In this document: positions 1 through 64,000 of the stretch, piece by piece | Layout of the letters: every line of letters begins with the position of its first letter | Position numbering within the stretch: the stretch's first letter is position 1 | Source: an uncultured bacterium | Lineage (GTDB): Bacteria > Armatimonadota > JACIXR01 | Direction of reading: 5' to 3' | Assembly: GCA_938041455.1 (NCBI GenBank) | Contig: CALITO010000003.1 | Span: 98,548 to 162,547, forward strand | DNA: 64,000 nucleotides | Notes under the pieces: model-generated | Told to the model about the DNA's origin: nothing | What the model saw: only the letters and a program-made list of their open reading frames with translations | The model's database searches: none | Made by a program: the position numbers and the translations under genes

Positions 1-469
1 TCGTTTCCCGAATACCACTCCTAAAACCCTAAATATTGTGGCCAGGCTTATGCGCGCGGGGGGAGATCTTGAAAAAATTTATAGAAGGCTTTATGAGGAG
101 CGAAGCGAAGGATACTTGAAGATATTAGGGGAGGTGCTCTTAAGGGCGAGGATTAATTGTGGGGGCAAAGTCATTACCTCCTACATCTTAGATGAGGACC
201 GTGAAAAATATGATGTGGAAGAGGGGGAATTAGAGGGAATCGTGAATTACCTCCGCCTTCTTAGAGATTGGCAGGTCGTCTTCCTGCTAAAGGAGAGAAG
301 GGATGGTATCAGGGTGAACATCCGTTCTCGCTCCCTCGACGCGGGGAAATTTGCCCAACTCTTCGGAGGCGGAGGACATAAAGAAGCAGCTGGTTGCACT
401 ATACATCTATCCCTCGAGGAAACCCAAAATATCCTGATGGAGGAACTAAAAAAGTGGATGGTGTGTTGA
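1..469 (+). CDS. DHH/DHHA1 phosphoesterase (NrnA-like), C-terminal fragment; the 5' end lies upstream of the window
   Basis: The frame is open from the window edge to TGA at 467-469. It carries the DHHA1 GGGH motif (FGGGGHKEAAG). The position upstream of truB is typical of the rbfA-nrnA-truB arrangement. Confidence 0.65.
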   Translation, partial: RFPNTTPKTLNIVARLMRAGGDLEKIYRRLYEERSEGYLKILGEVLLRARINCGGKVITSYILDEDREKYDVEEGELEGIVNYLRLLRDWQVVFLLKERRDGIRVNIRSRSLDAGKFAQLFGGGGHKEAAGCTIHLSLEETQNILMEELKKWMVC

Positions 470-1353
470 ATGTATATAAACACCCAGGGCCTACTTCACA
501 CGATATAGTGGAGATGGCGAGGAAAGCACTGGGGATTAAAAAAATAGGGCACGCAGGAACCCTTGACCCTCTTGCTGAAGGAGTTTTGCTCCTTTGTATC
601 GGTAAAGGCACTCGTTTAAGCGACTACTTAGCAGACCTTCCCAAAGAATATCTTGCGGAATTCACCTTCGGTATAACTACTTCCACTTATGATGGGGAAG
701 GGGAGATAACCTCTCAAAGCGACGAAAAAGTTTCGGAAGAAGCGGTCAGAAAAATCCTTGGGGAGTTCATAGGCGAGATAGAACAGGTTCCCCCTCCTTC
801 CTCCGCCATTCATCACAAAGGGAAGAGGCTCTACGAGTGGGCAAGACAGGGAGTGCAGATAGAACTACCCCCTCGTAAGATAACTATCTACAGGTTGGAA
901 TTGGAGAACTTTCAACCGGAGGAAAGAAAGGGGTTATTCAGGATAACCTGCTCGAAGGGGACATACATAAGGGCTTTGGCAAGGGATATGGGGGAAAAGA
1001 TAGGAACCGGAGCTTATCTATCCCGTCTCATTAGAACTGCGGTGGGACCCTTTAAAGCCGAGGAAGCTTTCCCAGCCTCCCGGCTTAGGAAGGAAGAAAG
1101 AGAGGAAATAGAGAGGGGTATTATCCCTCTAATGGATGCTCTGCCCCATTTCCCCCTCTTCATAGTGGACTATCAGAAAGCTATAAAGATAGCCTCTGGA
1201 ACTTCACTTCCTCTGAATCAAGTTCCTTTCTCAATAGGGGAAAATGTGAGGGTGGTGAGCGAAAATAAACGATTAATCTCTATAGGAAGAATTACCATTA
1301 AAGAGGGGAAGCTTTACCTTAAGCCGGAGAAGGTTTTCGGTTATGAGTGGTAG
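463..1353 (+). CDS. truB: tRNA pseudouridine(55) synthase TruB
   Basis: Contains the GHAGTLDPLAEGVLLLCIGKGTR catalytic motif and a PUA-like C-terminus. The start is probably GTG 463 (N-terminus VLNVYKHPGPTSHD) in a GTGA overlap with the upstream stop. The ORF-track start at 394 would overlap the upstream gene by 76 nt. Confidence 0.85.
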   Translation: MLNVYKHPGPTSHDIVEMARKALGIKKIGHAGTLDPLAEGVLLLCIGKGTRLSDYLADLPKEYLAEFTFGITTSTYDGEGEITSQSDEKVSEEAVRKILGEFIGEIEQVPPPSSAIHHKGKRLYEWARQGVQIELPPRKITIYRLELENFQPEERKGLFRITCSKGTYIRALARDMGEKIGTGAYLSRLIRTAVGPFKAEEAFPASRLRKEEREEIERGIIPLMDALPHFPLFIVDYQKAIKIASGTSLPLNQVPFSIGENVRVVSENKRLISIGRITIKEGKLYLKPEKVFGYEW

Positions 1354-2245
1354 AACCATTCTCCCCGGGACATTTGATGGTGTCCACTTAGGGCATCGTT
1401 TCCTCCTCGAGAAAGCGAAGGAAGTAGTAGGTGATACCCGCATTACCGTCCTCACCTTCAATCCTCATCCTCTTTTCCTTCTGGGTAAAATAAAAGGGGA
1501 TTTCCTTTTGACTACACAAGGGGAAAAGGAAGAGCTCTTGCGCTCAGCGGGGGTAGACGAGGTGATAACCCTTCCATTCGATGACACCCTTCGTAATATG
1601 TCTCCCGATGTATTCTGGAAGGAAATCCTTGTGGATACGCTAAAGATGAGGAAGATAATCGTAGGCGAGGATTTCCGCTTCGGGAGAAATAGGGAAGGAG
1701 ATAGGGATGTTATCGCTAAATTGGGTTCTCTCTACAAGGTGGATGTTTTGGTGTTTCCCCCCTTTAAGATAGGAGGGAAGATAGTTAAAAGTGAGGAGAT
1801 AAGGAAACTGTTGAGGAAAGGGATGGTGAAGGAGGCGAGTAAGCTACTAGGACGGCTTTATTCCCTTAGGGGGAAGGTAGTAAGGGGAGAAGGGTTGGGG
1901 CATAAACTCGGCTGTCCCACGGCTAATTTAGAGATCCCTTCAGAGAAATTGAAACCTATGAAGGGGGTCTACGCAGTAAAGGTGAAAATGAGGAACAGTT
2001 GTTTTAACGGGATCTGCTATATAGGAAATAGACCAACTCTCTCTCCCGAGAGAGAGACCGTTTGTGAGGTGCATATATTTGACATCAAGGGGGATTTACT
2101 GGGGCTAACTATGGAGATATTATTCCTTGAAGCCATAAGAGAGGAAAAAAAGTTCCCCTCACTTGAAGAACTTTCCCGGCAAATAGAGAAGGATATACTC
2201 GAGGCACAGCGCATCCTTTTGACGAGCGATATAGAGGCTTGCTAA
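1343..2245 (+). CDS. ribF: bifunctional riboflavin kinase / FMN adenylyltransferase RibF
   Basis: Carries the GTFDGVHLGH nucleotidyltransferase motif and a C-terminal riboflavin kinase region (GRPTLS...EVHIFD). It overlaps the truB end by 11 nt. Confidence 0.9.
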   Translation: MSGRTILPGTFDGVHLGHRFLLEKAKEVVGDTRITVLTFNPHPLFLLGKIKGDFLLTTQGEKEELLRSAGVDEVITLPFDDTLRNMSPDVFWKEILVDTLKMRKIIVGEDFRFGRNREGDRDVIAKLGSLYKVDVLVFPPFKIGGKIVKSEEIRKLLRKGMVKEASKLLGRLYSLRGKVVRGEGLGHKLGCPTANLEIPSEKLKPMKGVYAVKVKMRNSCFNGICYIGNRPTLSPERETVCEVHIFDIKGDLLGLTMEILFLEAIREEKKFPSLEELSRQIEKDILEAQRILLTSDIEAC

Positions 2246-2601
2246 TTCTTCCCTATAGGGGTAAAATTAGGAATATGTATACGCAGGAACTAGTTAGGGA
2301 AGAAAGCGTCGTCCACATATTTGGACTCCTTTGCTGGTTTTTACCTTGCCTCGGATTCTTCGGAGGTGCTATATCCTCCCTTATTAAAAAGAGAGGAAGT
2401 TATCTTCTATGGGGTATGGGGCTTGGATTAATAGGTCCTTTAAACCTCCTATTATGGAGTTTGTATAGTGGACTACTTGATAAATTCGGCTTCGATAGTG
2501 TGAAGGCTTTCTTTTTAAACATCCTCGTCTTCGTCTCGATTGGGATACTATTGGGCTTCTTTTTAGCCTTTCTTTTTAAATTTCGCAAGAAGGAGGTTTG
2601 A
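2239..2601 (+). CDS. hypothetical small membrane protein (about 3 TM segments)
   Basis: Hydrophobic ORF wedged between ribF and ilvC with overlaps at both ends. No recognisable motif. Confidence 0.4.
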
Positions 2602-2606
2602 GAAAA

Positions 2607-3602
2607 GTGGCAAGGATATTCAAAGATGAAGAGGCAAACTTTGAGGTCCTCAAGGACAAAACAATTGCCATAATTGGTTATGGCAATCAGGGAGAAGCTC
2701 ATTCTCTTAATCTAAGGGATTCCGGTTTGAGAGTAATAGTGGCGGAGCTTCCCGATTCACCTGCCTGGAGAAGAGCTGAGGAAGCAGGTTTTAGTGTTGT
2801 GAGTGCGAAGGAAGCTGCGAGTATGGGGGATGTGGTTATGCTTCTCGTTCCCGATACTATTCAACCAAGGCTTTGGGAAGAGGAAATCGCCCCCAATATA
2901 AGGGAAGGTATTGCTCTTGGATTCGCTCACGGCTTTAACATCCACTATAACCAAATTAAACCACCTTCCACTATAGATGTTTTTATGGTTGCTCCAAAGG
3001 GTCCTGGGCGCCTGGTAAGGAGGATGTTTGAGGAAGGGAAGGGAGTTCCAAGCCTTGTAGCGGTGGAACAGGATGTTACTGGTTCCGCTTGGGATATCGC
3101 TCTTGCTTATGCGAAGGGGCTCGGTTCCACAAGGGTTGGGGTTATCCAGACTACCTTCAAGGAGGAAACAGAAACTGACCTTTTCGGTGAGCAGGTCGTC
3201 CTTTGTGGAGGAGTTACCGCCCTCATAAAAGCTGGCTGGGAGACATTGGTTGAGGCGGGATACCAGCCGGAGGTTGCCTATTTTGAATGTCTTCACGAGC
3301 TTAAATTGATAGTGGACCTCATTTACGAAGGTGGGATAGCCTATATGCGCCGCAGTATAAGCGATACCGCTGAATATGGCGATATGACGAGGGGACCACG
3401 TATCATTGACGAACTCGTAAGAGAGGAAATGAAGGAAATATTGAAGGAGATACAAAGGGGCGAGTTCGCCAGGGAGTGGATAATGGAGGGGAGGGCAGGG
3501 ATGCCGGTCTTCAATGCCCTGCGCAGAATAGAGGCTCAGCATCCCCTGGAAGAAGTGGGCAGAGAAATGCGTAAACTTATGCCCTGGTTGAAGCAAGGTT
3601 AA
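2607..3602 (+). CDS. ilvC: ketol-acid reductoisomerase IlvC
   Basis: Carries the [21 protein letters not shown] Rossmann motif and class I KARI length. GTG 2607 sits 10 nt after the AAGGAGG site at 2589-2596, whereas the ORF-track TTG 2598 abuts that site. Confidence 0.9.
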
Positions 3603-3605
3603 TAG

Positions 3606-3971
3606 ATGTATGGTATTATCCTGAGGGAAAGTTTTAGTGCTGCTCATTTCTTAAAAGGTTATAGGGGAAAATGCGAGCGGATACATGGACATAATTATTG
3701 GGTGGAACTCCATATTCAAGGTAAAGAGTTGGACAGAGTGGGGATCCTTTGGGATTTCGCTGAGGCGAAAAAAGTCTTGAGGGGGGTCTTGGATGAGCTG
3801 GATCACTCCTTGCTCAACGAGGAACCCATCCTCGGCTCCCTTAACCCTACGGTGGAAAACATCGCTCGTCATATATTTGAGAGGGTGAAAGCACAGATTC
3901 CCTCTCACTTGCTTTTAAAGCGGGTAACTGTTTGGGAGACGGATAATAGCGCTGGCTATTATGAAGAATAG
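3606..3971 (+). CDS. queD: 6-carboxy-5,6,7,8-tetrahydropterin synthase QueD
   Basis: 121 aa with a T-fold signature (CERIHGHNYWVE). Confidence 0.85.
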   Translation: MYGIILRESFSAAHFLKGYRGKCERIHGHNYWVELHIQGKELDRVGILWDFAEAKKVLRGVLDELDHSLLNEEPILGSLNPTVENIARHIFERVKAQIPSHLLLKRVTVWETDNSAGYYEE

Positions 3972-4641
3972 GGAGAATTTCCTCGTCCTCCTTTCCGCGG
4001 GGCTGGATTCAACAGTTAATCTCAAACTGGCGTCCTTGCGCGGCAATGTCCTTCTTGCCCTCACATTTGATTATGGGCAAGTTGCAAGAGAGCAAGAGAT
4101 TAAGCGGAGTGCCTTGATTTGCAGAGAATTGGGCGTGCCCCACAAAGTAGTGGAATTACCTTGGCTCAGAGAAATAGCCAAAAGTGGGTTGTTAAGCGGG
4201 GAAGTGCCCAGGATAAGGGATGGTAAAGAATTAGGGAAGAGGTCTTGGGAGCAAGTTTGGGTGCCTGGTAGGAACCTCCTCTTCATTTCCATAGGGGTCG
4301 CTTTCGCTGAGGCGATGGAAGCAGATGGGGTGGTCTGCGGCTTTAATAAGGAGGAGGGAGAAATATTTCCCGATAATTCACCTTCCTTCGTTTCCGCTAT
4401 GAACTCCCTTCTTCAATACGCTTCACTAAGAGAGATAAAAGTTATTTCCTTCACTCAAGATATGGACAAGGGAGAGATAGCGAGATTGGGTTGGGAGATA
4501 GGAGCCCCTCTCCAGCATTGCTGGCCTTGCTACCTGGGAGGGGAGGAGATATGCGGGGAATGTGAGTCCTGCTTCAGATTTTTAAGAGCCCTTAAAAAGG
4601 CGGGATTATACGAAATATGGAAGGAAAAAAGGAGACTATGA
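3961..4641 (+). CDS. queC: 7-cyano-7-deazaguanine synthase QueC
   Basis: Carries the N-terminal PP-loop LVLLSAGLDSTV and a C-terminal Zn-binding Cys cluster (CWPCYLGGEEICGECESC). Confidence 0.9.
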   Translation: MKNRENFLVLLSAGLDSTVNLKLASLRGNVLLALTFDYGQVAREQEIKRSALICRELGVPHKVVELPWLREIAKSGLLSGEVPRIRDGKELGKRSWEQVWVPGRNLLFISIGVAFAEAMEADGVVCGFNKEEGEIFPDNSPSFVSAMNSLLQYASLREIKVISFTQDMDKGEIARLGWEIGAPLQHCWPCYLGGEEICGECESCFRFLRALKKAGLYEIWKEKRRL

Positions 4642-5189
4642 GGACCCTCTTTCTCAAGGAAAGAGTTCTTTACGATGGTAGCCAGCTACATTCTCATTGG
4701 GCCTATAAGAATTATTCGCTCCTTGGTGATAGCGTAGTTGCCTTTATCGGTCCTTGTGAGGTAAAAAAAGAGGAAATGGTGGATTTGGAGGATTTTCTGA
4801 AAGGGGAGGTTATAAGAGCGGAGGAAATGTTGCATTTCATTTGTGAGCATTTTGGCTTAGATTTGAGGGAGACGGTCTACCGTCAGAGGTTGCTAATCGT
4901 CTGTGCTAAGGAAGCACTTGAAGAGAGAGGGTTAAGAATCCTGAGGGTAGGGGACGATTTGTTCTACAATCAAAGAAAGCTTTCCATATCCATAGCCACC
5001 ATTACTCCCCTCTCGGGTAAAATACATCTCGGAATAAATATAGACCCCCGGGGAGCGCCCTTGCCAGCAGTGGGCTTAAAGGAGATAGGAATAGAACCCG
5101 TTGGTTTTGGGGAGGAAGTAATGAGGCGGTATAAAGAGGAAATAGAAGGAATACATACCACTATGTATAAGGTGAAGGGGGTGCCTTGA
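4638..5189 (+). CDS. uncharacterised 183-aa protein embedded in the que operon
   Basis: ATG 4638 overlaps the queC stop (ATGA) and is preceded by AAGGAG. No motif recognisable by eye. Its position between queC and queE implies co-transcription. Confidence 0.5.
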   Translation: MRTLFLKERVLYDGSQLHSHWAYKNYSLLGDSVVAFIGPCEVKKEEMVDLEDFLKGEVIRAEEMLHFICEHFGLDLRETVYRQRLLIVCAKEALEERGLRILRVGDDLFYNQRKLSISIATITPLSGKIHLGINIDPRGAPLPAVGLKEIGIEPVGFGEEVMRRYKEEIEGIHTTMYKVKGVP

Positions 5190-5193
5190 TTCT

Positions 5194-5952
5194 TTGCTCG
5201 AGCTTCCCCAAGCCTACATATATGAGATTTTTTCAACTATCCAAGGGGAGGGGATATATGTGGGGGAGAGGGAGGTATTTATCCGCTTTTGCGGGTGCAA
5301 CATTTCTTGCCCCTACTGTGACACCGAGTTCGCCTTGAAAAGGGTTTCCGCCTGCCTAGTGGAAAAGGAAGCAGGAATACGAGAATTTGATGTCCGTCCC
5401 AATCCCATAGGTCCTGAGGAGCTTGTTAAATTGCTCGCCCCTCTTTTGAAGAACCAGAAAATCCATCATTCCCTTTTTCTTACCGGGGGGGAACCCTTGA
5501 TTTGGGGTCAATTCCTTGCCCATTTCCTTCCCCAAGCGAGGAGGGTTTTCAACCTTCCCATAACATTGGAGACCAATGGGACCTTGCCTTCCGAGCTCGC
5601 CAGGGTTCTTCCCTGGATTGACATAATCTCTATGGATTATAAGCTACCCTCCACAATGGGAGGGGCAAATTATGCGGATGCGCACAAGGAATTCCTCCTC
5701 TTGGCCAAAAGCAAGGATGTTTTCCTGAAGTTCGTCCTAACAGCCTCTGTGGGCTTGGAGGAATTAAGAGAAGCATTCGCAATGGTTCATAAGTTGGGAG
5801 ATTTCCCCATCGTTCTTCAGCCAGTTACACCGGTTGAAAATATCCAACCTCCCAGCGAAGTCCTATTGCTCAAGATGCAGGAGATAGGAAAGGAGTTCTT
5901 CAGCAGGGTGAAGGTTTTACCACAAATGCACAAACTAATGAGGATAAGATGA
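5194..5952 (+). CDS. queE: 7-carboxy-7-deazaguanine synthase QueE (radical SAM)
   Basis: Carries IFSTIQGEGxxxG followed by a CGCNISCPYC cysteine cluster, as at the QueE N-terminus. A TTG start is likely. Confidence 0.85.
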   Translation: MLELPQAYIYEIFSTIQGEGIYVGEREVFIRFCGCNISCPYCDTEFALKRVSACLVEKEAGIREFDVRPNPIGPEELVKLLAPLLKNQKIHHSLFLTGGEPLIWGQFLAHFLPQARRVFNLPITLETNGTLPSELARVLPWIDIISMDYKLPSTMGGANYADAHKEFLLLAKSKDVFLKFVLTASVGLEELREAFAMVHKLGDFPIVLQPVTPVENIQPPSEVLLLKMQEIGKEFFSRVKVLPQMHKLMRIR

Positions 5953-5955
5953 GAT

Positions 5956-7047
5956 ATGTCCGTAGCGATGATAGGTATAAGCAAAGGAAGAGGAGAGTTA
6001 AAGGGAGAGGAGCGTTATATTAGGGCTATCGAGGAGGCAGGTGGTAAAGCTGTTATCCTTCCCCCCGGCAAGGGAGAGATAATACACAAATTAAATGGTT
6101 TGCTTTTGCCAGGGGGAGGAGATGTAAAGCCTTGTTTTTATGGGGAGGTTGAGCAAGGAAGCGAATCCATAGATGAGGAGAGGGATAAATGGGAGATAGA
6201 ACTTGCCCGCAGTTTCTTTAAGGAAGGAAAATCTATATTGGGAATATGCAGAGGGGCGCAGGTGTTGAACGTTTCCCTCGGGGGAACCCTCCATCAAGAT
6301 ATTAAAGGGCATAGGGAAGGGAGGCATTTGATCAAGATAGAAGAAGAGAGCTTGCTCTCTGATATCCTTGAGGGGATAAAGGAGATAGAGGTTGATTCCT
6401 CTCATCATCAAGCGGTAAAGGAAGTTGCTCCTTCTCTAAAGGAGGATGCCCGGAGCGGGGATGGCATTATAGAAGGGATAGAAGGAGAGGGTTTTATCCT
6501 CGGCGTTCAGTTCCATCCAGAAAGGATATATAAAGAGCAACCCATTATTTTCAATATATTTAAAAAATTCGTTCGAGCCTCTAAACGGGAGATATATACC
6601 TTAGGAACAAGCACGAGAAATTGGGAAGAGTTCATAGAAATCTTGAAGGCTTATGATGTGGAAGAAGTAGTGGATGTTAGAAGATTTCCTCTGAGCCGGT
6701 TGGAATGGTTCAGGAAGGAGGAACTTGAGAAGAGGTTGAGGGGAGAGGGGTTATTTTATATATGGATGGGCGAAGGATTGGGAGGCTATCGCTCACCTAG
6801 TTACCAAGCATACACTCGGACAGAGGAGTTCGGAGAAAGTTTGAAAAAATTATCTCAGCGAGCTTTGAGAAAGAGAGTGGTGATAATCTGTGCTGAGGCT
6901 TTACCCTGGCGATGCCATAGACGCTTCATAGCAAGTGCTATGGAGGAGAGGGGCTGGAAAGTTACCCATATAATAAGCAAAGGGAAAGAATGGTGCCCCA
7001 CTGAAAGGGTCCATCCCGAGGACGACCTCTTTTCGGAGGATGTTTAA
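5956..7047 (+). CDS. class I glutamine amidotransferase-like (peptidase C26 / gamma-glutamyl hydrolase-like) domain fused to a DUF488 domain
   Basis: The N-terminus carries the GICRGAQ nucleophile-elbow Cys and GVQFHPE His, matching the C26/GATase1 fold. The C-terminus carries IYTLGTS...VVDVRRFP...CAEALPWRCHRRFIA, typical of DUF488 (YeaO-like). Confidence 0.7.
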   Translation: MSVAMIGISKGRGELKGEERYIRAIEEAGGKAVILPPGKGEIIHKLNGLLLPGGGDVKPCFYGEVEQGSESIDEERDKWEIELARSFFKEGKSILGICRGAQVLNVSLGGTLHQDIKGHREGRHLIKIEEESLLSDILEGIKEIEVDSSHHQAVKEVAPSLKEDARSGDGIIEGIEGEGFILGVQFHPERIYKEQPIIFNIFKKFVRASKREIYTLGTSTRNWEEFIEILKAYDVEEVVDVRRFPLSRLEWFRKEELEKRLRGEGLFYIWMGEGLGGYRSPSYQAYTRTEEFGESLKKLSQRALRKRVVIICAEALPWRCHRRFIASAMEERGWKVTHIISKGKEWCPTERVHPEDDLFSEDV

Positions 7048-7056
7048 TGACTGAAA

Positions 7057-7980
7057 TTAACGGGGTGGGGAATAACCTTCCAAGGGTGCGAAGGCATCCA
7101 CCCAAGGTTGGAGCAGACGGCGCTTATCCTCCGGAAGGCGGAAGTAAGCCCTTACTCCTGCCGAAATTATAGGTTCAGCGAAGCTCGCTACTTGGGATTG
7201 CCTCTCAGGTGGTAGGGAGAGGAAGGCATTAACAGCGTTGGATAAGAAGACGGCGACATTCTGTATGATCCCGTCTCTTTGCTCAGGTGGTAGGGAAAAA
7301 AGACGGTCGAACAAGTTGCTCATCAGGTTCACTCGTTCCTCAGGTGACAACTGAAGAAATCTTTGATAGTTCTCCATAAATCGCTGGGGACCACTGGCTG
7401 GGGAAACTTCTTCTCCCTCTCCGCCAAATACTTGGGAGAAGTCATCCAGGTTTAAGGAAATGGTGGGCTTTGTTATGATATAAACTTTCTCCCAGTATAC
7501 CCCAGCGGAAGAACAGAGCCTGTCTATGATCCTTTCTATTCTTTGGTTTTTAAAACTGAGAGCATTCGTTGTGCCCTTTACATTAGGGTTCACCAGTATC
7601 CTAATTTTGCTCTCTTTTTCCAGTGCCTGTAAAGCATCGCTCAAAGGCGTTCCCTTATCAAAACTTATGGATACCAGGGGACCACCTAAGACCCGGGGCT
7701 TTTTAGTTTTTTGAGTAGAAACGAGGTAGCCCTCCTCCCACCTTGCAGAAACCTGGCTGGTGAGAGCATTCAAAACCTCCGATAAAGCCGCTTTATTAGC
7801 TTCGAGAGAAACCCTCTTCTCTATCGGTGATAGGACCAGTATTTTTACTCCCGCCTTTTCCTCTATCATTTTCACAGCGGAGTGGAAAGGCTCATCGATC
7901 ACCTTGAAGGTCAACAATGGGGAAGCGGCCAAACAAAGTCCTGTGATGCTAATGGTTACTAAAAGCAAATATCTTCTCAT
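7057..7980 (-). CDS. secreted protein with two STN-like (secretin/TonB N-terminal) domains
   Basis: Has a signal peptide and an AAGGAGGTG site 8 nt upstream of ATG 7980. The ISFDKGTPLSDALQALEKESKIRILVNP motif resembles an STN domain. Confidence 0.5.
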   Translation of the reverse strand: MRRYLLLVTISITGLCLAASPLLTFKVIDEPFHSAVKMIEEKAGVKILVLSPIEKRVSLEANKAALSEVLNALTSQVSARWEEGYLVSTQKTKKPRVLGGPLVSISFDKGTPLSDALQALEKESKIRILVNPNVKGTTNALSFKNQRIERIIDRLCSSAGVYWEKVYIITKPTISLNLDDFSQVFGGEGEEVSPASGPQRFMENYQRFLQLSPEERVNLMSNLFDRLFSLPPEQRDGIIQNVAVFLSNAVNAFLSLPPERQSQVASFAEPIISAGVRAYFRLPEDKRRLLQPWVDAFAPLEGYSPPR

Positions 7981-8019
7981 TTTTTAAACACCTCCTTTAC
8001 CGAGATTATTTTACCATTT

Positions 8020-10221
8020 CTATATAGTCTTGTGAAACTTCCTAAAAGAGGAGAGGAAGCATAATAAGGTAAGGGATAGAAGGGAGATATAGAATCCCAG
8101 TTTGAAGGCGAAAGGGCGGAAGAGGAAGAGAAGACGGTGTTTCCCCGCTGGCACAGGGACGCTTCTAAAGATGTAATATGGAATTATCGCTTTCTCTTCT
8201 CCGTCCAGAAATGCTCGCCAGCCAGGGTAATAGGTATCGGTGAATAAAAAATAGCCTTCCTTTTCCCCCTCGATCTCAAACTCCACCCTATTTGGTGAGT
8301 AAGCCAGAAGCTTGGAGCTTCCTTGGGCCTGGAAAAATTGGTCAACAAAACTGAACCTTAAAGGGTTTCCCAAATAGAGATAAAGCTTTGTTTCCCCATC
8401 CCTGAGCAGTTTCAGATGGGAGGCATCTATATAGAAAGGAGAAAGGACGAACTTCACCCCCAAAATATCAAGGTTTTCCTTTCTCACAGAATTCGGCAAA
8501 AGCATATTACCGTTCTCTAACGGGGCGGTATTCTTACCTTCAAGGTTATCCAAAAAACTCTTGTAGGGAAGCAAAAAAAGGCTGTCATAGCCTCCTACAT
8601 TAAAAAGTTGATACACCATAGAAGTATTGGGGGGAAAACATGCGAGAGGATATCTATAAAGAGACCAGCGAGGAGTTATCGCCAATAACCTATAAAAACT
8701 TCCTTTGAGTTGCTCTACAAAAGGAAGGGGAGGGAAGAGCTTTTCAGGGGGGGAGAAATAGAGATGGCTGGAAGCAGTGGGGAAAAGGTCAAGAAGGAGA
8801 AGGGGGAGAAGGAGATAGGGAAGGAGTTTTTTTCGGAAAACGATGAATAGATAAAGGAAGAGAGGCAGGAGGAATAGTTTGAGGAAATCCATATAAGGGA
8901 AGGTGGGGGATACATCTCTTAAGATGGTGAATGGTTCCTCTCTTGGGGCTAAGGAGAAGAGGAGGAAGGGGAAAAGTATTATTGGGAAGAAGGTGGAGTG
9001 GAGGAAGCGGCGGGAAAAGGGTGTGCGGAGCAGGGTATCGAAACCTATTCCTGCTCCCGCAGATAGGCAAAGGACAAAGACGCTGATAAGACGAGCGGGG
9101 GAACCAGTTTGGCTCCAAGCAGGGAAAAGGAAATAAAAAGGGATGTTCAAGGGAGTGCCGAGTAAAAGAAGAAAGGAAAGCAGGGAGATGATTAGGAGGG
9201 GAAAGGCAAATTTCCTTTCCCCTCGCAAGGTGAAAGGCAGACAAAAAAGAGGTAAGATACCGAGATAGAGTGCGTATTCTATATATTCTCCCCTGCCCCA
9301 GTAGTTTCCCTTTGCGGGATTGCCGAAGAAGTTAGGCAGGAACAACCCTATAAGCCGTTCCAGTGGCAAAGAGAGGGAGATATAAGCGTTGTAGGATTGC
9401 CAACTGGTGCTTTCGGCTCTATGAGCAAAGCGGAAAAACTCAAACAAAGGGAGAAGGGCGAGGGAGGACAAAAGGAGCCCCATACCAGCTCCGAAAAGTG
9501 GGACAAAAGAACTGCCCAAGTAAACCCTCTTTTCCCAAGGGAGACGAAGCAGGAGGTAGATTATCAGTAGCCAAAGTGTATAAAGGAGGAATTGAGGGTG
9601 TCCCCCAAGGGCACTTAAACTGAGGGAGATTGCGCAGGTAAGGAAGGAATGCCAAAGTTTTTTCTCCAAAGCAAGTTCTACCCCGATTAGCGCGAGGGGA
9701 GCCCAAACGAAGGAGTTAGCCACGGTGGGTAAGGGTAGCCAAGCAGTGACGAAACTGCTGAGCATATAAGCGAGGGAGGCGAAAAGCGAGGCGTAGGCAG
9801 AAACCTTTATTTTTCTAAGGAAAAGATAAAGCAGAAAGCCAGCCAAGAACAAGTGGAAGAAAGAGTTGAAACCGAGAAACCTCTTTCCCAGAAGCGCGGT
9901 TAACCAATTAAATGGGTAGAAGATAGCGGATTGTCCGTTGGCGTAAAAGGGGGTGCCACAAAACTGATAAGGGTTCCAGAGGGGTAAGAACCCCCCTCGC
10001 AGGCTCTCGGCGAGAAAATTGCGCCAGGGATAAAACTGAGCGATGCTATCCCAAAGGAGAGGGTTCCATTGTATACCTTCCCGAGGGGAGCCAATCTCTG
10101 CCCACGGTTGAAAATGGAAAAGCATATCCGCGGGAGAGAAAATGTAGCCCAGAAAAACTCTCACCATCAAAAAGAACGCTACGAGAAGTAATAGAAGAGG
10201 GGGAAAAAGTTTTTTTAGCAT
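8020..10221 (-). CDS. YfhO-family polytopic membrane protein (putative glycosyltransferase)
   Basis: Multi-TM N-terminus with WxxYxFxGxPF-type motifs and a large C-terminal periplasmic domain. The start is placed at the internal Met (MLKKLF, 10221) because the further 48 nt of the ORF-track frame overlap the intergenic repeat. Confidence 0.65.
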   Translation of the reverse strand: MLKKLFPPLLLLLVAFFLMVRVFLGYIFSPADMLFHFQPWAEIGSPREGIQWNPLLWDSIAQFYPWRNFLAESLRGGFLPLWNPYQFCGTPFYANGQSAIFYPFNWLTALLGKRFLGFNSFFHLFLAGFLLYLFLRKIKVSAYASLFASLAYMLSSFVTAWLPLPTVANSFVWAPLALIGVELALEKKLWHSFLTCAISLSLSALGGHPQFLLYTLWLLIIYLLLRLPWEKRVYLGSSFVPLFGAGMGLLLSSLALLPLFEFFRFAHRAESTSWQSYNAYISLSLPLERLIGLFLPNFFGNPAKGNYWGRGEYIEYALYLGILPLFCLPFTLRGERKFAFPLLIISLLSFLLLLGTPLNIPFYFLFPAWSQTGSPARLISVFVLCLSAGAGIGFDTLLRTPFSRRFLHSTFFPIILFPFLLFSLAPREEPFTILRDVSPTFPYMDFLKLFLLPLFLYLFIVFRKKLLPYLLLPLLLLDLFPTASSHLYFSPPEKLFPPLPFVEQLKGSFYRLLAITPRWSLYRYPLACFPPNTSMVYQLFNVGGYDSLFLLPYKSFLDNLEGKNTAPLENGNMLLPNSVRKENLDILGVKFVLSPFYIDASHLKLLRDGETKLYLYLGNPLRFSFVDQFFQAQGSSKLLAYSPNRVEFEIEGEKEGYFLFTDTYYPGWRAFLDGEEKAIIPYYIFRSVPVPAGKHRLLFLFRPFAFKLGFYISLLSLTLLCFLSSFRKFHKTI

Positions 10222-10225
10222 ATTC

Positions 10226-10460
10226 AAAATTTTGGGTTTTGTTGAATAAAGGGAAAAGGAAAACAACATTCTCCTCCTCAGCGGTTTCCTCCCTTTCCTT
10301 TGGAATAAATAGCTTTACGAAAAGCGAAAAGAAACCATCTTTTATTAGCCATTTAACTTGAGAATCTCCTTCTAAAAATTTCTAAATGCTATATTTCTAC
10401 AAACTTCGTCATCCCTTCAAGGTGGAAGTTGAACGTTCTTTGAATTATTCAACAAAACTA
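10226..10460. repeat. intergenic repeat, copy 1 (about 85% identical to 31601..31840, same orientation)
   Basis: Direct read-off alignment with copy 2. Shared blocks include GGAAAC...GTTTCC (a 5-6 bp hairpin), TTATTAGCCATTTAACTTGA(G/C)A and AACGTTCTTTGAATTATTCAAC. Confidence 0.8.
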
Positions 10461-10472
10461 ACTTTGAAAAGA

Positions 10473-10838
10473 TCAACTGCGGGAGACGAATATCACTCCC
10501 CAACAGATAAGAAATACTCCCAGGACGCGGTATATATTCAGTGTGTCTTGAAATATGAGCCGGGATAAGATGGCGATGAAGGCGAAATTGAGACTTATAA
10601 AGGGGTATACGAAGGAAAGTTGAGCCTGGGAAATTGCCAAAATCCAAAATAAACTTGATACCGCATAGGCGAATAAGCCGAGTAGAACCCAAGGATTGAA
10701 AAAAGCACGGAGGAACTGCAAGTTAAACCCCGCTAATTTACCTTCTTGGTTTACTCCCCATTTCAAACTTACTTGCCCCGCTACGCCCAAAAAGAGGGCG
10801 AGGGATAAAGATAACCAGAAAGGAATTCCTTTGCTCAT
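10473..10838 (-). CDS. small 4-TM DMT/SMR-like membrane protein (ArnE/EamA-like)
   Basis: 121 aa with four predicted hydrophobic helices, adjacent to the YfhO-like glycosyltransferase. Confidence 0.45.
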   Translation of the reverse strand: MSKGIPFWLSLSLALFLGVAGQVSLKWGVNQEGKLAGFNLQFLRAFFNPWVLLGLFAYAVSSLFWILAISQAQLSFVYPFISLNFAFIAILSRLIFQDTLNIYRVLGVFLICWGVIFVSRS

Positions 10839-10855
10839 CCGAATCTCTCCTTTCT

Positions 10856-11338
10856 TTAATAGAAACTCCTCATTCTCTTTAGAGGCCAGATAATAGCCAC
10901 TGCTACGCCCTTCACTAATTCTTTCTTTACTGGTCCATAATCGGATGAATCCTCGCTTTGGTTCCTATTATCGCCCAGCACAAAAATGTAGCCAGGGGGA
11001 ACATAAACAGGTGGCAAGACATAAATTGGGGGTTCTTTAATGTATGGTTCGTATAATGGCTGGCCATCGACGATTACAACGCCTCTATAAACAGCTACCC
11101 AATTTCCACCCTTTGCTATAACCCTTTTTATGACGGTTTCGCCCTTATATCTTGGATCGGGATCGTTCATCACTACTATCTCGCCTATCCTTATTTCACT
11201 ATTTGGCCCAACTCGTTGAACAAGTAGCCTATCGCCTGGCAAGAGGGTAGGCTCCATAGAGCCTAAAGTAACCACCGCGGTAAAGAATACATATTTCCTT
11301 ATCAAAAGCCCTCCCATAACCCCTATAACCACCGCCAC
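10856..11338 (-). CDS. lepB: signal peptidase I (S26)
   Basis: Carries the SMEPTL box (catalytic Ser), GDRLLV, VIAKGG and GDNRNQSxDS boxes. Confidence 0.8.
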   Translation of the reverse strand: MAVVIGVMGGLLIRKYVFFTAVVTLGSMEPTLLPGDRLLVQRVGPNSEIRIGEIVVMNDPDPRYKGETVIKRVIAKGGNWVAVYRGVVIVDGQPLYEPYIKEPPIYVLPPVYVPPGYIFVLGDNRNQSEDSSDYGPVKKELVKGVAVAIIWPLKRMRSFY

Positions 11339-11433
11339 AAGGAGTAGCCATCGTTTTCCCTTCTTTTTCCCCTTCTCCTCTCGGGGGGCTACCTGGATTT
11401 CCCCAACCTCCTTTTCATAAAAAGTGAGATGTC

Positions 11434-12294
11434 TTATCTCAACCCTTGGGAATAAGCCATTGCCCGCAGTCTCTCTATCCTTTCCTCAATGGGAGGATGA
11501 GTGGAAAAGAGGCGGGCGAGGAACTCCCCTCCTCTCAGGGGATTCACGATGAAAAGATGGGCTGTGTTTTCATAGGCCGGTAAGGGCAGGGAACGGGATG
11601 CGAGTTGCAGTTTCTGAAGGGCGCTGGCAAGATAGAGGGGATTACCCGCTATATTAGCTCCTCCCTCATCGGCTGCGTATTCTCGAGAACGAGATATTGC
11701 CATCTGTATCATTACGGCGGCAAGGGGAGCAAGTATAGCAAGAAGGATCAAACCAACCATTTGAAAGATGTTTCCCTCTCGGTCGCTGCTACCCATTGGT
11801 GCGAAGAAGAAAATTAAACGGGCGAGGAACATAATAGCCCCCGCCAAAGTAGCCGCTATCACAGCGATGAGGGTATCTCTATGCTTTATATGGGAGATCT
11901 CGTGAGCCAAAACCCCTTTCAATTCCTGGGGAGTAAGAATTTTGAGGATGCCTGCGGTTACCGCTATGGCGGCGTGCTGGGGATCCCGCCCAGTAGCGAA
12001 AGCATTGGGTGAATGGTGAGGTATGATATACACCCTTGGGATAGGAATACCAGCATTGGCGGAGAGTTCCTCTACCATTGGATAAAGAAATTGTCCCTCC
12101 GCGTCCGAAGGGGAAACCTCTTGCGCTCCATACATAGATAGAACTATCTTATCCGAGTAGTAATAGGCGAGGAAATTCATCATCCCAGCGAAAACGAGGG
12201 ATGCAAACATCCCCTCCCTACCCCAGAAGCTCCCTATGCCCAGGAAAAGTAAGGTGAGAAAAAGCATTAACAGAAATGTCTTCATAGTATTCAT
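11434..12294 (-). CDS. htpX: zinc metalloprotease HtpX (M48)
   Basis: Has an [10 protein letters not shown] HExxH motif and 4 TM segments. Start ATG 12294 is preceded by AAAGGAGGTG, whereas the longer ORF-track start has no ribosome-binding site. Confidence 0.85.
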
Positions 12295-12404
12295 AACGAC
12301 ACCTCCTTTAAAAATTATACAAAGGCCAAGAAATCTTGGCAACTCTATGTATAATTCCCAAGGGGATAGATTGCCCCCTTGACTAATTATGCAACAATAC
12401 CTCT

Positions 12405-12433
12405 TTGCCTTTATTTAAGGAGCTAATTATAAT
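12405..12433 (+). promoter_or_regulatory. candidate sigma70-type promoter for lysA
   Basis: TTGCCT (12405-12410), a 17-nt spacer and TATAAT (12428-12433). An AGGTGA site lies 7 nt before TTG 12469. Confidence 0.35.
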
Positions 12434-12468
12434 ATTAGAAAGTTAATGTTTCAGCGAGGTGAGAAGTT

Positions 12469-13803
12469 TTGCTTTTCGGAACCCAGAGAGTAAACGGAGC
12501 AGGTCATTTGGAAATTGGTGGTTGCGACACGGTTAAGTTGGTGGAGGAGTTCGGCACCCCCCTTTATGTCCTTGATGAACAACAAATAAGGGAGAATTGT
12601 CGGAGATATTTGAGTGCTTTGAAAAGTTATTATAAAGGAGAGAGCCAAGTAGTTTATGCAGGCAAGGCTCTCCTCACTATGGGTGTGTGCAGGATAATAG
12701 AGCAGGAGGGTCTATGGCTTGATGTTTCCTCCGGAGGTGAACTATACACCGCTTTAAAGGCGGATTTCCCTCCCCAGAGGATATTGATGCATGGAAACAA
12801 TAAATCCCTAGAGGAACTCTCCCTTGCCTTGGAAAGCGGGGTAGGGAGGATAGTGGTGGATAATCTATATGAATTGGAATTGCTGGACAAACTTTGCAGG
12901 GAGAAGGGACAAACAGCGAGAATCCTTATCCGAGTGACACCCGGTATAGACCCGCACACTCATAGGTTCATAGAGGCAGGGCAAGTGGATACTAAATTTG
13001 GCTTGAATATAAAAAATGGGGATGCTATGGAGGGAATTCGCAGAGCCCTCGCTATGGAAGGAATCCAGTTCCTGGGGGTGCATTGCCATATTGGTTCTCA
13101 ACTATTAAGAATCGGCCCTCTCCTTAAAGCGGCGAGAGTTATGGTCGAGTTCTTAAGAGAGGTTAAAGAAAGTTTGGGTATAGAACTGAAGGAATTGGAC
13201 CTTGGGGGTGGCCTGGGTATAAGGTATCTTCCTTCTCATAATCCTCCAACAATTGAGGAGTTCGTGCGCAGATTGGGTTCCACCTTGGAAAAATCCCTGA
13301 AAGAGAACGGACTTTCCCGTCCTTTTCTTTTCCTGGAACCTGGGCGCTCCATTGTAGGGGAAGCTGGTATTACTTTATATAGGGTGGGTGCTATAAAGGA
13401 AGTCACATTCAACAAAAATGGAAAACCCTTTAAGAAAATATACGCGATGATAGACGGTGGTATGTCGGACAATCCCCGTCCCCTACTCTATAATGCCAAA
13501 TACCATGCTGTAGTAGCTAACAAGGCTGGTTTAAAGGGGGAGATACACTACACCATAGCAGGGAAGCATTGTGAAACCGATGTTCTCATCTGGGATGTTC
13601 TCCTCCCTCCTCTTGAGCCGGGGGATATATTGGCTGTGCAGTCAACGGGTGCCTACACCTATTCTATGGCGAGCAACTACAACAGGCTTCCCCGCCCTGC
13701 CGCTGTGTTGGTGCGAGAGGGTAGAGCGGAGTTGTTTGTTAAACGGGAGAGTTATGAAGACCTCGTCAGGGCGGATATAATACCGCCGCATCTCTCAAAA
13801 TAG
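12469..13803 (+). CDS. lysA: diaminopimelate decarboxylase LysA
   Basis: Fold-III PLP decarboxylase with FGTPLYV near the N-terminus, a YAGKAL PLP-lysine region and a GGGLGI motif. Confidence 0.9.
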   Translation: MLFGTQRVNGAGHLEIGGCDTVKLVEEFGTPLYVLDEQQIRENCRRYLSALKSYYKGESQVVYAGKALLTMGVCRIIEQEGLWLDVSSGGELYTALKADFPPQRILMHGNNKSLEELSLALESGVGRIVVDNLYELELLDKLCREKGQTARILIRVTPGIDPHTHRFIEAGQVDTKFGLNIKNGDAMEGIRRALAMEGIQFLGVHCHIGSQLLRIGPLLKAARVMVEFLREVKESLGIELKELDLGGGLGIRYLPSHNPPTIEEFVRRLGSTLEKSLKENGLSRPFLFLEPGRSIVGEAGITLYRVGAIKEVTFNKNGKPFKKIYAMIDGGMSDNPRPLLYNAKYHAVVANKAGLKGEIHYTIAGKHCETDVLIWDVLLPPLEPGDILAVQSTGAYTYSMASNYNRLPRPAAVLVREGRAELFVKRESYEDLVRADIIPPHLSK

Positions 13804-13804
13804 A

Positions 13805-16342
13805 ATGGAGATAATACTCACTCATAAAGCGCCCGACGCAGACGCTCTTGCCTCTCTCCTGGGCGCATATCTTCTCTTCCCCAACTCCTTACCCCTTCGT
13901 CCAGAAGGGGCTCCTTACCCTAAACAACTTTTTTCCCTATTCGGCGATGTCCTGCCTCTTTACTTTCCAGAGGAAATCGCTTGGGGAAAGGTTGAGGGTG
14001 TTACCCTTGTGGATTGCTCCTCTTTGGAAAGGGTGGGGAATGTGGGCGAGGAGATAAGAAGGCGAGGAATTCCTTTAACAGTAATAGATCATCATTTAGA
14101 GACAAGGGGAGAAATAAATGTTCAGCGTAGTTTGGTCAAACCCTACGGCTCCGCTACCACAATCCTGGTAAGGATGATGAGGGAAAAGGGGATTTTGCCT
14201 TCTTCCTGGCAGGCTACGCTTTTGGCCTTGGGTGTATATTCGGATACAGGCTCATTAACCTACTCTTCAACAACTGAAGAAGACCTTCAAGCTGCCGCCT
14301 TCCTTGTTTCTTGTGGAGCGAATTTAGCTTACATTGCTTCCCTTCTCCATCCTCCCCTTTCGGAAGAAGAGAGGTCTCTTCTTGAGGAGATGAGGGATAG
14401 TTTACAAATCGAGGATGTAAAGGGGGTAAAAGTAGGCATAGGAAAAGCGACAAGGGAAGAGATGGACTTCAATCTCGCTCCCCTAGCGGAGTCATTGATG
14501 CAAGGGGAAAATGTAGATGCTCTTTTTCTTCTCCTCGAGGTAAAAGGTAAGACATACATCGTTGGTAGGAGTAGGGGAGAGATGTTCGAAGTTAAGGGGA
14601 TATTGAGTAGGTTAGGGGGAGGTGGACACAAGAACGCAGGTGCGGGGGTTATGCCTTGTTCTGTTGAGGAGACTAAGGAGCGGCTTCTATTCCTCTTGCC
14701 CCAGGGTGTGAAATGGGAGGTGGAAGCGGGGGACATAATGTCCTCTCCTGTAAAGGTTGTGTCCGCTAATGCTTGTGTGAAAGAAGCGCTGGAGGTTATG
14801 CGTTCTTTCGGCTTCAGCGGGCTACCTATTAACGAGAAAGGGAGAATAATCGGTGTAATAACCCGCAAGGAAGCGGAGAAATTGGCAAAATATGGAATGG
14901 GCAACCGGGAATTAGGAACCTTTGCTTATAGGGAACCAATTTCCGTGCATCCCCGAACAACCCTATCCCAGATTATAAAAGAGATGAACGAGAAAGGGGT
15001 TGGACGCTTATTAGTTATGGAAAGGGGAAAACTCGTCGGTATAATAACCCGCCAGGATATAATAGGTGCTTTATATGGTCAGAGATTGAAGGAAAGGAGG
15101 GGGGAGCAAATCATAGAGAATATAGAACCTAATTTAAAGGGGATACTTTGTAGAATAGGCGAGGTTGCTGCCTCTTTAGGAATGAGGTCTTATTTGGTAG
15201 GAGGGGTGGTGAGGGACATCATATTGGGCAAGGAGGTAAGTGACTTTGACATCCTGGTGGAAGGTAAGGCAATAGAGCTCGCTGAAAAAGTAGTAAAAGA
15301 GATGAATGGTGAGTTGGTATCTCACCAACGCTTTGGGACAGCCACGGTTAAGCTAGCCAGTGGTTTAGAAATAGACTTCGCTTCCGCAAGGCGGGAGTTC
15401 TACGAAAGGGCAGCGGTTCTGCCTATTGTGGAACCTGGTTCCCTAAGGGAAGACCTTTTTAGGAGGGATTTCACTATAAACGCGCTCGCCCTATCCCTAC
15501 ATCCCCAAGAATTCGGTTTCCTTATAGACTATTTCGGAGGATTAGACGACCTGAGAAACAAAAGGATAAAAGCCCTCCACAGTTTAAGTTTTTGGGAAGA
15601 TCCTACCCGCATACTGCGGGCTATAAGATTGGAGGCTAAGCTGGGCTTTAAAATGGAGAGATGGACAGAGGGGTTGGCAATAGACGCTATAAAAAGTGGA
15701 GCCCTTGCCCCCCTTTCGGGAGAGCGTCTGCGAGAGGAACTAAAATTGACGCTCGAGGAAAATCCCCTCGCTTGCTTGAGGAGAATGGAGGAGTTAGGGA
15801 TTATAAAAGCGATTCATCCCAAGGGAGAATTAGATAAGAAACTTCTGAGAAAACTGGTGAAAGAGTCCCTTGATAACTTAGAGGTGGAAAGATGGATTAT
15901 CTATCTCTATCCTCTTCTTAGCCAGTTGGATGAAGGGGAGATAAGGAGGGTCACCTATAGGCTGAGGTTAACTTCTTCCCAAAGGGAAAAATGTCTTGCC
16001 CTAATTTATGGGGAGGAGGCGAGGAAAAAACTCCAAGCCCCGAGAATGAAGCGAAGCCAAATTTATGAAGTTCTAAAGGGGATCCCTTTGGAAACAATAG
16101 TTTGGATAGGAGCAAAGGGAGACAGGAAAGTGAAAAAGAGAGTTTCCCTCTTTTTAGAGGAGCTTCGCCACATAAATCTTGCCCTCAAGGGCGAAGATTT
16201 AATACAATTGGGCATTGCGGAAGGACCTCAAATGGGCAAAATCCTACAGGAACTCTTCCAGGCGAAATTGGATGGTAAGGTGAAAAGCAGGGAAGAGGAG
16301 ATAAATTTCGTGCTTAAGAAAAAGGAGGGAAAGTTTGGCTGA
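13805..16342 (+). CDS. cca: DHH-DHHA1-CBS pair fused to tRNA nucleotidyltransferase / poly(A) polymerase head (CCA-adding enzyme family)
   Basis: The N-terminus has the HKAPDADAL DHH motif I and a GGGGHKNAGAG DHHA1 motif. Two CBS domains follow. Then come GGVVRDIILGKEVSDFDILVEG and RRDFTINALA nucleotidyltransferase motifs. Confidence 0.8.
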   Translation: MEIILTHKAPDADALASLLGAYLLFPNSLPLRPEGAPYPKQLFSLFGDVLPLYFPEEIAWGKVEGVTLVDCSSLERVGNVGEEIRRRGIPLTVIDHHLETRGEINVQRSLVKPYGSATTILVRMMREKGILPSSWQATLLALGVYSDTGSLTYSSTTEEDLQAAAFLVSCGANLAYIASLLHPPLSEEERSLLEEMRDSLQIEDVKGVKVGIGKATREEMDFNLAPLAESLMQGENVDALFLLLEVKGKTYIVGRSRGEMFEVKGILSRLGGGGHKNAGAGVMPCSVEETKERLLFLLPQGVKWEVEAGDIMSSPVKVVSANACVKEALEVMRSFGFSGLPINEKGRIIGVITRKEAEKLAKYGMGNRELGTFAYREPISVHPRTTLSQIIKEMNEKGVGRLLVMERGKLVGIITRQDIIGALYGQRLKERRGEQIIENIEPNLKGILCRIGEVAASLGMRSYLVGGVVRDIILGKEVSDFDILVEGKAIELAEKVVKEMNGELVSHQRFGTATVKLASGLEIDFASARREFYERAAVLPIVEPGSLREDLFRRDFTINALALSLHPQEFGFLIDYFGGLDDLRNKRIKALHSLSFWEDPTRILRAIRLEAKLGFKMERWTEGLAIDAIKSGALAPLSGERLREELKLTLEENPLACLRRMEELGIIKAIHPKGELDKKLLRKLVKESLDNLEVERWIIYLYPLLSQLDEGEIRRVTYRLRLTSSQREKCLALIYGEEARKKLQAPRMKRSQIYEVLKGIPLETIVWIGAKGDRKVKKRVSLFLEELRHINLALKGEDLIQLGIAEGPQMGKILQELFQAKLDGKVKSREEEINFVLKKKEGKFG

Positions 16343-16937
16343 TAGGCTGTTGTATATTCTTATAAGTGCTCCCTTTTTCATTTTGGGGATAGTGCTCCAT
16401 GAATATGCCCATGGGTGGGTAGCTTGGAAATTGGGGGACCCAACTGCGAGATACTCAGGTAGGCTCACACTCGACCCCAGAGCACATTTTGACCCTGTAG
16501 GGGGAATGATGTTCCTTATATCGGCGCTATTTGGGATAGGCTTCGGCTGGGCGAAACCAGTTCCTGTGAACTATTATAACCTCTATAATCCCAGAAGGGA
16601 TGTAATTCTTGTTTCTTTAGCTGGGCCAGGTGCTAATATCCTCTTGGCTTTTGGCTGTCTTTTGCTCTATCATTTTCTTTCTCCCTTTTTGGATGTTATT
16701 GCTTCCTTTTTTGCTATGGGATTCGTTCTGAACCTTTTCCTTGCCTTCTTCAACCTCCTACCCGTTCCTCCCCTTGATGGTTCAAAGGTCTTGATGGCTG
16801 CCCTTCCGCCCCGCTATGCCTACGCTTACGCTGGACTGGAAATGTATGGTTTCCTCATCCTACTCCTCTTCATTCTTAGTCCCGCCTTCTCTATTATAGT
16901 GCAATGGTTCACCAGGCTTACCAGATTTTTCCTTTGA
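16335..16937 (+). CDS. site-2 protease family (M50) membrane metalloprotease
   Basis: Has HEYAHG (HExxH) in TM1 and LLPVPPLDGSKV (the LDG motif). Polytopic. Confidence 0.7.
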   Translation: MADRLLYILISAPFFILGIVLHEYAHGWVAWKLGDPTARYSGRLTLDPRAHFDPVGGMMFLISALFGIGFGWAKPVPVNYYNLYNPRRDVILVSLAGPGANILLAFGCLLLYHFLSPFLDVIASFFAMGFVLNLFLAFFNLLPVPPLDGSKVLMAALPPRYAYAYAGLEMYGFLILLLFILSPAFSIIVQWFTRLTRFFL

Positions 16938-16955
16938 TTAGGAGCCAAGATTAAT

Positions 16956-18125
16956 ATGAAGATTCTTTACTTTGATTGTTTTATCGGCGCCAGCGGGGAT
17001 ATGATTCTCTCAGCTCTCTTCGACCTCGGTGTTCCCCTGGGCGTAGTGCAAGAAGCGATAAATAAATTGGGTGTCGGGGAAGTTAAACTCTCAATAACTA
17101 AGGTAGAAAAACACCATATTTCTGCTCTCTCTCTGGATATCTTCGCCTCACCTCCTAAGAAGAGCTTCTCTTACGGAGAGATGGAAGAGATAGTGGGAGA
17201 AGCACCTCTGCCCGAGAAAATCAAGGGGGAATCCCTAACTATCCTGAAAAGGTTGGCATCAGCTGAGTCTTATGTCCACGGTGTGAAAATAGAAGATGTC
17301 CATTTTCACGAACTGGGGGGAGTGGATACGCTTGTTGACATCGTGGGGGCGGTCACCGCTATGGATTTCCTTGGAATAGAGGCAGTCTACTCCTCACCCC
17401 TCCCCTTGTCCTGTGGTTTTATAGAGGTAGCACACGGTTTTTTGCCCCTTCCTGCTCCTGCCACGATGAAACTACTGGAGGGAGTGCCAGTTCGCTCTCT
17501 TAACATAGAGGGAGAAACTCTCACTCCTACAGGAGCGGCAATAATCACCCATTATGCCAAGGAGTATCATCTTCCCGATATGAAGCTTTTGAAGGTAGGT
17601 TTGGGAGCAGGGAAGAAGGATTTCCCCCTTCCAAATATTCTCAGAGTTTTTCTGGGTGAAACGCCAGCTTCCTTTTCAAAAGAGCAGATCGTCCTTTTGG
17701 AGAGCAATATAGATGATATGCCTCCCAATCTGTATGAGCGTGTTATGGAAGAACTTTTTAAGGGAGGAGCATTGGATGTTTTCCTCCAACCGATAATTAT
17801 GAAAAGGAGTAGACCGGCGGTCTTACTCTCGGTCCTCTGTCATCAACAAGATGCAGATAAACTCGTAGGGATTATCTTCCGGGAAACAACAACCCTGGGG
17901 GTCAGATACAATCGCTTGGAGAGGGCGATTCTGGAGCGGGAGATAGTAAAGGTGAGGACTAAATGGGGCGAAGTGGAAATGAAGGTTGCGAAAAAGGGCG
18001 AGGAAATTCTTACCTATGCCCCGGAATTACGCTCCTGTGAAGAGATAGCGCGAAAGGAAGGCGTTCCTTTGAAAATGGTTATAGAGGAGGCGAGGAGGGC
18101 TTTTATGAAAGAACATAAATTATAA
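16956..18125 (+). CDS. larC: LarC-family (DUF111) nickel insertion protein
   Basis: Has the N-terminal MKILYFDCFIGASGDM signature and LarC/DUF111 length. Confidence 0.8.
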   Translation: MKILYFDCFIGASGDMILSALFDLGVPLGVVQEAINKLGVGEVKLSITKVEKHHISALSLDIFASPPKKSFSYGEMEEIVGEAPLPEKIKGESLTILKRLASAESYVHGVKIEDVHFHELGGVDTLVDIVGAVTAMDFLGIEAVYSSPLPLSCGFIEVAHGFLPLPAPATMKLLEGVPVRSLNIEGETLTPTGAAIITHYAKEYHLPDMKLLKVGLGAGKKDFPLPNILRVFLGETPASFSKEQIVLLESNIDDMPPNLYERVMEELFKGGALDVFLQPIIMKRSRPAVLLSVLCHQQDADKLVGIIFRETTTLGVRYNRLERAILEREIVKVRTKWGEVEMKVAKKGEEILTYAPELRSCEEIARKEGVPLKMVIEEARRAFMKEHKL

Positions 18126-18165
18126 AGTTTTGTCAGGAATATTCGATTAGGGAGGTAGAATACAG

Positions 18166-20970
18166 ATGTATCGGATAACCGTGACAGTTGGCGTTATATT
18201 TCTGGTAGTTATAGGTATTAGTAAACCATTGAGCCATCCACAAGGGGTTGCTTTCTCGCCTAATGGCGAGTTTTTAGGGGTAAGCGATACGGGGAATAAT
18301 AGAGTGCTCCTTTTCAGAAAATCTGGTGAAGCGTGGAAGAGATACGCAGTTATTGAGGATATATCTAACCCTCAGGGGTTGGCTTGGTTAAAAGAGAATA
18401 GATTGGCTATTTGTGAGGCTGGGAAGGGGCGGGTACTTTTTTATCTATTGAGGGAAAAGAAAGCACAGAAAGAAACTGTCATAGAGGGGTTACAATTTCC
18501 GATGGGGATTGGCATCTTGGGAAATCGCCTCTTCGTTGTGGATGGGGAAACCAATCGGGTGGCTATATTTGACATAAGCAATTACCCTTCAATACCTTCT
18601 TCCTTCAAAGAATTCGCTAAGGGAGAAAGGGGCGAGTTGAGTCATCCCACCGATATCGCCATCGCAGACGATGGAACTCTCTTTATTGCTGATGAGGGAA
18701 ACGGTAGGGTAGCAATTTGGCGATATAATCCTGCTCTTGATAGCGCTGAGCCTTTTCTTTCTCATGAATTAGCGGGTTTCTGGTCTTCAAGAAGTGTCCT
18801 TTTCAATAAGTTCACCCAAGAACTCTGGGTGCTTAACTCATACGCAGGGGAGATAAGAAGGATAGCGCTCAGCGAGCTCTCAGCATCCAACTGGCGCATC
18901 TTCACCGGCTTTATAGAGGGAACGCAGAGGGAGGTTTCCGCTGTCCATTCAGGACATAGGACTCCGCAGGGGGATCCCGCTCGTAACTCCATCTTCCAAG
19001 CTGGTAAAGTGCCTCCAATCTTTGCCATAGGACGCTTAGGCAGTATGCAGGAGCCTGCTAACTCCTTTGCCCTTTCTCCTTTGGGCCGAGAGATAGCGAT
19101 CGCCACAGGGAGCAAGGTGATGATTCTTCCCCTTGATTCTCGTCTCCAATTCCAAGTGCCAACGCGCCCCATAGTGCAAGCTGGGGAAAGAGAAGCAATA
19201 ATTTACTGGGAAACACCTCTCCTCGAAGAGACGAAGGTGGAAATTACTAAGCAGGGAGAAGAAAAATGGAGAGAATTCTCCATTTCGGGCAAAAGGCGGA
19301 AGCATCGCATAGGCGTAAGCGGGCTCGAGCCTGCAACCGGCTACCTCCTTCGTATCCCAGTCCCTCGCGCTTATGAAATAAACGATGACGAAGTTTCTAA
19401 GAACCTTTATTCTTTTGAATTTGCCTTCGCTACACGCCCTCCTGAAGGGGAAACTACCTTCCTCAGAATACCTGTTGCGGTCCTCGTATATGCGGATGTT
19501 ATAAATACTGATACTCTTACACCAGACGCTCCTCCAGCTCCACCTGTAAGCCGTTCCTATCTTGATTATATCCGCAGAGAGGTAGAGGTCGCCCAGCTTT
19601 TCTACTGGTGCAATTCTAAAATGAAAATTTGGTTGGATTGCGACATATTCATCATAAATGAGAGGATAAACATAAAAAAAGATCAACCAGGCTACAACGG
19701 CAACGGTTTCTGGAGAGATAAGCCAATTGCGGACTTAAGGGAGCTCCTCAGATTGAAAGGGAAGTCATTGGAGGAGTATCCCTCTGTGGTAGTTATAACC
19801 TGCGAAAGACATTGGAACGATCGCAAGAAACAGTACGAGTTCACGCCAAGTGGTGGGGGGACCTACGGAGTGGATGCTCGCCCGGGAAGTTCCCATTTCT
19901 TGGGAGGACACGACCCCGCCTGGCTTTTCGTCCACGAGTTCCACCATCAATTGGACAGCCAATATGCGGAAAGCGGGTATCCTGAGCATCCTTTCAATCA
20001 TTTCAGCATTATCCCGGACGGTTTCGCTGACGCTTTTGGCAGTCATTATGATGGTAATGCCTGGATTTTGCGTAATTGGCACTACGGTGATTTAAGCCTT
20101 TGGTTCACCAATAAATTTGGAAAAGTTGTAAGCGCCAAGGATAGCGATGGGGATGGAATTCCCGATGAGTGTCCTCTGGTTCCCCTTGACGAAAAGCGAT
20201 TTGGAAGCGACCCAACCAAAAAAGATACGGATGAGGACGGACTGAACGATATGGAGGAGGTTCTCGCCTCTCTGTGGGTGTATGAAACATTAGTTTGGCC
20301 CAATGATATAAATGCGAGGGCGAAGTATATCCTGCCTGACCCAGGGAAGCAGGATAGCGATGGCGACGGTCTCGAGGACGGTTATGACCCTTTGCCCATA
20401 TATGCTTGCAAACCCACTATAGGGACTCGTGGGGACGAAAGATGGTTTTGGATAGAGGAGGATACAAGCGATGTTCCCAGGCCATATCCCCTCCCTTCTA
20501 TAGACAATCCTCTCAAAGGAGATATCCATCTCTGGCATAATGGGGATTGGTTGACTTTCCGCTTTCTTTTCAATTTACCTGTTCCCCAAATTCATATCCA
20601 GATGGATTGCAATAATGATGGGATATATGTGGGTGCGGATAACTTGGATGTGTGGATATATACCGACTGGCAAGTTGAACCTCAAACAAGGGTGAAAGCG
20701 GAGGTCACCAACGCCAGTTCAAGGGAGAAATGGCCATTTAACGACCCATCCCTCGCCCCGGTAAGTGAAAATATGAGCGCTAGCGCCCGTAAGTTAAATG
20801 ATGGACATTATGAGATTGTTTTTGCCATCAAGCAAACACCTCAAATAGGTCTTGAACTTACGACGGGGAAAAAGATGGGATTAAGAATAGAGGTTCTTGC
20901 CGAGCCCGACAGCGCCCGCTGGCTAAGCGTCTTCCAACCTCAGCAACTTATTCCCCTCTTAGTGGAATAA
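18166..20970 (+). CDS. large secreted multidomain protein: NHL repeats, an FN3-like domain, an HExxH-containing domain and thrombospondin type-3 Ca-binding repeats
   Basis: Has a signal/anchor. The NHL repeats include GVAFSPNGEFLGVSDTGNNRVLLF and PTDIAIADDGTLFIADEGNGRV. It carries VHEFHHQLD. The TSP3-like repeats are DSDGDGIPDECP, DTDEDGLNDMEE and DSDGDGLEDGYD. Confidence 0.6.
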   Translation: MYRITVTVGVIFLVVIGISKPLSHPQGVAFSPNGEFLGVSDTGNNRVLLFRKSGEAWKRYAVIEDISNPQGLAWLKENRLAICEAGKGRVLFYLLREKKAQKETVIEGLQFPMGIGILGNRLFVVDGETNRVAIFDISNYPSIPSSFKEFAKGERGELSHPTDIAIADDGTLFIADEGNGRVAIWRYNPALDSAEPFLSHELAGFWSSRSVLFNKFTQELWVLNSYAGEIRRIALSELSASNWRIFTGFIEGTQREVSAVHSGHRTPQGDPARNSIFQAGKVPPIFAIGRLGSMQEPANSFALSPLGREIAIATGSKVMILPLDSRLQFQVPTRPIVQAGEREAIIYWETPLLEETKVEITKQGEEKWREFSISGKRRKHRIGVSGLEPATGYLLRIPVPRAYEINDDEVSKNLYSFEFAFATRPPEGETTFLRIPVAVLVYADVINTDTLTPDAPPAPPVSRSYLDYIRREVEVAQLFYWCNSKMKIWLDCDIFIINERINIKKDQPGYNGNGFWRDKPIADLRELLRLKGKSLEEYPSVVVITCERHWNDRKKQYEFTPSGGGTYGVDARPGSSHFLGGHDPAWLFVHEFHHQLDSQYAESGYPEHPFNHFSIIPDGFADAFGSHYDGNAWILRNWHYGDLSLWFTNKFGKVVSAKDSDGDGIPDECPLVPLDEKRFGSDPTKKDTDEDGLNDMEEVLASLWVYETLVWPNDINARAKYILPDPGKQDSDGDGLEDGYDPLPIYACKPTIGTRGDERWFWIEEDTSDVPRPYPLPSIDNPLKGDIHLWHNGDWLTFRFLFNLPVPQIHIQMDCNNDGIYVGADNLDVWIYTDWQVEPQTRVKAEVTNASSREKWPFNDPSLAPVSENMSASARKLNDGHYEIVFAIKQTPQIGLELTTGKKMGLRIEVLAEPDSARWLSVFQPQQLIPLLVE

Positions 20971-20980
20971 CTTGCACAGC

Positions 20981-22579
20981 TTACTTTTGGGCAAACGATA
21001 CGAGGGAAAGTTCTGCACAACCCCCGTTAAAAGAACGGAGTAGGGCTATCCCTCTTTGAGGGTTAATATCCCAATAGAGGGGGTGTTCTTTAGATATCAC
21101 ATCCTTCACTTCCTTGTAAAGTTGAGGGGACAACACTATTCTCCTTAACCAAACTCGCTCCCCTTGAGTGTTATGGGGATATACGAAAAGCTCACTTTTC
21201 TGAGGCATTACATCTTTAGCTACTGCTATCTCTACGCAATTAGTGGGGAATGGACCGGCTAAATCAAAGCATCCCAGGCCTCCCCAGCCCCAGCAACAAC
21301 AGGGTCCTGGGGAAGCAGATGGATTGAGCATATATTTATGGAAATGGGCATATATTTCCCCTGGTTTCCCTCCATTCTTGTAGAGCAAGAGCTTTTTTGT
21401 GCCCTTTTTCAGTAGAAGTAATCCATCCTCCTGAAGATTAAATATTTGTAGTTCCTCCCCACACTTATAAAGCCTTGAAACTTTTCCATTTTTAAGAGAG
21501 AGGTAGAAGAGCTCCCCTTTTCTCTTCCCCTTAGTAGCGAGGTAGATACCTTGGCTATCCCTATCCCAGATGAAGGTATAATGAGCTGGAAGCAATTTGA
21601 ACTTCATAGTTTTTCCCTTTCTTACATCTATCACCCATAATTTCTGGTAATACTTGCTATATTTTTCCGATTTCCACTTCTCAAACATAATGGCTAATTT
21701 TTCCTGGTCTGGCGCCCAAAGTAAATTGAGAATATCAGTTAGATTGCCCAAGGGAAGCGAATAAACGATCCTCTCCCCATCTGTGAAGAAAAGGTTTATC
21801 TCTTGTTCATTAAAATTGCGCGCTGGATCATAATATGTGGTTCCAAAAAGAATGTATTTTTCAGAGGGATAAAACAATGGATTATCGTAGACACAAAAGA
21901 TGCTTTCTTTAGGATGCGAGGGGATAGCGAGCTTAGTAAATCTATTGTTAGTTAGGTCTTTGATGTGAAGTTTGTTACCTACAAGGAAGGTGACGATGCT
22001 GCCCTCGGGGGGAATTGAGGGGTCTACAGGCAAGCTATTTTCCTGCTGGGAAATACCCCATTTCCAAAGGATATTCCCATCCCAATCTTCCACAACAATT
22101 ACCTCTCTTCCATCTCGCCATATCTTATAAACTATTCTGTGATTTTTAAGGCTCAAAAGGGGAGCTCCCTTATCATGGAAAGTCCTTAAAAGATTTTCTG
22201 GCTTCGCTTTCTTTCTTATAACCGATAGGATTGTTTTTAAGAAGGCTAAGTCGTCGCAAAATCCTCCTTCACTCCTTGGCACTATTTCTCTCTTTTTGCC
22301 ATATTCTATCCAAAGCCCCGGTCCGGGTGATGCACCTCCTTCCCACTCAATATATATCTTCCCCTTAACTCCCAGGGAATTCGCCACCGACTGTGCAAGT
22401 CTAAGCAGATGAACGCCTTTAGCAAGTTCTTCATAGTTTACACTTCGTGGACAACCGAAGAGCTTTTTAAGGTCAAATACTACATTTTTCGTTTCCCAGC
22501 AGAGGTCTATATACTCGGCGGGTAATGCGATTGAAACTATTAGCAAGAGGGATAGAAGTCGCATAATAACCTCCTTCAC
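20981..22579 (-). CDS. secreted hypothetical protein with a TolB-like beta-propeller region and a Cys/Gly/Trp-rich C-terminal segment
   Basis: Has a signal peptide and PD40-like repeats. The C-terminus carries the unusual motif GPCCCWGWGGLGCFDLAGPFPTNC. Confidence 0.5.
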   Translation of the reverse strand: MKEVIMRLLSLLLIVSIALPAEYIDLCWETKNVVFDLKKLFGCPRSVNYEELAKGVHLLRLAQSVANSLGVKGKIYIEWEGGASPGPGLWIEYGKKREIVPRSEGGFCDDLAFLKTILSVIRKKAKPENLLRTFHDKGAPLLSLKNHRIVYKIWRDGREVIVVEDWDGNILWKWGISQQENSLPVDPSIPPEGSIVTFLVGNKLHIKDLTNNRFTKLAIPSHPKESIFCVYDNPLFYPSEKYILFGTTYYDPARNFNEQEINLFFTDGERIVYSLPLGNLTDILNLLWAPDQEKLAIMFEKWKSEKYSKYYQKLWVIDVRKGKTMKFKLLPAHYTFIWDRDSQGIYLATKGKRKGELFYLSLKNGKVSRLYKCGEELQIFNLQEDGLLLLKKGTKKLLLYKNGGKPGEIYAHFHKYMLNPSASPGPCCCWGWGGLGCFDLAGPFPTNCVEIAVAKDVMPQKSELFVYPHNTQGERVWLRRIVLSPQLYKEVKDVISKEHPLYWDINPQRGIALLRSFNGGCAELSLVSFAQK

Positions 22580-22633
22580 CTCTATAAATTAGAGGGTTTC
22601 GAAAGGGAAAAAGGTTACACTTATCTTAAAGTC

Positions 22634-25600
22634 CTATCCTTTTTGCTGGTAGAGATGGAGGGGGAGGCAAGAGAAATCCCCCCCGCTACCGCTTTCCATA
22701 GCCAAAAGGAGTGCCTTGGCAGTATCCAGAGAGGTGAGACAAGGGACCTCGTGTTCTACTGCTGCTCTCCTTATCTTCGCTCCGTCTCTTTCTACCTTTC
22801 CATCCTTTGACATAGTGTTCAATACAAGCCTTATTTCTCCCTTTTTAATCAAGTCAAGGGCGTTGGGACTTCCCTCCGCTATTTTCCTAACCCTTTCCGC
22901 TTTTATATTATAATTTGCCAGGAATTTAGCCGTTCCTTCCGTGGCATATATTGAGAATTCTCTCTCGTAAAATTCTCTTACCAGTGGTAAAGCTTCTTCT
23001 TTATCGTTATCTGCTATTGTTACCAGCACAGCACCTCCTCGTGGCACACCCACGCCAGCAGCTACCATAGCTTTATACAAAGCCTTCCCAAAGTCCTTAT
23101 CTATTCCCATTATCTCGCCTGTGGACTTCATCTCCGGGCCGAGCACTATCTCGGCTCCCTTTAGCTTCGCTGAAGAAAAGACGGGTGCTTTAACTGCTAT
23201 ATATTTTCCCTCTGGGTAAAGCCCTGTGCCGTAACCCATATCCTTTAACTTCCCTCCCAACATAACTTGCACGGCGAGGTATACCATGGGAACCCCCGTT
23301 ATCTTTGAGATATAGGGAATAGTCCGGGAAGCACGAGGATTAGCTTCAATTACATAGACTGTGCCATCTGCAACGACAAACTGGATATTTATCAACCCTT
23401 TGACTTCTAAAGCCCGCGCTATGCGGGCTGTGTATTCTACGATCTTCTCTTTCTCTTGGGGGGAAAGGGAACGAGGTGGATAGACGGCCATAGAATCTCC
23501 CGAATGCACACCCGCCCTTTCTATATGTTCCATTATGCCCGGGATAAGGATGTCTTCTCCGTCCGAAATGGCATCAACTTCGCATTCTAACCCCCTTATA
23601 TATTTGTCTATTAAGATAGGATACTCGGGCGAGACAGCGACCGCGTAGGTGATGTAGCGAAGGAGTTCCTCCTCACTGGAAACTATTTCCATAGCCCTTC
23701 CTCCTAGCACGAAGGAGGGGCGCACGAGGAGGGGATAGCCTATTTCCTTAGCTACCGCAAGTGCCTCATCTGCTGATTGCACTGCCCTGCCTGCTGGTTT
23801 GGGGATGCCGAGCTCTCTTAGGAGTTTCTCGAACAAATCCCTATCCTCGGCTATATCTATGCTTTGAAAAGTGGTGCCGAGGATTTTCACTCCTCGCTCC
23901 GCCAATGCTTTTGCTAAATTCAGGGGCGTTTGCCCACCGAACTGCACTATCACTCCTTCTGGCTTCTCGTTCTCTACTACATTAAGGACATCTTCCAAAG
24001 TCAGAGGTTCAAAATACAATTTATCGGAGGTATCAAAATCAGTGGACACAGTCTCGGGATTATTGTTGATGATGACAGCTTCATACCCCGCCTTTTGTAA
24101 AGCCCAAACGCAATGAACACTGCAGTAATCAAATTCTATACCTTGTCCAATCCTTATTGGTCCGCTTCCTAATACTATGGCGCTTTTCCTTTTCGAGGGT
24201 TGGCTTTCATTTTCCCTTTCGTAAGTGGAGTAATAATATGGCGTTTCAGCTTCGAACTCCCCAGCACAGGTATCGACCATCTTATACACGGGTTTAATGC
24301 CCATTTCTTGGGTTAATTTCCTGACCTCGTCCTCGCTTAACTTAACCAGTTCGCCTATCCATCTATTGGAAAGGCCCATTCTCTTGGCATTGGGGAGGAG
24401 TTCCTTTATCTTTGGAATATCGCCTTCCGCTTTCTTCAAATTCTCCTCCATATCTATGATATTCTTGATCTTCTCTATGAACCATCTATCTATATTGGAT
24501 AATTCTGTTATCTCTTTCGCGGGCATTTTTCTCCGTAAAGCTTCAGCGATGGCAAAGAGCCTTATGTCGTTGGGAGTACTTATCAATTCTTCAAGTTCCA
24601 TAGGTGACCAGTTGGCGCTACCTTTCAGAGAAAGTCCGTAGGTTCCTATCTCAAGGGAGCGGACTGCTTTCAAAAGTGCTTCCTCAAAAGTGCGCCCTAT
24701 TGCCATTACCTCTCCCGTCGCCTTCATTTGGGTGCCAATTGTCCTATCTGCCGTGGGAAACTTGTCAAAGGGCCAACGGGGAATCTTCACAACAACATAA
24801 TCCAGGGCGGGTTCGAAACAGGCGAGGGTCTTTCCCGTGACCTTGTTAGGGATTTCATCTAAAGCTAACCCGATAGCTATTTTGGCGGCGACTCTAGCGA
24901 TAGGATAGCCTGTGGCTTTTGAGGCGAGTGCGGAAGAGCGGGATACCCGGGGGTTAACCTCTATCACATAATAGCGGAAAGAGTGGGGGTCCAGGGCGAA
25001 TTGGATGTTACATCCTCCCTCCACCCCTAAAGCTCTTATGATTTTCAAAGATGCGGTTCGGAGCATTTGATACTCCTCGTTAGAAAGGGTTTGTGAGGGA
25101 GCTATGACGATGCTATCGCCGGTATGGACTCCCATAGGGTCGAGGTTCTCCATATTACAAACAGTTATGCAATTATCCTTGGCATCCCTCATAACTTCAT
25201 ACTCTATTTCCTTCCAACCGAGCACACATTTCTCCACCAGCACTTGCCTGCGCATAGAGAGGAGAAGCCCTCTATGAACTATATCCTTCAATTCCTCCAT
25301 ATTGTTGGCGATGCCCCCACCTGTTCCTCCAAGGGTGTAGGCGGGTCTTATAATAAGGGGGAAGCCGATTTCCTCTGCGAAGGCGAGGGCGGATTCAACA
25401 TCGTTGACTGTGATGCTCTCTGGCACGGGTTCTCCAATCCTTTGCATCAATCTCTTGAAGTATTCCCTGTCCTCTGCATCTCTTATAGCGGTTATAGGTG
25501 TTCCCAGAAGCTGAACTCCATATTTATCAAGAATACCTTCCTCGTAAAGTTGTGTTGCCAAGTTAAGCCCAGTCTGCCCGCCCAAGGTTGGTAAGAGCCC

Positions 25601-25852
25601 ATCGGGTCTTTCCCGAGCGATTATTTTTTCAAGAAATTCAACCGTTAATGGCTCTATGTAGACACTATCGGCCATCTCTGGATCCGTCATAATCGTAGCG
25701 GGGTTGGAGTTGACGAGGATTACCTTTATCCCTTCCTCTTTAAGGGCACGGCATGCCTGAGAGCCCGAGTAATCGAACTCCGCAGCCTGCCCGATGACTA
25801 TTGGGCCTGAACCTATCACTAATACCGAGTTTATATCCTTTCTCTTAGGCAT
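22634..25852 (-). CDS. carB: carbamoyl-phosphate synthase large subunit
   Basis: 1072 aa with duplicated ATP-grasp halves, an oligomerisation domain and a C-terminal MGS-like domain. Confidence 0.95.
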
Positions 25853-26939
25853 TCTCTTTTCCTTCTTCTATTAAGCCGAGAAATTCCTTGAAGATGTAAA
25901 CATTGTCCTGAGGACCCGGGGCAGCCTCCGGATGATACTGGGTGGAAATAATTCTCAAATCGGGATGAACTATTCCTTCCACAGTTCCATCATTAAGATT
26001 TATATGCGATATGAGTGCTCCCGAATCTACCAAGGAAGCGGGGTCAATAGCATAGCCATGATTTTGGCTCGTTATGTAGACCTTATCGGTTCGCAAATCT
26101 TTGACAGGGTGATTACCTCCCCTATGTCCAAATTTAAGCTTGAATGTTTTTCCACCGAGGGCCCATCCCAGGAGTTGATGCCCCAAGCAAATACCAAGGA
26201 TTGGCTTTTTGTCCAGCAGTTCCTTGATATTTTCTATCACATAACCGAGATTAGCTGGGTCGCCTGGACCGGGAGAAAAAATGACGCCGTCATAATCGTT
26301 AGCAAGAATTTCCTCAGCAGATGTAGACGCGGGGTAAATTGTGGTTGTGCATCCCAGGGAGGACAAAATTCGGGGGATGTTATATTTCACTCCGAAATCG
26401 AGCAAAGCAAGGCGGTATTTCTCCTCGCCCATGGCTTGCCAGACGAACGGTTGAGGTGTGGTGACATAGCGGACGAAATCCTGCTCATCGTAGCGAGGTT
26501 GTTTAGAAAGCCATTCAAGTAGGGAAGGTGGGTCAAGTTCAGTTGATATAGCACCCATCATAACCCCGCGGGTGCGTAGTTTGCGAGTGAGTTCCCTGGT
26601 GTCCACTCCTTCTATACCTACAACATTCCATTGGTGAAGGAACTCTTCAAGTGTATATTTTGAGCGGAAGTTTGAGGGAAGTGGGCAAGCCTCCCGGACG
26701 ACGAACCCACTCGCCCAGACCCTGCGGGATTGCGTATCCTCATCGTTGATTCCGTAATTGCCTATAAGGGGATAGGTCATCGTGACAATCTGGCCGGCAA
26801 AGGATGGGTCGGTTAAGATTTCTTGATATCCGGTCATAGATGTTGTGAAGACAACTTCACCAGCTACAGTTCCCCTTTTGCCCAGGGGTTTACCATTAAA
26901 AACTGTTCCATCTTCTAACACAAGATATGCTTCTTCCAT
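25845..26939 (-). CDS. carA: carbamoyl-phosphate synthase small subunit (glutaminase)
   Basis: Has a CarA N-domain plus GATase1 with GICLGHQ. It overlaps the carB start by 8 nt. Confidence 0.95.
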
Positions 26940-26943
26940 TTTG

Positions 26944-26983
26944 TATATCGCAAAAAATTGCCCTCCTGTGAGCCACAGGAGGG
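26944..26983 (-). terminator. rho-independent terminator / possible attenuator hairpin between miaA and carA
   Basis: On the minus strand, the 10-bp stem CCCTCCTGTG-GCT-CACAGGAGGG is followed by CAATTTTTTG. The T-tract ends about 13 nt before the carA ATG. Confidence 0.5.
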
Positions 26984-27080
26984 CAATCTAAACTTCTTAA
27001 ACCCTTCCTAGCCTCACAGGACTAGATTTAAAGGGCTTCTTCAATTGTTAATTAAATTTTACTCCAAATAGAATATAAAG

Positions 27081-28031
27081 TCAACACCAAAGATTTTTTC
27101 TCAGTAAAGGCTTGGGGATTTTATCGAAAATTTCCTTGGCTACTTCTTTGGCGCTTCGTCCTTCCCACATCTTTATCTGGCGAATGTTCTCTCGCCTTAT
27201 CCATATCATCTGCCGACGGGCGTGGTGGCGAGTATTCCGCTTCATAAGATATAGAGCTTCTTCCAGGCTCATCTTCCCTTGTAGATACCACATAATCTCC
27301 CTATATCCATGTCCCTGCATAGAGATGAAATCGTCACTGCAACCCATCTCCATAAGTCTTCTAATTTCCTCAATCAATCCCTCTCTAACCATCCGTTCCG
27401 CCCTCTCGTTTATCCTTTTATAAAGCACAGCCCTATCCCACACTAAAGCAAATTTAAAAGCGTTGAAAGGAGGGGCTTTCGTCCCCTTCACTAGTTGAGA
27501 CATCGGCTTCCCAGTGGAGTAATAAATCTCCAAAGCCCTTATTATCCTCTTTATATCGTTGGGGTGAAGTTTCTCAGCCCTTTCCTTATCCACTTCTAAG
27601 AGTTTTTTGTAAAGGCTTCCCTTTTTCTTTTTCTCTTCTTCCAGTAGTCTCTGCCTCAATTCTGGGTTAGCGGGGGGAGCTTTAAAAAGTCCTTTTAGCA
27701 GTGCATCTATATACAGCCGTGTCCCCCCCACCACTAAGGGGAGCTTTTTCTTCTCGTAAAAAAGCTTCTCAATAATAGGAATAGCTAAATTTATATAATC
27801 GGCGACGGTGAAGACCTGGTTGGGTTCCGCTACATCTATCAGATGATGAGGAACCTCGGCTCTTTGTTTGAGGGTGGGCTTGGCAGTGCCGATGTCCATA
27901 TATTTATAAACTGCTCTCGCATCGGCTGATATCACCTCCGTCCCCAAAAGCAGAGCCAGCTCTATGCCTACCTCTGTCTTCCCCGAAGCAGTGGGACCGG
28001 TAAGAATTATTATGGGGATTTTCTTCCCCAT
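27081..28031 (-). CDS. miaA: tRNA dimethylallyltransferase MiaA
   Basis: Has the N-terminal P-loop IIILTGPTASGKTEVGIELA and MiaA length. Confidence 0.9.
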   Translation of the reverse strand: MGKKIPIIILTGPTASGKTEVGIELALLLGTEVISADARAVYKYMDIGTAKPTLKQRAEVPHHLIDVAEPNQVFTVADYINLAIPIIEKLFYEKKKLPLVVGGTRLYIDALLKGLFKAPPANPELRQRLLEEEKKKKGSLYKKLLEVDKERAEKLHPNDIKRIIRALEIYYSTGKPMSQLVKGTKAPPFNAFKFALVWDRAVLYKRINERAERMVREGLIEEIRRLMEMGCSDDFISMQGHGYREIMWYLQGKMSLEEALYLMKRNTRHHARRQMIWIRRENIRQIKMWEGRSAKEVAKEIFDKIPKPLLRKNLWC

Positions 28032-28897
28032 CGCTTGTCTATTATTTCTCTAACCTTTTCCTCTACTTCCTTTATCTCCCAAAGTGGTGTGGAAAGCCCG
28101 GCGGTGATCCCTACTTTTTTCCCCTCTTCAAACCATTCCTCCTTCACATCATCAGCCCTCTCCACTAGATAACTCTTTACCCCCATCTCCTCACAAGCTT
28201 CCTTCAGTCTTTTTGTGTTGGCGCTTCTTGTCCCACCCACTATCACCATAATCTCCACTTCCTTAGCAAGTTCCTGGGAAGTGGTCCGTCTTTTCTCCAC
28301 CTCTGGGCAGGAGGTATCTTCAAATTTGAAATCTTTTATTCTCTCTGATAGCAGCCTGGCTATCCTCAGAAACTTTTCTCCCCCTTTGGTCGTCTGGCAG
28401 AGAAAACCCGCTTTATCCACTAAAGGCAGATTGAGTGCTCCTTCCTCATCCTCTATCACCCATCCTTTCCCCTTTATATAACTCAATATACCCTGCACCT
28501 CGGGATGTTCTCTATCACCGAAAATCAATACATATCTTTCTTCTTTGGAGAGCTTTAAAGCCGTCATTTGTGCCCTTCTCACCCGTGAGCAAGTGCAATC
28601 TATTATCTTTATCCCCTTTTCCTTGGCCTTCTCTATCAACTGGGGTGGGGAGCCATGGGCACGGATGAGCATACAACCATCCTCCGGTATCTCCTCAATA
28701 GTCCCTACTATCCTCAGTCCGAGTTCTTTGAGCCTCTCCACTTCACCTTCGTTATGTATCAAATCCCCGATAACGAAGACCTTCTCATACCTTCGCAGTG
28801 CTGCCTCTGCGAGCTTGATTGCCCGCCTGACCCCCGGACAGAACCCTAAGCCCTTCGCTTTCAAATACCCTTTAGCTACCATAGAGTAAACCGCCAA
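28010..28897 (-). CDS. ispH: 4-hydroxy-3-methylbut-2-enyl diphosphate reductase IspH/LytB
   Basis: Has GFCPGVRRAI and the conserved Cys/His layout of LytB. Confidence 0.9.
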   Translation of the reverse strand: MAVYSMVAKGYLKAKGLGFCPGVRRAIKLAEAALRRYEKVFVIGDLIHNEGEVERLKELGLRIVGTIEEIPEDGCMLIRAHGSPPQLIEKAKEKGIKIIDCTCSRVRRAQMTALKLSKEERYVLIFGDREHPEVQGILSYIKGKGWVIEDEEGALNLPLVDKAGFLCQTTKGGEKFLRIARLLSERIKDFKFEDTSCPEVEKRRTTSQELAKEVEIMVIVGGTRSANTKRLKEACEEMGVKSYLVERADDVKEEWFEEGKKVGITAGLSTPLWEIKEVEEKVREIIDKRWGRKSP

Positions 28898-28900
28898 ATA

Positions 28901-29935
28901 CTAAAAGTTTATTCTTAAACTTTCCCTTGTCCATTTCTCCAAATGTTTCTTAATAGAGCCCCTTCCCCCCAGTTGGGAGAGGTGAAAGACCGCGTCATCG
29001 GTGTAGGACTCGCACATCTCCCGTGTATATTCCCTTGCGTCTATCTCCTCTAATATCCCCAGAACTTTCTCTATGTCCTCTTTGGTCTTTTCGTTTTTTG
29101 CTAATATTTCCGCTAATTCTTCCTTTCTTTGGCTCTTGTTAAGTGCGAAGACAATGGGAAAGCTCATTTTCCCTTTGTGAACATCCTCCGCAGGCTTGCC
29201 TATTTTCTCCGCTTCACCCCAAATTCCCAAATAGTCATCCTTAACTTGGAAAGCCAAGCCGAAGAAAATCCCGAACTTCCCCGCCCTCTCCACAGTTTCC
29301 TCTTTCTTACCAGCTAGTATTGCTGCTATTCTGCAGGCTCTCTCAAACAGGGCTCCCGTCTTCCTCCTCACCATATAAAGGTAATCGCTGACGGTTGTTT
29401 CGCCCTTTTCCTGCATAGTTAAGTCAAGATACTGCCCTTCGGTCATACTGATTATCGCAAATGTGAGTTCCTCCACAACCCGGTTGACCATACCCGGGGG
29501 AAATTTTTCCAGGAGGCGTAGGACGGAGAGATAGACAAGGGCTTGCATTGAGGAGCCGAGGTTGATCGCTTGGGGAATACCCCATATCTTCCAAACGGTG
29601 GGGCGAAAGCGCCTTATCTCATCTCCATCTTCTATATCGTCGTGGATGAGGGAAAAATTATGGAGAAACTCCACTGCTGAGGCAGCAGGTAGAGAGGACT
29701 TGAGACTTCCCCCAAGCAGTTTGTTAACTGCCAAAAGCAAAAGGGGACGGATTCTTTTCCCTCCAAATTTCCCTCTTTCTTCCTCCTTAAGCCAATTTCC
29801 CTTTTCGTCCTTCCACCCCAGATGATAACGCATAAAGTCGTAGAGAGGGAGCTCGAACTGGGAGAGAACCATCTCCATCTCCTTCTCCAGGAGCCTAAGG
29901 GAGGAGGAAAAGAATCTTTTAAGCGTATCCTCCAC
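28901..29935 (-). CDS. polyprenyl diphosphate synthase (trans-IPPS, GGPPS/IspA family)
   Basis: First Asp-rich motif LIHDDIEDGDEIRR and second motif KDDYLGIWG. Confidence 0.8.
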   Translation of the reverse strand: MEDTLKRFFSSSLRLLEKEMEMVLSQFELPLYDFMRYHLGWKDEKGNWLKEEERGKFGGKRIRPLLLLAVNKLLGGSLKSSLPAASAVEFLHNFSLIHDDIEDGDEIRRFRPTVWKIWGIPQAINLGSSMQALVYLSVLRLLEKFPPGMVNRVVEELTFAIISMTEGQYLDLTMQEKGETTVSDYLYMVRRKTGALFERACRIAAILAGKKEETVERAGKFGIFFGLAFQVKDDYLGIWGEAEKIGKPAEDVHKGKMSFPIVFALNKSQRKEELAEILAKNEKTKEDIEKVLGILEEIDAREYTREMCESYTDDAVFHLSQLGGRGSIKKHLEKWTRESLRINF

Positions 29936-31501
29936 CTACTTTTCTCCCTTCAGGATTCCGTATTCTATTGACTCCACGAGCGCCTGCCAAGAAGCTTCAA
30001 TTATATTGGTTGAAACACCTATAGTGGACCACACATCCTCGCCGTCGAAAGACTCCACGAGAACTCTTACTTTTGCTGCTGTCCCCTCTGCTCCGCTTAT
30101 CACCCTCACTTTAAAGTCGGTTAGGCGAATTTTTTCCAACTCGGGATAGAACTGAAGAAGTGCCTTGCGCAGGGCATTGTCAAGGGCGTGGACTGGCCCA
30201 TCCCCCTCAGCCACAGTATGAGTAACCTTTCCATTCACGCTCAGCTTGAGAGTAGCTTCGGTGACGAATCCTTCGTCCTCGCTTCTTTTCTCAACTATTA
30301 CTCTCAATCCAAGGAGGTCAAAAAGTTTCCTATATCCACCAGTTATCTTCTTAACCAAAAGTTCAAAGGAAGCCTCCGCTCCCTCAAAATGATAGCCCTC
30401 CTTTTCCAGTTCCACCAGTTTATCAAGTATTAAGCGGGTCTCTCGTGAATCCTTTGTGAGGTCTATGTCAAGCCTACGGGTTTTATAAACGATTGTAGAA
30501 GCTCCTGATAGTTCAGAGACGAGGATTCTTCTTTCATTTCCCACCGCCTCCGGATTTATATGTTCATAAGAGTGGGGGTTCTTCATTATCGCGTCAACAT
30601 GGATACCTCCTTTATGTGCGAATGCTGACCTTCCAACGAAGGGCATATTGCTGGCAGGCACGATGTTGGAAACCTCGGCAACGAAGTGAGATAACTCAAC
30701 GAGGTTCTTCAATTTCTCTTCCGGAATTACTTCAATTCCCATCTTCAACACAAGGATGGGAATAACCGAGCAGAGATTAGCGTTTCCACAGCGCTCACCA
30801 TAACCGTTTATAGTGCCCTGGATATGGACTGCCCCCGCTTGCACCGCAGCGATGGTATTGGCCACGCCAGTCTCGGAATCGTTGTGGGCATGAATACCAA
30901 TTGGCGCTTTTATTTTGTCCCTAACCTTGCCGGTAATCTCCCCCACCTCGTTGGGAAGACAGCCGCCGTTCGTGTCAGCGAGGCAAATTATATCCGCTCC
31001 CGCTGACTCAGCTGCTAACAAACATTCCATAGCATAAGTGGGGTCAGACTTATAACCATCAAAGAAATGCTCTGCGTCGAAGATTACCTCCCTGTTGAAG
31101 GATTTAAGGAAGCGGATTGAATCCTCTATCATCTTCAAATTTTCCTCAAGCGAGACACGGAGGACCTCCTTCACATGGAAATCCCACGATTTACCGAAGA
31201 TGGTGACCACGGGGGTATCCATTTGAATGAGCATAACGAGATTGGTGTCATCTTCTGGCTTCCTATTTGCTCTCCTTGTTGAGCCGAAGGCGGCAAGCTT
31301 GGCTTTTTGAAGGGGTTCCTCCGCCATCTTCTTGAAGAAGGCAAGGTCCTTAGGGTTTGAAGCAGGCCACCCTCCTTCAATGTAGTGGATCCCGAACCAA
31401 TCTAATTTACGGGCAATGCGGATTTTATCCTCTAAGGAGAAGGATATGCCCTCCATCTGTGCGCCGTCTCTTAAAGTGGTATCATATAGAGTAATCGTCA
31501 T
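29936..31501 (-). CDS. cimA: (R)-citramalate synthase / 2-isopropylmalate synthase family protein
   Basis: N-terminal TLYDTTLRDGAQMEGISF and IEGGWPASNPKD signatures, as in CimA-type enzymes. The HxH metal site (IHAHND) and a C-terminal LeuA-dimer regulatory domain are present. Confidence 0.8.
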   Translation of the reverse strand: MTITLYDTTLRDGAQMEGISFSLEDKIRIARKLDWFGIHYIEGGWPASNPKDLAFFKKMAEEPLQKAKLAAFGSTRRANRKPEDDTNLVMLIQMDTPVVTIFGKSWDFHVKEVLRVSLEENLKMIEDSIRFLKSFNREVIFDAEHFFDGYKSDPTYAMECLLAAESAGADIICLADTNGGCLPNEVGEITGKVRDKIKAPIGIHAHNDSETGVANTIAAVQAGAVHIQGTINGYGERCGNANLCSVIPILVLKMGIEVIPEEKLKNLVELSHFVAEVSNIVPASNMPFVGRSAFAHKGGIHVDAIMKNPHSYEHINPEAVGNERRILVSELSGASTIVYKTRRLDIDLTKDSRETRLILDKLVELEKEGYHFEGAEASFELLVKKITGGYRKLFDLLGLRVIVEKRSEDEGFVTEATLKLSVNGKVTHTVAEGDGPVHALDNALRKALLQFYPELEKIRLTDFKVRVISGAEGTAAKVRVLVESFDGEDVWSTIGVSTNIIEASWQALVESIEYGILKGEK

Positions 31502-31600
31502 TTACACTACCTCCTACAAAAGAAATTTTAACACCACACCCTATATTTAGCAAGCGAACATAAAAGCAACAGGCACCCACCTTTTTCCATTATTTAAACA

Positions 31601-31840
31601 AAAAATCCCAAAATTGGTTTTGTTGAAAAAAGAAAAAAGGAAACGCATTCTCTTCCTTAGCGGTTTCCTCCCTTTACTTGGGAATAAATGGCTTTACAAA
31701 AACGAAGAGAAACCCTGTTTATTAGCCATTTAACTTGACAATCTTCTCCTAAAAATTTCTAAATGCTACATTTCTATAAACTTCATCATTCCCCCAAGGG
31801 GGAAAGTGAACGTTCTTTGAATTATTCAACGAAACTTAAA
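31601..31840. repeat. intergenic repeat, copy 2 (about 85% identical to 10226..10460)
   Basis: Read-off alignment. Sits between the cimA start (31501, minus strand) and the promoter of the 31919 gene. Confidence 0.8.
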
Positions 31841-31856
31841 AATTAAATTTTCCCAC

Positions 31857-31885
31857 TTGACGCACCCCCTCTTTTGTGCTACTAT
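31857..31885 (+). promoter_or_regulatory. candidate promoter for the prepilin/DUF1559 gene
   Basis: TTGACG, a 17-nt spacer, then TGcTACTAT (extended -10). An AGGAGG site lies 7 nt before TTG 31919. Confidence 0.4.
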
Positions 31886-31918
31886 TTTTAAAAAGATAAC
31901 ACTAAAGGAGGGATTCCC

Positions 31919-32638
31919 TTGAGAAGAAGAGGTTTCACCCTAATTGAGTTACTCGTCGTCATAGCAATTATTGCTATTCTTTCTGCTATCCTCTTCCCTG
32001 TGTTCAGCAAGGCAAGGGAGAAGGCAAGGCAGATAACCTGCACCAGCAATATGCGGCAGGTGGGTCTGGCTGTGAGGATGTATCTTCAGGACTGGGACGA
32101 GCGCTACCCTCCAGCTTCCTACTGGAAAACTCGCCTTCAACCATATATGAAGAGCGTAGACCTCTTCAAATGTCCCAGCAGACCTCAGCTCCCTTGGTAT
32201 TATGGACATGGCTATAACATAGGATATGCTGGCATTTATCCCCCTGTATATGGCTTCATAGAATTGACCTCTCTTCTCCCTGGTGGTATTCCAAACCCTA
32301 ATGCTCCGGGGAGAAGCGATGCCTCCATAACCTCTCCTTCAAGTAAAATATTCGCTCCTGAGTGGGATAGATGCAACGCTGGACCTCCCGTGGGTCCCGT
32401 GGGGCTTTTTCACGGGGGGGCTACTTCCTATTGGGCGGTTTGCCGAGTCCACAATGGTGGTTCAAATGTCTTATTTGCGGACGGACATGTGAAGTTTATG
32501 AGACCAGAGCAGTATCATAGCAATACCGACCATATAGACGCAAATGGCATCCCCGTGGACGAGAATGGCAACCCCATAGGTCCCGATGCGGTGGTGGAGG
32601 AACAAATCTGGCGCACCTACTGGGATACGAATTATTAG
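31919..32638 (+). CDS. prepilin-type N-terminal cleavage/methylation domain protein with a DUF1559 (H-X9-DG) domain
   Basis: N-terminus [28 protein letters not shown]-terminal [12 protein letters not shown]9-DG motif. Confidence 0.8.
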
Positions 32639-32646
32639 CTAAGGTA

Positions 32647-33168
32647 ATGAGGGCTTTTCAATGGTCTGTTAAGGACTTAACGAGGGCGAGCTTCCTTGGA
32701 GCTTTAGGGCTCGCCCTTCCTTTTCTCTTCCATCTCGTGGGTGCGGGGAGGATATTCTTGCCTATGCATATCCCCATCCTACTGGGAGGTTTTTTACTTC
32801 CCCCAACTCTCGCCTGCTTTCTTGGTGCAGTGGTGCCGTTTCTCTCCTCACTTCTAACTGGTATGCCACCTATCCTTCCCACGATGCCAATTATGGTCCT
32901 TGAGCTCGCTGGGCTGGGGGGAATAACGGCAATTCTCTATCACAATCTGAAAGTCGGCGTATGGGGAAGTCTAATAGGGGGGATAGTGGGAGATAGGTTT
33001 GTCCTTGCTCTCGTAGTTCTAATCCTTGGGAGATGGTTGGAGGTCAAATCCCCCATCGTTTATGTAGGTGGAGCGGTGATGACGGGCATTCCGGGGATTA
33101 TTTTGCAACTCTTAATCATTCCCCCCATAATTTATTTTTATGAGAAGCGCAAAAGGGAAGGGGGATAA
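32647..33168 (+). CDS. putative ECF-transporter substrate-specific (S) component
   Basis: 173 aa with 5-6 TM helices, sitting immediately upstream of, and overlapping, the EcfT/EcfA fusion gene. Confidence 0.5.
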   Translation: MRAFQWSVKDLTRASFLGALGLALPFLFHLVGAGRIFLPMHIPILLGGFLLPPTLACFLGAVVPFLSSLLTGMPPILPTMPIMVLELAGLGGITAILYHNLKVGVWGSLIGGIVGDRFVLALVVLILGRWLEVKSPIVYVGGAVMTGIPGIILQLLIIPPIIYFYEKRKREGG

Positions 33169-34429
33169 ACTCTGGATTATATTCCCTTCCTTTCTTATCC
33201 TTCCTTTTCTAATCCCTTGGATTAAGGGGAAATTCTTGCTTTCCCTTCTGCTTTTCTCCTTCTTTCTCCTTTTCTGCTACCGCATAAAATGGGAATGGTT
33301 TAAAAAAAGGTTTCTGCCTTTCCTTATATCTATAACTACGCTGACCTGCTTCTCACTACTTCTTGGGGGATCCAGAGATAAGATAATAGAACTCGACGCC
33401 CGTTGTGCAGGCGTTTTTCTTCTCTTTTCCCTTGTCACGAGCCAAATTACTCCCTCCCAGCTTTTGAGGATTTTCTCAAAAGAAGGAAAGCCCTCTTCGA
33501 TTGCCTTATTTTTCTATCTTACTTTCCGTTATTTTTCTCTCCTCTTAGAAGAAGGACAAAGGATGGTTCGTTCTGCTCAAGCGAGGGGAGGAGAGATGAA
33601 GAAGATAGTTTGGAGGTCCTTTAAACTCTTCGTAAATTATATTCTGAGAATTTTGAGGAGGAGCGAGGTGGTAGCGATGGCTATAGAAGCGAGAGGCTGG
33701 GAGGGGACGGAGACGCCCCCTCTATCTCAAGATGAGATAAGGTTGGAGGATGTTTCATTTACCTATCCCGATGGTAAAGAGGCGCTGAAGAATATAAACT
33801 TGAGGATAGGAAAGGGAGAAAGGGTGGCGATTTTGGGGAGAAATGGGGCGGGGAAATCGACCCTCCTTTGGGTTATAGGGGGATTTCTTAAGCCCAGGGG
33901 GAAGGTGAATGTCTTCGGAATAGAGGTGAAGAAAGAGAATCTTCCCAAATTGAGGAAAATAGTGGGCATAGTGTTTGAAGACCCCGAGGACCAGCTTTTA
34001 ATGCCCTCGCTTATTGAGGATGTTATGTTCGGTCTATTGAATATTGGTTATAGAAGGGGTGAAGCGGAGAGGTTGGCGAGGGAGGAATTGAAGAGGTTTG
34101 GTTTAGAAGGGTATGAAGAAAGCCATCCCCACGATTTATCACAGGGTGAGAAGAGGAGGGCATCTTTGGCAGGTGTAATGGTGATGAGACCACAACTTCT
34201 ACTTTTGGATGAGCCGAGCGCCAATTTGGATGCCCGAGGGCGCAAGGAATTGGTGGATATTTTAAAGGGACTGGATGCAACCTTTCTCCTTGCCACACAC
34301 GATTTCCAACTGGTGAGGGCGCTCTGCCCGAGGGCGGTTGTCCTCCTTGAAGGCGAAGTTGTTTACGATGGCGCAATGAAAAGTTTAGTAGAACAAAGGC
34401 AACTCTTAGAGGGCTGGGGGATATTATAG
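33140..34429 (+). CDS. ECF/CbiQO-type transporter: T (transmembrane) component fused to an ABC ATPase
   Basis: The N-terminal membrane half carries the two EcfT coupling-helix Ala-Arg-Gly motifs (SAQARGGE, AIEARGWEG). The C-terminal half has Walker A GRNGAGKST, the LSQGEKRR signature and Walker B LLLDEPSANLD. Confidence 0.7.
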   Translation: MRSAKGKGDKLWIIFPSFLILPFLIPWIKGKFLLSLLLFSFFLLFCYRIKWEWFKKRFLPFLISITTLTCFSLLLGGSRDKIIELDARCAGVFLLFSLVTSQITPSQLLRIFSKEGKPSSIALFFYLTFRYFSLLLEEGQRMVRSAQARGGEMKKIVWRSFKLFVNYILRILRRSEVVAMAIEARGWEGTETPPLSQDEIRLEDVSFTYPDGKEALKNINLRIGKGERVAILGRNGAGKSTLLWVIGGFLKPRGKVNVFGIEVKKENLPKLRKIVGIVFEDPEDQLLMPSLIEDVMFGLLNIGYRRGEAERLAREELKRFGLEGYEESHPHDLSQGEKRRASLAGVMVMRPQLLLLDEPSANLDARGRKELVDILKGLDATFLLATHDFQLVRALCPRAVVLLEGEVVYDGAMKSLVEQRQLLEGWGIL

Positions 34430-34462
34430 TTCTATAGTTTACTTTCTCTCCGAGATAAAACC

Positions 34463-34471
34463 TGCTATAAT
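34463..34471 (+). promoter_or_regulatory. extended -10 element (TGcTATAAT) immediately upstream of nikR
   Basis: TGCTATAAT lies 11 nt before ATG 34483. TATAG half-sites flank the region. Confidence 0.3.
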
Positions 34472-34482
34472 TGAAAATTGCT

Positions 34483-34905
34483 ATGAAGAGCAAAGTGACA
34501 AGGTTCAGTGTATCGGTGTATCCCAGCCTATTAAGAAAATTCGATGCTTTCGTGAAGGAGAGAGGCTATGCCAATAGATCAGAGGCTTTTAGAGCTCTGA
34601 TTAAGAAGGAACTTGTGGAGGAGGAATGGCAGGAGGAAGAGAAAGAGACGGTGGGCGTCTTGACTTTGGTTTATGACCATCATAAAAGCGACATTGTGGA
34701 AAAACTGGTTGATATCCAGCATCATTCTTATCCTTTGATAATCTCCACGCTCCACATCCATCTTGACGAAGATAATTGTGTGGAGGCTGTGTTCATAAGG
34801 GGTAAGGTAAAGGAGATAAGGGAAGTGGCGAAAGCAATTGGTTCGATAAAGGGGATAAAGTTCCAAAATCTCGCTTTGGCGACCACGGGCAAGGAAATCC
34901 CTTAG
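34483..34905 (+). CDS. nikR: nickel-responsive regulator NikR (RHH plus ACT-like metal-binding domain)
   Basis: N-terminal ribbon-helix-helix (KVTRFSVSVYPSLLRKFD). The C-terminal His-rich nickel site is VYDHHKSD...QHHS...HIHLDEDNC. The ATG at 34483 is preferred over the ORF-track TTG at 34471. Confidence 0.8.
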   Translation: MKSKVTRFSVSVYPSLLRKFDAFVKERGYANRSEAFRALIKKELVEEEWQEEEKETVGVLTLVYDHHKSDIVEKLVDIQHHSYPLIISTLHIHLDEDNCVEAVFIRGKVKEIREVAKAIGSIKGIKFQNLALATTGKEIP

Positions 34906-34908
34906 ATT

Positions 34909-36324
34909 TTAGAGGATGAAGCGGGAGAGGTCCTCACTCTGGAGGATGTCCCCTAACTGCCGCTGGACGAAACCAGCATCTACTATTACTGTTTGCCCTT
35001 TAAGGGAGGGCGCCTGGAAGGATATGTCCTCTAAAAGCCTTTCCATAACCGTGTGGAGACGGCGAGCTCCTATGTCCTCCGTGCGCTCGTTCACTAAGCG
35101 AGCTATCTTCGCTATCTCAGCAACTCCCTCTGGAGTGAACTGCAAATCCACCCCCTCGGTAGCCAAGAGTGCCTGATACTGCTTGCAGAGGGCATTCTCA
35201 GGCTCGGTTAGTATTCGCCGGAAGTCTTCTTCGCTAAGGGGGTCAAGTTCAACTCTTATCGGGAGGCGCCCTTGCAACTCGGGAATGAGGTCAGAAGGAC
35301 GGGCGGAGTGGAATGCACCAGCCGCTATGAAGAGTATGTGGTCGGTCTTGACCGGTCCATATTTAGTCTGCACCGTGGAACCCTCTATTATGGGGAGAAG
35401 GTCCCTTTGCACTCCTTCCCTTGAAACATCGGGACCAACTCCCCCCGATTTACCCACGATTTTATCTATCTCGTCTATGAAGACAACACCGAGGTTCTCT
35501 GCCCTCTCCTTCGCCTCTCTCTTAACCTCGTCCATATCTATGAGTTTCTCCGCTTCCTCCGCGGCGAGGATATCCTTCGCCTCTCCCAGGGTCACCCTCC
35601 TTCTCTTTTTCTGCTTAGGAAATATACTCCCGAAGAGTTCTTGGATATCCAGTCCCATCTCTTCCACTCCTGCTGGGGTGAACACTTCCACAGCAGGGAT
35701 GCCCCTGCTATCTTCCACCTCTATCTCCACTATCTCTTTATCCATTTCCCCGCTTTCTATCTTCGCCCTTGCTTCCTCCCTCTGCCGATGGGCTACTGCC
35801 ACCCGATAGTTGAACTCCTCTTCACTCATCGTCGGCTCTTCACTTTTTCTTCCAAAGAGCGCTTGGAAGGGGTAGGGTAGGGGGGCGGAGCGTTGAGGGA
35901 GAGGATAGAGAATGTCAAGGAGTCGTTCAATCGCGAGAACCTTCGCCTTCTCCCTCACTTCGGCGAGTTTTTCCTGCCTCACCATTTGAACTGCTACATT
36001 CATCAAATCCCTTATTATGGAATCTACATCTCGCCCTACATAGCCCACTTCTGTGAACTTAGTTGCTTCCACTTTAACAAAGGGGGCGGAGACGATTCTC
36101 GCCATTCTCCTTGCTATCTCCGTCTTGCCCACACCTGTGGGACCTATCATTAGGATGTTCTTGGGTATCACTTCCTCTTTTAGGTTAGGAGGAAGGAATT
36201 TTCTTCTATAGCGATTACGGAGGGCAACGGCGACAGCCTTTTTCGCCCTATATTGTCCCACTATGTATTTGTTCAACTCTTCCACTATTTTCTGGGGAGT
36301 TAAATAAGCCATCGGGTCAATCAT
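34909..36324 (-). CDS. hslU: ATP-dependent protease ATPase subunit HslU
   Basis: Has Walker [18 protein letters not shown] and the HslU intermediate domain. Confidence 0.95.
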
Positions 36325-36326
36325 AT

Positions 36327-36872
36327 TTAATCACTTCCCTCTATGGTTTCAATATAAAGCTGGTCATTTGTGTAGATACAAATTGAGGAAGCAATTTTTA
36401 TCGCTTCCTCCGCTATTTTTTGGGCATCCAAATCAGTGTATTTGATTAATGCCTTAGCGGCTGCCAGGGCGTAGGGACCACCTGAGCCTATTCCAACGAC
36501 ATCGTCATCAGGTTCTATAACATCGCCGGTTCCCGAGACCACGAGTAGTTGTTTCCCATCGGAGACGACGAGGAGAGCTTCCAACTGGCGAAGGGCGCGC
36601 TCCGTCCGCCATTCCTTCGCCAGTTCTACGCAAGCTCGTAAGAGATTGCCCTGGTGCTCTTGTAACTTCCCTTCAAGGCGGTCAAATAGGGCAAGAGCAT
36701 CGGCAGCTGCCCCAGCGAAGCCAGCTATTACCCTCCCATTATACATCCTCCTCACCTTGCGGGCAGAGTTCTTCAATATAGTGTTCTGGAAAGTTATCTG
36801 CCCGTCTCCCGCAATAGCGACCTTCCCATATCTTTTTACCGCTAATATCGTTGTGCTTTTCATACTCCTCAT
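36327..36872 (-). CDS. hslV: ATP-dependent protease subunit HslV
   Basis: N-terminal [19 protein letters not shown] with a Thr nucleophile after Met removal. Confidence 0.9.
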
Positions 36873-37792
36873 CCTCTCGGATGTGCCTTTTTATAAACTT
36901 CTTTCAATTTGTCAACCGTAAGATGGGTGTAGATCTGGGTGGAAGCGAGACTGGAATGACCCAGAAGTTCCTGAACCGCCCGCAGGTCCGCTCCTCTTTC
37001 CAAAAGATGGGTCGCAAACGAGTGGCGAAGGGTGTGAGGGGAAGCATGAAGAGCTCCCCCTGTGGCGAGTTTGCTAACAATTTTATGAATGCCCCGAATG
37101 GATAATTTACCGCCAAATCTGTTGAGGAAGAGAGCATCACAGGGCTCCCTCTCTAAGATGGGGCGGGAAGAAAGAAGATAATCCCTCAAAGCTTTCCTCG
37201 CTTTCTCTCCTAAGAAGACGAGCCTTTCCTTGTCCCTTTTTCCCTTGATTTTTAACTCCTCGCTATTTTCTTGGAAGTCATTCAATTGGAGGGAGGCAAG
37301 CTCAGCTACTCTCAGGCCAGTGGAGTAAAGGAGCTCTATTAGAGCCCTATTGCGGATTCCCAACGCATCCTCTTTAGTAGAGGATAACATCGTTTCTATG
37401 TCCTTGATTTTGAGGAAGTGGGGGAGCCCTCTTCTGTGGCGAGGGGAGGAGAGGACGAGGAGGGGATTGCTCTTGAGCTTGCCCGATTTCACCAGATATT
37501 TATAAAATGAGCGGAGTGCGGATAACTTCCTTAAAATGCTCGTCCTGCTGTATTTATTCTCCTGAAGAGCCCCCAAGAAATCCCTTAGAAGGTAGATCTC
37601 CACCTTCCCCCATTCAAGGATGTTTCTCTTCTCGGCGAAGCGGGAGAACTGGAGGAGGTCCTCGCTGTAGGATTTAAGGGTGTGGGGCGAATAACCCCGC
37701 ACCTCCTTAAGATAGTTAATGAACTCCTCTATCTCCTCAATCATTCTCAAAATAATTTTAACCGATGGGGAGAAAAAATCAAAACCCGCCAT
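36869..37792 (-). CDS. xerC: tyrosine recombinase XerC/XerD family
   Basis: Carries [38 protein letters not shown] with the catalytic Tyr. Sits in the xerC-hslV-hslU operon. The true start may be the internal Met at 37744. Confidence 0.85.
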
Positions 37793-37803
37793 TCCCCCAA
37801 AAG

Positions 37804-37832
37804 TGGACGGAATCCCTTTATTGGTCTATAAT
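37804..37832 (+). promoter_or_regulatory. candidate promoter for the rplU-rpmA-obg operon
   Basis: TATAAT at 37827-37832 with a weak -35 (TGGACG) 17 nt upstream. An AAGGAGG site precedes ATG 37875. Confidence 0.3.
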
Positions 37833-37874
37833 TTAAAAAGTATTGATACTTCTAAAAAGGAGGTTTCTCAGGTT

Positions 37875-38195
37875 ATGCTTGCGGTAGTGGAAACAGGAGG
37901 TAAACAATATAAAGTTAAGGAAAAAGATGTCATAGAGGTTGAGAAAATAGATTCCCCCGAGGGAGCCACCATAACCTTAGATAAGGTGTTGTTAGTGGAT
38001 AGTGGTTCCCAACACCTTATAGGTTCGCCCTATTTACCTGAGGCAAAAGTCGTTGCCAAGGTTCTCAAACATCTCAAGGGGGAGAAAATCCGTGTTTTCA
38101 AATACAAGCCGAAAAAGAATTATCGGCGTAGGAAAGGACATAGACAGCTTCTCACCCGCCTTTTAATAGAGAAAATAGAGTTGGGAGGTGAATAA
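37875..38195 (+). CDS. rplU: 50S ribosomal protein L21
   Basis: N-terminus [14 protein letters not shown], with AAGGAGG 8 nt upstream. The ORF-track N-terminal extension overlaps xerC and is rejected. Confidence 0.9.
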
Positions 38196-38197
38196 GG

Positions 38198-38461
38198 ATG
38201 GCACATAAAAAGGCAGGAGGTTCCTCTCGCAATGGAAGGGATAGTGCTGGCAAGAGGTTAGGGGTTAAGGAGTTCGCTGGCGAGTTCGTCCGTGCTGGCT
38301 ACATACTTGTCCGCCAGAGGGGCACCAAGTTCCATCCGGGGAAAAATGTCGGTGTGGGCTCCGATTATACCCTCTACGCCCTCATAGATGGCTATGTGAG
38401 GTTTGAGAAAAGCAAAGGGAAAACCAAGGTAAGTGTCTATCCTGAGGGACTCCAAAACTAA
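38198..38461 (+). CDS. rpmA: 50S ribosomal protein L27
   Basis: N-terminus [24 protein letters not shown]. Confidence 0.9.
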
Positions 38462-39505
<1,044 letters not shown>

Positions 39506-39545
39506 TAAAATTAGATCTCAAACATTAAAAGGGAGGCGAAAGAAA

Positions 39546-40682
39546 GTGAAAAGGACTATATTGTTGCTGTTGTTAGTGGGTGGAAGCGCTTGGCTTGTCC
39601 TTTCGGCAACCCTACCAAAGAACATAATCGCGGTTCTCGAAAAGGTAGATAAGACCAACGCTTCCTACAAAACCGTTAAGGCTTCCTTGGAGGTAGTGAC
39701 GAAAATGGGAGGGATAAGCACCTCAATGGAAGGGGAGCTATGGATGGATAATCAAGCGGGGAAGTTCAGGGTGCTCTACCGCACCGGACCTACGCGAGCG
39801 CTTATGCTCTACGACGGAGAAACTCTTTGGAATTATATGGAAGCTAATAAAACCTATCTCAAACAGCGATTGCCCAGAGAAGAGGTGGAGAAAAATTGGC
39901 TCCTTTTCTTGCCACCGGCTGTTGCCTTTAGTCCCATTTGCAAAAAGAGTTTCAATAGCGAGAGTTTTTTAAAAAGTCTGGGCAAGTCCACAATGGGCAA
40001 GGCAGTGCTTAATAAGAAGAGCGTTTTTGTTATAACATTTGTGGATAAGGAAGATAATACGCAGATCAAGTTAACGGTTGACGCCAAGGAATATAGGATT
40101 TTGCAAATAGGGATTGTGGTGCCATCGGAAGAAAATGGGAAAGAGGTCACCTTTAAAATAAAGAGTTTCCAATCCAATGTCTCCTTCCCCCAGGATGCCT
40201 TCGCATTCACTCCACCTCCCGATGCTAAGGAGTTCACCCCACCCCAAGGTGGTGAAACTATGGAGGAACAAATGGCTCCCGATTTCTCCTTAAAGGCTTT
40301 AGATGGTAAGGAATATACCCTTTCTGCCCTCAAAGGCAAGGTGGTTCTCCTGGATTTTTGGGCGACCTGGTGTCCACCTTGTAGGGAAGAGATACCAATA
40401 ATAGAGAAGCTCCATAGGGAATTTAAGGATAAGGGTTTGGTAGTTCTGGGGATAAACGATGAGGATAGAGCAACGGTCGAGGAGTTCGTTAAGGAGAAAA
40501 AGATTACTTTCCCTATCCTTATGGATAGAGAGGGAAAAGTTGCCCAAAGCTACAAAGTGGAAGCCATCCCTCGGGTCATCTTGATAAATAAGGAAGGCAA
40601 AATAGTTAAGGATATAACTGGCTACTATGAGGGAAACGAGAAAATCTTAAAGGAGGCGATAGAGAATTCGCTAAGCAAGTAA
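39546..40682 (+). CDS. secreted LolA-like domain fused to a TlpA/ResA-family thioredoxin domain
   Basis: Has a signal peptide and a GGGAGG site 9 nt before GTG. The C-terminal WATWCPPCREE CxxC motif is of thioredoxin-fold type. The N-terminal approximately 240 aa form a beta-rich LolA-like domain. Confidence 0.6.
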   Translation: MKRTILLLLLVGGSAWLVLSATLPKNIIAVLEKVDKTNASYKTVKASLEVVTKMGGISTSMEGELWMDNQAGKFRVLYRTGPTRALMLYDGETLWNYMEANKTYLKQRLPREEVEKNWLLFLPPAVAFSPICKKSFNSESFLKSLGKSTMGKAVLNKKSVFVITFVDKEDNTQIKLTVDAKEYRILQIGIVVPSEENGKEVTFKIKSFQSNVSFPQDAFAFTPPPDAKEFTPPQGGETMEEQMAPDFSLKALDGKEYTLSALKGKVVLLDFWATWCPPCREEIPIIEKLHREFKDKGLVVLGINDEDRATVEEFVKEKKITFPILMDREGKVAQSYKVEAIPRVILINKEGKIVKDITGYYEGNEKILKEAIENSLSK

Positions 40683-40747
40683 TTCCTCTCCTGGCGCTTT
40701 GCCTTCTTTTTTCAGGTTGTGCTTCTCGTAAGGAACAGAGGGTCACT

Positions 40748-41365
40748 GTGGAGGTTGTTCTCCCATCGGATGTCATAGCCTACCTCGAAAAAATGGAAAC
40801 AGCGATGAGGAATCTCAAAAGCGTTCAATACACCTCGCATCTCACTTTTACTGCGAAGGGAAAAAAGATAACAAAGACAGAACAAAGCACGGCTAAGATA
40901 TGGATGCAGAAGCCGCTTTTCTTCCGCATCGACGCTTCTCAAGATGGGAAGAACACGCTCCTATTCGTTTGTGATAACAAACAGCTCTTCCTTTACGAGT
41001 ATAAGACGAACCGTTACGGTGTTTTTGAACCTACCCCCCAGCGAGTGGAAAAGGCTACAGGCTTCTCCCTTCTTTCCTTTGTCCTGACGCCCAATTTAAA
41101 GGAAAGATTACTCGTAGGAGTCGTCTCCGCTTCCCTCACTTCTCATCCTTCATATCTCCTTCTCACTCTCCAGACCAAGGATAGGGATAGCTTCCAAATA
41201 TATATGGATAAGAAGACTTTTCTGCCCTTCAAAACAAGGATAGATATGCAATTCGCTTCCCTGGAAGAGGCGGTCTCTGAGTTGAAGCTCGATCCCAAAA
41301 TTCCACCCTCCACTTTCACTTTCGAGCCGCCCAAAGGGGCGATGATGACTGGATTCAGGTTATGA
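40748..41365 (+). CDS. LolA-like outer-membrane lipoprotein carrier/sorting family protein (coordinates from the ORF track)
   Basis: The same frame is open upstream from 40631 and encodes ...IPLLALCLLFSGCASRK, so a lipoprotein signal lies upstream of the GTG at 40748. The true start is therefore probably upstream. Confidence 0.5.
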   Translation: MEVVLPSDVIAYLEKMETAMRNLKSVQYTSHLTFTAKGKKITKTEQSTAKIWMQKPLFFRIDASQDGKNTLLFVCDNKQLFLYEYKTNRYGVFEPTPQRVEKATGFSLLSFVLTPNLKERLLVGVVSASLTSHPSYLLLTLQTKDRDSFQIYMDKKTFLPFKTRIDMQFASLEEAVSELKLDPKIPPSTFTFEPPKGAMMTGFRL

Positions 41366-42450
41366 GGGACAAAACCAAACTCGTGGTAATTAAGGTAGGC
41401 ACAAGCGCTCTTCTTGGCGAGGGGGACATAATAGATGAAAATTATGTCTCTGCTCTTGCGGAAGACATAGCCGAACTAAAAGGAAATGGCATAGATGTAA
41501 TTCTTGTAACATCGGGTGCCATAAGGGCGGGGTTAGCCCATCTATCTTTGTCGGATAACTTTTCCCTTCCTTTCATCCAGGCTATAGCAGCAATTGGGCA
41601 AGGTATACTTATGAGGATATATGAATCGGCTTTTTCCCGCCACAATATCACCATAGGACAGGTTTTATTGACACATGAGGACCTTGCGAGCCGAGACCGT
41701 TTTCTCAACGCTCGCCATACTCTCCTTGCCCTCTTACAGTTGAAAACTGTCCCTGTCATAAATGAAAATGACACAGTTGCTACAGAGGAGATTCGCTTCG
41801 GCGATAATGACATCCTCGCTGGTATGGTATCCGCGACTGTATCCGCGGATATACTTCTTCTTTTATCAGATGTGGAGGGGCTATTAGACCGGGAGGGAAG
41901 GCTAATCGCACGAGTGGATTCCTTTACTTCGGAGCTCCTTTCCCTTGCTGGTCCAGCGGGAAAATGGGGAAGAGGTGGTATGAAATCAAAGATAGAAGCG
42001 GCGAGGATAGCTACCTCTGCGGGGGTTAATGTAGTTATAGCAAATGGAAGGGAAGAGGATATAATCCAGAGGATAGTGCTTAGAAACGAGCCCTTAGGGA
42101 CATTTTTCCCTGCAAGCAAGAGGATGAGGGCGAGAAAACAGTGGCTAACTTTTATATCTCGTCCAAGGGGAAGGGTAATAGTAAACGAAGGCGCGATGAG
42201 GGCGATAGTGGAGGAGGGGAAGAGCTTGCTACCCGTAGGAGTGATTGGCGTGGAGGGGACCTTCAAAAGAGGAGATGTAGTGAGGGTGATCTGCAACGGT
42301 AGGGAGTTCGCCCGGGGGCTGAGTAATTACACATCTGACGAATTGAAGCTCATAAAAGGGCACCATTCCAGCGAAATAGAAAAACTCCTTGGTTACAAGG
42401 GTTACGAGGAGGTTGTCCATCGGGACAACCTCGCCATCCTTCCTACCTAA
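41362..42450 (+). CDS. proB: glutamate 5-kinase ProB (with PUA domain)
   Basis: N-terminus KLVVIKVGTSAL. The amino-acid kinase fold is followed by a C-terminal PUA domain. ATGA overlap with the upstream stop. Confidence 0.9.
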   Translation: MRDKTKLVVIKVGTSALLGEGDIIDENYVSALAEDIAELKGNGIDVILVTSGAIRAGLAHLSLSDNFSLPFIQAIAAIGQGILMRIYESAFSRHNITIGQVLLTHEDLASRDRFLNARHTLLALLQLKTVPVINENDTVATEEIRFGDNDILAGMVSATVSADILLLLSDVEGLLDREGRLIARVDSFTSELLSLAGPAGKWGRGGMKSKIEAARIATSAGVNVVIANGREEDIIQRIVLRNEPLGTFFPASKRMRARKQWLTFISRPRGRVIVNEGAMRAIVEEGKSLLPVGVIGVEGTFKRGDVVRVICNGREFARGLSNYTSDELKLIKGHHSSEIEKLLGYKGYEEVVHRDNLAILPT

Positions 42451-42478
42451 AATAAAAAGAAGAGAGGAGGTTTTCTCT

Positions 42479-43747
42479 ATGGAGATACCCGAATCTGTGA
42501 TTGAAGAGGTAAAGGCGAAGGCGAGGAAAGCTAAGGAGGTTTCTATTAAGTTGGCAGTTGCCAGCACAGATGCCAAAAACGAGGCATTGAGCAAGATCGC
42601 CCAATACATCTGGGATAGGAGGGAGGAAATCCTCTCCGCGAATGGGAAGGATATTCAAAGAGCGGAAGAGAGGAATATCCCTCCCCATCTAATAGACCGT
42701 CTCACCTTGACCGAAAAACGGATAAAGGATATATGCAGTGCGATTAGGGAGGTAATCGCCCTTCCCGATCCTATAGGAGAGATAATAGAGGGGTGGAAGC
42801 GTCCCAATGGTTTGATAATTCAAAAAGTAAGGGTCCCACTTGGAGTAATCGGTATAATCTATGAAGCGCGCCCCAATGTTACGGTTGATGCGGTCACCCT
42901 TTGCCTCAAAGCGGGAAACTGTGTTGTCTTAAGGGGTGGGTCAGAGGCAATTAACTCCAATGTTTGCTTAGTGAGGATAATGCGGGAAGCTTTGGAAGAA
43001 ACCTCCATTCCTCCTGAAGCAGTGCAAATTATAGAGGACACTTCCCGGGCGAGTGCCCTCGCCCTTATGCGCCAATCGGAATACCTTGATGTTCTCATTC
43101 CTCGAGGTGGGGCGGGCTTGATAAAGTCAGTTTTAGAAAACGCCCGCCTACCGGTGATAGAGACGGGGGTAGGGAATTGTCATATTTATGTCCATTGCGA
43201 TGCGGATATGGAGATGGCGGAGAGAATAGTGATAAATGCTAAGTGTCAACGTCCCTCGGTTTGCAACGCTATGGAAACCCTTTTAGTGCATAAAGACATT
43301 GCCCCCTCCTTCCTGCCCAACTGTCTCGGGAAACTAACCGAGTTAGGAGTGGAAATAAGGGGTTGCCAAAGAACAAGGGAACTATTCCCTGATGCTAAGC
43401 CGGCTACCGAGGAGGATTGGTATACCGAATACCTTGCCCTTATACTCGCTGTGAAGGTCGTTGACTCTTTGGAGGAGGCAATCGCTCACATAAACAAGTA
43501 TGGGAGCAAGCACTCGGAGGCGATAATTACCTCTAATGTTCAATCCGCCAAAAGATTCTGTGAGGAAGTGGATGCTTCAACCGTTTATGTGAATGCCTCG
43601 ACACGCTTCACCGACGGAGGCGAGTTCGGTTTGGGAGCGGAGATGGGTATTTCCACTCAAAAGCTCCACGCTCGGGGACCAATGGGTCTGAGGGAGCTTA
43701 CCTCCTATAAATGGGTTGTTTATGGGGAGGGGCAGATCAGGAGTTGA
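42479..43747 (+). CDS. proA: gamma-glutamyl phosphate reductase ProA
   Basis: ALDH-superfamily protein with ProA-typical VIETGVGNCH and the catalytic Cys. AGGAGG site before ATG 42479. The ORF-track extension overlaps proB. Confidence 0.9.
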   Translation: MEIPESVIEEVKAKARKAKEVSIKLAVASTDAKNEALSKIAQYIWDRREEILSANGKDIQRAEERNIPPHLIDRLTLTEKRIKDICSAIREVIALPDPIGEIIEGWKRPNGLIIQKVRVPLGVIGIIYEARPNVTVDAVTLCLKAGNCVVLRGGSEAINSNVCLVRIMREALEETSIPPEAVQIIEDTSRASALALMRQSEYLDVLIPRGGAGLIKSVLENARLPVIETGVGNCHIYVHCDADMEMAERIVINAKCQRPSVCNAMETLLVHKDIAPSFLPNCLGKLTELGVEIRGCQRTRELFPDAKPATEEDWYTEYLALILAVKVVDSLEEAIAHINKYGSKHSEAIITSNVQSAKRFCEEVDASTVYVNASTRFTDGGEFGLGAEMGISTQKLHARGPMGLRELTSYKWVVYGEGQIRS

Positions 43748-44240
43748 TATCTCCTTTCTCTAGTTCTTCAGCTGACCTTTCCACTTCTTTTGCCATCTTG
43801 TCCCTATAGAGGGCAAGCCATTTTCGTAATTGGGGATATTTGAGGCTCAAAATTCTGAGTGCCAAAAGGGCGGCGTTTTTAGAGGAATTTATCCCCACGC
43901 TGGCCACGGGCACTCCCGGTGGCATTTGAACCGTTGATAAAAGAGCATCCAAACCGAGGAGATTGCCTCCCAGGGGAACCCCTATCACTGGTAAGAGAGT
44001 ATGGGATGCCACTACTCCTGCCAGATGAGCAGACATTCCCGCCCCTGCTATCACGAGGTCAAACTCCCCCCGCTCACACTTTTCGCACAGCATCTCGATT
44101 CTCTGGGGAGAGCGGTGTGCGGATGCAATGGTGAAAAGAACTTCCACACCCGCTTCTTCTAATATCTCCTTGGTTTCCTTCATCATTTCTACATCGGATT
44201 TAGAACCCATTAAAACAAGAACCCTTGCCCTTCTATCCAT
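43737..44240 (-). CDS. purE: N5-carboxyaminoimidazole ribonucleotide mutase PurE
   Basis: Carries VLVLMGSKSD and AGMSAHLAGVVAS...PVIGVP. Confidence 0.9.
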   Translation of the reverse strand: MDRRARVLVLMGSKSDVEMMKETKEILEEAGVEVLFTIASAHRSPQRIEMLCEKCERGEFDLVIAGAGMSAHLAGVVASHTLLPVIGVPLGGNLLGLDALLSTVQMPPGVPVASVGINSSKNAALLALRILSLKYPQLRKWLALYRDKMAKEVERSAEELEKGDINS

Positions 44241-44242
44241 AT

Positions 44243-44674
44243 CTACATCTCCTTAAGCGTTTTTAAAAGGTTCCTCCGCCTCACAATGCCTAATATCCTT
44301 CCCTCATCATCAACCACCGGTAGATATTCTACCCTTTTTATAGCCATTAGGGAAAGGACCCTCATCAGAGGGGTTGTCTCTTTGACCACGAGGGGCGGCG
44401 TGCTCATAACCTCCTCTACCTTTTTATTCAAAGCAAAAGCTGCCATTCTTTCCGCTCCCTCTATATGTAACCCTTCCTCCTCCGCCAACTCTTCATAGCG
44501 AAGGAGAACAGCCCGTAGTATGTCACCGTTGGTGATAAAACCTTTAACCTTCTTCTCTTCATCCACTACCGCTAATCCCTCTACTCCGCATTGCTCCATA
44601 ACTTCTATCGCCTCAAGCAGGCTTTCGCCTTTTGTGATAAGGCAAGGATTTTTGTCCATAAAGTCCTTTACCAA
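44243..44674 (-). CDS. CBS-pair domain protein
   Basis: 143 aa containing two CBS motifs. Confidence 0.7.
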   Translation of the reverse strand: MVKDFMDKNPCLITKGESLLEAIEVMEQCGVEGLAVVDEEKKVKGFITNGDILRAVLLRYEELAEEEGLHIEGAERMAAFALNKKVEEVMSTPPLVVKETTPLMRVLSLMAIKRVEYLPVVDDEGRILGIVRRRNLLKTLKEM

Positions 44675-44693
44675 CAGGGTCCAAACACCTCCT

Positions 44694-46082
44694 TTAGGGA
44701 GCTATGCCGAGATATTTTCTGATGGATTCCGCCGCTTTTTTGGCCATTCCCATCGCCAATATGACCGTTGCTGCACCACTGGCGATATCTCCACCCGCCC
44801 AAACTCCCTCAAGCGATGTTCTCATTTCTTCGTCCACCAAAATTTCTCCCTCTTTCCCTACCTTCAACCGGGGTTCCAGTGAGGGGATAAGAGGATTGGG
44901 TCTCTGCCCTATCGCCACAACCACTACATCTACCTTGAGACTTGTTATCTCGTCGGTCAGTTTGGATTTCCTTCTCCCGCTGGCATCTCGCTCGTCCAGC
45001 AATTTCATCCTTCCGCATATTAGTTCCTTTTCTCCATTGCCCCTTATCTCGAGGGGGGAGAGAAGGTACTCAAAGATAATGCCTTCCTCCTTGGCGTGTT
45101 GTATCTCTACCTTTCTCGCTGGCATTTCCTCCTCGGTGCGTCTATAAACTATGTAGACCTCCTCGGCAGAGAGTCTCAGCGCCACTCTTGCAGAATCTAT
45201 AGCGACATTCCCTCCTCCTATCACTGCTACTCTCTTTCCTCTTTTTATTGGGGTTGTATAATGGGGGAACAAATCTGCCCGCATAAGGTTAACCCGAGTT
45301 AGAAACTCGTTTGCTGAGTATACACCTTCTAAATTCTCCCCATTTATTCCCAACAATTGGGGCAATCCCGCTCCCGTGGCAACGAACACAGCGGAGAAAC
45401 CTTCCTTGGTTTGCAAATCAGGGAAAGGAATCGTTCTCCCTACCAGCACATTCTTTTCCAATTTCACCCCCATCGCTTCCAGTTTCTCTATCTCTTTCTC
45501 TATGATATTTCGGGGAAGACGAAAGGTAGGTATTCCATACCTGAGCACACCTCCCAACTTGTGGAGGGCTTCGAAGACGGTTACTTCCACTCCACTCCTC
45601 GCTAATTCCGCAGCGCAAGTCAATCCTGCGGGCCCAGAGCCTATAACTGCTACCCTCTTCGGTTTTGAGGGATTAGTATTGACACCTTCTATAATCCCTT
45701 CTCCACCATACTCGGAGGCTGCTCTCTCTAATCCAGCGATGGCTATAGGGGCTCCTACTGCTCCCAAGGTGCACTTATTCTCGCATTGATACTCGCTTGG
45801 GCATACCCTTCCACAGATGGAGGGGAGTAGATTCTTCTCTTCTATCTTCTGTAGAGCACCTCTAAAATCGCCTTCTTTTATCCTTTCAATGAAAGCGGGG
45901 ATATTTATACCCACGGGGCAACCTTCAACACAGAGAGGACGACTACAGCCCAAGCATCTCTTTGCTTCTGCTATAGCTTCCTCTTTTGAATAGCCTAGGC
46001 TGACCTCATCAAAATCCTTTATTCTCTCCTCTGGTAAACGCTCGCTTATGGGGATTCTCTTCTCCATACCTTCGTCTCCCAT
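44694..46082 (-). CDS. GltD-like NAD(P)H-dependent oxidoreductase (NfnB / SudA-type large subunit)
   Basis: N-terminal Cys clusters for two [4Fe-4S] centres (CLGCSRPLCVEGCP). Two Rossmann GxGxxG/A motifs (VIGSGPAGL and VIGGGNVAID). Confidence 0.8.
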   Translation of the reverse strand: MGDEGMEKRIPISERLPEERIKDFDEVSLGYSKEEAIAEAKRCLGCSRPLCVEGCPVGINIPAFIERIKEGDFRGALQKIEEKNLLPSICGRVCPSEYQCENKCTLGAVGAPIAIAGLERAASEYGGEGIIEGVNTNPSKPKRVAVIGSGPAGLTCAAELARSGVEVTVFEALHKLGGVLRYGIPTFRLPRNIIEKEIEKLEAMGVKLEKNVLVGRTIPFPDLQTKEGFSAVFVATGAGLPQLLGINGENLEGVYSANEFLTRVNLMRADLFPHYTTPIKRGKRVAVIGGGNVAIDSARVALRLSAEEVYIVYRRTEEEMPARKVEIQHAKEEGIIFEYLLSPLEIRGNGEKELICGRMKLLDERDASGRRKSKLTDEITSLKVDVVVVAIGQRPNPLIPSLEPRLKVGKEGEILVDEEMRTSLEGVWAGGDIASGAATVILAMGMAKKAAESIRKYLGIAP

Positions 46083-46888
46083 TTTTCCAGAGCTTCTGCT
46101 TCTTCCTTCGCATACATAGATAAGCGTCTCCTAAGGTCAGCGAAATCCACTTGATGTCCGTCAAATTTCGGACCATCCACGCAAGCGAACTTGGTTTCCC
46201 CTCCTACCTTAACTCGGCAAACTCCACACATTCCGGTGGCATCCAACATAATAGGGTTGAGGGAAACGATGGTTTTTATTCCAAGTGGGCGGGTGAGATG
46301 GGAAACCGCTTCCATCATAGGAACAGGTCCAATTGCAATGACCAAATCTATGTGCTTTTGACCGAGAAGTTCCTGCAAAGCCTCCGTGACAAAACCCTTT
46401 CTCCCGTAGGAACCGTCGTCCGTGCAGATGAGAAGTTCATCACTTGCTTCCCTTATCCTTTCTTCTAAAATAACCAATGAGGCGGTCCTTGCCCCTATAA
46501 TGGAGCACACCTCATTCCCCACCCTTTTTAGCTCTCTGGCTATGGTATATATTGGGGGAATTCCTAATCCTCCACCTACAAAAACTACCCTCCCATATTT
46601 CTCCAATGCCAGTGGTCTACCGAGGGGACCAAGTAAGGTGTAAACAGAGTTTCCCACATCCAAGGAGGCTAATTCCAATGTTGTTCTGCCCACAACCTGG
46701 AAAACTATCTCTATTGTTCCCTTTTCTTTATACCAGTTGTGGAGGCTTATCGGTATGCGCTCCGATGTTTCAAAAGGCATAAGGACGACGAACTGTCCTG
46801 GCTGAGCATATCTGGCTACCTTTTCCGCTTCTATCTCGAGTAGGACTACCCTCTCGGCAAGGAGCGTCTTATCAACTATCCTCGCCAT
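46046..46888 (-). CDS. PyrK-like FAD/NAD-binding electron-transfer subunit (NfnA / SudB-type small subunit)
   Basis: Ferredoxin-reductase-type FAD-binding fold with a C-terminal [2Fe-2S] CGVCRVKVGGETKFACVDGP motif. Overlaps the large subunit. Confidence 0.8.
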   Translation of the reverse strand: MARIVDKTLLAERVVLLEIEAEKVARYAQPGQFVVLMPFETSERIPISLHNWYKEKGTIEIVFQVVGRTTLELASLDVGNSVYTLLGPLGRPLALEKYGRVVFVGGGLGIPPIYTIARELKRVGNEVCSIIGARTASLVILEERIREASDELLICTDDGSYGRKGFVTEALQELLGQKHIDLVIAIGPVPMMEAVSHLTRPLGIKTIVSLNPIMLDATGMCGVCRVKVGGETKFACVDGPKFDGHQVDFADLRRRLSMYAKEEAEALEKWETKVWRRESP

Positions 46889-48264
46889 TATTCTTCTTTT
46901 CCTATACTCCTCAAGAACTCCTTGAGTTCTCTTAGTGTCTCCTCTACTCTCTCCTCGGGGTAGAAATAATCTTCCAATTTCCCCGCTAAATACTCCTCAT
47001 AAGCGACCATATCAAAGTGTCCATGTCCCGAACCATTGAACAATATCACTTCCTCTTTGCCTTCTTCCCTACATCTTACTGCCTCGTCAACGACGAATTT
47101 TATGGCGTGAGCCGTTTCAGGAGCGGGAACATATCCTTCTGTTTGAGCGAAAAGCGCTCCCGCCTCAAACACTGCCCTTTGGGGATAAGCGATTGCCTCT
47201 ATTATCCCTTCTTTGTAGAGCAAACTAACCAGGGGAGCCATTCCGTGATAGCGTAATCCCCCAGCGTGAATGGGAGAGGGGACAAAGGAATGTCCGAGAG
47301 TGAACATTTTGAGGAGAGGGGTTAAGCCGGCAATATCGCCGAAATCGTAAGTGTAAATTCCCTTTGTCACACTAGGACAAGCGGTGGGTTCCACCGCCAC
47401 AGCCCTTATGTCCCTCTTCCCTTGGAGCTTATCCATAAGGAAGGGGAAGGAAATCCCAGCGAAGTTGGAACCTCCCCCAATACAACTTGTGACAACATCC
47501 GGCCATTCTCCTATCAACTCAAACTGTTTCCTTGCTTCCAAGCCGATAATAGTCTGATGGAGAAGGACATGATTGAGAACGGAGCCGAGGGAGTAGTTGG
47601 TGTCTTCGTGTTTGAAGGCATCCTCTACAGCCTCACTTATGGCTATTCCCAAGCTTCCCGGGCTATCGGGGTTTTCCGCCAAAACCTTCCTTCCCGATTC
47701 TGTTCTATCTGTTGGGCTGGGATAAACATCCGCTCCCCATAACTGCATCAAGATCCTCCTATATGGCTTTTGATTATAGGAGACTTTAACCATATATACG
47801 GTGCATTCCAAGCCCATAAACTTACATCCCATAGCGAGAGCTGAGCCCCACTGCCCTGCTCCAGTCTCGGTTGTCAAGCGTTTGATCCCCTCGATTTTGT
47901 TGTAATATGCCTGAGCAACCGCGGTATTGGGTTTATGGCTTCCCGCAGGTGATACACCCTCCCACTTATAATATATCCTCGCTGGGGTTTTTAAAGCTTT
48001 TTCTAAATTCCTTGCCCTCATCAAGGGTGTAGGGCGCCATAATTTATATACCTCCAAGACCTCATCAGGTATCTCTACCCAACGTTCCGTGGAAACTTCC
48101 TGTTCTATGAGGGAGCGAGGGAATATCTTGAGGAGCAGAGAAGGGTCAAGGGGTTTGCCCGTAAGGGGGTCAAGAGGAGGTGGGAGAGGTGTAGGAAGGT
48201 CAGCCAATATGTTATACCACTGCTGGGGAAGTTCCTTCTCGCTGAGGTTGATTTTCAAATCCAT
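46888..48264 (-). CDS. TrpB2-type tryptophan synthase beta-like PLP enzyme
   Basis: About 458 aa with [11 protein letters not shown] (the PLP lysine) and the long N-terminal extension typical of TrpB2. Confidence 0.8.
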
Positions 48265-48345
48265 TAGGATATGCCTCCTTTCTTTATAATAAATTGTTGA
48301 AAATTATAACGCCCTTCCTTGTTGCTGTCTATTAATGTTATAGCA

Positions 48346-51300
48346 TTACTTTGGCACAAGCTTTATCCTCAATACCTCGCCAAAGCGGGCTCTTCCCTCC
48401 GCTTCCATATAGAGCTTCAGTTCTTTTTGCTTATCAAGCGCTGGTAGTGTAAAGATAGGAATCTCCACATCCCTCAGGCGAGGGCAATTTCGGGGGAGGG
48501 GTATTTTCAAGTTAAGCCCTTCTATCACCAGGAACACTCCCCCTTTTCTCCCTCTCGCGTTCTTGGGAGCCACCCATTCAGCAATTCCCGTGTTGCCTAG
48601 CGAAACATACATCTCCACAGGCTTGCCTTTTTTCACTTCAACTATTCCATCCTCAATGAGCTCCACCCACTTCCCCTCTTTGTCCTTTATCTTAACCCAG
48701 TTGAACTCCCCATTGAGATATTTAGGGGGGTTAGAACCATTATAAGGGGTATTGCCCACTGCTATCAGGGGGGTATTGAGGGAATTTGTTCCGCTTCCTT
48801 CTGTCCTTATCCCCACTACCTTGCCTTCTTTTCTTGCCTCTACATATTTTGCCTTGTTATCATTGTAAACCCCTTCGTAATTTGTGGTGTGTAGATCTCT
48901 ATCTATGGTTATCCAAACCTGGGGGGTTAGTTGCTTGCGTGGTGTAGAGATTAAATTTGAATATTTTTGGAAGACGAGGGCGGCGGGGCGGGGGGTATTG
49001 TCGGGGTTGATTATGCCGAAGTCGCTCTTTTCATCACAGCGGTAGCCACCTGGGAACCACCAACAAGCGGAGCCGTTAGCGCCCGAGTCCAGGAGCATCT
49101 CGTAGAAACTGGCGTAGTAATCGGCCTGCTTCTCCATATTTTCAGGCGTTATATGGGGGTGGATATTGTAGCCGAACTCCGCCCAGAAAACGGGTTTCCC
49201 CTCGCTTGCGAAGCGGGCGTAAGCGGTAGTTAGCCCCGCTTCTTCGGGTTTCAAGCCATAACCCTCGGGGGAGAGGAAATCAAAATGCTTAGCTTGTCCT
49301 ATCATATCATAGGCAAACCATCCGCTCCAAGAGGGTTGGGAAGCAGCACGATTGCTTATCAAGTGGTTAGGGTCTAACTCCCTTATCTTTCTCACTACTT
49401 TGGCTGTAGCTTTGCTGGCGAAATCGTCTAAGAACCTACCATAGGCACAAGCCATTCTCAACCAGGGACCATCCTGGCGCAATTGTTGATCCGATGGACC
49501 AGTTACCTTTCCATTCTCGTCCCTCGGTATGGGATAGCCCCAATCTTTTTCCGCGTTCTCGATACTTCCGTATCTATCTTTCACCCATTTTTCCCACTCT
49601 CCATCCCATCTCCTCCTCTCGTTGTATCCACCCCAATGGATCTCCCAGGCGATGTCGTAGGCGAAAATCGTGCTGTTGCCTTTGAATCTACCGTTTTTGA
49701 TTAAGTCGGTGAAGAGACCTTCATCCTTATAAAGGGGATGAGCCCCATTGATGAAGAGGTTTACCTTCAAGCCGTGCCTCTTGGCTCTCAATAAAAAATC
49801 GTTTACTTGTGGCACCTGTTGTCTTGAGATGAGTTGGACACTCACCATAGTTGCCCCTAACTTTCTTAATAGAGCGAGGTTTCGCTCTATTATCAAGGGG
49901 TCGTAGAGCTCGGGACTTATCCACCCCTTCCAGAATTCTGATATCTCTTGCCCCGCTATATAAGAAGGCCAGTAATTCATCCCGTGAGGATACCACTTAT
50001 TACCTTTAAGATAAAAATCACCGTCCTTTACATAAACGAATTCTTCCTTTGGGTCATTCGGTGTCTCTTGGACACTTACCTCCTGCTCTATAACATCTAC
50101 CAATTTATCTCCTTCCCAAAGTTCCGTTCTGCCTACATAAATCCCCGCTTCTTCAGCGAGGACTTCCCAGGAGATGATAGAATCGCCCATTGGGGAGAGG
50201 GTTAAATCCTCCTCTTTAATCCAGACCTCTTTCCCTTCTCGGATAATTCTCATCCTCAACTTTGCTCTCCTCTCTTCGGAGGATATGTTGACTACCTGTG
50301 CTCCAACTCTTGCCACATCGCCCACGAAATAATGGAAGAAGTCAGAGCCTGCTTTGACGAGGAATAATCCATACTCCATTTTCTCTATGACTCTTTCAAT
50401 AAGGGGGAGGAAGAAATTCCAATGTCTTTCTAAAAAATTTATATCCTTTATCCCCAGCCAGGCGAAGATTGAGCCAAGATAGGGTGGGGAAAAGTTAACA
50501 TAGAGGGAAAGGGGGAAGCCGCGAGGGTTTCCCTCCTTATCAAAGGCTTCCAATACAGGGATGAAGCGTCCCGTTCTCTCTCCCGAGAAACCCAATCCCC
50601 GCATCCTAAGTATGGGGGAGAGGAAGGAAAATTCCCCTTCTATCCGGGCATCGGAGGGGAGAAAAACTTGAGAAGGAAAAGCTTTTATGAGGCTCATATT
50701 TTGGAGTTCATAGTATTTATACCAAGGGGAAAGGGTTTCCAATGTAGGGAGGGAGAGGTCGGGCTGGGGAGGATAATCCCTCTTTGCGGTGCCGATCCTC
50801 GCTATCCAAATCTTGTGTGGACCAGGAGATAAGTTAGTATTATGCCCTAACGCCAATCCTATGGAAAGACTTTCGGCATTTTGGGGATTAAAGCGGTCGC
50901 CTGGTCCACCTCTTCCCTTGCTCGGGTTATCAGGCCAATATAGGAATTTTTCAGGAACGAGAGCATAGTATTGCCAGGAGATGGAGAGGGGGACTGTAGC
51001 TATCCAGCGGGAGCCGTCTTTTTCCCGCCATTCCAAAAGCATTGCCTGAGTGTTGGCATCGCCCTTAGCCCAAAAACAGGTGAGATTCTGTCCGTTTGGG
51101 AAGGGATCTTGTAGGGGAGGGGAGAGAAGCGTATCCCAACCGGTGAGGTTAGAAACCTCGAATTCCAAAGAGTGGATACCTTCTTCTGGTCCCTCGGGAA
51201 CAACTCTATATCTTGTAGGGGAGGCCAGGTTATTTGAAGCTCTTATCCACTTCTCCATTTCTTCCTTCTGGAAATCTACAATGGTGCGTTCCACTGGGGT

Positions 51301-52239
51301 CCTCGCTATCTCCTCTTGGAGTTTCTCCCACCTTTCCTGCTCTAATCTAACCGAACTCGTGAAGATTGCCCCACCCAAGCATAGGAGATTCCCTCCTCCC
51401 TCAAGGAAGGAAAGGAGATTAGCCTTAGCGGAGAGGGGATAGAAACTTGCCTCAGGAAGAACAAGGAGATAAAAAGTCTCATTGCTAAAGGAAGGGCTTT
51501 TCAGCGTTTGCTCCCTAACAATCTCCACCTTTCTCCCCAAAGTCTGTAGAGCAGATGCTAATTTCTCGGTTAATTCCTGGGGATAACCCTCTTCGTCACT
51601 TTGGAAAACGGCTATTTTTTCGCCCCTTGGTTTAGTTAACCCCATAGGTGTTCCCTGCCAACTGACCGCAGAAAAGGTGGCGCTTAACCCAGAGCTTCTC
51701 AAAGCTATCTTGCCCCCTTTCACTACTTGGCTGGTAGGTGGAAAGGAGAACTGTATCTGGTAGAGGATTTTATTGCTGGATGGCTCCCTTATCTCTCCTC
51801 TTATTCCCTTGGGGTCAAAGGTCAAGATGAGGAGGTAATCCCTACCATATTCCCAAGCAAACTGTTCCTCCCCTCTTTTCACAGGCAAGTTATCCTCTAT
51901 TTCTGCTCTCCAGATTCCCGCTCGCATTTCTGCTAACTCACCATAGCGCTCTCCGTTTGGTCCCTCAACCAATATCAACTGCCAATAATTAGAGGAAGAG
52001 AGGTAAAGCATAATACCCGCTATTGCCCACCCGCCTGCGGTGGTGCGTGATCGAATCCTCAATAGGGATTTGAATTCTCCTCCCTCGTAGTAGGGGACTT
52101 GGGAAGGAATAGCGAGGGAGTTAACTTTCCCATCGCTCGTTAGTTTCTCATTTTCTACCTGGAAATTTCCTTCAACAATGTTCCACTGGGAGGCGAAAGA
52201 AAAAGCGGAGATCAAAATGGCTACAAGAAAACAGCGCAC
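48346..52239 (-). CDS. very large secreted protein (1297 aa) with a TIM-barrel glycoside-hydrolase-like region
   Basis: Has a signal peptide. An internal region (YPHGMNYWPSY...LGATMVSVQLI...NLFINGAHP) resembles GH5/GH42-type (beta/alpha)8 hydrolases. Confidence 0.45.
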   Translation of the reverse strand: MRCFLVAILISAFSFASQWNIVEGNFQVENEKLTSDGKVNSLAIPSQVPYYEGGEFKSLLRIRSRTTAGGWAIAGIMLYLSSSNYWQLILVEGPNGERYGELAEMRAGIWRAEIEDNLPVKRGEEQFAWEYGRDYLLILTFDPKGIRGEIREPSSNKILYQIQFSFPPTSQVVKGGKIALRSSGLSATFSAVSWQGTPMGLTKPRGEKIAVFQSDEEGYPQELTEKLASALQTLGRKVEIVREQTLKSPSFSNETFYLLVLPEASFYPLSAKANLLSFLEGGGNLLCLGGAIFTSSVRLEQERWEKLQEEIARTPVERTIVDFQKEEMEKWIRASNNLASPTRYRVVPEGPEEGIHSLEFEVSNLTGWDTLLSPPLQDPFPNGQNLTCFWAKGDANTQAMLLEWREKDGSRWIATVPLSISWQYYALVPEKFLYWPDNPSKGRGGPGDRFNPQNAESLSIGLALGHNTNLSPGPHKIWIARIGTAKRDYPPQPDLSLPTLETLSPWYKYYELQNMSLIKAFPSQVFLPSDARIEGEFSFLSPILRMRGLGFSGERTGRFIPVLEAFDKEGNPRGFPLSLYVNFSPPYLGSIFAWLGIKDINFLERHWNFFLPLIERVIEKMEYGLFLVKAGSDFFHYFVGDVARVGAQVVNISSEERRAKLRMRIIREGKEVWIKEEDLTLSPMGDSIISWEVLAEEAGIYVGRTELWEGDKLVDVIEQEVSVQETPNDPKEEFVYVKDGDFYLKGNKWYPHGMNYWPSYIAGQEISEFWKGWISPELYDPLIIERNLALLRKLGATMVSVQLISRQQVPQVNDFLLRAKRHGLKVNLFINGAHPLYKDEGLFTDLIKNGRFKGNSTIFAYDIAWEIHWGGYNERRRWDGEWEKWVKDRYGSIENAEKDWGYPIPRDENGKVTGPSDQQLRQDGPWLRMACAYGRFLDDFASKATAKVVRKIRELDPNHLISNRAASQPSWSGWFAYDMIGQAKHFDFLSPEGYGLKPEEAGLTTAYARFASEGKPVFWAEFGYNIHPHITPENMEKQADYYASFYEMLLDSGANGSACWWFPGGYRCDEKSDFGIINPDNTPRPAALVFQKYSNLISTPRKQLTPQVWITIDRDLHTTNYEGVYNDNKAKYVEARKEGKVVGIRTEGSGTNSLNTPLIAVGNTPYNGSNPPKYLNGEFNWVKIKDKEGKWVELIEDGIVEVKKGKPVEMYVSLGNTGIAEWVAPKNARGRKGGVFLVIEGLNLKIPLPRNCPRLRDVEIPIFTLPALDKQKELKLYMEAEGRARFGEVLRIKLVPK

Positions 52240-52248
52240 TTTTTCACC

Positions 52249-53532
52249 TCATTCCTTTGAGATGCCCGTGAAGTTGAAGTTGGAGAGTCTTACTGCTGGG
52301 ACGAGAGAATATTCGCCTCTTTTAAGTTCCCTGCTCAATAGTAAGTCTCCTGAAAATGCTTTTAAAAGGTTCTGAGTAAAGCGGAGGTTACGGAGGGGAT
52401 ATTTTATCTTTCCCTTTTCTATAAAGAAAGTGCCATCCCTCGTCAATCCTGTAAAGACGAGTTGTTTGGGATGCACGATGTTGGTATAATGGAGCCGAGT
52501 AACGAGGATGCCCCTGTCAAGGGTGGCTATCAAATCCTCAAGGGAGTATTCGCCGGGATAAAGAAACATATCGGAAGGGAAAGGGGCGTGGCGAGTGGAA
52601 TGTCCCGTTGATTCTTTACCTTCTTTATGAGCGGTGAAGGAATCGTAGACAACCCCTTTTGCCACGCCTCTTTCAATCAAGACAACCCTTTGCTTGCCGA
52701 CACCTTCCCAATCGAATGGGAAAGGGAGTTTAGCATTCCGTGCATCGTCAACAAGGGTTATCTTTTCGTCAAACAATTTCTCTCCCAATTTACCCTCTAA
52801 AAAACTCCTTCCCTCTTGAAGGGCTTTGGCATTAAAGCCGAACCATCCGAAAAACATCATTATCTCATCCACCGCATAGGGTAGTAGAACGACATCGTAT
52901 TCTCCAGGCTCAATCTCCTTGGGATTCTGTGAAGCAAGGGCTCTTTCTATCGCTTCTTCTGCCAACTCGGCGGGGTTGATTTCTCGCCAATCTGTAGTGA
53001 GACAAGCAGAGAAACCGCTGCCCTCAGCCTTTATGGCTACTAAACGAAGCGTGAAGCTACTCATCATCCCACAGACATCTATTCCAAGGGAATTGAGAAC
53101 GCAGATATTTCCTTGGGAGGCGGAGAAGGCACCTGATAGAAAAACACCCCTTTTCTCTGCCACCGCTATTGCTGAACCTATTATCTCACCTGCTTCAAGT
53201 GGGGAGGGAGGCTCCACATAAGGAGGTAGGAAGGGCAAGGGAGTGGGCTTGGGGAGGGAAACGAACTCGGGGTCGGGCGGGGAAAGCTCGGCCACGGTTT
53301 CCGCTCTCCCTATCATTTCCCTCAATGTTTTTTCCTCCGCTACATTTGTTGATGCCTCTCCTATCTTTTTATCTTTTATAACCTTAACATTGGCAAAGAA
53401 GTTCTTGTCTTGAACCGCTTGGTGCACCTTGTTGCGAGTGAAGCGGATAAGATAGTGGGAATAATCCGAGATGTTAACCTGTGCTTCTTCTATATTCTCC
53501 AGTATGAATTTCCCTATATCCCTTGCTTTCAT
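52249..53532 (-). CDS. pmbA: TldD/PmbA-family metallopeptidase (PmbA/TldE-like)
   Basis: Family-typical length and conserved blocks. 4-nt overlap with tldD. Confidence 0.75.
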   Translation of the reverse strand: MKARDIGKFILENIEEAQVNISDYSHYLIRFTRNKVHQAVQDKNFFANVKVIKDKKIGEASTNVAEEKTLREMIGRAETVAELSPPDPEFVSLPKPTPLPFLPPYVEPPSPLEAGEIIGSAIAVAEKRGVFLSGAFSASQGNICVLNSLGIDVCGMMSSFTLRLVAIKAEGSGFSACLTTDWREINPAELAEEAIERALASQNPKEIEPGEYDVVLLPYAVDEIMMFFGWFGFNAKALQEGRSFLEGKLGEKLFDEKITLVDDARNAKLPFPFDWEGVGKQRVVLIERGVAKGVVYDSFTAHKEGKESTGHSTRHAPFPSDMFLYPGEYSLEDLIATLDRGILVTRLHYTNIVHPKQLVFTGLTRDGTFFIEKGKIKYPLRNLRFTQNLLKAFSGDLLLSRELKRGEYSLVPAVRLSNFNFTGISKE

Positions 53533-54980
53533 CTCTTCATCACTCCAATCCTTACTCTTTGGAAACGGGCATAGGGTACTTGATGTCCAACGAACATTGC
53601 CTGGGGAGGTTCTCCTTTCCCGCAGTTCGGCACTCCCAAAAGGAAGAGGGTGGATTCATCGGTGACAGCATCCAACGAGTTCCAGAATAGAGGGGTAATG
53701 CCCGTGTAAGTGGGGTTTTTAACCATTCCCTTTATCTCTCCATTCTCTATGAGCCATCCTATTTCGCCTGCGAATTGGAAGTTCAACCTTTTGTCATCTA
53801 TTGACCAAGAGGAATATTCCTCTATCAGAAGTCCCGCCTTTGTCTCTTGGACGAGTTCGTCCAAGGAGAAATCTCCTGGTTCAAGGTTTATGTTTGTCAT
53901 TCTTATGAGGGGCAAGTTGTTATAGCCATCGGCGCGAGCGCATCCTCCCGATTTTATTCCCAACTTATAAGCTACTTCTCTGGAGGTTAGATAATTTTTG
54001 AATATTCCTTCCTTGACAAGTTCTATCTTCTGCGCTCTAACACCTTCGTCATCGAACTCGAAATGTCCGAGTGCCTTCTCCAGGGTAGCATCCGCTACAA
54101 GATTGACGAGGGGACTGCCATAGCGGAAATTGCCAAGTTTATCTCGGGTCAAAAAAGTATCCCCCGCATAGGAGGTTTCATAGCCGAAAACCCTATCCGC
54201 TTCAGAGGGATGTCCACAGGATTCGTGGATTTGGAGACCGAGCATTGATTTGCCGATTATGAGCGTCCTTTCATCCGATGGGCATAGGGGAGCATTGAGG
54301 AGCGCTTCCGCTTCCTTAGCAATCCTTTCTGCCTGGGAGGGAAGGTCGAGGCTTCTCACGAACTCCCACCCCATCTGGGCATAGTTGCCCCCCATAGCAG
54401 GGTAGGAACGTTCTTGGGTTTCTTCCCCTTCTACGGCAGTGGCGCTTATCCCACCGCCACATATTGTTATTATTTGCTCTATATCGGCGCCTTCACTTGA
54501 GAGGAAGAACTTCTCCTCTCTAAAAGAGTTAAGGGTGCTTTCCCGAACTTTTATCTTGGGCGAGATGTTCAGCAAGCGGTCGCATTCAAGAAGGAACTCC
54601 ACTTTATCGGGAAGGGGTATATCAAAGGGGTTTTCTTTATAGGGGAATTTAAAACTTCCTTCACCAACTTCCTCTTCCGACAAATTAACCTCCATATTTC
54701 CCGCTTTGTGAGCGCTTCTCGCCATCTGGATAGCCATCTTTGCCGTTTCTCTCACTCCCTCAGGGGTTAGTTGGTTAGTAGCGGCGAAGCCCAGCGCCTT
54801 GTTCCAGATCACTCTTATGCCTAATCCTGCCTCTTCCCGAGATTCTATTCTCTCCGGTCTCCCATTCTTCACATATACTTCTTCTGATTTTCGTCTTACT
54901 ATTCTTGCATCGGCAAAGTTGGCACCCTCTTCCAACGCCCTCTCGATTGCTTTCCTCAGAAGTTCTTGCATATTAGACAA
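53529..54980 (-). CDS. tldD: TldD-family metallopeptidase
   Basis: HESCGHPSEADRV (HExxxH) metal site. TldD length. Confidence 0.85.
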   Translation of the reverse strand: MSNMQELLRKAIERALEEGANFADARIVRRKSEEVYVKNGRPERIESREEAGLGIRVIWNKALGFAATNQLTPEGVRETAKMAIQMARSAHKAGNMEVNLSEEEVGEGSFKFPYKENPFDIPLPDKVEFLLECDRLLNISPKIKVRESTLNSFREEKFFLSSEGADIEQIITICGGGISATAVEGEETQERSYPAMGGNYAQMGWEFVRSLDLPSQAERIAKEAEALLNAPLCPSDERTLIIGKSMLGLQIHESCGHPSEADRVFGYETSYAGDTFLTRDKLGNFRYGSPLVNLVADATLEKALGHFEFDDEGVRAQKIELVKEGIFKNYLTSREVAYKLGIKSGGCARADGYNNLPLIRMTNINLEPGDFSLDELVQETKAGLLIEEYSSWSIDDKRLNFQFAGEIGWLIENGEIKGMVKNPTYTGITPLFWNSLDAVTDESTLFLLGVPNCGKGEPPQAMFVGHQVPYARFQRVRIGVMKR

Positions 54981-55845
54981 ACCTCCCTTTTACACCAGTT
55001 CGCTTCTCTTCCTCTATGCGCTTTCTTCCCAACTCAAAGAAAGGCTTTGCGAAATCGGTTGCCCAAGTGCGCTCCTCAAAAGTGCGTTGTTCGAGGGTTT
55101 TAAGGAAACCCTCTATCTCCTTAAAGTAAGAACCGTAGATATGATAGGAATCGGAGATATCCACATATCTTCCTACGAATACCTCCTTCCCAATTTTAAC
55201 GCTTATTCTCTCCGCTATCAATCGTTGCAGGTCGGTAAGGGCGAAGATGTTCATAAAAGCTGCCTTAAAGGCGTCCCTGCTTCGCCAATGGGTGTTCATA
55301 TTGAGGTAGAATTTGCCCTCTTCTTCTGTGAGCCTGCACCAAATACGCTGAAGGCAGGGAGGGTCGTCGGTCTTAGGGTCCATACCCGGCTTCCAGGTTA
55401 TTGCTTGGGCACGCCGAGAGTAGGGAACTTGGGAAAGTTTTTCAATTATATAGGCTATTTGGTCTATTTTCTCTCCCTCGGTTGAGTAGGAGAAGAGGCG
55501 CTCGTGATAAGTGTAGGTCCATTTTCCTTCCTCGGGGGCTATCCAATGGTCGTGGACGCCTTCCACCACCTCAAGGCGATATATCTCCAAATCTTCCAAA
55601 CCACCGGGGAAGCAACGATGGATGCGGGGTTCGGCAAGTGGTTGCTCTATAATCATGATCATAGTGCAGTCCCGACTAGGTGGATCCTCCGGTTTATCAT
55701 ATTCAGTCCTTATCGCTATCCCTTCCCTCCAGGTGGCAAGAACGGAGTTCTCCCATACCTCAGGCAGGGTCCTACCTCTTACTAAAAGGACGGGAATATC
55801 AATCCTCACGCTATCCATACCTCCCATATAGATGCTTTTTAACAT
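54973..55845 (-). CDS. divergent thymidylate synthase (ThyA)-fold protein
   Basis: Read-off alignment to E. coli ThyA across the catalytic core: IDQI...SRR...W, PPC (Cys nucleophile), WRSRD (cf. QRSCD) and MNIFA (cf. FNIAS). The His after the catalytic Cys is replaced by Leu, and the N-terminal half is divergent. Confidence 0.6.
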   Translation of the reverse strand: MLKSIYMGGMDSVRIDIPVLLVRGRTLPEVWENSVLATWREGIAIRTEYDKPEDPPSRDCTMIMIIEQPLAEPRIHRCFPGGLEDLEIYRLEVVEGVHDHWIAPEEGKWTYTYHERLFSYSTEGEKIDQIAYIIEKLSQVPYSRRAQAITWKPGMDPKTDDPPCLQRIWCRLTEEEGKFYLNMNTHWRSRDAFKAAFMNIFALTDLQRLIAERISVKIGKEVFVGRYVDISDSYHIYGSYFKEIEGFLKTLEQRTFEERTWATDFAKPFFELGRKRIEEEKRTGVKGRFV

Positions 55846-55929
55846 TTTATCCTTTGTTCTGTGATAGAGGAAGAAGAATTTCGAGACGCGGATAGTTTCT
55901 TGCTCTATCGCTCTTTCTTCAGGTTTTCC

Positions 55930-57360
55930 TTATCTTCCCTCCTCAAGGTTACTAACTACTTTAACATGCCCATCTGCGTAGAGATTTATCCAAAGACCGG
56001 GGGAAACTTCCCAGCTTGCGAGGACTGTTTGGGAGGGATGCTGTAGGTGGATTAGGGGTGGGAGAGAGTGATAATGGAAATGGGGGTCAAAGAGAACGGA
56101 GAGTATGGTGTCGTTTTTGAGATATGGTCCCAGCCCCTCGGTGAGGTTCTCAGCAAGTGGCCAGTTCTCGTCATAGTCTTGCACATACATCAGTATGGCT
56201 ATCCCTATCTGTTTCATCCAATTTACCTTCTCTGCAAGTTCCCTATTTTCCGGCGTTTCCTCTAATCCTTCGTAATAAGCGGAGTATTTCTCTATGTTAA
56301 CCAAGCAGAGTTTCCCTTCCTTTACGAAAGCCAAGAGTCTTCCATCAGGCGAGATGGAAGGTCTGCTATCTCCATCACAGTATGGAACGAGGAGTTCCTG
56401 TCTTCCCGCTTCCCATATACTGCTCACTACCCCTTTCATAAGCCCTTCGTCATCCAAAAGCGGGGTATTACGAACATAGAGTAACATCCCCTTGGGTGAA
56501 AGCTCGGGAAGATAAGAAGCACCGTTTTTTGTGAGGGGGACTTCCTTGTGCTCTTTTCCTGATAGTCCTATTACTTCTATATCCGCACCGCTTACGGGGA
56601 GTAAATCAGGAGATAGTTGGGCAGAGGGGGCTAAGACACTCGCTACCAGTATCCCCTCGGTTAGAGTATGGAGGGAAATTATCCGCTTAGGGAGAGGGAA
56701 GAAATTGACATCGGGTTTTGGTTTATTCAAATTAACCTCGTAAATTCCTTCCTCACCTGCAAGGTAGATGGTTTGCCCATCCTTTGCCCAGGAAAGGCAA
56801 TTCGCTATTAAGCCCTCCAACTTTTGTTCCCATTTCCTATTCTCCACATGGTAAATCCAAAGGCTGGATAATCGGGGTGTGCCCTGAAGGGCGGCTATTA
56901 GGGAGCCATCGGGAGAAAATGCGGGAGAGAAAAGGTTTTCCCCTTCGCTAATAGCTCTTGCTTTCCCGGAGGGTATAGCAAGGAGCCAAATAGCCCCCAT
57001 AGGGGTCAAAGAGGGAGGCGCTTGGCGGGAATTAGCGAGAAAGAGGAGGTAATCACCTCTGGGGGACCAACGGATACCGAAGGAGCGGTTTGGAAAAACT
57101 CTGCTCTGAGTTGAGGAGAAAAGGCTCTTCCCTTGCTTCTTAGAGCGCGATAAATCTAACAGGGTTAAGGTGTCTTCACCCTTCTGGGAGGAGATAAATG
57201 CGATTAAATTGGAATCCTTGGGAGAAAAAGCGGGTTGAAATATGTAACCCTCCAGGGGTAGTTCCTCAACACTTAAGGGTGCTTTCACTCCGCAGAGGAG
57301 GAGAAAAGGTAGAATAGCGAGTAGGATAACGAGGAACATCCCACTTTTTATTCCCTTCAC
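55930..57360 (-). CDS. secreted TolB-like beta-propeller protein with a C-terminal DUF1559 (H-X9-DG) domain
   Basis: N-terminal signal/anchor with PD40-type repeats. The C-terminal NWMKQIGIAILMYVQDYDENWP ... LYADGHVKVV resembles the post-pilin region of the 31919 protein. Confidence 0.6.
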   Translation of the reverse strand: MKGIKSGMFLVILLAILPFLLLCGVKAPLSVEELPLEGYIFQPAFSPKDSNLIAFISSQKGEDTLTLLDLSRSKKQGKSLFSSTQSRVFPNRSFGIRWSPRGDYLLFLANSRQAPPSLTPMGAIWLLAIPSGKARAISEGENLFSPAFSPDGSLIAALQGTPRLSSLWIYHVENRKWEQKLEGLIANCLSWAKDGQTIYLAGEEGIYEVNLNKPKPDVNFFPLPKRIISLHTLTEGILVASVLAPSAQLSPDLLPVSGADIEVIGLSGKEHKEVPLTKNGASYLPELSPKGMLLYVRNTPLLDDEGLMKGVVSSIWEAGRQELLVPYCDGDSRPSISPDGRLLAFVKEGKLCLVNIEKYSAYYEGLEETPENRELAEKVNWMKQIGIAILMYVQDYDENWPLAENLTEGLGPYLKNDTILSVLFDPHFHYHSLPPLIHLQHPSQTVLASWEVSPGLWINLYADGHVKVVSNLEEGR

Positions 57361-57367
57361 CGCTTTA

Positions 57368-58102
57368 TCATACCTCCTTTTTCAACAATTCCTCGGCTAT
57401 ATGGAATAGGATTATTAAGTCTCCTTTCTTACCCTCGGGACATTCGTTGCCCAGACCCTTTAAAACCAGCTTTTGCTCTTTCCTAAGGCGTAAGGGGACC
57501 TTCACCGTTATCTCTTCCCGCCTTTTTACCCTGCCCTTCCCCTCACAGCGAGGGCAAGGAGCTGAGGGGAGCTTTCCTCTACCCTGGCAATCCGGGCATC
57601 TATCATACGTTATATGCTCGCTCAATAGATCCCATTTCACTTGCTTCCTCTTGCCTTTACCATCGCAAGTGGGGCAAATTCGCCAGTTGTTGTCCAATGA
57701 GAGGGTGCCCTTTCCTTGGCAGAGAGGACAGATTTCCATTCGTTCGAAGGGAATCCTTACCTCTCCCCCTTTTTGCTGGGGAAGGATTTGGACATCTCGG
57801 ACTATGTCCTCGCCTCTTTTCTCTCTGGAGACAACGAATACGCTCTCAAAGAATTCTTTACCGTCATCTATAATAGGCGTTCCAAACCGGTCGTATGCTT
57901 CCCTCTTCTCCCTGTCTGAAAGAACTTCATATGCTTCCTTTATAAGCCTGAATTTATCTTCCTTTTGCTTATCACCAGGAGAAATGTCGGGGTGATAGAT
58001 TTTGGCAAGCTTTCTATAGGCGCTTTTTATCTCCCTTAGAGAAGCATTCTTTGGGACACCGAGGACCTCGTAATAGTCCATTTCCTTATTAAATCCTTTC
58101 AC
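57368..58102 (-). CDS. J-domain protein with a DnaJ-type CxxCxGxG zinc-finger domain
   Basis: J domain MDYYEVLGV...HPD (the real start may be ATG 58081). Four CxxCxGKG repeats. No DnaJ C-terminal domains. Confidence 0.75.
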
Positions 58103-58144
58103 TTCTCTTCTATTGTATATTATATCGTTTGTTCCAAGGTAATT

Positions 58145-58906
58145 TTATTGGGAGAAAATTTCTCTTAATACCTTTGTTACTTTGTAATATCTCTCTGCGT
58201 CTTCTTCTCTTATTATGCCACGGAGGATGAGGATCTCGTCTATACACATCGCTTCACCTGAGGCGAAGTAAAGGGTTGTTAGGGAGTCATCCTCGTTTAA
58301 GTTCCTGGTAAGAATCCACTTTCCTACCTTCTTACCATCTTGATAGAGAACTATTTCCCTTCCACAGGAAAATGTGGCGATGGTATTATGCCAGATACCG
58401 CCTCGCAAATCCAATGTGTTCATAATATCTAAATCGTAAATACCATTTATGTTTTGGATTCCAGGGAAATAGTAAACCTGAAAGACACCCGCAGGTTTAG
58501 CGAGTGCACACCATGGGTCACCCCCACCACCCCGTATGAAATTTGAGATGAACCCTTTACCATTGTGGGAAAATACTACAAATCCTTGCCCCGGCTTATG
58601 TTCTTCCTTCAAAGCCCACCAAACTGAGATTGTGAGTGATTTATGGGGTGAGAGGGCAGGTGAATGAAGGGAGATGCCACCTCCTCCAAACATCGGTATG
58701 CCCTGGGAGAGATAGCCCTTGCCCAAAAACCCTGAGGTTAAAGAGGGCTGTTGGATATGTTCCACGATGCCCAAAGGATTAAGGATTGCCAAGCCATTTT
58801 CTTGCTCAAAGTCATTGTGATATATCACCTGCTTTTCAAACCCCTGGGGTAGGATGCCAGAGAAAAGAAAGGAAACAATGGAAAATAAAAAAGCCACATT
58901 TTTCAA
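58145..58906 (-). CDS. secreted concanavalin/LamG-like jelly-roll domain protein
   Basis: Signal peptide. Beta-rich sequence with Gly-rich loops. By-eye call only. Confidence 0.4.
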   Translation of the reverse strand: MKNVAFLFSIVSFLFSGILPQGFEKQVIYHNDFEQENGLAILNPLGIVEHIQQPSLTSGFLGKGYLSQGIPMFGGGGISLHSPALSPHKSLTISVWWALKEEHKPGQGFVVFSHNGKGFISNFIRGGGGDPWCALAKPAGVFQVYYFPGIQNINGIYDLDIMNTLDLRGGIWHNTIATFSCGREIVLYQDGKKVGKWILTRNLNEDDSLTTLYFASGEAMCIDEILILRGIIREEDAERYYKVTKVLREIFSQ

Positions 58907-58913
58907 ACCTTCT

Positions 58914-61900
58914 TCACCCCGGTAAGATCCTAAACACTTTCAAATCGTGTTTTTTCAAGAGGAAGCGCATAGTGTCGTTCTCCACTTCCATTTCCTTTCC
59001 ACTATCAACATCTATTATCTTATAGTTTTGTAAACCGAGAACATCTGCTTTGATGTGAACGATGCACTCTTCGTCTTTTGGAGAATAAGAGGTAATTGCG
59101 TAAAGCGCTTCCCTACCGGGAACACAATAGACTATACCGGGGAGATCAGGATTATCGGCATAAATGGGCTGAGGTTTCTCATCCCAATATCTATAGGCGA
59201 CCATTCCCTGCTCCTGTGCCAACTTTAGGAAAGGTTCTCTATATTTCTCCCACAATTTGCTCAATTCTGGTTCCCATATCGCCACTGGACCCAAGAGGTC
59301 ATGGACAAGGGTAACACCTATGTAAGTCTTTTGCGTCCAGGGGTCGTTAGCCAAAGGTCCATGATCGCTTAGTAGGACAGGCCAGGTGCCCGCGAGTTCA
59401 CCTATAGAGACGAGCAGGATGTATTTTCTGGGGAACCTGGTTTGGACATCTCCTTCTGAGTAATGCCATTCCCAATCATATTGAACTGTAGCGAATGAAT
59501 AAAGGGGAAGGATTTGTGTGCTCGTATTGTGGACCATCACGATAGGTTCCATTCCCCTTTCATTCATATAGACGAATATCCGCTTTTGAAGTTCCCTAAG
59601 TTGCCAGACACCGGTTGAAGGCATAATCGTGCCATCTTCTTTCTCGTAGGCTCCCGTCATCATCCTGTTGAAGCTTGGAATGAAGAAGTAGTTATCGTGA
59701 TATATGCCTTTGTTGTTGGCTACATCAAAAGATTTCCCGAACCAATAGAGGGCGTAATCAATATAGGATTGGGAAGGGACGATTTGGATTTCGTAGATGT
59801 TATTCTCACCCCTATAAGGGTTGTAATCGTTCAAGCACCACTCGTCCATAAAAGTTTGGAATTCTTCACAGGCGGCATAAGAGGAGCGATTGTAATAAAA
59901 GACCATTGTGGCGCCCAGGTGGGCTCGTAGGTTATAATTTACATGGGCGATAAAAGTATCCAGCCTTCCATAAGGCTCAAAATATTTTCTCCCCCTTTGG
60001 ATAACATCTTGGATTTCCTCTTCCGATAGTTGGTGCTTGTTGGCTTCGGCAAGCTTTTGCCAGAGATACAAATCTTTACCCGCGGGATAAACTGAACCGC
60101 AGTCGCCTAAGGCGAACCAGTTTATATCGGTGCCCAGAAGGTGGAACTTTTCTGTAAACCACCTATGGCGCCAACCGCTCAACCTCGGCTTCACAGGAGC
60201 AGCAAGAATGCCGAAGGTTATAGTGCGGGCTTCCTTTATGATTATAGGTTTGTTTATCAGGTTAACTTGCAATTTGAGCGTATCGCCTTCCCTTAATAGT
60301 TGAAGATTCGGCTTCTGAGGGTCCCAGCTCCACCCTCGGTCATTTTCAGCAAACCAACAGATTCCCCTTGTAGGAGTTCCAATAAATATATAGGTGCAAA
60401 AATTGGGAGGAAAGTTGGAGGTTTTAAGTTTGCTTGCATCCCAGACGATGCCTTCACCGTCTGGGATATAATCGCTTAATATAACATCCCTTATTCCGTC
60501 AGCCATAGCGTGCATAATCTTAGCGAAGTCGCCTCTTAGAGGGATTTCCAGGACAAGGGAGTCAATCCTCCTTGCTGAGGGAGGAAGTTTCAAATCTACT
60601 CTCAAAGTCCCATCGTAATCTAATGTAGAAAGGGACTGCAATCCCCAATCGCCGAGGGTGAAGTCTGCCCGAATTATAGCCCTGTCCTCCCCTCTCTCAA
60701 GGAAGGAAACCTTCCCTCGTGTTGGCTGAACACTTTCCCCTTCAATGATCGCCTTATATATCATTGGGGAAGCCAACAACTCTTCCTTAACTCGCCATTC
60801 CTGGTCCTCCGTCTTGACAGACGACAAAAGTCCCCACTCGTTGACCTCGTATTCCTTCATAATGGTGAGAAGCGTCCTCCCCTTAACTTTTATCGGGGTA
60901 AAGGGAGGGTATACTTTCCTGCTTTTCCCGAGGTTGTTATGTTCCCATTCCGGGAAGACTTTTCTCTCAAAGGTTTTAACTACCTCTCCCGGGACATTTT
61001 TCCCTTTCGCTTTTGCCACAATCTGATATTTACCGGAAAGAGGAGGGAGGTCAAAGACCCTTTCGCATTTCCCGTTTTCAAATTCTCCTTTTTTAATGCC
61101 CAATTCTCTGATCGATTTGCCGTTTGGCTTATCTTCTTTTATCTGAAGACGCAATTCCTCAAACTCGCTATCTTCTGGGAGAGCGGTGATATCGGCGAGG
61201 ACACGCATTTTATTCAAATAGGGGTAATAAGCAAAGAGAAAATCTAAGGGTAATTTGGCTTTCTCCGGTGCAATCGTCCATTTCTCGCTGTGCTCCAGCG
61301 GGTTCCACTGATAACTTCGGGAATAATAAACCATTTCCCCATCGGGCGAGGTTACGAGGACACTTAACGCGAAGTTCTTGAAATTTGCATCTTGTGAAGA
61401 TAATGGAAGGGTTTTCTTAGCTCCAACTGGTAATGTTAAATCTTTCTCCTCAATGTCTTCAAAAAAAGAGTCTTTTTTCAAGGATAACTGCGCCCTAACG
61501 GAAATGTCATTAGGTGTGGGATTTTCCACTTCCAAAAAACAATCTATATTACCGAAGGCGGGGTCGGTTCTGTGAAAGAACCTGGTTATTAAAGAATTAT
61601 CGTTATTGAAAATGAAGAGGATTTCGTTGGAGGGATTATAGCCGTTGTTGCCAAGCGAGGACCAACTCCAAGGTTGTTTGAAATCTCGGCAAATATTTAT
61701 TGCCCAGAGCCCCTCGTTCGCTTTTCTACCTGGGGCGATTTTATCAATGGGTATTTCTATCTCACAGTGCCAAAAACCTTTATGGAAGCCATTGGCGATC
61801 TTAGCGTCTCCTTTCCATCCATAATAAGCTTGGGTGGGAACATCGCCTCTTGGATGAGCGAGGTAGAAAGCATAGCCGAGGGAATTACAGAGCATATGGT

Positions 61901-62252
61901 AGGTGATGCCATTTTCGCTCTCAGGGTTTGGGTCTATCCAAACTTCCACCGAATCATCAAATACGATTTTCTCCCAGGGACCTTTAACTTCCGCAAGGAT
62001 TCCTCCCTGTTTTGGAAGTTCTGATTGGATAGCACAGTAGATCCTATCCTGTGTTGCTCCTACATAAGCGATAACTCTTCTCGGCTCAAGCTTCCCTTGG
62101 TAGGAAAACCCATCAAATCTCCCCGCATAACTCCATTCTTTTTCTTCCACATAGCCATCTATTAAAGGTGCTCTCGGCATAAGTGGTAGGCGATATATAT
62201 CGGCTCCAAAAACGGAACACCATACCAATATTAGAAACCAAAGATAGCGCAT
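58914..62252 (-). CDS. very large secreted hypothetical protein (1112 aa), possibly a carbohydrate-active enzyme with an N-terminal CBM9/DOMON-like domain
   Basis: Signal peptide. The N-terminal approximately 200 aa are Trp-rich and beta-sandwich-like. The remainder is unassigned. Confidence 0.45.
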   Translation of the reverse strand: MRYLWFLILVWCSVFGADIYRLPLMPRAPLIDGYVEEKEWSYAGRFDGFSYQGKLEPRRVIAYVGATQDRIYCAIQSELPKQGGILAEVKGPWEKIVFDDSVEVWIDPNPESENGITYHMLCNSLGYAFYLAHPRGDVPTQAYYGWKGDAKIANGFHKGFWHCEIEIPIDKIAPGRKANEGLWAINICRDFKQPWSWSSLGNNGYNPSNEILFIFNNDNSLITRFFHRTDPAFGNIDCFLEVENPTPNDISVRAQLSLKKDSFFEDIEEKDLTLPVGAKKTLPLSSQDANFKNFALSVLVTSPDGEMVYYSRSYQWNPLEHSEKWTIAPEKAKLPLDFLFAYYPYLNKMRVLADITALPEDSEFEELRLQIKEDKPNGKSIRELGIKKGEFENGKCERVFDLPPLSGKYQIVAKAKGKNVPGEVVKTFERKVFPEWEHNNLGKSRKVYPPFTPIKVKGRTLLTIMKEYEVNEWGLLSSVKTEDQEWRVKEELLASPMIYKAIIEGESVQPTRGKVSFLERGEDRAIIRADFTLGDWGLQSLSTLDYDGTLRVDLKLPPSARRIDSLVLEIPLRGDFAKIMHAMADGIRDVILSDYIPDGEGIVWDASKLKTSNFPPNFCTYIFIGTPTRGICWFAENDRGWSWDPQKPNLQLLREGDTLKLQVNLINKPIIIKEARTITFGILAAPVKPRLSGWRHRWFTEKFHLLGTDINWFALGDCGSVYPAGKDLYLWQKLAEANKHQLSEEEIQDVIQRGRKYFEPYGRLDTFIAHVNYNLRAHLGATMVFYYNRSSYAACEEFQTFMDEWCLNDYNPYRGENNIYEIQIVPSQSYIDYALYWFGKSFDVANNKGIYHDNYFFIPSFNRMMTGAYEKEDGTIMPSTGVWQLRELQKRIFVYMNERGMEPIVMVHNTSTQILPLYSFATVQYDWEWHYSEGDVQTRFPRKYILLVSIGELAGTWPVLLSDHGPLANDPWTQKTYIGVTLVHDLLGPVAIWEPELSKLWEKYREPFLKLAQEQGMVAYRYWDEKPQPIYADNPDLPGIVYCVPGREALYAITSYSPKDEECIVHIKADVLGLQNYKIIDVDSGKEMEVENDTMRFLLKKHDLKVFRILPG

Positions 62253-62325
62253 AATACCACCTCTTTAAAGATACATAACTTGGAGCGATTACGCAAGCAG
62301 ATGGAAGAGAGAAACAGAGGAGAGT

Positions 62326-62613
62326 TTAAATTTGCTTTCCTACTGCAATTAAGTCCTCCAGGATCTCGAAAAGGGCAAGGGTAAGTGACTTATGGCGAAG
62401 CACCTCTTCAAATGAACCAAAGGAGGTTCCCCATTCCTCGTTCATTTTCTCCACTGTGCCAAACCGTCTTTGCAAATAGGAGATAGTTAGGGGAGGAGGA
62501 GCTCCTTCCTGCAACTGCTTCGCTCTCCTCGCCGCAACAAGAGTCAAGATATAAACATTGGGGAATTTATTCAGCAATTTATCCGCCCTGGGGAAAAGCA
62601 AGGAAAGGGACAA
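62326..62613 (-). CDS. rpoZ: DNA-directed RNA polymerase subunit omega
   Basis: FPNVYILTLVAARRAKQLQEG matches the RpoZ core (NRY.LV..AA+RARQL), with a C-terminal extension. Confidence 0.6.
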   Translation of the reverse strand: MSLSLLFPRADKLLNKFPNVYILTLVAARRAKQLQEGAPPPLTISYLQRRFGTVEKMNEEWGTSFGSFEEVLRHKSLTLALFEILEDLIAVGKQI

Positions 62614-62717
62614 GGAAATTCACCTCCTTAATTAGAGGATGCTTTCCTTAAATATATAATTATAACAACCGATACCCAAAAAGGCTCAGGGAAGTTTTCG
62701 CTCAGCGATATTTATTT

Positions 62718-63779
62718 TTATCGCCAGAAAGAGGGAGAGAAGGTCTCGTAACATATTGTCGTAATTAACGCCTCGGGTCTTGTCCAAGTTAGCCAGATTT
62801 TGTCCATATACTGCCCTGGCAGATAATTGGGGAAGGCGCTGAGCTGGCTTTCGTGGGTAATATTATCTATGGGAACCATCCGCTCGGGATTGAGGACCGT
62901 TTCCTCGTCAAGCGTTGGTATCACCTGCTGGTTGTTGAAGAGGAGTGTTATCGTCCTTCCTTCATCCTCAGGGGCAAAGTAGATTATACCCGTGAGGGGG
63001 TCCATAGGATACCACTCATAAGCTCCACCCGAAGTTTTCACCCAAATTGTTCCCTTGGCATCCATAAATGCGGTGGAGCCGTAAGCTCCCGAGGGAGGGA
63101 GGAGCGATAGTGCCCTGACCCTCAATGCCTTATGGAAGAGTGTGACCAGCCCTTGTGCTACAGGGGAATGGCTTCTCCTCCAAAAGAGATGGATTCTATC
63201 CCTGTTAAGATATACCCCTCCTGAGCGGGGGTCAGCTTGCCCCTGCCAACCGGGATTTCCCACAGGAGGATGCTGGATATTCACAGAGCTCTCCACCACT
63301 GCTATTGGCTGAGCATCGCTAAGGGTGGACGAGGTAAGAGAGAGCACACGGGGGCTATATTGGGCAACGATATTGCCCAAGAAAGGCTGTTGGAAGGTGA
63401 GGACACCTGCCACGGTATTCATCCAAATCTTGCCCAGTTGAGCATCATCCACGAACCACTCTTGCTTATCTGCATCCCAGTGCCAGTCGGTTATCTCCCT
63501 TCCATCAACCCAGATGCGAGGGGCGAGGGCGGGGTCATCTCTTCTCGTCATCCAAAAGATGTGCCTCGACCAGTAAATCGTGCCGGTTTCGTTCCTCTGA
63601 AGGGTCTCGCCCATAACTCGGGGGAAGGGAAGCATTAGCCCTGAAAGGACGAGCCTTCCCGTCTGGTTCTCGTAGATGATGGGATAGCGGGACATCAGGA
63701 TTTCCATATTGCCCCTTGTGGCGAGGAAGCCGGTATAAATTAACTCCAATGTAGGAGTGGGCACTCCGTTAACATTCAT
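62718..63779 (-). CDS. hypothetical protein
   Basis: 353-aa ORF. Its ATG overlaps the stop of the upstream minus-strand frame (TAATG). No motif recognised. Confidence 0.45.
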   Translation of the reverse strand: MNVNGVPTPTLELIYTGFLATRGNMEILMSRYPIIYENQTGRLVLSGLMLPFPRVMGETLQRNETGTIYWSRHIFWMTRRDDPALAPRIWVDGREITDWHWDADKQEWFVDDAQLGKIWMNTVAGVLTFQQPFLGNIVAQYSPRVLSLTSSTLSDAQPIAVVESSVNIQHPPVGNPGWQGQADPRSGGVYLNRDRIHLFWRRSHSPVAQGLVTLFHKALRVRALSLLPPSGAYGSTAFMDAKGTIWVKTSGGAYEWYPMDPLTGIIYFAPEDEGRTITLLFNNQQVIPTLDEETVLNPERMVPIDNITHESQLSAFPNYLPGQYMDKIWLTWTRPEALITTICYETFSPSFWR

Positions 63780-64000
63780 TACCCGCCAGAGAGGGAAGGG
63801 GTCTTTAGCATAAGATACCTCCCTGGGGAGTGAGACCTGCCTATCAGCTTGCCAAGCGCTGATGTCAGAGGGATTAAGGGGATTGCTATTGTAGAATATC
63901 CTCCAGCTACCATCTCCTCCAGAGAACCAAAGGAGGAACGCCCACGGTGTTTGGGTGGGTGTGTAATTGGCAGGAATGATGGTCAGGCGAGGGGAATTCT
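63779..64000 (-). CDS. partial hypothetical CDS (C-terminal about 70 aa); the 5' end lies beyond the window end
   Basis: Minus-strand frame open from the window edge to TAA at 63779-63781 (...GRYLMLKTPSLSGG*). Not listed in the ORF track because it has no in-window start. Confidence 0.3.

Follow-up and report, generated by a model that had tools for sequence, protein, structure and literature searches.

The four-enzyme pathway leading from GTP to preQ0 is regarded as completely solved; queuosine, archaeosine, deazaguanine DNA modification, and the deazapurine antibiotics all depend on it. Of its enzymes, QueD is a 6-carboxytetrahydropterin synthase and QueE a 7-carboxy-7-deazaguanine synthase. 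QueC uses two ATP and one ammonia to convert CDG to the amide ADG, which is then dehydrated to the nitrile (PMC13329287). Canonical QueC (Cluster 1) carries the signature SGGxDS, YxQxHxxE, VPxRN, YPDC, and C(x)8CxxCxxC with a Tyr after the first Cys, and the Y131F variant of E. coli QueC retains partial activity (PMC13329287). In Crenarchaeota and phage 9g, a class-II glutamine amidotransferase (GATase) is fused to QueC, and this Gat-QueC has been assigned to archaeosine (G+) formation (PMC10516641, PMC5699537).

The cluster described here lies in a 64-kb stretch of DNA, which is referred to as the window. Like the queC-queD-queE-queF operon of B. subtilis, it groups co-oriented genes for QueD, QueE, and QueC, and it shares the hallmarks of the canonical pathway (CxxxHGH, radical-SAM CxxxCxxC, PP-loop, and zinc cysteines). 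It differs from the canonical operon in having neither queF nor folE, in an extra gene encoding a DUF366 protein between queC and queE, and in a gene at its end that encodes a fusion of a C26-type glutaminase and DUF488.

Organization of the preQ0 cluster

Table 1. Genes and domains of the preQ0 cluster and the gene preceding it.
Feature	Coordinates	Strand	Length and supporting matches
ilvC (ketol-acid reductoisomerase)	2598..3602	+	NF004017 E 1.7e-161
queD	3606..3971	+	121 aa; PF01242 + TIGR03367
queC, divergent FPDN subtype	3961..4641	+	226 aa; PF06508 + TIGR00364
DUF366 gene	4638..5189	+	183 aa; PF04017 E 4.5e-67
queE	5194..5952	+	252 aa from TTG start; radical SAM PF04055 + motifs
C26 / class-I glutamine amidotransferase domain of fusion	5956..6600	+	PF07722 E 1.9e-49
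DUF488 domain of fusion	6601..7047	+	PF04343 E 8.6e-22

The five ORFs from queD to the fusion gene were found where an earlier sequence-only reading of this DNA had placed them (Table 1), together with the overlaps that it described. The queC ATG at 3961 precedes the queD TAG (3969-3971), giving an 11-nt overlap, and queC and the DUF366 gene meet in an ATGA at 4638-4641 with an AAGGAG 7 nt upstream. The DUF366 stop (5187-5189) is followed by the TTG start of queE at 5194, there being no in-frame ATG ahead of the essential IQGEG motif, and the fusion gene begins with an ATG 3 nt after the queE stop (5950-5952). This packing makes a single preQ0 transcript very probable, as had been proposed, but equally tight packing continues upstream of queD through ilvC, a small membrane ORF, ribF, and truB. 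The whole string from nusA to the fusion gene is packed in this way and mixes unrelated functions, and queD begins 3 nt after the ilvC stop; ilvC, which is functionally unrelated to the preQ0 genes, is probably on the queD transcript too. Packing by itself is therefore no argument for shared function. Promoter-like and terminator-like sites in positions 1-8200 occurred at chance level only, and the order ilvC-queD-queC-DUF366-queE-fusion is kept in loci L001-L008.

QueD matches the PTPS family (PF01242, E 1.5e-38), scores 98 against a cut-off of 89.25 for TIGR03367, and contains the catalytic/zinc Cys-x3-His-Gly-His motif (CERIHGH, residues 23-29). QueE contains IQGEG (residues 16-20) and CNISCPYC (residues 35-42, the radical-SAM CxxxCxxC) and matches PF04055 (E 6e-10). 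Its top NCBIfam matches are QueE models, of which the best is TIGR03963 (E 1e-21, 77.7 against a cut-off of 260), and it falls below the curated cut-off of all five; its assignment thus comes from best-match identity, motifs, and gene context.

QueC belongs to its family by both PF06508 (E 1.9e-51, 175 bits against 22) and TIGR00364 (165.7 against 150.3), and its match to the QueC structure 2PG3 reaches only E 1e-17. Its motifs are SAGLDS (12-17), YGQVA (38-42), VPGRN (101-105), FPDN (136-139), and the zinc motif CYx7CxxCxxC (190-204). It thus departs from the canonical signature in the PP-loop, in the motif His (replaced by Ala), in FPDN instead of YPDC, and in the Cx7C spacing, and retains VPGRN and the CY pair. 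Judged by these motifs, it is a divergent subtype of the QueC family. QueC-based defence systems pair a QueC-like protein with QatA/B/D (Qat) or with a CD-NTase and a TGT-like partner (the type IV CBASS protein Cap9); here, PADLOC returned a partial match to a QueC model alone, without partner proteins, and the neighbours of this QueC are QueD and QueE, not Qat or CBASS partners.

As the sequence-only reading had noted for queF, tgt, and dpdA, other genes of deazaguanine metabolism are absent from the window: tgt, queA, queF, queH, dpdA, folE, and yhhQ were all missing from the 64 kb in motif scans, tblastn, and Pfam spot checks, which are less than a full annotation. With respect to Dpd and phage 7-deazaguanine DNA modification, which has a gene for DpdA (a DNA transglycosylase of the TGT family) next to those for preQ0, there was no TGT-family motif or tblastn match in the window.

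DUF366, a conserved neighbour of queC and queE

The 183-aa ORF, which the sequence-only reading had called unrecognisable, is a member of Pfam DUF366, scoring above the gathering threshold over its full length, and a structure of the family has been solved, unannotated (PDB 2DDZ). The family comprises 776 representatives at 50% identity and 2806 clusters at 90%. Its crystal structure has been on deposit since 2007, and in the literature that was searchable we found no paper on, or mention of, DUF366. The six chains in 2DDZ and the listing of PH0223 among self-interacting proteins (PMC1414084) suggest that DUF366, a small protein, is probably oligomeric.

DUF366 carries the biotin/lipoate-protein-ligase fold, sharing the alpha/beta catalytic domain of these enzymes, and its invariant residues include G105, D107, K114 (in KLSISIAT), H130, N134, and K178. 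In a marginal profile-to-sequence alignment with the A. aeolicus biotin protein ligase (E 0.01), the invariant K114 and D107 fall on KKVSG and PND, the sites of the adenylate-binding Lys (equivalent to BirA K183) and of the Asn-Asp ahead of it, so DUF366 appears, at the sequence level, to retain the Asp and Lys with which biotin and lipoate ligases bind the acyl-adenylate. The GRGRxGR biotin/ATP lid loop of BirA-type ligases is absent from the DUF366 family alignment, and the N-terminal half, where this loop would lie, has other invariant residues (YDG, GD, and GPC). Compared with the BirA/LplA/LipB superfamily, identity is just 9-18%, the C-terminal and DNA-binding domains are missing along with the lid loop, and there is no known acceptor protein. 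HisZ, the class-II aaRS-like regulatory subunit of ATP phosphoribosyltransferase, belongs to another sub-fold family and another pathway and is an analogy alone.

Our genome scan found 292 loci with a DUF366 relative, of which the best 80 were fetched; ORF calling recovered a DUF366 gene in 79 loci, the window and L001-L005 among them. In these 79 loci, QueC is encoded in 64, QueE in 63, and QueD in 57, with QueC directly upstream of DUF366 in 61 and QueE directly downstream in 59, although many of the 80 loci are from related Bacillota and the raw counts therefore overstate independence. The junctions of DUF366 with QueC and QueE mostly have overlapping or abutting codons. The loci are spread over Bacillota, Actinomycetota, Desulfobacterota-type MAGs, Gastranaerophilales, Armatimonadota, Nitrospirota, Planctomycetota, and Chloroflexota, as well as the lineage of the window itself. 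The suggestion that the 183-aa gene belongs with the que genes is thus borne out across many phyla, and the queD-queC-DUF366-queE order represents a widespread, undescribed variant with an FPDN-type QueC: FPDN replaces YPDC in 54 of the 61 DUF366-adjacent QueCs, and none of the 61 has the motif His.

QueC and DUF366 also occur as a pair without QueE, both in several lineages (L014, L017, L018, L040, L075, and L078) and on a viral contig (L086). Further, a 438-aa protein (P0337) is a natural fusion of QueC with a C-terminal DUF366, and is identical on three contigs from three samples (independent assemblies).

The C26-DUF488 fusion gene

Profile searches confirmed the glutamine amidotransferase and DUF488 domains that the sequence-only reading had recognised, with Peptidase_C26 over residues 19-189 and DUF488 over residues 223-328 (78.5 bits against 22.2, profile positions 2-120 of 121). 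The C26 triad is intact (Cys98 in GICRG, His187 and Glu189 in FHPE), and ICRG and HPE are conserved in alignments to Lin1909 (3FIJ, E 1e-32) and PuuD (6VTV). In DUF488, the invariant motifs DVRRFP (240-245), LGGYR (275-279), and CAExxPWRCHRR (312-323) are present. In both sequence and structure, the N-terminal half is most closely related to PuuD, SpuA, and Lin1909 (E 1e-32 to 1e-22), which have the same Cys-His-Glu triad; these are standalone enzymes of polyamine catabolism, whereas the window protein has a C-terminal DUF488 and sits in a que operon.

The fusion is confined to about 16 protein clusters, all from one uncultured lineage. Neither C26 nor DUF488 was found in the other ~70 DUF366/que loci, and no que genes lie beside the closest standalone relatives of either half, which adjoin instead an amino-acid permease, a UDP-glucose dehydrogenase, or a PaaK-like ligase. 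The linkage check hence went against the idea that the fusion is a preQ0 partner. As neither half is que-linked elsewhere and packing is equally tight as far as ilvC, a pathway role is unproven, and we consider the gene a lineage-specific addition that is probably co-transcribed.

There is about an even chance that the fusion is a passenger outside deazaguanine metabolism that merely shares the polycistronic unit, combining, for example, gamma-glutamyl amine hydrolysis with a DUF488 activity directed at nucleic acids or nucleotides. DUF488 has the look of an enzyme with links to nucleic acids or defence: it is promiscuously fused elsewhere to endonuclease III, EamA, and MFS transporters, it matches the PADLOC candidate defence components PDC-M45B and PDC-M19A, and its fold appears similar to that of PTP-type phosphatases, RNA 5'-phosphatases included, a superfamily marked by a C-x5-R P-loop between a beta-strand and a helix. 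The mixed functions of the nusA-to-fusion string fit such a passenger as well. Against it, the gene remains by the que block in each of the lineage's seven distinct genomes, even where both flanks change (L002, L003, and L005), and there is no positive evidence for a specific alternative substrate.

That same retention, the intact triad, and the start of the gene 3 nt past the queE stop would also agree with the model of the sequence-only reading, in which C26 is a dedicated glutaminase feeding ammonia to QueC, DUF488 is an accessory, and the five genes form one expanded preQ0 machine. We find this model unlikely. Characterised C26 enzymes (PuuD and SpuA), the closest such relatives of this domain, cleave gamma-glutamyl-amines and are not known to act as subunits that channel ammonia; since the block has kept ilvC as well, conservation of gene order does not amount to shared function here; and the narrow distribution and the que-free neighbourhoods of both halves count against it as well. 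The model had also assumed that QueC uses ammonia twice, which is incorrect, as the enzyme needs one ammonia with its two ATP (PMC13329287). Gat-QueC offers a precedent, in that it couples QueC genetically with a domain of glutaminase type in a deazaguanine cluster; however, its GATase is of class II, joined to QueC itself, and assigned to archaeosine, not preQ0 (PMC5699537, PMC10516641), whereas the window protein is of class I (C26), fused to DUF488, located two genes from queC, and confined to one lineage. A glutaminase role for the C26 domain is possible but without comparative support, and the fusion gene is a weaker lead than DUF366.

A proposed role for DUF366 in preQ0 synthesis

Based on the conserved adjacency, the natural fusion, the viral pair, and the FPDN subtype of QueC, we favour, with moderate confidence, the reading that DUF366 and QueC are partners, forming a two-protein version of preQ0 synthase that has not been described before. 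The cluster serves to make preQ0 (7-cyano-7-deazaguanine) from dihydroneopterin triphosphate, with QueD yielding CPH4, QueE yielding CDG, and QueC converting CDG through ADG to preQ0 with two ATP and one ammonia. DUF366 would bind QueC physically, and would hold CDG or its adenylate, or perform or assist one of the two ATP-dependent steps. Canonical QueC works without a partner, and the chemistry as such therefore does not call for DUF366. Two further points count against a QueC partner: the FPDN motif may just mark an archaeal-type QueC lineage, and Thermococcales-like contigs pair DUF366 with a small HAD phosphatase, with QueC near DUF366 in only one of ~19 informative loci. A bolder version, which we hold to be unlikely, is that preQ0 synthase in archaea and many anaerobic bacteria is a two-protein enzyme in which DUF366, a stripped-down protein of the biotin/lipoate-ligase fold, is a second catalytic subunit that uses ATP; by adenylating CDG (or ADG), it would take over one of the two steps of canonical QueC and offset the altered FPDN pocket of its partner, and C26 might here add the glutamine nitrogen.

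Alternatively, DUF366 may bind or carry preQ0 (or CDG) outside QueC catalysis, taking the poorly soluble base from QueC or an importer to a transglycosylase (TGT, arcTGT, or DpdA), a reading to which we give a minor though real share of probability. In Roseiflexaceae, DUF366 follows a YhhQ-like (Vut_1) transporter near DUF6884 and two TGT-family paralogs; the one QueC nearby (L057) is canonical, and L024 has none beside DUF366. This arrangement fits preQ0 handling better than a role inside QueC catalysis. A carrier would likewise be consistent with the presence of DUF366 in archaea, which insert preQ0 directly, with ligases of this fold being built around a small-molecule pocket, and with the C-terminal fusion to QueC, which equally suits product hand-off. 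However, the synthase step is favoured by the place of DUF366 between queC and queE and by its correlation with a QueC subtype that is changed at the substrate-pocket motif; the 80 loci do not generally have TGT genes alongside, and a passive carrier would not need the adenylate-site Asp and Lys. The adjacency might also be inherited synteny without functional meaning, as the many related Desulfotomaculia among the 80 loci, which also share folE-surE-murJ synteny, could suggest. This is very improbable and already disfavoured: the adjacency is seen in at least eight groups of phylum rank whose flanks otherwise differ, a viral contig carries it too, and three independent assemblies encode it as a fusion.

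The C26-DUF488 gene is mainly an extra data point for DUF488. DUF366 is a fifth protein family, linked to QueC in archaea-like and anaerobic bacterial lineages by the order of their genes and in one case by fusion. If DUF366 proves to be a subunit of QueC or to handle preQ0, the annotation and reconstitution of the pathway would change, the divergent QueC subtype would be explained, and a long-standing structural-genomics orphan would gain a function.

The preQ0 gene cluster and its transcription

The five ORFs claimed by the sequence-only reading were all found at their proposed positions (see table). QueD, QueC and QueE are members of their families, and the cluster operates like the standard preQ0 pathway, in which QueD makes CPH4 from dihydroneopterin triphosphate, QueE rearranges CPH4 to CDG, and QueC takes the carboxylate of CDG to the amide of ADG and on to the nitrile, two steps that both require ATP, with ammonia supplying the nitrogen (PMC13329287). 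A reading of the whole cluster as a defence system was rejected by comparison with PADLOC.

Reading the junctions in the sequence, we found that queD shares its last 11 nt with queC, that an ATGA at 4638 is common to queC and the DUF366 gene and has an AAGGAG 7 nt upstream, that the TTG start of queE follows the DUF366 stop after a gap of 4 nt, and that the ATG of the C26-DUF488 fusion gene follows the queE stop after 3 nt. An in-frame ATG ahead of the essential IQGEG motif of queE was looked for in the sequence and not found. Since promoter-like and terminator-like matches in positions 1-8200 occur at the same level as in shuffled sequence, the single transcript claimed earlier from the tight junctions is the simplest reading. 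The ilvC stop lies 3 nt ahead of queD; ilvC itself, a small membrane ORF, ribF and truB form a run of overlapping or abutting genes, and on a longer contig with identical genes the packed string begins at nusA-infB. Because the packing continues upstream through unrelated genes, we regard it as a trait of this genome region and not as evidence for shared function. Directly upstream of ilvC, every genome of the lineage carries a predicted membrane ORF of 108-120 aa.

The canonical QueC signature consists of SGGxDS, YxQxHxxE, VPxRN, YPDC (located where the substrate pocket opens), and C(x)8CxxCxxC; in E. coli QueC, Y35, R99, Y131 and Y189 are essential, with Y131F partly active (PMC13329287, 2026). 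The corresponding motifs in the window QueC are SAGLDS, YGQVA (without the His), VPGRN, FPDN and a Cx7C spacing. Since three motifs of QueC depart from the canonical signature and QueE scores below every NCBIfam equivalog cut-off, both are divergent subtypes.

Positions of the cluster genes, other window features and DUF366-related comparison loci
Feature	Sequence	Positions	Strand	Match or context
queD	window	3606-3971	+	PF01242 E 1.5e-38; TIGR03367 above cut-off
queC	window	3961-4641	+	PF06508 E 1.9e-51; TIGR00364 165.7 vs 150.3
DUF366 ORF, 183 aa	window	4638-5189	+	PF04017 E 4.5e-67
queE	window	5194-5952	+	radical SAM; top NCBIfam matches are QueE models, every one below cut-off
C26-DUF488 fusion gene	window	5956-7047	+	Peptidase_C26 residues 19-189; DUF488 residues 223-328
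DUF488 domain	window	6601-7047 (window); also proteins P0026 and P0063	+	
Membrane ORF	window	2239-2601		no Pfam match
PyrR-binding RNA element	window	26952-27038	-	Rfam RF00515, 66 bits; upstream of carA-carB
ECF-transporter genes	window	32647-34429		S component (PF12822), then fused CbiQ-like T component and ABC ATPase
290-aa ORF	window	54973-55845	-	only a partial thymidylate-synthase match; adjoins tldD/pmbA-like genes
353-aa ORF	window	62718-63779	-	no Pfam match
QueC-DUF366 fusion gene (P0337)	L135; L136; L137	6001-7317 (L135)		
DUF366-QueC pair	L086, viral contig	7809-9225		
DUF366 stretch of phage MaAM05	L138, MW495066.1	109408-123971		
PF06050 neighbour	L012; L025; L028; L039; L048	8716-10347; 6214-7293; 6316-7299; 1666-2664; 2097-3173		
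HD-domain triphosphohydrolase	L033; L046; L075	2824-4044; 3795-4955; 8624-9766		
Roseiflexaceae/Chloroflexia DUF366 loci	L024; L057; L068; L015	7410-11820 (L024); 7346-11882 (L057)		
HAD/NIF-type phosphatase	L091	7511-7996		
QueC-DUF2139-HAD-DUF366	L113	4141-7453		

The DUF366 family and its genetic association with QueC

The 183-aa ORF, described as unrecognisable by the sequence-only reading, belongs to Pfam family DUF366, which has a crystal structure from Pyrococcus horikoshii (2DDZ; E 4e-44). Searched with a profile, 1.84 billion representative proteins yielded 776 matches at E <= 0.001, and a 90%-clustered database contained 2806; among the matches listed, nearly all are single-domain proteins of ~185 aa. 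A Clp_N-DUF366 fusion of 347 aa (P0309) is among the family representatives. DUF366 is a small, uncharacterised family: searches of the literature for DUF366, PF04017, COG2029, 2DDZ or PH0223 (the P. horikoshii protein) found no paper on its function, it goes unmentioned in reviews of 7-deazaguanine pathways and in recent papers on them, and PF04017, PF07722 and PF04343 are all unmentioned in the 2026 QueC-family paper and one of its supplementary files (PMC13329287). PH0223 is listed among self-interacting P. horikoshii proteins in a two-hybrid table (PMC1414084), and the 2DDZ entry contains six chains, which together make an oligomer likely.

A DUF366 profile built from 30 sequences gives a marginal match (E 0.01) to biotin protein ligase from Aquifex aeolicus; the alignment places the invariant R-x-G-D-D-L...K-L-S-V-S...I-H-x-G-x-N of DUF366 over W-P-N-D-V...K-K-V-S-G...G-I-G-I-N of the ligase. 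The aligned ligase stretch contains the Asn-Asp pair and the Lys (K183 of BirA in E. coli) by which biotinyl-5'-AMP is held. DUF366 has the fold of the biotin/lipoate ligase superfamily, but the GRGRxGR N-terminal lid loop of biotin ligases is absent from it in the alignment, and we therefore do not class it as a ligase.

For the neighbourhood survey, one genome per GTDB species was scanned with a 10-sequence DUF366 alignment. Relatives are encoded in 292 loci, the best 80 of which were analysed with 8-kb flanks; ORFs were called and clustered by all-against-all BLASTP, and the DUF366 ORF was recovered in 79 loci, including the window and L001-L005. In this set QueC is present in 64/79, QueE in 63/79, QueD in 57/79 and FolE in 37/79 loci, with QueC directly upstream of DUF366 in 61 and QueE directly downstream in 59, counts that are not independent since many loci are from related Bacillota. 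At most QueC/DUF366/QueE junctions the codons overlap or abut. The queD-queC-DUF366-queE order occurs in Bacillota (Desulfotomaculia, Syntrophomonadaceae and Thermoanaerobacteraceae), Actinomycetota, Desulfobacterota-type and Pseudomonadota MAGs, Candidatus Deferrimicrobium, and the window's unclassified lineage, and partial versions are found in Gastranaerophilales (QueC-DUF366), Nitrospirota (DUF366-QueE-MnmA), Armatimonadota and Zipacnadia. Linkage of the ORF's homologs to que genes elsewhere, which had been named as a check on the earlier proposal, thus holds in at least eight phylum-level groups with otherwise unlike flanks.

Other neighbours recur in these loci. A protein resembling the D component of 2-hydroxyglutaryl-CoA dehydratase (PF06050), perhaps a redox enzyme with a deazaguanine substrate, lies by DUF366, queC or queE in five loci from four phyla. 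In three loci, proteobacterial or unclassified, the gene after queE or DUF366 encodes a dGTPase-like HD-domain triphosphohydrolase. We do not claim SurE or other phosphatases as partners of DUF366 in Bacillota, because lepB intervenes in Syntrophomonadaceae and SurE tracks lineage synteny.

Among the 61 QueCs directly adjoining DUF366, 54 carry FPDN, four a close variant and three gave no regex match, and the motif histidine is missing, by the same comparison, from all of them. Only one QueC in the set is canonical (YPDC and His, L057), and another gene separates it from DUF366. A Thermococcales QueC and a natural QueC-DUF366 fusion protein (P0337) are likewise of the FPDN type. This fusion, retrieved by the representative-protein search, is 438 aa long (QueC residues 17-230, DUF366 257-435), has no start codon at the junction, and lies in the context tgt-yajC-secDF-recJ-queD-[queC::DUF366]-queE; as three contigs, each from a different sample, encode the identical protein, it represents a genuine gene fusion, not an assembly error. 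QueC and DUF366 also pair without QueE in several lineages (L014, L017, L018, L040, L075 and L078). On a 77.8-kb IMG/VR viral contig (IMGVR_UViG_3300032053_000038), a divergent 252-aa DUF366 immediately precedes QueC in a replication module that also encodes DnaB, primase and RecA; DpdA is absent from the 16 kb read, and ~4 kb further upstream contains neither DpdA nor other que genes. DUF366 had no match in plasmids. The sole cultured-phage match (48% identity), in Microcystis phage MaAM05, was given no weight, since its stretch has no que genes and its neighbours (glyS, mtgA, engB, fabI and fliM) look like bacterial chromosome.

Proposed role of DUF366 and the fate of preQ0

DUF366 is a ligase-fold protein genetically bound to QueC, and the QueC-only pairs, the viral pair and P0337 tie it specifically to this enzyme. 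We suggest that DUF366 and FPDN-type QueC may form a complex, in which DUF366 would hold a carboxylic-acid substrate or its adenylate, or contribute to one of the two ATP-dependent steps of QueC; the proposed ligand follows from the ligase fold, which binds a carboxylic acid and ATP, and from CDG and CPH4 both being carboxylic acids. That DUF366 takes part in 7-deazaguanine metabolism is very probable, and its more specific role as a QueC partner is moderately likely.

The main rival is that DUF366 binds preQ0 and hands it on. In Roseiflexaceae, DUF366 comes after a Vut_1/YhhQ-like gene (the preQ0 transporter family) and before DUF6884 and two divergent TGT-family paralogs, and no QueC adjoins it in L024; this Roseiflexaceae/Chloroflexia arrangement may be a salvage-fed deazaguanine insertion system. 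On Thermococcales-like contigs, DUF366 is paired with a small HAD-type phosphatase, and just one of ~19 informative loci has QueC nearby. Neither pattern is explained by a purely intra-QueC role. The phosphatase gene (HAD/NIF-type, ~160 aa) overlaps the DUF366 start in every Thermococcales-like locus (L091-L123), and one locus has the order QueC-DUF2139-HAD-DUF366.

As for the fate of preQ0, the 64-kb window contains no TGT-family, QueA, QueF or QueH motif by motif scan and no FolE, DpdA-like or YhhQ-like match by tblastn, and Pfam spot checks of ambiguous window ORFs revealed none of these enzymes, in agreement with the earlier statement that queF, tgt and dpdA are not visible in the window. 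The ECF S component matched only generic PF12822 and no QueT-specific family. A search for preQ1 riboswitches in the window and nine DUF366 loci at the Rfam gathering threshold found none and is uninformative, because short preQ1-I elements could escape detection. In the organism with P0337, a bacterial-type tgt 5 kb upstream is consistent with queuosine.

The C26-DUF488 fusion gene

The N-terminal half of the fusion protein is a C26 domain of the class-I amidotransferase fold with the triad Cys98-His187-Glu189. Its best matches among structures are Lin1909, PuuD and a P. aeruginosa protein annotated as 'probable glutamine amidotransferase', which we take to be SpuA; PuuD and SpuA hydrolyse gamma-glutamyl-amines. 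Among the candidate defence components of PADLOC, the DUF488 domain matches PDC-M45B (E 1e-26) and PDC-M19A, and DUF488 is fused elsewhere to endonuclease III, EamA and MFS transporters; the PADLOC matches and the endonuclease III fusion hint at a possible nucleic-acid-directed activity.

The fusion occurs in ~16 clusters (57-100% identity), all from one uncultured lineage, and the order ilvC-queD-queC-DUF366-queE-fusion is kept in every readable context. As ilvC is conserved in the same block, we do not take this adjacency as functional coupling. By phmmer, neither half is found in the other ~70 DUF366/que loci; the nearest standalone C26 proteins adjoin an amino-acid permease or UDP-glucose dehydrogenase, the nearest DUF488 proteins adjoin a PaaK-like ligase or are on uninformative short contigs, and in the DUF366 cluster that comes next closest outside the lineage, queE is followed by hydantoinase genes. 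Homologs of the fusion are thus not que-linked in the loci compared outside its lineage; by the refuting condition named with the earlier proposal, this counts against a pathway role. The model that the C26 glutaminase feeds QueC is chemically reasonable and has a precedent in Gat-QueC (PMC5699537, PMC10516641), but QueC requires one ammonia, not two as had been argued, and we consider the model improbable. The fusion gene matches none of Gat-QueC, Dpd or the defence systems.

The earlier interpretation was therefore half right: its extra ORF is conserved with que genes, and its glutaminase-DUF488 lead is weak. The DUF366 architecture, of which we found no description in the literature, is widespread, and DUF366 is the more interesting part of this cluster, a genuine component that is conserved and as yet unexplained.

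Follow-up and report, generated by a model that had tools for sequence, protein, structure and literature searches.

The nitrile preQ0 (7-cyano-7-deazaguanine) is made by a pathway of FolE, QueD, QueE and QueC, which is treated as complete. Queuosine and archaeosine in tRNA depend on this pathway, as do the deazapurine antibiotics and the 7-deazaguanine modification of DNA that occurs in phages and bacteria. Within this pathway, QueE converts 6-carboxytetrahydropterin (CPH4) to 7-carboxy-7-deazaguanine (CDG), and QueC, with ammonia and at the cost of two ATP, forms the amide ADG from CDG and then preQ0 from ADG. Canonical QueC proteins have a signature that comprises SGGxDS, YxQxHxxE, VPxRN, YPDC and a Zn motif (PMC13329287, 2026). 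The QueC mutants Y35A, R99A and Y131A are inactive, while Y131F is partly active (PMC13329287).

In the window, which is the whole 64-kb stretch of DNA that was analysed, a gene of the family DUF366 lies between queC and queE. The four enzyme families of the canonical FolE-QueD-QueE-QueC set, as in the queCDEF type of B. subtilis, likewise accompany DUF366. The DUF366 cluster differs from queCDEF in having the extra gene between queC and queE, a QueC with an FPDN motif, a QueE that scores below model cut-offs, and no queF. The Gat-QueC proteins of the archaeosine-type branch also combine QueC with an accessory domain, but theirs is an N-terminal amidotransferase, whereas fusions of QueC and DUF366 carry a ligase-like accessory domain at the C-terminus. 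With BirA/BPL, LplA and LipB, DUF366 shares a class-II-aaRS-like fold at an identity of only 9-18%. Compared with these enzymes it lacks the C-terminal cap domain, does not conserve the LipB-type Cys, and has deazaguanine enzymes as genomic partners instead of carboxylases or lipoyl domains. AsnA, the ammonia-dependent asparagine synthetase with a class-II-aaRS-like fold (compare the PP-loop enzyme AsnB), shows no specific sequence relationship to DUF366. Finally, PH0223 of P. horikoshii (PDB 2DDZ) belongs to the same family, but que genes are not adjacent to it, and the match names a family and not an activity.

The DUF366 gene and its neighbours in the window

The open reading frame (ORF) runs over 183 codons from an ATG at 4638-4640 to a TGA at 5187-5189 (Table 1). 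Its start shares an ATGA with the queC stop codon (TGA 4639-4641), and a gap of 4 nt (5190-5193) separates its stop from queE. The length of this gap depends on queE starting at TTG 5194, the sole in-frame ATG, GTG or TTG ahead of the conserved N-terminal IYEIFSTIQGEG motif. Public gene callers chose an alternative in-frame ATG at 4617, which gives a 190-aa version (P0001). We prefer the start at 4638, because the N-termini of homologues in a multiple alignment line up with this Met and because the Shine-Dalgarno-like AAGGAG precedes it. The G+C content of the ORF (0.449) matches that of the window (0.468). An earlier note on this DNA had described the same 183-aa ORF with its overlap and gap, and re-reading the coordinates confirmed all three.

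Table 1. Features of the DUF366 locus, in positions of the window.
Feature	Position	Strand	Basis
queD (6-carboxytetrahydropterin synthase, PTPS family)	3606..3971	+	TIGR03367, 98 bits against a cut-off of 89.25
queC, variant FPDN-type	3961..4641	+	TIGR00364, 165.7 bits against a cut-off of 150.3
AAGGAG, Shine-Dalgarno-like	4629..4634	+	3 nt upstream of ATG 4638, within the queC 3' end; read from the sequence
DUF366 (PF04017) gene, 183 aa	4638..5189	+	ORF list, Pfam, PDB 2DDZ match, alignment, AF2
queE-like radical SAM gene, TTG start	5194..5952	+	CxxxCxxC and N-terminal IFSTIQGEG motif
Class-I glutamine amidotransferase (Peptidase_C26) fused to DUF488	5956..7047	+	Starts 3 nt after queE

Upstream, queD and the start of queC overlap by 11 nt. 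The QueC of the window contains the motifs SAGLDS, YGQVAREQE, VPGRN and FPDNS and a C-terminal Cys cluster. The QueE is a divergent subtype, and against none of the five NCBIfam QueE models does its score reach the cut-off. The amidotransferase-DUF488 gene beside queE is kept only in the closest relatives (L001-L003), and whether it belongs to the preQ0 module is uncertain. The operon as a whole is a long co-directional string that also includes unrelated genes (truB, ribF and ilvC). No queF was found within the 64-kb window. Neither the window nor any of seven Firmicute loci gave a preQ1 riboswitch match in an Rfam scan at the gathering cut-off, which is uninformative on co-regulation.

Family, predicted fold and conserved residues

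The product of the ORF matches Pfam DUF366 (PF04017) over its full length, with residues 1-180 aligned to positions 1-184 of the 184-position HMM (E 4.5e-67; 225.6 bits against a cut-off of 29.9). One solved structure was matched, PDB 2DDZ, the 'hypothetical protein' PH0223 (E 4e-44, 46% identity). An exhaustive profile search of a library of 1.8 billion proteins yielded 779 representative clusters (at 50% identity), nearly all of 180-200 aa. By these matches, the ORF is a real gene and far beyond a chance ORF. The earlier note had called it unassigned, which holds for its function only, since the family is catalogued and has a solved structure. NCBIfam contains no model that matches the ORF. 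The same note had seen neither QueF motifs nor a T-fold in the protein; consistent with this, the Pfam domains QueF and QueF_N gave no match and the predicted fold is ligase-like.

The AF2 model of the protein (pLDDT 95.4) predicts an alpha/beta, biotin/lipoate-ligase-like fold, the same as that of 2DDZ, and this predicted structure has the core fold of the BPL/LplA/LipB superfamily. The window protein is almost certainly a DUF366 member with a ligase-like fold. The 2DDZ entry contains six chains, and PH0223 is among the self-interacting proteins of a two-hybrid survey (PMC1414084). We propose that DUF366 proteins are compact homo-oligomers with the biotin-ligase/LplA/LipB (class-II-aaRS-like) fold.

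Profile comparison with hhalign matched our DUF366 alignment (A1) to E. coli BirA with E 2e-4 and a probability of 46%, in the C-terminal half only. R103-V-GDDLFYNQRK114-LS is paired with K172-WPNDLYLQDRK183-LAG of BirA, which places K114 on K183 and GDDL on PNDL, and IHLGINI is paired with VIGAGINM. We take K114 to be the equivalent of BirA K183 and LplA K133; in BirA, K183 contacts biotinyl-5'-AMP. By this alignment, DUF366 retains the Lys motif found in the active site of the ligase superfamily. The N-terminal half did not align with BirA in hhalign and offered no counterpart of the BPL loop GRGRxGR, and alignment A1 contains no conserved Arg-rich loop of either kind (GRGRxGR in BPL, RRxxGGG in LplA). 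The hhalign comparison with E. coli LipB gave no alignment, PF03099 gave no match at E<=0.01, and a structure search of BFVD returned weak LplA-like matches only. In short, the fold of DUF366 is ligase-like, and its active-site signature is partial.

Eighteen residues are invariant across 103 members: Y12, G14, G38, D49, D52, I59, E70, Q83, G105, D106, D107, K114 (103 of 103), S118, T121, S126, H130, N134 and P141. All of them are present in the window protein, and they are held in que-linked, viral, Pyrococcus (PH0223) and Planctomycete-type members alike. Since the same invariants occur with and without que neighbours, the molecular function of DUF366 is probably the same in every genomic context. 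By comparison, most cellular members have C40 but 9 of 77 carry another residue there, and in 15 of 18 viral members the position is Ala or Met. Family-wide Cys-based catalysis, either by a LipB-like thioester or a QueF-like thioimide, was rejected on this ground.

Gene context and partner subtypes

A scan of one genome per species, with a 12-sequence alignment as query, found a DUF366 relative in at least 562 genomes. We compared the loci of the 80 best matches among these, which come from about ten phyla; neighbours were called by phmmer with the window's own proteins, and 77 loci had enough flanking sequence. In these best 80, which over-represent relatives of the query and especially the Peptococcaceae/Desulfotomaculia group, the next gene downstream of DUF366 is queE in 70 of 77 loci, and the next one upstream is queC in 63 of 77. 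One or more preQ0 genes are found within 5 kb in 76 of the 80 loci, and at 12 loci queE is the sole que neighbour. The modal order, shared by 38 loci, is queD-queC-DUF366-queE-folE, where the gene past queE encodes GTP cyclohydrolase I. Going by record titles, the loci belong to Bacillota, Deltaproteobacteria/Desulfobacteria, Nitrospirota, Armatimonadia, Actinomycetota, Planctomycetota, Brevinematales and several unclassified lineages. The methanogenic archaeon Methanolobus psychrophilus has the order QueC-DUF366-radical SAM-QueD. The view of the earlier note that the ORF is a conserved unknown inside a tight biosynthetic operon is supported by the queE and queC counts. That note had also named two findings that would speak against it, a confident match to a known unrelated family and a lack of conservation; no such match emerged, and conservation in relatives is very strong.

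DUF366 also occurs in 20 IMG/VR contigs, 16 of which have a preQ0 gene within 5 kb. A phage-like order is PolA - DnaN-like - QueD - phosphoribosyltransferase - QueE - QueC - DUF366 - FolE - ... - QueF - ... - RecA; the QueF in one such cluster (L094) is a two-domain protein of 412 aa (PF14819 and PF14489). Another phage-like arrangement is FolE2 ... DUF366 - Gat-QueC, and on one contig DUF366 lies directly upstream of a 488-aa GATase_7-QueC protein. A further phage-like set has a portal-like gene near DUF366. The sole INPHARED match, Microcystis phage MaAM05, was discarded as a stretch of bacterial housekeeping genes that lacks que genes.

Some family members are found in other surroundings. 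PH0223 is flanked by DUF2139 and class-I LysRS, with no que genes. The DUF366 genes of a Planctomycete-type clade lie in a non-que operon with two ~390-aa proteins, a flippase-like LPG_synthase_TM protein and a PfkB kinase; the two ~390-aa proteins, which are encoded upstream, gave no Pfam or NCBIfam match. These non-que members count against the reading of DUF366 as a preQ0 partner.

Searches for DUF366, COG2029, PF04017 and 2DDZ found no relevant mention in the searched literature; subscription papers or databases such as STRING and SEED may already show the neighbourhood link. A search for preQ0 together with ligases found nothing on DUF366, and neither the 2026 paper on the QueC family, with its supplement, nor a 2023 paper on phage deazaguanines mentions it.

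The QueC proteins encoded next to DUF366 in cellular genomes form a distinct subtype. In 63 of 63, F-[PAS]-D-N replaces YPDC and Ala or Ser replaces the His of YxQxH, and the PP-loop, VPxRN and the Cys cluster/Zn motif are retained. The association also holds in reverse: all five FPDN-type QueCs picked blind to their neighbours have DUF366 downstream, directly next in four and past an inserted beta-lactamase-family gene in one. In two of the five, QueC and DUF366 form a pair that has neither queE nor queD in its vicinity. The QueC beside DUF366 on the phage-like contigs mostly resembles the canonical form (Y/F-RDC-R, with the His present), so DUF366 cannot simply compensate for missing QueC residues.

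In addition, three in-frame QueC-DUF366 fusions were found, P0263 (438 aa), P0355 (408 aa) and P0356 (461 aa). Pairwise identity among them is only 35-37%, and each has its own gene neighbourhood; in two of these, queE is not adjacent. An AF2 model of a natural fusion predicts both domains confidently but reaches a pTM of 0.70 with a disordered linker, which proves no interface between them. The adjacent QueE proteins diverge as well. Ten of them, eight from as many bacterial lineages and two from phage-like contigs, were scored against the NCBIfam QueE models (five, with cut-offs of 200-300 bits): the eight cellular proteins and one viral protein reached 60-103 bits and the other viral protein (L082) 201 bits, all below the cut-offs. 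Distance-matrix (mirror-tree) correlations among DUF366, QueC, QueE and QueD range from r 0.75 to 0.88 and show that the four proteins evolve together. In these and in partial correlations no single partner stands out, QueC no more than QueE. Taken together, these findings point to a form of the preQ0 module not described before, in which DUF366 is combined with an FPDN-type QueC and a separate subtype of QueE.

A proposed role of DUF366 in preQ0 synthesis

These associations make it very probable that DUF366 functions in preQ0/deazaguanine synthesis. The substrates of the biotin/lipoate-ligase fold are carboxylic acids, and CDG is a carboxylic acid. CDG is also the one metabolite common to the two enzymes that flank DUF366, QueE and QueC. 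Based on these two points, we read DUF366 as a partner of QueC at the CDG step, and give a rough probability of 0.5 to its being a dedicated partner of the FPDN-type QueC in the conversion of CDG to preQ0. The module would consist of FolE, QueD, QueE, the variant QueC and DUF366 as a fifth component, and would carry out an archaeal/anaerobe-type synthesis of preQ0. DUF366 may bind CDG, or possibly the amide ADG, in the pocket that holds biotinyl- or lipoyl-AMP in BirA and LplA, which would be lined by the invariant Lys114 and the GDD, H130 and N134 motifs. It would then present the intermediate to QueC or activate it with ATP for QueC. In the FPDN type, substrate-pocket residues of canonical QueC are replaced: in YxQxHxxE the His, and in YPDC both the Tyr and the Cys. 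A physical complex, the identity of the ligand and any catalysis by DUF366 are the parts of this model that we infer. That DUF366 is itself an adenylating or amidating enzyme we regard as unlikely.

The earlier note had placed the ORF in a queF-like slot between queC and queE, and had taken it as a candidate for a missing or alternative pathway step. Our comparison does not bear this out: there is no such slot, and in the modal cluster FolE, QueD, QueE and QueC are all present, leaving no known step missing. With the four canonical enzymes in place, DUF366 seems to be an additional or partner component, not a gap-filler. The idea that it substitutes for QueF or acts on the nitrile in another way, as an alternative preQ0 reductase or amidinotransferase, could draw on the absence of queF from the window and on the Cys (C40) common in cellular members. 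It is already disfavoured and extremely improbable: DUF366 has no similarity to QueF or to a T-fold, no dinucleotide-binding motif was seen in it, and most viral members have Ala or Met in place of the Cys, which some cellular ones lack too. To our knowledge, archaea do not reduce preQ0 to preQ1. DUF366 is found in the archaeal que cluster of Methanolobus, and beside the two-domain QueF or a Gat-QueC in phage-like clusters, which argues against a QueF substitute and for a role in the synthesis of the deazaguanine base instead of a QueF-like downstream step.

Two further explanations keep DUF366 within base synthesis and differ from the partner reading in what the protein does. Catalysis could be split, with DUF366 as an ATP-dependent, AsnA-like carboxylate activator that forms CDG-AMP and then ADG, and the FPDN-type QueC taking only ADG to preQ0, or with the reverse division. 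The retained catalytic-Lys motif, the enzyme-like invariant polar residues (five of them acidic), the loss of canonical substrate-pocket residues from the partner QueCs and the existence of fusions would all fit such an arrangement. We nevertheless consider it rather unlikely, given that DUF366 has no recognisable nucleotide-binding Gly/Arg loop, that the partner QueCs still have their PP-loop, VPxRN and Zn motif (and the window QueC passes the QueC equivalog cut-off), and that phage DUF366 is paired with a canonical-like QueC. In its broadest form, the preQ0 synthase of archaea, many anaerobic bacteria and some phages would be a two-protein enzyme of FPDN-type QueC and DUF366, where DUF366 activates or amidates CDG and the two ATP half-reactions are split between a class-II-aaRS-like and a PP-loop fold, a claim that we likewise hold to be unlikely. 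Alternatively, DUF366 might bind no small molecule and serve as a scaffold or chaperone that brings together or stabilises two divergent enzymes, QueE and QueC, for instance in the hand-over of CDG or ammonia or in the assembly of the radical-SAM enzyme. Its translationally coupled position between queC and queE, the near-constant queE downstream and the 12 loci with queE alone, the distinct QueE subtype under the NCBIfam cut-offs, its homo-oligomeric nature (six chains in 2DDZ, self-interaction of PH0223) and the co-evolution of the four proteins as a unit are all compatible with this. Such a role is distinctly unlikely, though, because 18 invariants concentrated in motifs homologous to the BPL active site exceed what a scaffold usually needs, the same invariants are held by members without que neighbours, and QueC-DUF366 pairs and fusions exist without an adjacent queE.

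The most distant explanation is an unrelated housekeeping function, such as a biotin/lipoate-type ligase for another acid or for a protein lysine, whose gene hitch-hikes in the operon. The non-que contexts in Pyrococcus and the Planctomycete-type clade would agree with it, as would the unrelated co-directional genes strung together in the window operon. It is already disfavoured and very unlikely in view of the linkage to preQ0 genes across about ten bacterial phyla, a methanogen and phage-like contigs, of three independent fusions to QueC, and of the one-to-one association with one QueC subtype.

The reading of DUF366 as a partner of QueC is not a new kind of biology, but it provides a well-supported, directly testable lead on a role for this family in the preQ0 pathway. 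In hundreds of genomes, DUF366 appears to have a near-obligate link to one QueC subtype; it is also fused to QueC in some lineages and found in phage-like deazaguanine modules. If this reading is true, it would give a function to 2DDZ, a 20-year-old structural-genomics orphan, and a new substrate class to the biotin/lipoate-ligase fold, and the enzymes of B. subtilis and E. coli may not represent preQ0 synthesis across much of the anaerobic and archaeal world.

QueE and amidotransferase genes beside DUF366

The QueE-like radical SAM proteins encoded next to DUF366, the putative QueC partner, constitute a separate QueE subtype of ~245 aa that lacks a curated model. In the window and in eight further loci (L007, L014, L017, L024, L030, L031, L035 and L049), these proteins reach only 60-100 bits with each of the five NCBIfam QueE equivalogs, the cut-offs of which lie at 200-300 bits. 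The fusion gene 3' of queE, which combines a class-I glutamine amidotransferase with a DUF488 domain, adjoins queE only among the closest relatives (L001-L003). Its product could supply ammonia to QueC, or it could have no relation to QueC.

Features located in the window and in related contigs
Feature	Location	Strand	Remark
QueE-like radical SAM gene	window 5194-5952	+	adjoins DUF366
Peptidase_C26/GATase-DUF488 (YeaO-like family) fusion	window 5956-7047	+	begins 3 nt past queE
LarC-type Ni-insertion protein	window 16956-18125	+	nickel-related
PyrR-binding-site RNA element	window 26952-27038	-	Rfam RF00515; 66.4 bits
CbiQ-ABC ATPase fusion	window 33140-34429	+	nickel-related
NikR	window 34471-34905	+	nickel-related
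DUF2092/LolA-like-Redoxin/AhpC-TSA fusion	window 39546-40682	+	378 aa
Stand-alone DUF2092 protein	window 40748-41365	+	follows the fusion
Operon of separate DUF366 clade	L105 2621-7763		overlapping genes
Phage-like 7-deazaguanine module	L094 6945-13211		example
240-263-aa protein preceding DUF366	L087 9252-9974		example

Elsewhere in the window, the nickel-related genes are dispersed. The RF00515 element, which lies 5' of a minus-strand operon, is the sole Rfam match at the gathering threshold across the whole window.

DUF366 in other contexts

A separate DUF366 clade, represented by the proteins P0154 and P0169, belongs to a tightly overlapping operon (L105, L106 and L107), in which genes for two unknown ~390-aa proteins precede DUF366, and genes for a flippase-like membrane protein (LPG_synthase_TM) and for a kinase of the PfkB family follow it; que genes are absent near DUF366 at these three loci. 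P0235 (347 aa), one of the proteins from the representative search, has a double Clp_N repeat ahead of a complete DUF366 domain, an arrangement that may be a genuine fusion or may reflect a read-through gene call. The sole INPHARED record with a DUF366 gene is "Microcystis phage MaAM05" (MW495066.1, 109408-123971; L108). There, glyS, mtgA, engB, fabI, and fliM surround the gene, and the stretch resembles bacterial chromosome instead of phage DNA.

Phage-like deazaguanine modules

Phage-like 7-deazaguanine modules on IMG/VR contigs (L082-L085 and L093-L096) carry a type-I phosphoribosyltransferase of 143-155 aa between queD/queE and queC, and adjoin both a PolA that contains an intein and a DnaN-like gene. 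Some additionally encode a 412-aa QueF that is extended at its N terminus by ~140 aa. In five further phage-like contigs (L086-L090), the gene directly 5' of DUF366 encodes a 240-263-aa protein, which has no Pfam match and contains a ...DNAAFELG... stretch resembling the transglycosylase DSGxF motif. This protein is a possible DpdA-like enzyme. The phosphoribosyltransferase of the L082-L085 and L093-L096 modules, in turn, hints at a nucleotide-level route to the modified base.

Follow-up and report, generated by a model that had tools for sequence, protein, structure and literature searches.

Two intergenic segments in the window, the whole 64-kb stretch of DNA that was analysed, are very probably old copies of one non-autonomous IS903-type MITE, moved in trans by a DDE transposase whose gene lies elsewhere. 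The original prediction offered three readings for this pair, namely a shared cis-regulatory leader, a small RNA gene and a MITE-like element, of which the MITE-like element stands and the other two fall away. The MITE reading is carried by terminal inverted repeats (TIRs), tips of the IS903 type, an empty site in relatives, short flanking direct repeats and related elements elsewhere. Weighing against it are a count of two copies, a conserved 20-mer that GTDB representative genomes lack, flanking repeats that fall short of the clean 9-bp duplication of IS903-type transposition, AG at one tip of each copy, the lack of a cognate transposase in the loci examined and of a full copy in 179 kb of relatives' DNA, and a copy 2 site with no clean empty counterpart. 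What the analysis shows directly is a repeat with inverted termini of IS903-like sequence, an insertion that is polymorphic between genomes at the copy 1 site, and no signature of an RNA or of coding.

In the proposed mechanism, the element would be a non-coding, non-autonomous, AT-rich MITE of about 225 bp whose ends mimic those of an insertion sequence from the IS903 group of the IS5 family. A transposase whose gene lies outside the window, at another place in the genome, would bind tips of the GGTTTTGTTGAATAA type and cut out or copy the element, leading to its insertion into AT-rich intergenic DNA with duplication of a few target bases. From the sequence, we infer that an IS903-like DDE transposase mobilised the element in trans, and how long the original target duplication was.

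The repeat pair and its inverted ends

The segments 10225-10459 and 31609-31836 are 85.5% identical over 235 bp in the same orientation, with E values of about 1e-69 to 1e-71, as determined by MAFFT, BLASTN and a two-sequence profile. These methods bear out the same-orientation repeat of about 85% that had been read at 10226-10460 and 31601-31840. When the whole 64-kb window is compared with itself by BLASTN, the pair is the sole repeat at E<1e-5, and a sensitive two-sequence profile search of the window reveals no third copy, even a degenerate one. The conserved block named in the original prediction is equally specific: the 20-mer TTATTAGCCATTTAACTTGA occurs exactly twice in the window, against an expectation of 0.01. 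The predicted GGAAAC...GTTTCC hairpin is exact in copy 2, while copy 1 reads GGAAAAC...GGTTTCC. Both units are poor in GC (34% in copy 1 and 34.5% in copy 2, compared with 46.8% for the window).

The most telling feature, absent from the original prediction, is the pair of terminal inverted repeats GTTTTGTTGAATAA/TTATTCAACAAAAC. With the unit limits set where the copies cease to resemble each other (10235-10460 and 31616-31838), the anatomy of the two units is as follows, the 18-bp terminal inverted repeat of IS903 (IS903 IR) serving as the reference for the tips.

10235-10460, plus strand: copy 1 of the putative MITE, about 225 bp, 34% GC, right boundary uncertain by 1-2 nt; flanked by the YfhO ATG (10221) and the EamA-like stop codon (10473-10475, minus strand)
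10235-10252, plus strand: left TIR of copy 1, GGTTTTGTTGAATAAAGG, 15/18 to the IS903 IR, with a perfect 14-bp arm at 10236-10249
10442-10459, minus strand: right TIR of copy 1, AGTTTTGTTGAATAATTC on the minus strand, 15/18 to the IS903 IR, with a perfect 14-bp arm at 10445-10458; the tip is AG, not GG
10229-10234: left flanking direct repeat of copy 1, ATTTTG, 5/6 against its partner, 5/9 if read as a 9-bp duplication
10461-10466: right flanking direct repeat of copy 1, ACTTTG
31616-31838, plus strand: copy 2 of the putative MITE, about 221-223 bp, 34.5% GC; in the spacer between the divergent cimA (minus strand) and DUF1559/N-methyl pseudopilin-like (plus strand) genes
31616-31633, plus strand: left TIR of copy 2, GGTTTTGTTGAAAAAAGA, 14/18 to the IS903 IR
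31819-31836, minus strand: right TIR of copy 2, AGTTTCGTTGAATAATTC on the minus strand, 14/18 to the IS903 IR
31610-31615: left flanking direct repeat of copy 2, AAAATT, 6/6 against its partner, 6/9 if read as a 9-bp duplication
31839-31844: right flanking direct repeat of copy 2, AAAATT

The arms of copy 1, GTTTTGTTGAATAA (10236-10249) and TTATTCAACAAAAC (10445-10458), are complementary at 14 of 14 positions, and those of copy 2 (31617-31630 and 31822-31835) at 12 of 14, so that both copies display the inverted termini typical of MITEs. Their small size, another MITE trait (roughly 50-600 bp), is likewise seen: the units measure 221-226 bp and have no coding capacity. The right tips of both copies read AG, not GG. 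The flanking repeats are short and imperfect, lie 1-3 nt off the right TIR and agree at 6/9 (copy 2) and 5/9 (copy 1) positions when taken as 9-bp repeats. By sampling AT-rich window positions, the probability of such repeats arising by chance is estimated at about 0.02 for copy 2, with a boundary slack of ±2 nt, and about 0.016 for copy 1, with its boundaries fixed. Because the copies have diverged by 14%, their target duplications have decayed and AG stands in place of a GG tip, the insertions are probably old and the copies probably immobile by now.

The most conserved stretch of the element comprises 24 identical bases (window 10435-10457 and 31812-31834). Two small palindromes, GAACGTTC and TTGAATTATTCAA, lie within it beside the right tip and are plausible candidates for transposase or host-factor binding sites.

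Homology between the copies ends abruptly at the unit edges and does not enter the coding flanks, as seen in both the alignment and the self-BLAST. A local duplication including coding flanks, which the original prediction had raised against itself, therefore does not apply. Simple segmental duplication or gene conversion of intergenic DNA, devoid of mobility, would fit the number of copies seen (two) and their distance of 21 kb on the same contig. It is nonetheless very improbable, since inverted repeats form the edges and resemble a known transposase-binding end at 4/4 tips, the flanking sequence is not co-duplicated, and other repeats, in a relative (contig L054) and in an unrelated MAG (CAYIEX01), have these tips too.

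Kinship of the tips and related elements elsewhere

IS903B, a member of the IS5 family, has GGCTTTGTTGAATAAATC as both its IRL and its IRR and generates a 9-bp direct repeat (PMC10569121); the IR sequence and the 9-bp repeat were re-checked on the copy in plasmid Rts1. Compared with this 18-bp IR, the four tips of the window score 15, 15, 14 and 14 of 18 and are the only 18-mers on either strand of the window to reach at least 14/18; beyond these four, the window holds no further TIR-like site. The IS903 IR GGCTTTGTTGAATAAATC and the copy 1 tips GGTTTTGTTGAATAAAGG and AGTTTTGTTGAATAATTC are thus nearly the same. The differences from IS903B lie in the body and the host: the element carries no transposase gene, measures 225 bp rather than 1057 bp, has one tip with AG instead of GG, is flanked by 6-bp repeats (5-6/9 as 9 bp), and has as its host an uncultured bacterium far removed from Enterobacterales. 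Neither the interior nor the subterminal regions show significant homology to IS903B, as expected for a MITE derived from a distant IS903-like parent. A cognate or IS903-type DDE transposase is found neither in the window nor in the relatives' and other loci examined.

A scan for TIR pairs, in which both termini were specified and the interior was left free, covered 185,579 species genomes and returned 8 hits. Among them is a 223-bp MITE in a Methanosarcinales MAG, CAYIEX01, present in two copies (L065 199-423 and L070 3400-3624) that are 99.1% identical and oppositely oriented. It bears the same 14-bp tips, GGTTTTGTTGAA[T/A]A, and is flanked by perfect 9-bp target duplications (AAAGAGGTT; ATCATAAAT), which identifies these tips as genuine transposon ends. 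The 9-bp duplication is exactly that of IS903. The genes around it are of archaeal type (DUF460, archaeal Lon, SET), and no transposase lies nearby. This MITE resembles the window element in its identical 14-bp tips, its 223-bp length and its intergenic position, but its interior is unrelated, as nhmmer and BLAST match the tips only. Its copies, 99% identical and with perfect duplications, are recent, whereas the window copies are 14% diverged and have decayed flanks. The hosts also belong to different domains of life. An IS lineage spanning both domains could underlie the IS903-like tips that MITEs of an uncultured bacterium and of a Methanosarcinales archaeon have in common.

The other hits of the scan are of a different nature. 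L063, L064 and L068 are chance matches, and L066/L067 represent one orthologous Lutibacter locus. L069 2828-3062, at the end of a Paracoccaceae MAG contig, is a long perfect palindrome with arms of at least 40 bp; it is unrelated to the element and most likely an assembly artefact.

Parentage by the IS6/IS26 family was considered as well and was downgraded in favour of IS903, which fits better in both sequence and duplication length. The IS6/IS26 TIR consensus is GGTTCTGTTGCAAA with an 8-bp duplication, and two IS6-family MITEs, of 227 and 336 bp, are listed in ISfinder (PMC6807381, PMC7986276). The resemblance consists of a GGnnnTG start with G1, G2, G7 and G10, a 14-bp TIR, left tips matching GGTTCTGTTGCAAA at 11-12/14, and an element size near that of the 227-bp MITE. 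The right tips, however, match at only 9-10/14 and lack G1, and the overall 9-12/14 is weaker than the 13/14 obtained with IS903 over the same positions. The duplications differ too: 8 bp in IS6/IS26 against 9 bp in the related archaeal MITE, with the window flanks agreeing at 6/8 at best. Elsewhere in the window, the spacer sequence GGTATTGTTGCATA (12388-12401, minus strand), which lies 5' of the M48 peptidase gene, agrees with the IS6/IS26 TIR consensus at 11/14 positions, G1, G2, G7 and G10 among them. Such matches occur in the window in numbers compatible with chance, and no partner repeat is seen.

Further copies of the element itself were sought in several collections. The exact 20-mer TTATTAGCCATTTAACTTGA gives 0 hits in GTDB representative genomes, plasmid and phage BLAST searches with the element yield no match, a viral contig scan with the TIR pattern gives 0 hits, and 179 kb of relatives' DNA contains no full copy. 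A 17-mer finds 53 loci in JGI metagenomes, all of them chance hits, none extending past the 17-mer. The CimA relatives at 84-91% identity come from MAGs and metagenome contigs; the closest named ones, Dictyoglomaceae and Armatimonadota MAGs, reach 65-68%.

The nearest relative found is L054 (CimA 91%), a complete contig of 14,822 bp. It begins with ...TTATTCAACAAAACTA and ends with TAGTTTTGTTGAATAAATAG..., and both ends stop inside repeat copies (L054 1-26 and 14771-14822). The tips at these ends, AGTTTTGTTGAATAAATC and ..AAATA, agree with the IS903 IR at 16 and 15 of 18 positions, and over 16 bp they do not differ from the right end of copy 1. Since assemblers break at multi-copy repeats, an element with these IS903-like ends is very likely present several times in the L054 genome. 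The interior of the L054 end repeat differs from the window MITE, and this repeat is possibly an autonomous IS.

The two insertion sites and their flanking genes

Copy 1 lies between the EamA-like and YfhO-like genes of an M48-S26-EamA-YfhO-FecR_C operon, which comprises:

11434-12342, minus strand: M48 peptidase
10856-11338, minus strand: S26 signal peptidase
10473-10838, minus strand: small EamA-like protein
8020-10221, minus strand: YfhO-like protein
7057-7980, minus strand: FecR_C-like protein

Three relatives (L061, L062 and L071), whose YfhO is 74-75% identical, have the identical operon order, and their EamA C-terminus (...VIFVSRS*) and YfhO N-terminus align with those of the window. 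The spacer from the EamA stop to the YfhO start measures 17, 20 and 25 bp in these relatives, compared with 251 bp in the window. Subtraction of the element and one direct repeat reduces the window spacer to 19 bp. The copy 1 site is thus a filled site facing empty ones, with the presence/absence polymorphism characteristic of MITEs, and the element is an insertion specific to the lineage of the window. A more distant relative (YfhO 67%; L072-L074) has a 105-bp spacer, also without the element. The insertion splits a tight EamA-YfhO junction, and copy 1 is necessarily co-transcribed on the minus strand. Fold prediction indicates that its ends are able to form a 14-bp stem in the operon transcript.

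Both copies lie 5' of a minus-strand start, in agreement with the original prediction: copy 1 lies 13 nt before the in-frame YfhO ATG at 10221 and copy 2 lies 114 nt before the cimA ATG at 31501. At the YfhO gene, the element carries a putative initiation signal of its own, with a strong ribosome-binding site:

10266-10279, minus strand: Shine-Dalgarno sequence GAGGAGGAGA within the element, ahead of an ATG (10269) and a TTG (10266) that share the frame of the native YfhO ATG (10221)

The element ATG lies 48 nt upstream of the native one. Two starts, at 10269 and 10266, fall inside the element, namely those of the longest YfhO ORF and of the source annotation (P0124, 748 aa, MFSFSLY...). The YfhO N-termini of the relatives align with the ATG at 10221. 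The annotated start is likely either a mis-call, that is, an annotation artefact, or a MITE-derived N-terminal extension, and the YfhO-like gene is flagged accordingly.

Small non-coding intergenic units bounded by TIRs, such as Correia/NEMIS, ERIC, RUP and BOX, are transcribed within operon mRNAs and can donate promoters, hairpins and start signals. The window element resembles them as a small TIR-bounded non-coding unit between genes; those families, however, reach hundreds of copies per genome, compared with the two seen in the 64-kb window, and no sequence kinship with them is expected.

A variant of the MITE reading holds that copy 1 has been co-opted, so that YfhO would now owe its ribosome-binding site and start codon to the element, and the operon mRNA possibly a processing or stability hairpin. 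The predicted anti-SD duplex is consistent with such a role, at -11.5 kcal/mol for the in-frame GAGGAGGAGA-ATG of the element versus +0.4 kcal/mol for the ATG at 10221, which has no Shine-Dalgarno sequence (the starts of the relatives range from -3.3 to -10.2). The source annotation P0124, which begins YfhO within the element, and the 14-bp TIR stem expected in the operon transcript point in the same direction. This co-option is nevertheless unlikely, as the case is drawn purely from sequence, the reconstructed pre-insertion spacer likewise has no Shine-Dalgarno sequence, the N-termini of the relatives' YfhO match the 10221 start, the 16 added residues have no homolog, and the equivalent motif of copy 2 is weaker and leads nowhere. 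The specific form in which copy 1, located 13 nt upstream of the YfhO start, would have replaced the translation-initiation region of the gene (adding 15-16 residues), with the TIR hairpin acting as a processing or stability element, is slightly more doubtful.

Under the preferred reading of both segments as MITE copies, copy 2 occupies a spacer between divergent genes:

29936-31501, minus strand: cimA/leuA-like gene, flanking copy 2
31525-31553, minus strand: cimA core promoter TTGCTA-17-TAAAAT, outside the element, between copy 2 and cimA; conserved in relatives
31857-31885, plus strand: promoter-like TTGACG-17-TACTAT of the DUF1559 gene, outside copy 2; its counterpart is conserved in L054
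31919-32638, plus strand: DUF1559/N-methyl pseudopilin-like gene, flanking copy 2

The cimA core promoter and a Shine-Dalgarno sequence just upstream of the ATG are common to all relatives. Copy 2 begins 62 bp further upstream than this promoter and hence does not form part of the cimA leader; its place, with a divergent promoter on either side, is a harmless one. In all seven cimA loci from relatives (L054-L060), the orthologous site lacks the element.

In the syntenic L054, the copy 2 site is occupied by an unrelated spacer of about 1 kb that contains no ORF of transposase size, and it does not present a clean empty site. Homology from the DUF1559 side enters the element end by about 20 bp (GTTGTTGAATGATTTAAA vs TTTCGTTGAATAATTCAAA; 0/500 shuffles), and the cimA-proximal end shows no significant similarity in L054 (62/500 shuffles). 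The L054 segment orthologous to the DUF1559-proximal end of copy 2 (6790-6812) reads GTTGTTGAATGATTTAAAAAG, a decayed TIR-like motif. This one-sided motif is a possible relic of an old or ancestral insertion.

The contigs of four relatives end 90-420 bp upstream of cimA (L055 1-234, L056 1-86, L058 1-99 and L059 1-417). Upstream of cimA, L058 and L059 contain a repeated, partly palindromic motif, TTAGTCCACAAAGC (AGTCCACAAAGCTGCTTTGTGGA), which suggests a different repeat family at this position in those genomes.

Coding and RNA readings of the unit

The unit has no signature of a small peptide. Indels of 1-2 nt between the copies disrupt all frames except one shared stretch of 25 codons, which has no ribosome-binding site and carries about 6 non-synonymous versus 2 synonymous changes. 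From the indels and this substitution pattern, the small-peptide reading is rejected.

At the RNA level, Rfam 15 gives no match to the unit at the gathering score, and the best permissive hits reach 10-20 bits against thresholds of 41-176. Neither copy contains a consensus promoter inside the unit, and the one weak terminator-like hairpin occurs in copy 1 only and is not conserved in copy 2. Compared with shuffles, the single-sequence folds give z values of -1.4 (plus strand) and -2.7 (minus strand) for copy 1, and of -3.75 (plus) and -0.5 (minus) for copy 2, so that the favoured folding strand is the minus strand in copy 1 and the plus strand in copy 2. The outer helix of every fold is the terminal inverted repeat. 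Co-variation of the hairpin arms, proposed originally as a check, does not appear: compensatory pairs number 0/50 on the plus strand and 0/62 on the minus strand of the two-copy consensus folds, counts that carry little power with only two sequences.

The negative RNA results, combined with orthologous sites that lack the element, leave neither a leader nor a small RNA with positive support. A shared leader, in which a riboswitch or attenuator-like 5' UTR would act on both cimA and the YfhO-like gene, would agree with the location of the two copies, equally oriented and each 5' of a minus-strand start, with the capacity of GGTTTCC to pair with an upstream GGAAAC or a downstream GAAACC, and with a copy 1 minus-strand fold somewhat stabler than shuffles. 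It is extremely unlikely: the conserved cimA core promoter TTGCTA-17-TAAAAT places copy 2 outside that leader, the element is missing upstream of cimA (L054-L060) and of YfhO (L061, L062, L071-L074), that is, at the orthologous sites of all relatives examined, neither an Rfam match nor a compensatory pair exists, and the minus strand, favoured in copy 1 (z -2.7), is not favoured in copy 2 (z -0.5).

A small RNA gene in two paralogous copies is just as hard to credit. Its size of about 225 nt and a helix closing the molecule from both ends resemble some small RNAs, and the plus-strand fold of copy 2 reaches a z of -3.75. The closing helix, however, is the transposon TIR with its IS903-like sequence, and the unit lacks a promoter-terminator pair, with neither signal present inside both copies. 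No Rfam family, no covariation on either strand and no ortholog in relatives is found, and copy 1 lies inside an operon on the strand opposite to the best-folding strand of copy 2.

The conserved non-coding repeat is thus explained as a mobile-element relic, for which annotation as a regulatory RNA is unwarranted, and an IS903-type MITE family is recorded in a poorly sampled uncultured lineage. Repeats of this kind break metagenome assemblies, as at both ends of L054, and are usable as strain markers.

The sole Rfam hit in the window lies apart from either copy. It is a PyrR-binding site (RF00515) at 26952-27038 on the minus strand, scoring 66.4 bits against a gathering threshold of 54, and presumably forms the leader of a pyrimidine biosynthesis operon.

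Follow-up and report, generated by a model that had tools for sequence, protein, structure and literature searches.

An intergenic repeat between cimA and a DUF1559 gene of an uncultured bacterium is probably a MITE with IS903-type ends

The intergenic region between the citramalate synthase gene cimA and a prepilin-type DUF1559 gene contains a sequence of about 220 bp that recurs in a second intergenic region 21 kb away, which raises the question whether this repeat is a regulatory device of the adjoining genes or a piece of mobile DNA. The window, i.e. the whole stretch of 64,000 nt that was analysed, had received a first-pass annotation that paired the two regions (31601-31840 with 10226..10460) and proposed that the repeat might act on either gene beside it. 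The pairing is real and far above chance, with blastn aligning the two copies at 85.5% identity over 235 nt (E 1.6e-71), and the intergenic placement of copy 2 between cimA and the DUF1559 gene holds as well. An nhmmer profile built from both copies delimits the direct repeat pair at 10236-10458 (copy 1, E 4e-77) and 31617-31835 (copy 2, E 4e-74) and finds no third copy within the 64-kb window. A repeat search gave two collinear blocks, and MAFFT and blastn place the copies at ~10225-10459 and ~31609-31836. The interval 31601-31840 does contain the element but is ~5-16 nt too wide, since the inverted repeats described below put the ends at 31617 and 31835. Homology between the copies stops at the inverted repeat on the right and reaches ~10-12 nt beyond it on the left. 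The element is small (219-223 bp), AT-rich and non-coding: no ORF is common to both copies, as indels shift the frames and the sequences differ, and a tRNA search of the element found none. Coordinates are collected in Table 1.

Table 1. Positions of the repeated element, its ends and the features around it, numbered from the first letter of the window
Feature	Position	Strand	Remarks
YfhO-family membrane protein	8020..10221	-	conserved start 10221; ORF open to 10269, inside putative MITE
Candidate 9-bp target duplication, left of copy 1	10227..10235		AAATTTTGG; preceded by ATTCA, the WTTYA half of the IS903 target motif
Putative MITE copy 1	10236..10458	+	223 bp, between EamA-like and YfhO genes; nhmmer E 4e-77
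Left terminal inverted repeat, copy 1	10236..10249	+	GTTTTGTTGAATAA; 14/14 complementary to 10445-10458; 15/18 to IS903B
SD-like run within copy 1, with ATG	10267..10293	-	GGGAGGAAACCGCTGAGGAGGAGA + ATG; in frame with YfhO
Right terminal inverted repeat, copy 1	10445..10458	-	15/18 to IS903B
Candidate 9-bp target duplication, right of copy 1	10459..10467		TAACTTTGA; 6/9 to left partner
EamA-like small membrane protein	10473..10838	-	upstream operon partner of YfhO
Citramalate synthase (cimA)	29936..31501	-	Pfam HMGL-like, HCS_D2, LeuA_dimer; homologues so named
Predicted native cimA core promoter	31525..31553	-	TTGCTA-N17-TAAAAT; outside the element, between element and gene
Candidate target duplication, left of copy 2	31608..31616		CCAAAATTG; 5/9 to 31836-31844
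Putative MITE copy 2	31617..31835	+	219 bp, non-coding; nhmmer E 4e-74; without conserved ORF
Left terminal inverted repeat, copy 2	31617..31630	+	GTTTTGTTGAAAAA; with one flanking base 14/18 to IS903B
SD-like run within copy 2, with ATG (as in copy 1)	31646..31672	-	33-codon ORF, different frame
Extended -10-like site in copy 2	31764..31772	+	TGCTACATT; faces DUF1559 gene; consensus match alone, no good -35
Right terminal inverted repeat, copy 2	31822..31835	-	GTTTCGTTGAATAA on minus strand; 14/18 to IS903B
Candidate target duplication, right of copy 2	31836..31844		TTAAAAATT
Native DUF1559 promoter-like site	31857..31885	+	TTGACG-N17-TACTAT with TG; outside the element; aligns with L001
Prepilin-type N-terminal methylation/DUF1559 protein	31919..32638	+	Pfam N_methyl + SBP_bac_10

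The two copies have diverged in a manner that speaks to their nature. Over the 223-column alignment of the element they are 85.7% identical, and the 32 columns that differ comprise 28 substitutions (20 transitions and 8 transversions) and four gap columns. These changes are spread rather than clustered, as the first-pass annotation had it: the variance-to-mean ratio per bin is 0.78, and the longest identical stretch, 24 nt, is at chance level (P 0.53). Such an even and transition-biased pattern suggests neutral drift, unlike what would be expected of a constrained RNA or operator.

Both copies carry at their ends a 14-bp terminal inverted repeat, GTTTTGTTGAATAA, whose arms are complementary at all 14 positions in copy 1 and at 12 of 14 in copy 2. 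With up to two mismatches allowed, this motif occurs six times in the window against 0.5 expected, and four of the six are the ends of the element. Its likeness to the ends of IS903 was tested by direct end-to-end comparison. A 54-nt IS903 end had more than 5000 plasmid matches at 95-100% identity (100% among the matches listed), lying under features annotated as 'IS5-like element IS903B family transposase'; on plasmid Rts1, IS903B is 1057 bp long, both of its ends read GGCTTTGTTGAATAAATC, and a 9-bp duplication, GACACAACG, lies on either side of it. Against this 18-bp inverted repeat, both ends of copy 1 match at 15 positions and both ends of copy 2 at 14, while the two ends of a repeated element found at the borders of the related locus L001 match at 15 (left end of that element, at the end of L001) and 16 (right end, at its start). 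The block TTTGTTGAATAA stands at equal offset from the tip in all six ends examined and in IS903B, and the window ends have 12 contiguous bases identical to IS903B within the 18-bp repeat. An agreement of 14-16 out of 18 at six ends with a known transposase-binding end would be hard to get by chance.

This link to IS903 consists of 18 bp of end sequence alone. The element and IS903/IS903B (IS5 family, IS903 group) have TTTGTTGAATAA(AT) identical and at the same distance from the tip, but there is no similarity inside the ends, and IS903B has its own 1057 bp, 18-bp inverted repeats and 9-bp target duplication whereas the window element is devoid of a transposase gene. The inverted repeat of IS903 starts with GGC and that of the window element with (G/A)GT; the former is hosted by Enterobacterales, the latter by an uncultured lineage near Dictyoglomota/Armatimonadota. 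A tblastn search of the window and the related loci with the IS903B transposase gave no match. An IS6/IS26-type end, presumably TGTTGCAAA, was dropped because the IS903 match was better and verified by comparison, and a reading of GTTGAAT/ATTCAAC as an integron attC site was rejected since the orientation is the reverse of that of attC. Just left of copy 2, at 31590-31603, lies TTATTTAAACAAAA, which is 86% complementary to the left inverted repeat and may be either a degenerate solo end or an AT-rich coincidence. Members of the IS903 group are found in other phyla and are able to carry outward promoters (PMC3281130).

IS903 produces a 9-bp duplication (PMC2577343, table 1; PMC9282650) within the target motif WTTYA-N9-TRAAW (PMC2577343, table 1). 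The 9-bp flanks of the window element are degenerate, with 6/9 identical positions for copy 1 and 5/9 for copy 2, a level compatible with chance in AT-rich DNA (P ~0.04-0.14 each). Outside copy 1, ATTCA stands at exactly 9 nt from the left end and TGAAA at 6 nt from the right end, an arrangement that fits the IS903 target motif; the flanks of copy 2 fit it poorly.

Copy 1 is inserted relative to related genomes. Two related loci, L005 and L006, have the gene order of the window (M48 peptidase, S26 signal peptidase, EamA-like, YfhO and FecR_C-like) and YfhO orthologues of 74-75% identity, but the distance from the EamA-like stop to the YfhO start is 17 and 20 nt, respectively, versus 251 nt in the window. 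Since the orthologous spacers are this short and the surplus is the element, copy 1 is an insertion. Moreover, removing the element and one 9-bp duplication from the window spacer (251 - 223 - 9) leaves 19 nt, which compares with the 17 and 20 nt of the relatives and supports a duplication of ~9 bp at copy 1. No clean empty site was found for copy 2 among the related loci compared, and the body of the element is absent from 11 related loci (~146 kb).

The insertion of copy 1 bears on the start of YfhO. Inside the element, a strong SD-like run is followed by an ATG at 10269, in frame with YfhO, and by a TTG at 10266, and the database product P0121 (748 aa) begins at these positions (10269/10266). 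The YfhO proteins of the relatives start with MLK(R/K)..., corresponding to the window ATG at 10221. The called start (10222-10269, minus strand) adds 15-16 N-terminal residues that are absent from all relatives; it is either an annotation artefact or a start that a MITE would have donated. As the ancestral ATG at 10221 is no longer preceded by an SD, the internal SD and ATG of copy 1 probably now provide the translation start of YfhO. The equivalent SD-like run and ATG open a different frame in copy 2 and are thus not conserved as coding sequence.

The same type of end also bounds a larger repeated element in a relative. The closest cimA proteins, at 84-91% identity, belong to bacterial MAGs, with Dictyoglomaceae and Armatimonadota as the nearest named relatives (65-68%). 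L001, whose cimA is 91% identical, has ...TTATTCAACAAAAC at its start and GTTTTGTTGAATAA... at its end, both repeats facing outward (positions 1-26 and 14771-14822). The two break points recur in L153 (1-30 and 14780-14871), which was assembled independently from a different sample. Breaks of this kind are what a multi-copy element would cause. The 14-mer of its inverted repeat is identical to that of the window element and extended to ..AAAT as in IS903, whereas its interior, of which L153 shows 89 nt, is unrelated. In this interior an open frame begins with TTG at nt 30, similar to the TTG start of the IS903B transposase ORF at nt 33; the 20-residue peptide of the L153 open frame (query doubled) had no match in a protein search. 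Provided that it encodes a transposase, as these features suggest, the L001/L153 element is likely an autonomous relative of the window element and probably represents its parent IS. A different short repeat, (T/A)TTAGTCCACAAAGC, occurs at L031 ~65-100 and ~345-385 and at L030 ~15-45, i.e. twice upstream of cimA in another relative and also close to the end of a contig; it may represent a further family of small repeats.

As to the genes around copy 2, the first-pass annotation had placed the element about 100 nt upstream of cimA and directly upstream of a good promoter for the DUF1559 gene. Both descriptions are borne out: the start of the cimA-like ORF (31501, minus strand) is ~100-115 nt away from the element, and the TTGACG-N17-(TG)TACTAT site is found at 31857-31885 on the plus strand, 22 nt past the right end. 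Copy 2 is thereby located between two divergent predicted core promoters, those of cimA and DUF1559, that are intact. The cimA core promoter motif also stands 5' of cimA in L001, L030 and L154, none of which has the element. The idea that the repeat acts in cis on either gene finds no support here, since the core promoters lie outside the element and are kept in relatives without it; neither do the neutral-looking substitutions, the lack of an Rfam family and the lack of a common RNA fold favour a regulatory reading. A side effect of the element on the adjoining genes may nevertheless exist.

Several observations concern the same neighbourhood. The core promoter TTGCTA-N15-TGTTAAAAT and the AGGAGG SD of cimA are kept across relatives (window 31525-31553, minus strand; L001 ~7830-7860; L030 ~45-75; L154 ~3235-3265) despite a differing upstream gene, which is DUF1559 in L001/L153, an MFS transporter in L004/L155 and tricorn-like genes in L154. 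The extended -10-like site of copy 2 has a counterpart in copy 1, TGCTATATT, at 10387-10395. In L001, a short inverted-repeat-like sequence, GAAGTTGTTGAATGATTTAAA (6795-6815), adjoins the DUF1559 promoter where the right end of the window element lies; it may represent a solo end or a recurrent target, or be due to chance, and the remainder of the 1175-nt spacer of L001 is unrelated to the element. A T-box or leader-peptide attenuator for cimA was rejected, given that Rfam yields no T-box match, that the 33-codon ORF of copy 2 is not conserved in copy 1 and that the native promoter is downstream of the element. Further along, a CbiQ-type ECF transmembrane domain and an ABC ATPase domain are united in one ORF at 33140-34429 (plus strand), which follows an ECF S-component and the DUF1559 gene; L001 has this arrangement too.

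Searches for copies beyond the two of the 64-kb window found none in GTDB representative genomes, among the matches listed from JGI metagenomes, in IMG/VR or in plasmids, which is a point against reading the repeat as a MITE. An exact 23-mer pattern of the element had no match in GTDB genomes or in JGI metagenomes. An 18-mer of its interior had 23 matches in GTDB representative genomes, all by chance, and an 18-mer of the inverted repeat had at least 120 in JGI metagenomes, those among the matches listed (AT-rich loci) being all chance matches, although genuine copies may lie beyond these. Two element patterns gave no match in IMG/VR, and blastn of the element and of the L153 element end against plasmids returned nothing significant.

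Could the repeat be something other than a transposon? One alternative is a duplicated cis-regulatory module made of TTGAAT/ATTCAA half-sites, placed 5' of YfhO and cimA or serving the DUF1559 promoter. On the minus strand each copy is indeed upstream of a gene, a palindrome, TTGAATTATTCAA, and the half-site of the left inverted repeat are kept in both copies, as is an extended -10-like TGCTAYATT, and a similar ATTCAAC motif lies beside the DUF1559 promoter in L001. Yet the relatives have these genes without the element, with empty sites and with native promoters outside it; the distance to the downstream start is 0 nt in one case and ~115 nt in the other; no sigma-70-like promoter inside the element passes a promoter scan; substitutions are uniform, with no protected block above chance; and the supposed operator is itself an IS903-type inverted repeat. 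We therefore regard such a module as very unlikely. A repeat of non-transposon origin, such as a segmental duplication, a recombination remnant or other mobile DNA whose likeness to IS903 would be coincidental, appears highly improbable in turn. It would account for the presence of two copies in the window, for the lack of a clean target duplication and for that of a transposase in the window or related loci, but it accommodates poorly the end of homology at the right inverted repeat and within ~12 nt of the left one, the identical 14-mer that bounds a different repeated element in a relative and the match of 14-16/18 at six ends to a transposase-binding end.

Least credence is given to the idea of a pair of paralogous RNA genes or leaders, small and structured, in which the inverted repeat would form the closing helix. 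The terminal helix does form in all four folds (both strands of both copies), copy 2 folds better than its shuffles on the plus strand, one of the arm changes of copy 2 retains a G-U pair on that strand, and the best sub-threshold Rfam match is to suhB/mmgR (24.5 bits versus a gathering score of 41), driven by a CCUCCC run. Nonetheless, no family reaches threshold in either copy under gathering or E-value cut-offs, and the fold z-scores disagree among copies and strands (-3.6 for copy 2 and -1.4 for copy 1 on the plus strand; -0.6 and -2.9 on the minus strand). The terminal helix is all that the folds have in common, since internal structures differ and copy 1 has only a degraded version of the hairpin inside copy 2; besides, no terminator is common to both copies and the element is absent from close relatives. 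One Rfam family alone passes its threshold in the window: a PyrR binding site (RF00515) at 26952-27038 on the minus strand (66.4 bits versus a gathering score of 54), which presumably serves a pyrimidine operon as its leader.

The reading that we favour with good confidence is that the repeat is a non-autonomous MITE. It is small and non-coding (219-223 bp, no common ORF, no tblastn match to the IS903B transposase), it has terminal inverted repeats at its bounds (14/14 and 12/14), and copy 1 displays a presence/absence polymorphism relative to L005 and L006. With somewhat less assurance, we propose that its ends are substrates of a transposase of the IS903 group (IS5 family), as judged from inverted repeats of the GGCTTTGTTGAATAAATC type matching at 14-15 of 18 positions in the window. 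The terminal inverted repeats, their likeness to IS903 ends and the insertion of the partner copy relative to relatives were all absent from the first-pass annotation. Mechanistically, both terminal inverted repeats, (G/A)GTTTTGTTGAATAA, would be bound by a DDE transposase whose gene lies elsewhere and which most likely belongs to the IS903 group; this enzyme would move the element to AT-rich targets, of which ~9 bp would be duplicated; the parent IS in L001/L153 would be a DDE-transposase element with ends AGTTTTGTTGAATAAAT. The insertions would have occurred after the lineage split from the sampled relatives, copy 1 splitting the EamA-like/YfhO gene pair and copy 2 taking a harmless place, and both copies would now be old relics under neutral drift.

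Compared with known prokaryotic MITEs (Correia/NEMIS of Neisseria, ERIC, RUP and the QMITEs of Coxiella; reviewed in PMC10969869), the element is likewise small, non-coding and AT-rich, has inverted ends, and is located in intergenic regions near promoters and in an operon spacer. It is also missing from the orthologous site in relatives and, as these can do, would donate an SD and a start codon. It differs from the named families in having no sequence similarity to them, two copies in the 64-kb window and degenerate target duplications.

A more far-reaching version of the MITE reading is that both copies have been co-opted together: copy 1 would give YfhO its RBS and start along with 15-16 additional N-terminal residues, and copy 2 would give an outward promoter, TGCTACATT, or sites that couple cimA and DUF1559 to a common regulator. 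As a joint claim this seems unlikely. If it were true, an IS903-type system would be active and rewiring expression in a deep-branching lineage near Dictyoglomota/Armatimonadota.

To conclude, the element is most likely of an ordinary kind, and its host, an uncultured bacterium, is an unusual one. The understanding of MITEs is unchanged by it, and its value lies mainly in annotation and cataloguing. Accounting for the intergenic repeat as mobile DNA guards against its annotation as a regulatory RNA or an operator, and the YfhO start inside a putative transposon is flagged as either an annotation artefact or a real neo-start. IS903-type ends appear to exist far outside Proteobacteria, in a poorly sampled thermophile-related lineage, where elements that carry them appear to break metagenomic assemblies.

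Follow-up and report, generated by a model that had tools for sequence, protein, structure and literature searches.

A ThyA-like gene adjoining tldD-pmbA groups with the archaeal-type thymidylate synthases

The window analyzed here, the whole 64,000-nucleotide stretch of DNA from an uncultured bacterium, carries on its minus strand a ThyA-like gene (thy, 54973..55809) that, judged from its sequence, is an ordinary member of a large, database-annotated branch of archaeal-type thymidylate synthases. It is probable that this gene encodes a dUMP-to-dTMP synthase of the archaeal-type ThyA branch and that its link to the neighboring TldD/TldE genes is incidental.

Results

The ThyA-like gene and its start

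The minus-strand open reading frame at 54973..55845 is real and encodes 290 aa as a maximal ORF, and the motifs quoted for it in a first-pass annotation (KIDQI, YSRRAQ, DDPPCLQ, WRSRD and FMNIFA) are all present. The most likely start of the gene is GTG 55809, for a protein of 278 aa, rather than that of the maximal ORF, because the nearest relatives are 278 aa long and begin at the aligned codon, and because a Shine-Dalgarno-like GGGAGG (55820..55825, minus strand), read from the sequence, lies 10 nt upstream of this GTG. In two syntenic relatives, loci L005 and L008, an equivalent GGAGG precedes TTG starts of the gene.

Fold and family assignment

The Pfam model PF00303 matched residues 99–249 of the protein (E = 1.1e-14, 54.7 bits against a gathering cut-off of 24.3), in agreement with the earlier alignment of the C-terminal part to the thymidylate synthase core. 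An AF2 model with a pLDDT of 83.6 had the ThyA fold and matched only structures of the ThyA superfamily, the closest of which were flavin-dependent and hydroxymethylating homologues. The N-terminal half had been described as unlike bacterial ThyA, and at the sequence level this held: canonical ThyA aligned only from about residue 97 onward. The match to the E. coli, L. casei and B. subtilis structures covered the C-terminal ~150 residues at 17–22% identity, with a different C-terminus, and the canonical model TIGR03284 scored 40.1 bits (E = 2e-10), below its cut-off of 108.35.

The best curated model was TIGR03283 (thy_syn_methano), a family that we take to be of the MJ0757 type. It aligned end to end (model positions 2–200 of 201, starting at protein residue 21; E = 5e-38) and included a distinctive N-terminal region that is absent from matches to the canonical ThyA model. 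The window protein shares its Cys nucleophile with the methanogen-type enzymes, as well as the RR, RSxD and N motifs. The score of 130.6 bits, however, was below the equivalog cut-off of 174.55, and ten diverse family members also fell below it, at 89–142 bits. The suggestion of an archaeal-type, MJ0757-like thymidylate synthase therefore stood as to the branch, whereas the scores place the protein in a sister clade and not in the methanogen family itself. Members of the window clade exceed the methanogen-type enzymes in length by ~75 aa and have a conserved helical extension at the C-terminus; they are mainly bacterial, although archaeal metagenome-assembled genomes (MAGs) are also represented. 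UniProt lists an ‘archaeal-type ThyA subfamily’, for which the cosubstrate is given as unknown.

Family spread and gene neighborhoods

The family search returned >7,485 database matches and 247 clusters at 50% identity (E ≤ 1e-30). Members at 55–70% identity were distributed over at least 8 phyla, including Omnitrophota, Firestonebacteria, Elusimicrobia, Planctomycetota and Actinomycetota, and were also present in archaeal-labelled MAGs (e.g. Methanomethylicia) and in some viral contigs. Sources that name the family call it ‘thymidylate synthase’. When cultured carriers were sought by cluster look-ups with 20 representatives, only MAG and metagenome entries were obtained, one of them named Methanomethylicia. 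The residue signature is unchanged in the viral copies, and the ORFs around them, judged by eye only, resemble replication genes.

In several members, inteins sit within the KWTY|TYH motif and precisely on the catalytic Cys; inteins at such sites are typical of essential DNA-metabolism genes. Outside the tldD-adjacent lineage, the gene either adjoins unrelated genes or has genes of dNTP metabolism in its vicinity: in Planctomycetota it lies near NrdR and an ATP-cone protein, in Omnitrophota near a dGTPase-like HD protein, and in Elusimicrobia ~3 kb downstream of Dut. One member is fused to RNase H. The first-pass annotation had suggested that this may be the only thymidylate synthase of a thyX-less genome. 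Searches for thyX, canonical thyA and folA gave no match in the 64-kb window or in the flanks of related loci, which make up too small a part of each genome for such an absence to carry weight. DHFR and ThyX, sought near family genes as a clue to the cofactor, had no matches in the locus flanks either, and the 10 over-long members inspected for a DHFR domain contained inteins or nothing recognizable instead.

Nucleotide-binding residues and the C5 pocket

Residues were mapped by hhalign alignment to E. coli ThyA, and conservation was counted over 58 members with 38–70% identity. In E. coli numbering, R166 and S167 were kept in all 58 members, Y94, R127′, C146, N177 and H207 in 57, D169 in 56, and R126′ and Y209 in 55. 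In the numbering of the 278-aa protein, the Cys152 nucleophile in its P-C motif (codon 55356..55354, minus strand), R132/R133 and R176-S177-R178-D179 were kept in 55–58 of the 58. The uracil-selecting Asn at the N177 position is N187; at this position Asn specifies uracil and Asp specifies cytosine (PMC13326640).

Twelve residues lie within 6 Å of dUMP C5 in E. coli ThyA, of which 5 were retained and 7 changed (W80H, A142D, L143D, H147L, Q165W, C168R and G173A). The replacement of the His after the catalytic Cys by Leu, observed earlier in the window protein, proved to be family-wide (53/58 diverse members). Five of the changed residues, W80, L143, H147, Q165 and G173, belong to the canonical folate site and are replaced by H, D, L, W and A, respectively. 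Helices take the place of the canonical C-terminal lid, which is not conserved; neither are the contacts to the pABA-Glu tail (L172K and F176M). The pterin-contacting D169 is kept. The L143 position corresponds to D149 of the window protein and is mostly D, H or E in the family (29, 12 and 7 of 58, respectively); Y, S and N also occur there, as does Phe in the viral locus L090.

The Asp at the L143 position raises the alternative that the protein is a C5-hydroxymethylase of dUMP (or UMP), or another C5 modifier, in which water captures the methylene intermediate and no reduction follows, since an acidic residue here is reported to go with hydroxymethylating rather than methylating homologues (PMC13326640). 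We consider this very unlikely. In an otherwise highly conserved family the L143-equivalent residue is variable, and this variability speaks against its having a catalytic role. The signatures of dCMP hydroxymethylases and 5-hydroxy-dCMP synthases are also missing: the family has Asn at N177 instead of the cytosine-selecting Asp of T4 dCMP hydroxymethylase (gp42) and MilA, and Asp at D169 (56/58) instead of the Asn of the flavin-dependent phage 5-hydroxy-dCMP synthase AfhB/9iqc, D169N being diagnostic of flavin-dependent hydroxylases (PMC13326640). In contrast to pyrimidine C5 hydroxymethylases and hydroxylases, the family is found in very many cellular genomes of many phyla and not in phage hypermodification clusters; no kinase or glycosyltransferase genes for hypermodification were among its recurrent neighbors, and no close homologues were found in cultured phages. 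5-hmU DNA is not known in the cellular genomes that carry the family. The very wide spread across cellular organisms favors a housekeeping dTMP synthase over a hydroxymethylase.

A second alternative keeps dTMP as the product and changes the donor from CH2-H4folate to a methanopterin-like or other modified pterin, or to an unnamed cosubstrate. Consistent with this reading are the loss of the canonical pABA-Glu-tail and lid residues and the new C-terminal helices, together with retention of D169, and, in one lineage, genes for PTPS, GTP cyclohydrolase I and an SDR located 3–5 kb upstream of the ThyA-like gene. In addition, the methanogen-type enzymes, the nearest curated family, are presumed to use a carrier other than folate (PMC9012536, PMC9931769). 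However, the pterin-gene neighborhood is limited to that single lineage, and no methanopterin-pathway genes were found in the 64-kb window. Most of the carrier phyla, among them Omnitrophota, Planctomycetota, Actinomycetota and Elusimicrobia, use folate in the ordinary way. We consider a donor of this kind unlikely.

Junction with tldD-pmbA

Downstream of thy on the minus strand lie tldD (53529..54971), which encodes a metalloprotease with an HESCGH motif, and a pmbA/tldE paralogue (52249..53532). As in the TldD/TldE heterodimeric metalloprotease, the pair has all three PmbA_TldD Pfam domains, with HExxxH in TldD and not in the PmbA paralogue. The start of pmbA overlaps the stop of tldD by 4 nt (ATGA, 53532..53529), as had been reported.

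An 8-nt overlap between thy and tldD had also been proposed. This overlap depends on TTG 54980, the earliest potential start codon in the maximal tldD ORF, which is TTC in all three syntenic relatives, so the overlap was not upheld. The tldD start is probably ATG 54971, which would leave a gap of 1 nt after the ThyA-like stop codon (TAAtATG) and give a protein of 480 aa, the length of the tldD product called in L005. An ATG 1 nt past the thy stop (TAA/TGA-T-ATG) was present in the window and in two of the three syntenic relatives; in the third, L009, the tldD ATG and the stop share 1 nt (TGATG). A Shine-Dalgarno-like GGGAGG for tldD (54982..54987, minus strand) lies inside the last codons (K-G-R-F-V) of thy, 10 nt upstream of the ATG in the window, L005 and L008 and 9 nt upstream in L009. 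The sequence AAAGGGAGGTTyGTy-stop is conserved at the end of thy in all four loci, and the KGRFV tail of the protein was found in the tldD-adjacent lineage only.

The unit of thy, tldD and pmbA, described earlier as having three genes, extends further. A 1297-aa ORF (48346..52239, minus strand) begins 9 nt after pmbA, and its counterparts, 76–80% identical, are adjacent in the syntenic blocks of L005 and L008; the L005 orthologue has a weak Glyco_hydro_42 match. Throughout the window, 23 of 39 same-strand neighboring ORF pairs overlap or are at most 10 nt apart. Scans of the cluster and its surroundings for promoters and terminators performed no better than on shuffled sequence.

Adjacency to TldD and PmbA across relatives

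The window TldD and PmbA proteins were used as tblastn queries against 87 related loci. The two genes lay next to the ThyA-like gene in three of them (L005, L008 and L009), all with a ThyA-like protein at least 81% identical to that of the window, and neither gene was found within the flanks of the remaining 84. The thy-tldD-pmbA order is thus kept only within one close lineage. The first-pass annotation had itself named a gene order not conserved in relatives as a refutation, and this outcome applies here to the TldD/PmbA link. Members at 70% identity have different neighbors; in L002, the stop of the ThyA-like gene overlaps an unrelated Memo-family gene. No TldD/TldE-linked operon recurred as a conserved system across unrelated lineages, and the adjacency is most likely a lineage-specific outcome of very tight gene packing.

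The candidate that thy and TldD/E form a functional module was rejected on this 3/87 tblastn count. Such a module might, for example, make a nucleoside/peptide natural product, with TldD/E processing the peptide and the ThyA-like enzyme modifying the pyrimidine. Peptide maturation is a role of the TldD/E proteases in some pathways, and the ThyA homologue MilA serves antibiotic synthesis; the gene order is kept in the window, L005, L008 and L009, as is the position of the tldD ribosome-binding site within the final thy codons. These four genomes, however, represent one close lineage, and the vicinity lacks genes for a precursor peptide, a transporter or any other biosynthetic function; the window instead encodes there a PD40 protein, a DnaJ-like protein and a large protein with weak GH42 similarity. 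The ThyA-like protein is also 66–73% identical to copies in non-syntenic genomes, which argues against divergence for a new role. We know of no TldD/E system that includes a ThyA homologue, and we regard a module of this kind as extremely improbable.

Discussion

A conventional order of events would fit the preferred reading, a dTMP synthase with an incidental TldD/E neighbor. In this scheme, the conserved Arg/Ser phosphate cage would bind dUMP together with the uracil-selecting Asn, and Cys152 would attack C6 of dUMP as the nucleophile. A methylene-pterin carrier would then donate the one-carbon unit at C5, and reduction to a methyl group would yield the dTMP used in DNA synthesis. What is observed in the family is the fold, along with conserved nucleotide-site residues; we infer dTMP as the product, and folate or another pterin as the carrier. 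thy and tldD probably share a transcript on which tldD translation probably re-initiates at the Shine-Dalgarno sequence inside the end of the ThyA-like gene, with no functional partnership expected between the ThyA-like enzyme and the TldD/TldE pair.

In the archaeal-type branch, no enzyme has been purified, and no gene has been identified and shown to make dTMP (PMC9931769, PMC9012536). Our literature search for biochemical characterization of MJ0757, archaeal or archaeal-type ThyA, and the Methanothermobacter thymidylate synthase found none. Archaeal-type ThyA is in this sense a known gap, with no member reconstituted in vitro.

Taken by itself, the gene in the window is a routine member of a family already labelled thymidylate synthase in databases. 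At the level of sequence comparison, the analysis shows that a sister clade of methanogen-type ThyA is widespread in bacteria and that its C5 pocket is consistently altered. It is doubtful that the clade departs from conventional CH2-H4folate-dependent dTMP synthesis by using a different cosubstrate or chemistry; this idea arises because the C5 pocket is reshaped (7/12 residues, with Asp at the ‘water-excluding’ L143 position), because the C-terminus has a new helical lid that is conserved and because the nearest structures are flavin-dependent or hydroxymethylating. If such non-conventional chemistry were true, many anaerobic phyla would make thymidylate by an undescribed variant route.

Placement of the ThyA-like protein

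The maximal ThyA-like open reading frame (ORF) lies on the minus strand at 54973..55845 and encodes 290 aa; active-site residue numbers refer to a 278-aa version. All of the motifs by which the first-pass annotation had recognized the thymidylate synthase core (IDQI, SRR, PPC, RSxD and NIxA) were found in it, and Pfam matched PF00303 to residues 99-249 (E=1.1e-14; 54.7 bits versus a cut-off of 24.3). The N-terminal half had been described as unlike bacterial ThyA, and at the sequence level this held, because matches to canonical ThyA in searches of PDB sequences began only at residue ~97. The best curated NCBIfam model was TIGR03283, for the methanogen-type thymidylate synthase (E=5e-38, 130.6 bits), which aligned residues 21-243 with model positions 2-200 of 201; the canonical ThyA model, TIGR03284, gave only 40.1 bits. 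The protein fell under the equivalog cut-offs of both models (174.55 and 108.35, respectively), and ten diverse family members all scored 89-142 bits with TIGR03283. Because the protein and all ten members scored below the TIGR03283 cut-off, the family is a sister clade of the methanogen-type thymidylate synthase, outside the methanogen type proper. The suggested archaeal-type identity was supported by the best model and its nearly full-length alignment but not by the score cut-off.

In a word-indexed search, at least 7,485 of the 8,000 candidates examined reached E≤1e-3. The best 120 of these matches were 66-90% identical and 268-311 aa long, and the sources that named them used 'thymidylate synthase', except for one 'hypothetical protein'. 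When all 50%-identity representatives were searched, 247 clusters were found at E≤1e-30, and relatives were encoded on 415 stretches of species-representative genomes. The best 80 of the 415 (55-84% identity) were from Omnitrophota, Firestonebacteria, Elusimicrobia, Aminicenantes, Aerophobetes, Planctomycetota, Actinomycetota and Paceibacterota, with a few MAGs labelled archaeal; one representative, 43% identical, was carried by a Methanomethylicia archaeon. As a member of the archaeal-type ThyA branch, the window protein is ordinary and well conserved.

Active site

Active-site positions were mapped by a profile alignment of the family to E. coli ThyA, and residues were tallied over 58 members with 38-70% identity. 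Conserved positions (E. coli residue first) were Y94 = Y101 (57/58), R126′ = R132 (55/58), R127′ = R133 (57/58), C146 = C152 (57/58), R166 = R176 and S167 = S177 (58/58 each), D169 = D179 (56/58), N177 = N187 (57/58), H207 = H223 (57/58) and Y209 = Y225 (55/58). The positions of E. coli W80, A142, L143, H147, Q165, C168 and G173 were altered consistently across the family. In the window protein, W80 is replaced by H, A142 by D, L143 by D, Q165 by W (W, M, F or I in the family), C168 by R (R or N in the family) and G173 by A (55/58). The Leu that replaces H147, directly after the catalytic Cys, had been correctly noted in this protein but characterizes the family as a whole (53/58). The C5 pocket is altered across the family. 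In place of the C-terminal part with which ThyA closes over folate, there is a conserved helical extension, in which R242, F244, T248, W249 and F258 were invariant among close members.

A 2026 study tabulated 12 residues within 6 Å of dUMP C5, of which the seven altered positions above are part and the other five are retained here, together with empirical rules, according to which Asn at N177 indicates dUMP and Asp indicates dCMP, and D169N marks flavin-dependent 5-hydroxy-dCMP synthases (PMC13326640). Because the protein has Asn at N177 and Asp at D169, dUMP is the predicted substrate, and identity as a 5-hydroxy-dCMP synthase is contradicted by these rules. By the rule for position 143, Leu indicates methylating enzymes and Asp or Glu hydroxymethylating ones (PMC13326640), so that the Asp of the window protein would suggest a hydroxymethylating enzyme. 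We gave this rule little weight, because its basis is a set of phage enzymes from the canonical ThyA branch and because the position varies inside an otherwise highly conserved family (D in 29, H in 12 and E in 7 of the 58 members, Leu being outside the six commonest residues, and Phe in one viral copy).

Copies with the same residue signature (42-58% identity) were present on ten viral contigs in IMG/VR (L090-L099, up to 341 kb). Cultured phage genomes contained no close homologue, only canonical ThyA at <30% identity. By eye only, neighbours on the viral contigs resembled SbcC/SbcD-type, DnaB-type, primase-type and DNA-methylase-type (replication/repair) ORFs.

Gene layout and start codons

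The maximal tldD ORF (53529..54980, minus strand) lies downstream of the ThyA-like ORF and is followed by pmbA (52249..53532, minus strand); TldD and PmbA each contain the three PmbA_TldD domains (Pfam). The nearest relatives of the ThyA-like protein (88-90% identity) are 278 aa long, and their start aligns with Val13 of the maximal ORF. In the window this position is occupied by GTG 55809, the likely start of the gene, which follows GGGAGG at a distance of 10 nt; two close syntenic relatives, L005 and L008, have a TTG start there, preceded by GGAGG.

The reported 8-nt overlap with tldD depends on TTG 54980 and was not sustained, the same triplet being TTC in L005, L008 and a third syntenic relative, L009. 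In the window, L005 and L008, a tldD ATG lies 1 nt past the ThyA-like stop (TAA/TGA-T-ATG), and in L009 the ATG and the stop share 1 nt (TGATG). The tldD called in L005 is 480 aa, equal to the window ORF read from ATG 54971. AAAGGGAGG is located 10 nt upstream of this ATG in the window, L005 and L008, and 9 nt upstream in L009. Because the ATG adjoins the stop with this motif at such a distance, the predicted tldD Shine-Dalgarno falls within the five codons, K-G-R-F-V, that end the ThyA-like gene. The KGRFV tail was limited to the close lineage of the window, and the ThyA-like coding end appears to be under constraint from the tldD translation signal. At window 54976-54990 (-) and the L005, L008 and L009 junctions, the tail is encoded by AAAGGGAGGTTyGTy, which doubles as the tldD ribosome-binding site.

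The tldD/pmbA overlap was confirmed as a shared ATGA. The grouping of the three genes also stood, but not its limit at three, since a 1297-aa ORF begins 9 nt after pmbA; this ORF is syntenic in L005 and L008. Promoter and terminator scans of the cluster gave results no better than shuffled sequence. The block of the ThyA-like gene, tldD and pmbA, with or without the 1297-aa ORF, is a real unit in one small lineage, and is probably co-transcribed and translationally coupled.

Genomic neighbourhoods

Gene order with tldD-pmbA was not conserved beyond close relatives, an outcome that the first-pass annotation had named as counting against its reading. A tblastn search with the window TldD and PmbA found these genes in only 3 of 87 related loci (L005, L008 and L009), all with ThyA-like proteins 81-88% identical to the window protein. 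Relatives at ~70% identity had neighbours unlike those of the window: CsgG and DoxX genes in L001 (3.3-Mb contig), a Memo-family gene whose start is overlapped by the ThyA-like stop in L002, and downstream DUF6485 and HAD genes in L006. When flanking ORFs from all loci were clustered, lineage-specific neighbourhoods emerged. Omnitrophota loci had a metallophosphoesterase directly upstream and a HIT protein and a dGTPase-like HD protein downstream; Planctomycetota loci had riboflavin synthase upstream and NrdR and an ATP-cone protein downstream; another group had a bifunctional-nuclease domain protein upstream. Three Elusimicrobia loci had a dUTPase ~3 kb upstream. Of the 39 pairs of adjacent same-strand ORFs in the window, 23 overlap or are ≤10 nt apart, whatever their function. 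Because the link occurs in three close loci, neighbours differ elsewhere and packing is generally tight, the TldD/PmbA association is lineage-specific and most likely incidental, and a shared function is not indicated.

A PfkB-family kinase was observed directly upstream (7-nt gap) of the archaeal copy in L088/L089 (Methanomethylicia MAG contigs, 7034-8741), and PfkB-like ORFs lay 1-5 kb upstream in ~15 bacterial loci, including Omnitrophota; a link to nucleoside salvage is possible. In one lineage (L006 4757-7142 and L007 977-3362), glycosyltransferase, PTPS, GTP cyclohydrolase I and short-chain dehydrogenase genes are located 3-5 kb upstream of the ThyA-like gene and make up a pterin-synthesis set.

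Elsewhere, the window contains a tight cluster at 3961-7047 (+) of QueC, DUF366, a small radical-SAM protein (QueE-like) and a GATase(C26)/DUF488 fusion, with DUF366 in the expected QueD place of the 7-deazaguanine (preQ0) pathway. It also encodes a LarC-type Ni insertion gene (16956-18125), an ECF transporter S component adjoining a fused CbiQ/ABC protein (32647-34429), HslUV with a XerC-like recombinase (34909-37792) and DUF1559/prepilin-type proteins.

Evidence for a probable housekeeping role

Intein-bearing family members were confirmed to contain Hint, LAGLIDADG and Intein_splicing domains, and the insertion sites were two hyper-conserved positions. Among the 50%-identity representatives, P0124 and P0127 have an intein directly before the catalytic Cys, which is the +1 residue (...DDPP-intein-CLQRIW), and P0140 has one inside the KWTY/TYH motif; P0141 and P0254 also contain Hint or intein domains. 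P0135 (451 aa) combines an N-terminal RNase H-like domain (RVT_3/RNase_H) with the archaeal-type ThyA domain in one protein. Inteins tend to be concentrated at the catalytic sites of essential proteins of replication and nucleotide metabolism. We took the inteins in several members and the RNase H fusion as supporting a housekeeping role in the supply of DNA precursors. DHFR was found neither as a fusion in 10 over-long family members nor as a neighbour in the locus flanks. Neither thyX, canonical thyA nor folA was found in the 64-kb window or the related-locus flanks, which represent <<1% of each genome, so this absence carries no weight for the suggestion that the protein is the only thymidylate synthase of its genome. 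The ThyA-like protein most likely serves this bacterium as its dTMP synthase.

UniProt and HAMAP describe the 'archaeal-type ThyA subfamily' as a putative thymidylate synthase with unknown cosubstrate, a listing founded on partial reactions that the Methanothermobacter enzyme carries out. Archaeal ThyA enzymes have been neither purified nor identified and their biochemistry is little known, the carrier (H4MPT versus folate) being inferred only (PMC9931769; PMC9012536). Our literature searches found no later characterization of archaeal-type ThyA. The residual novelty resides in the family, with its putative chemistry and altered C5 pocket, rather than in the window locus.
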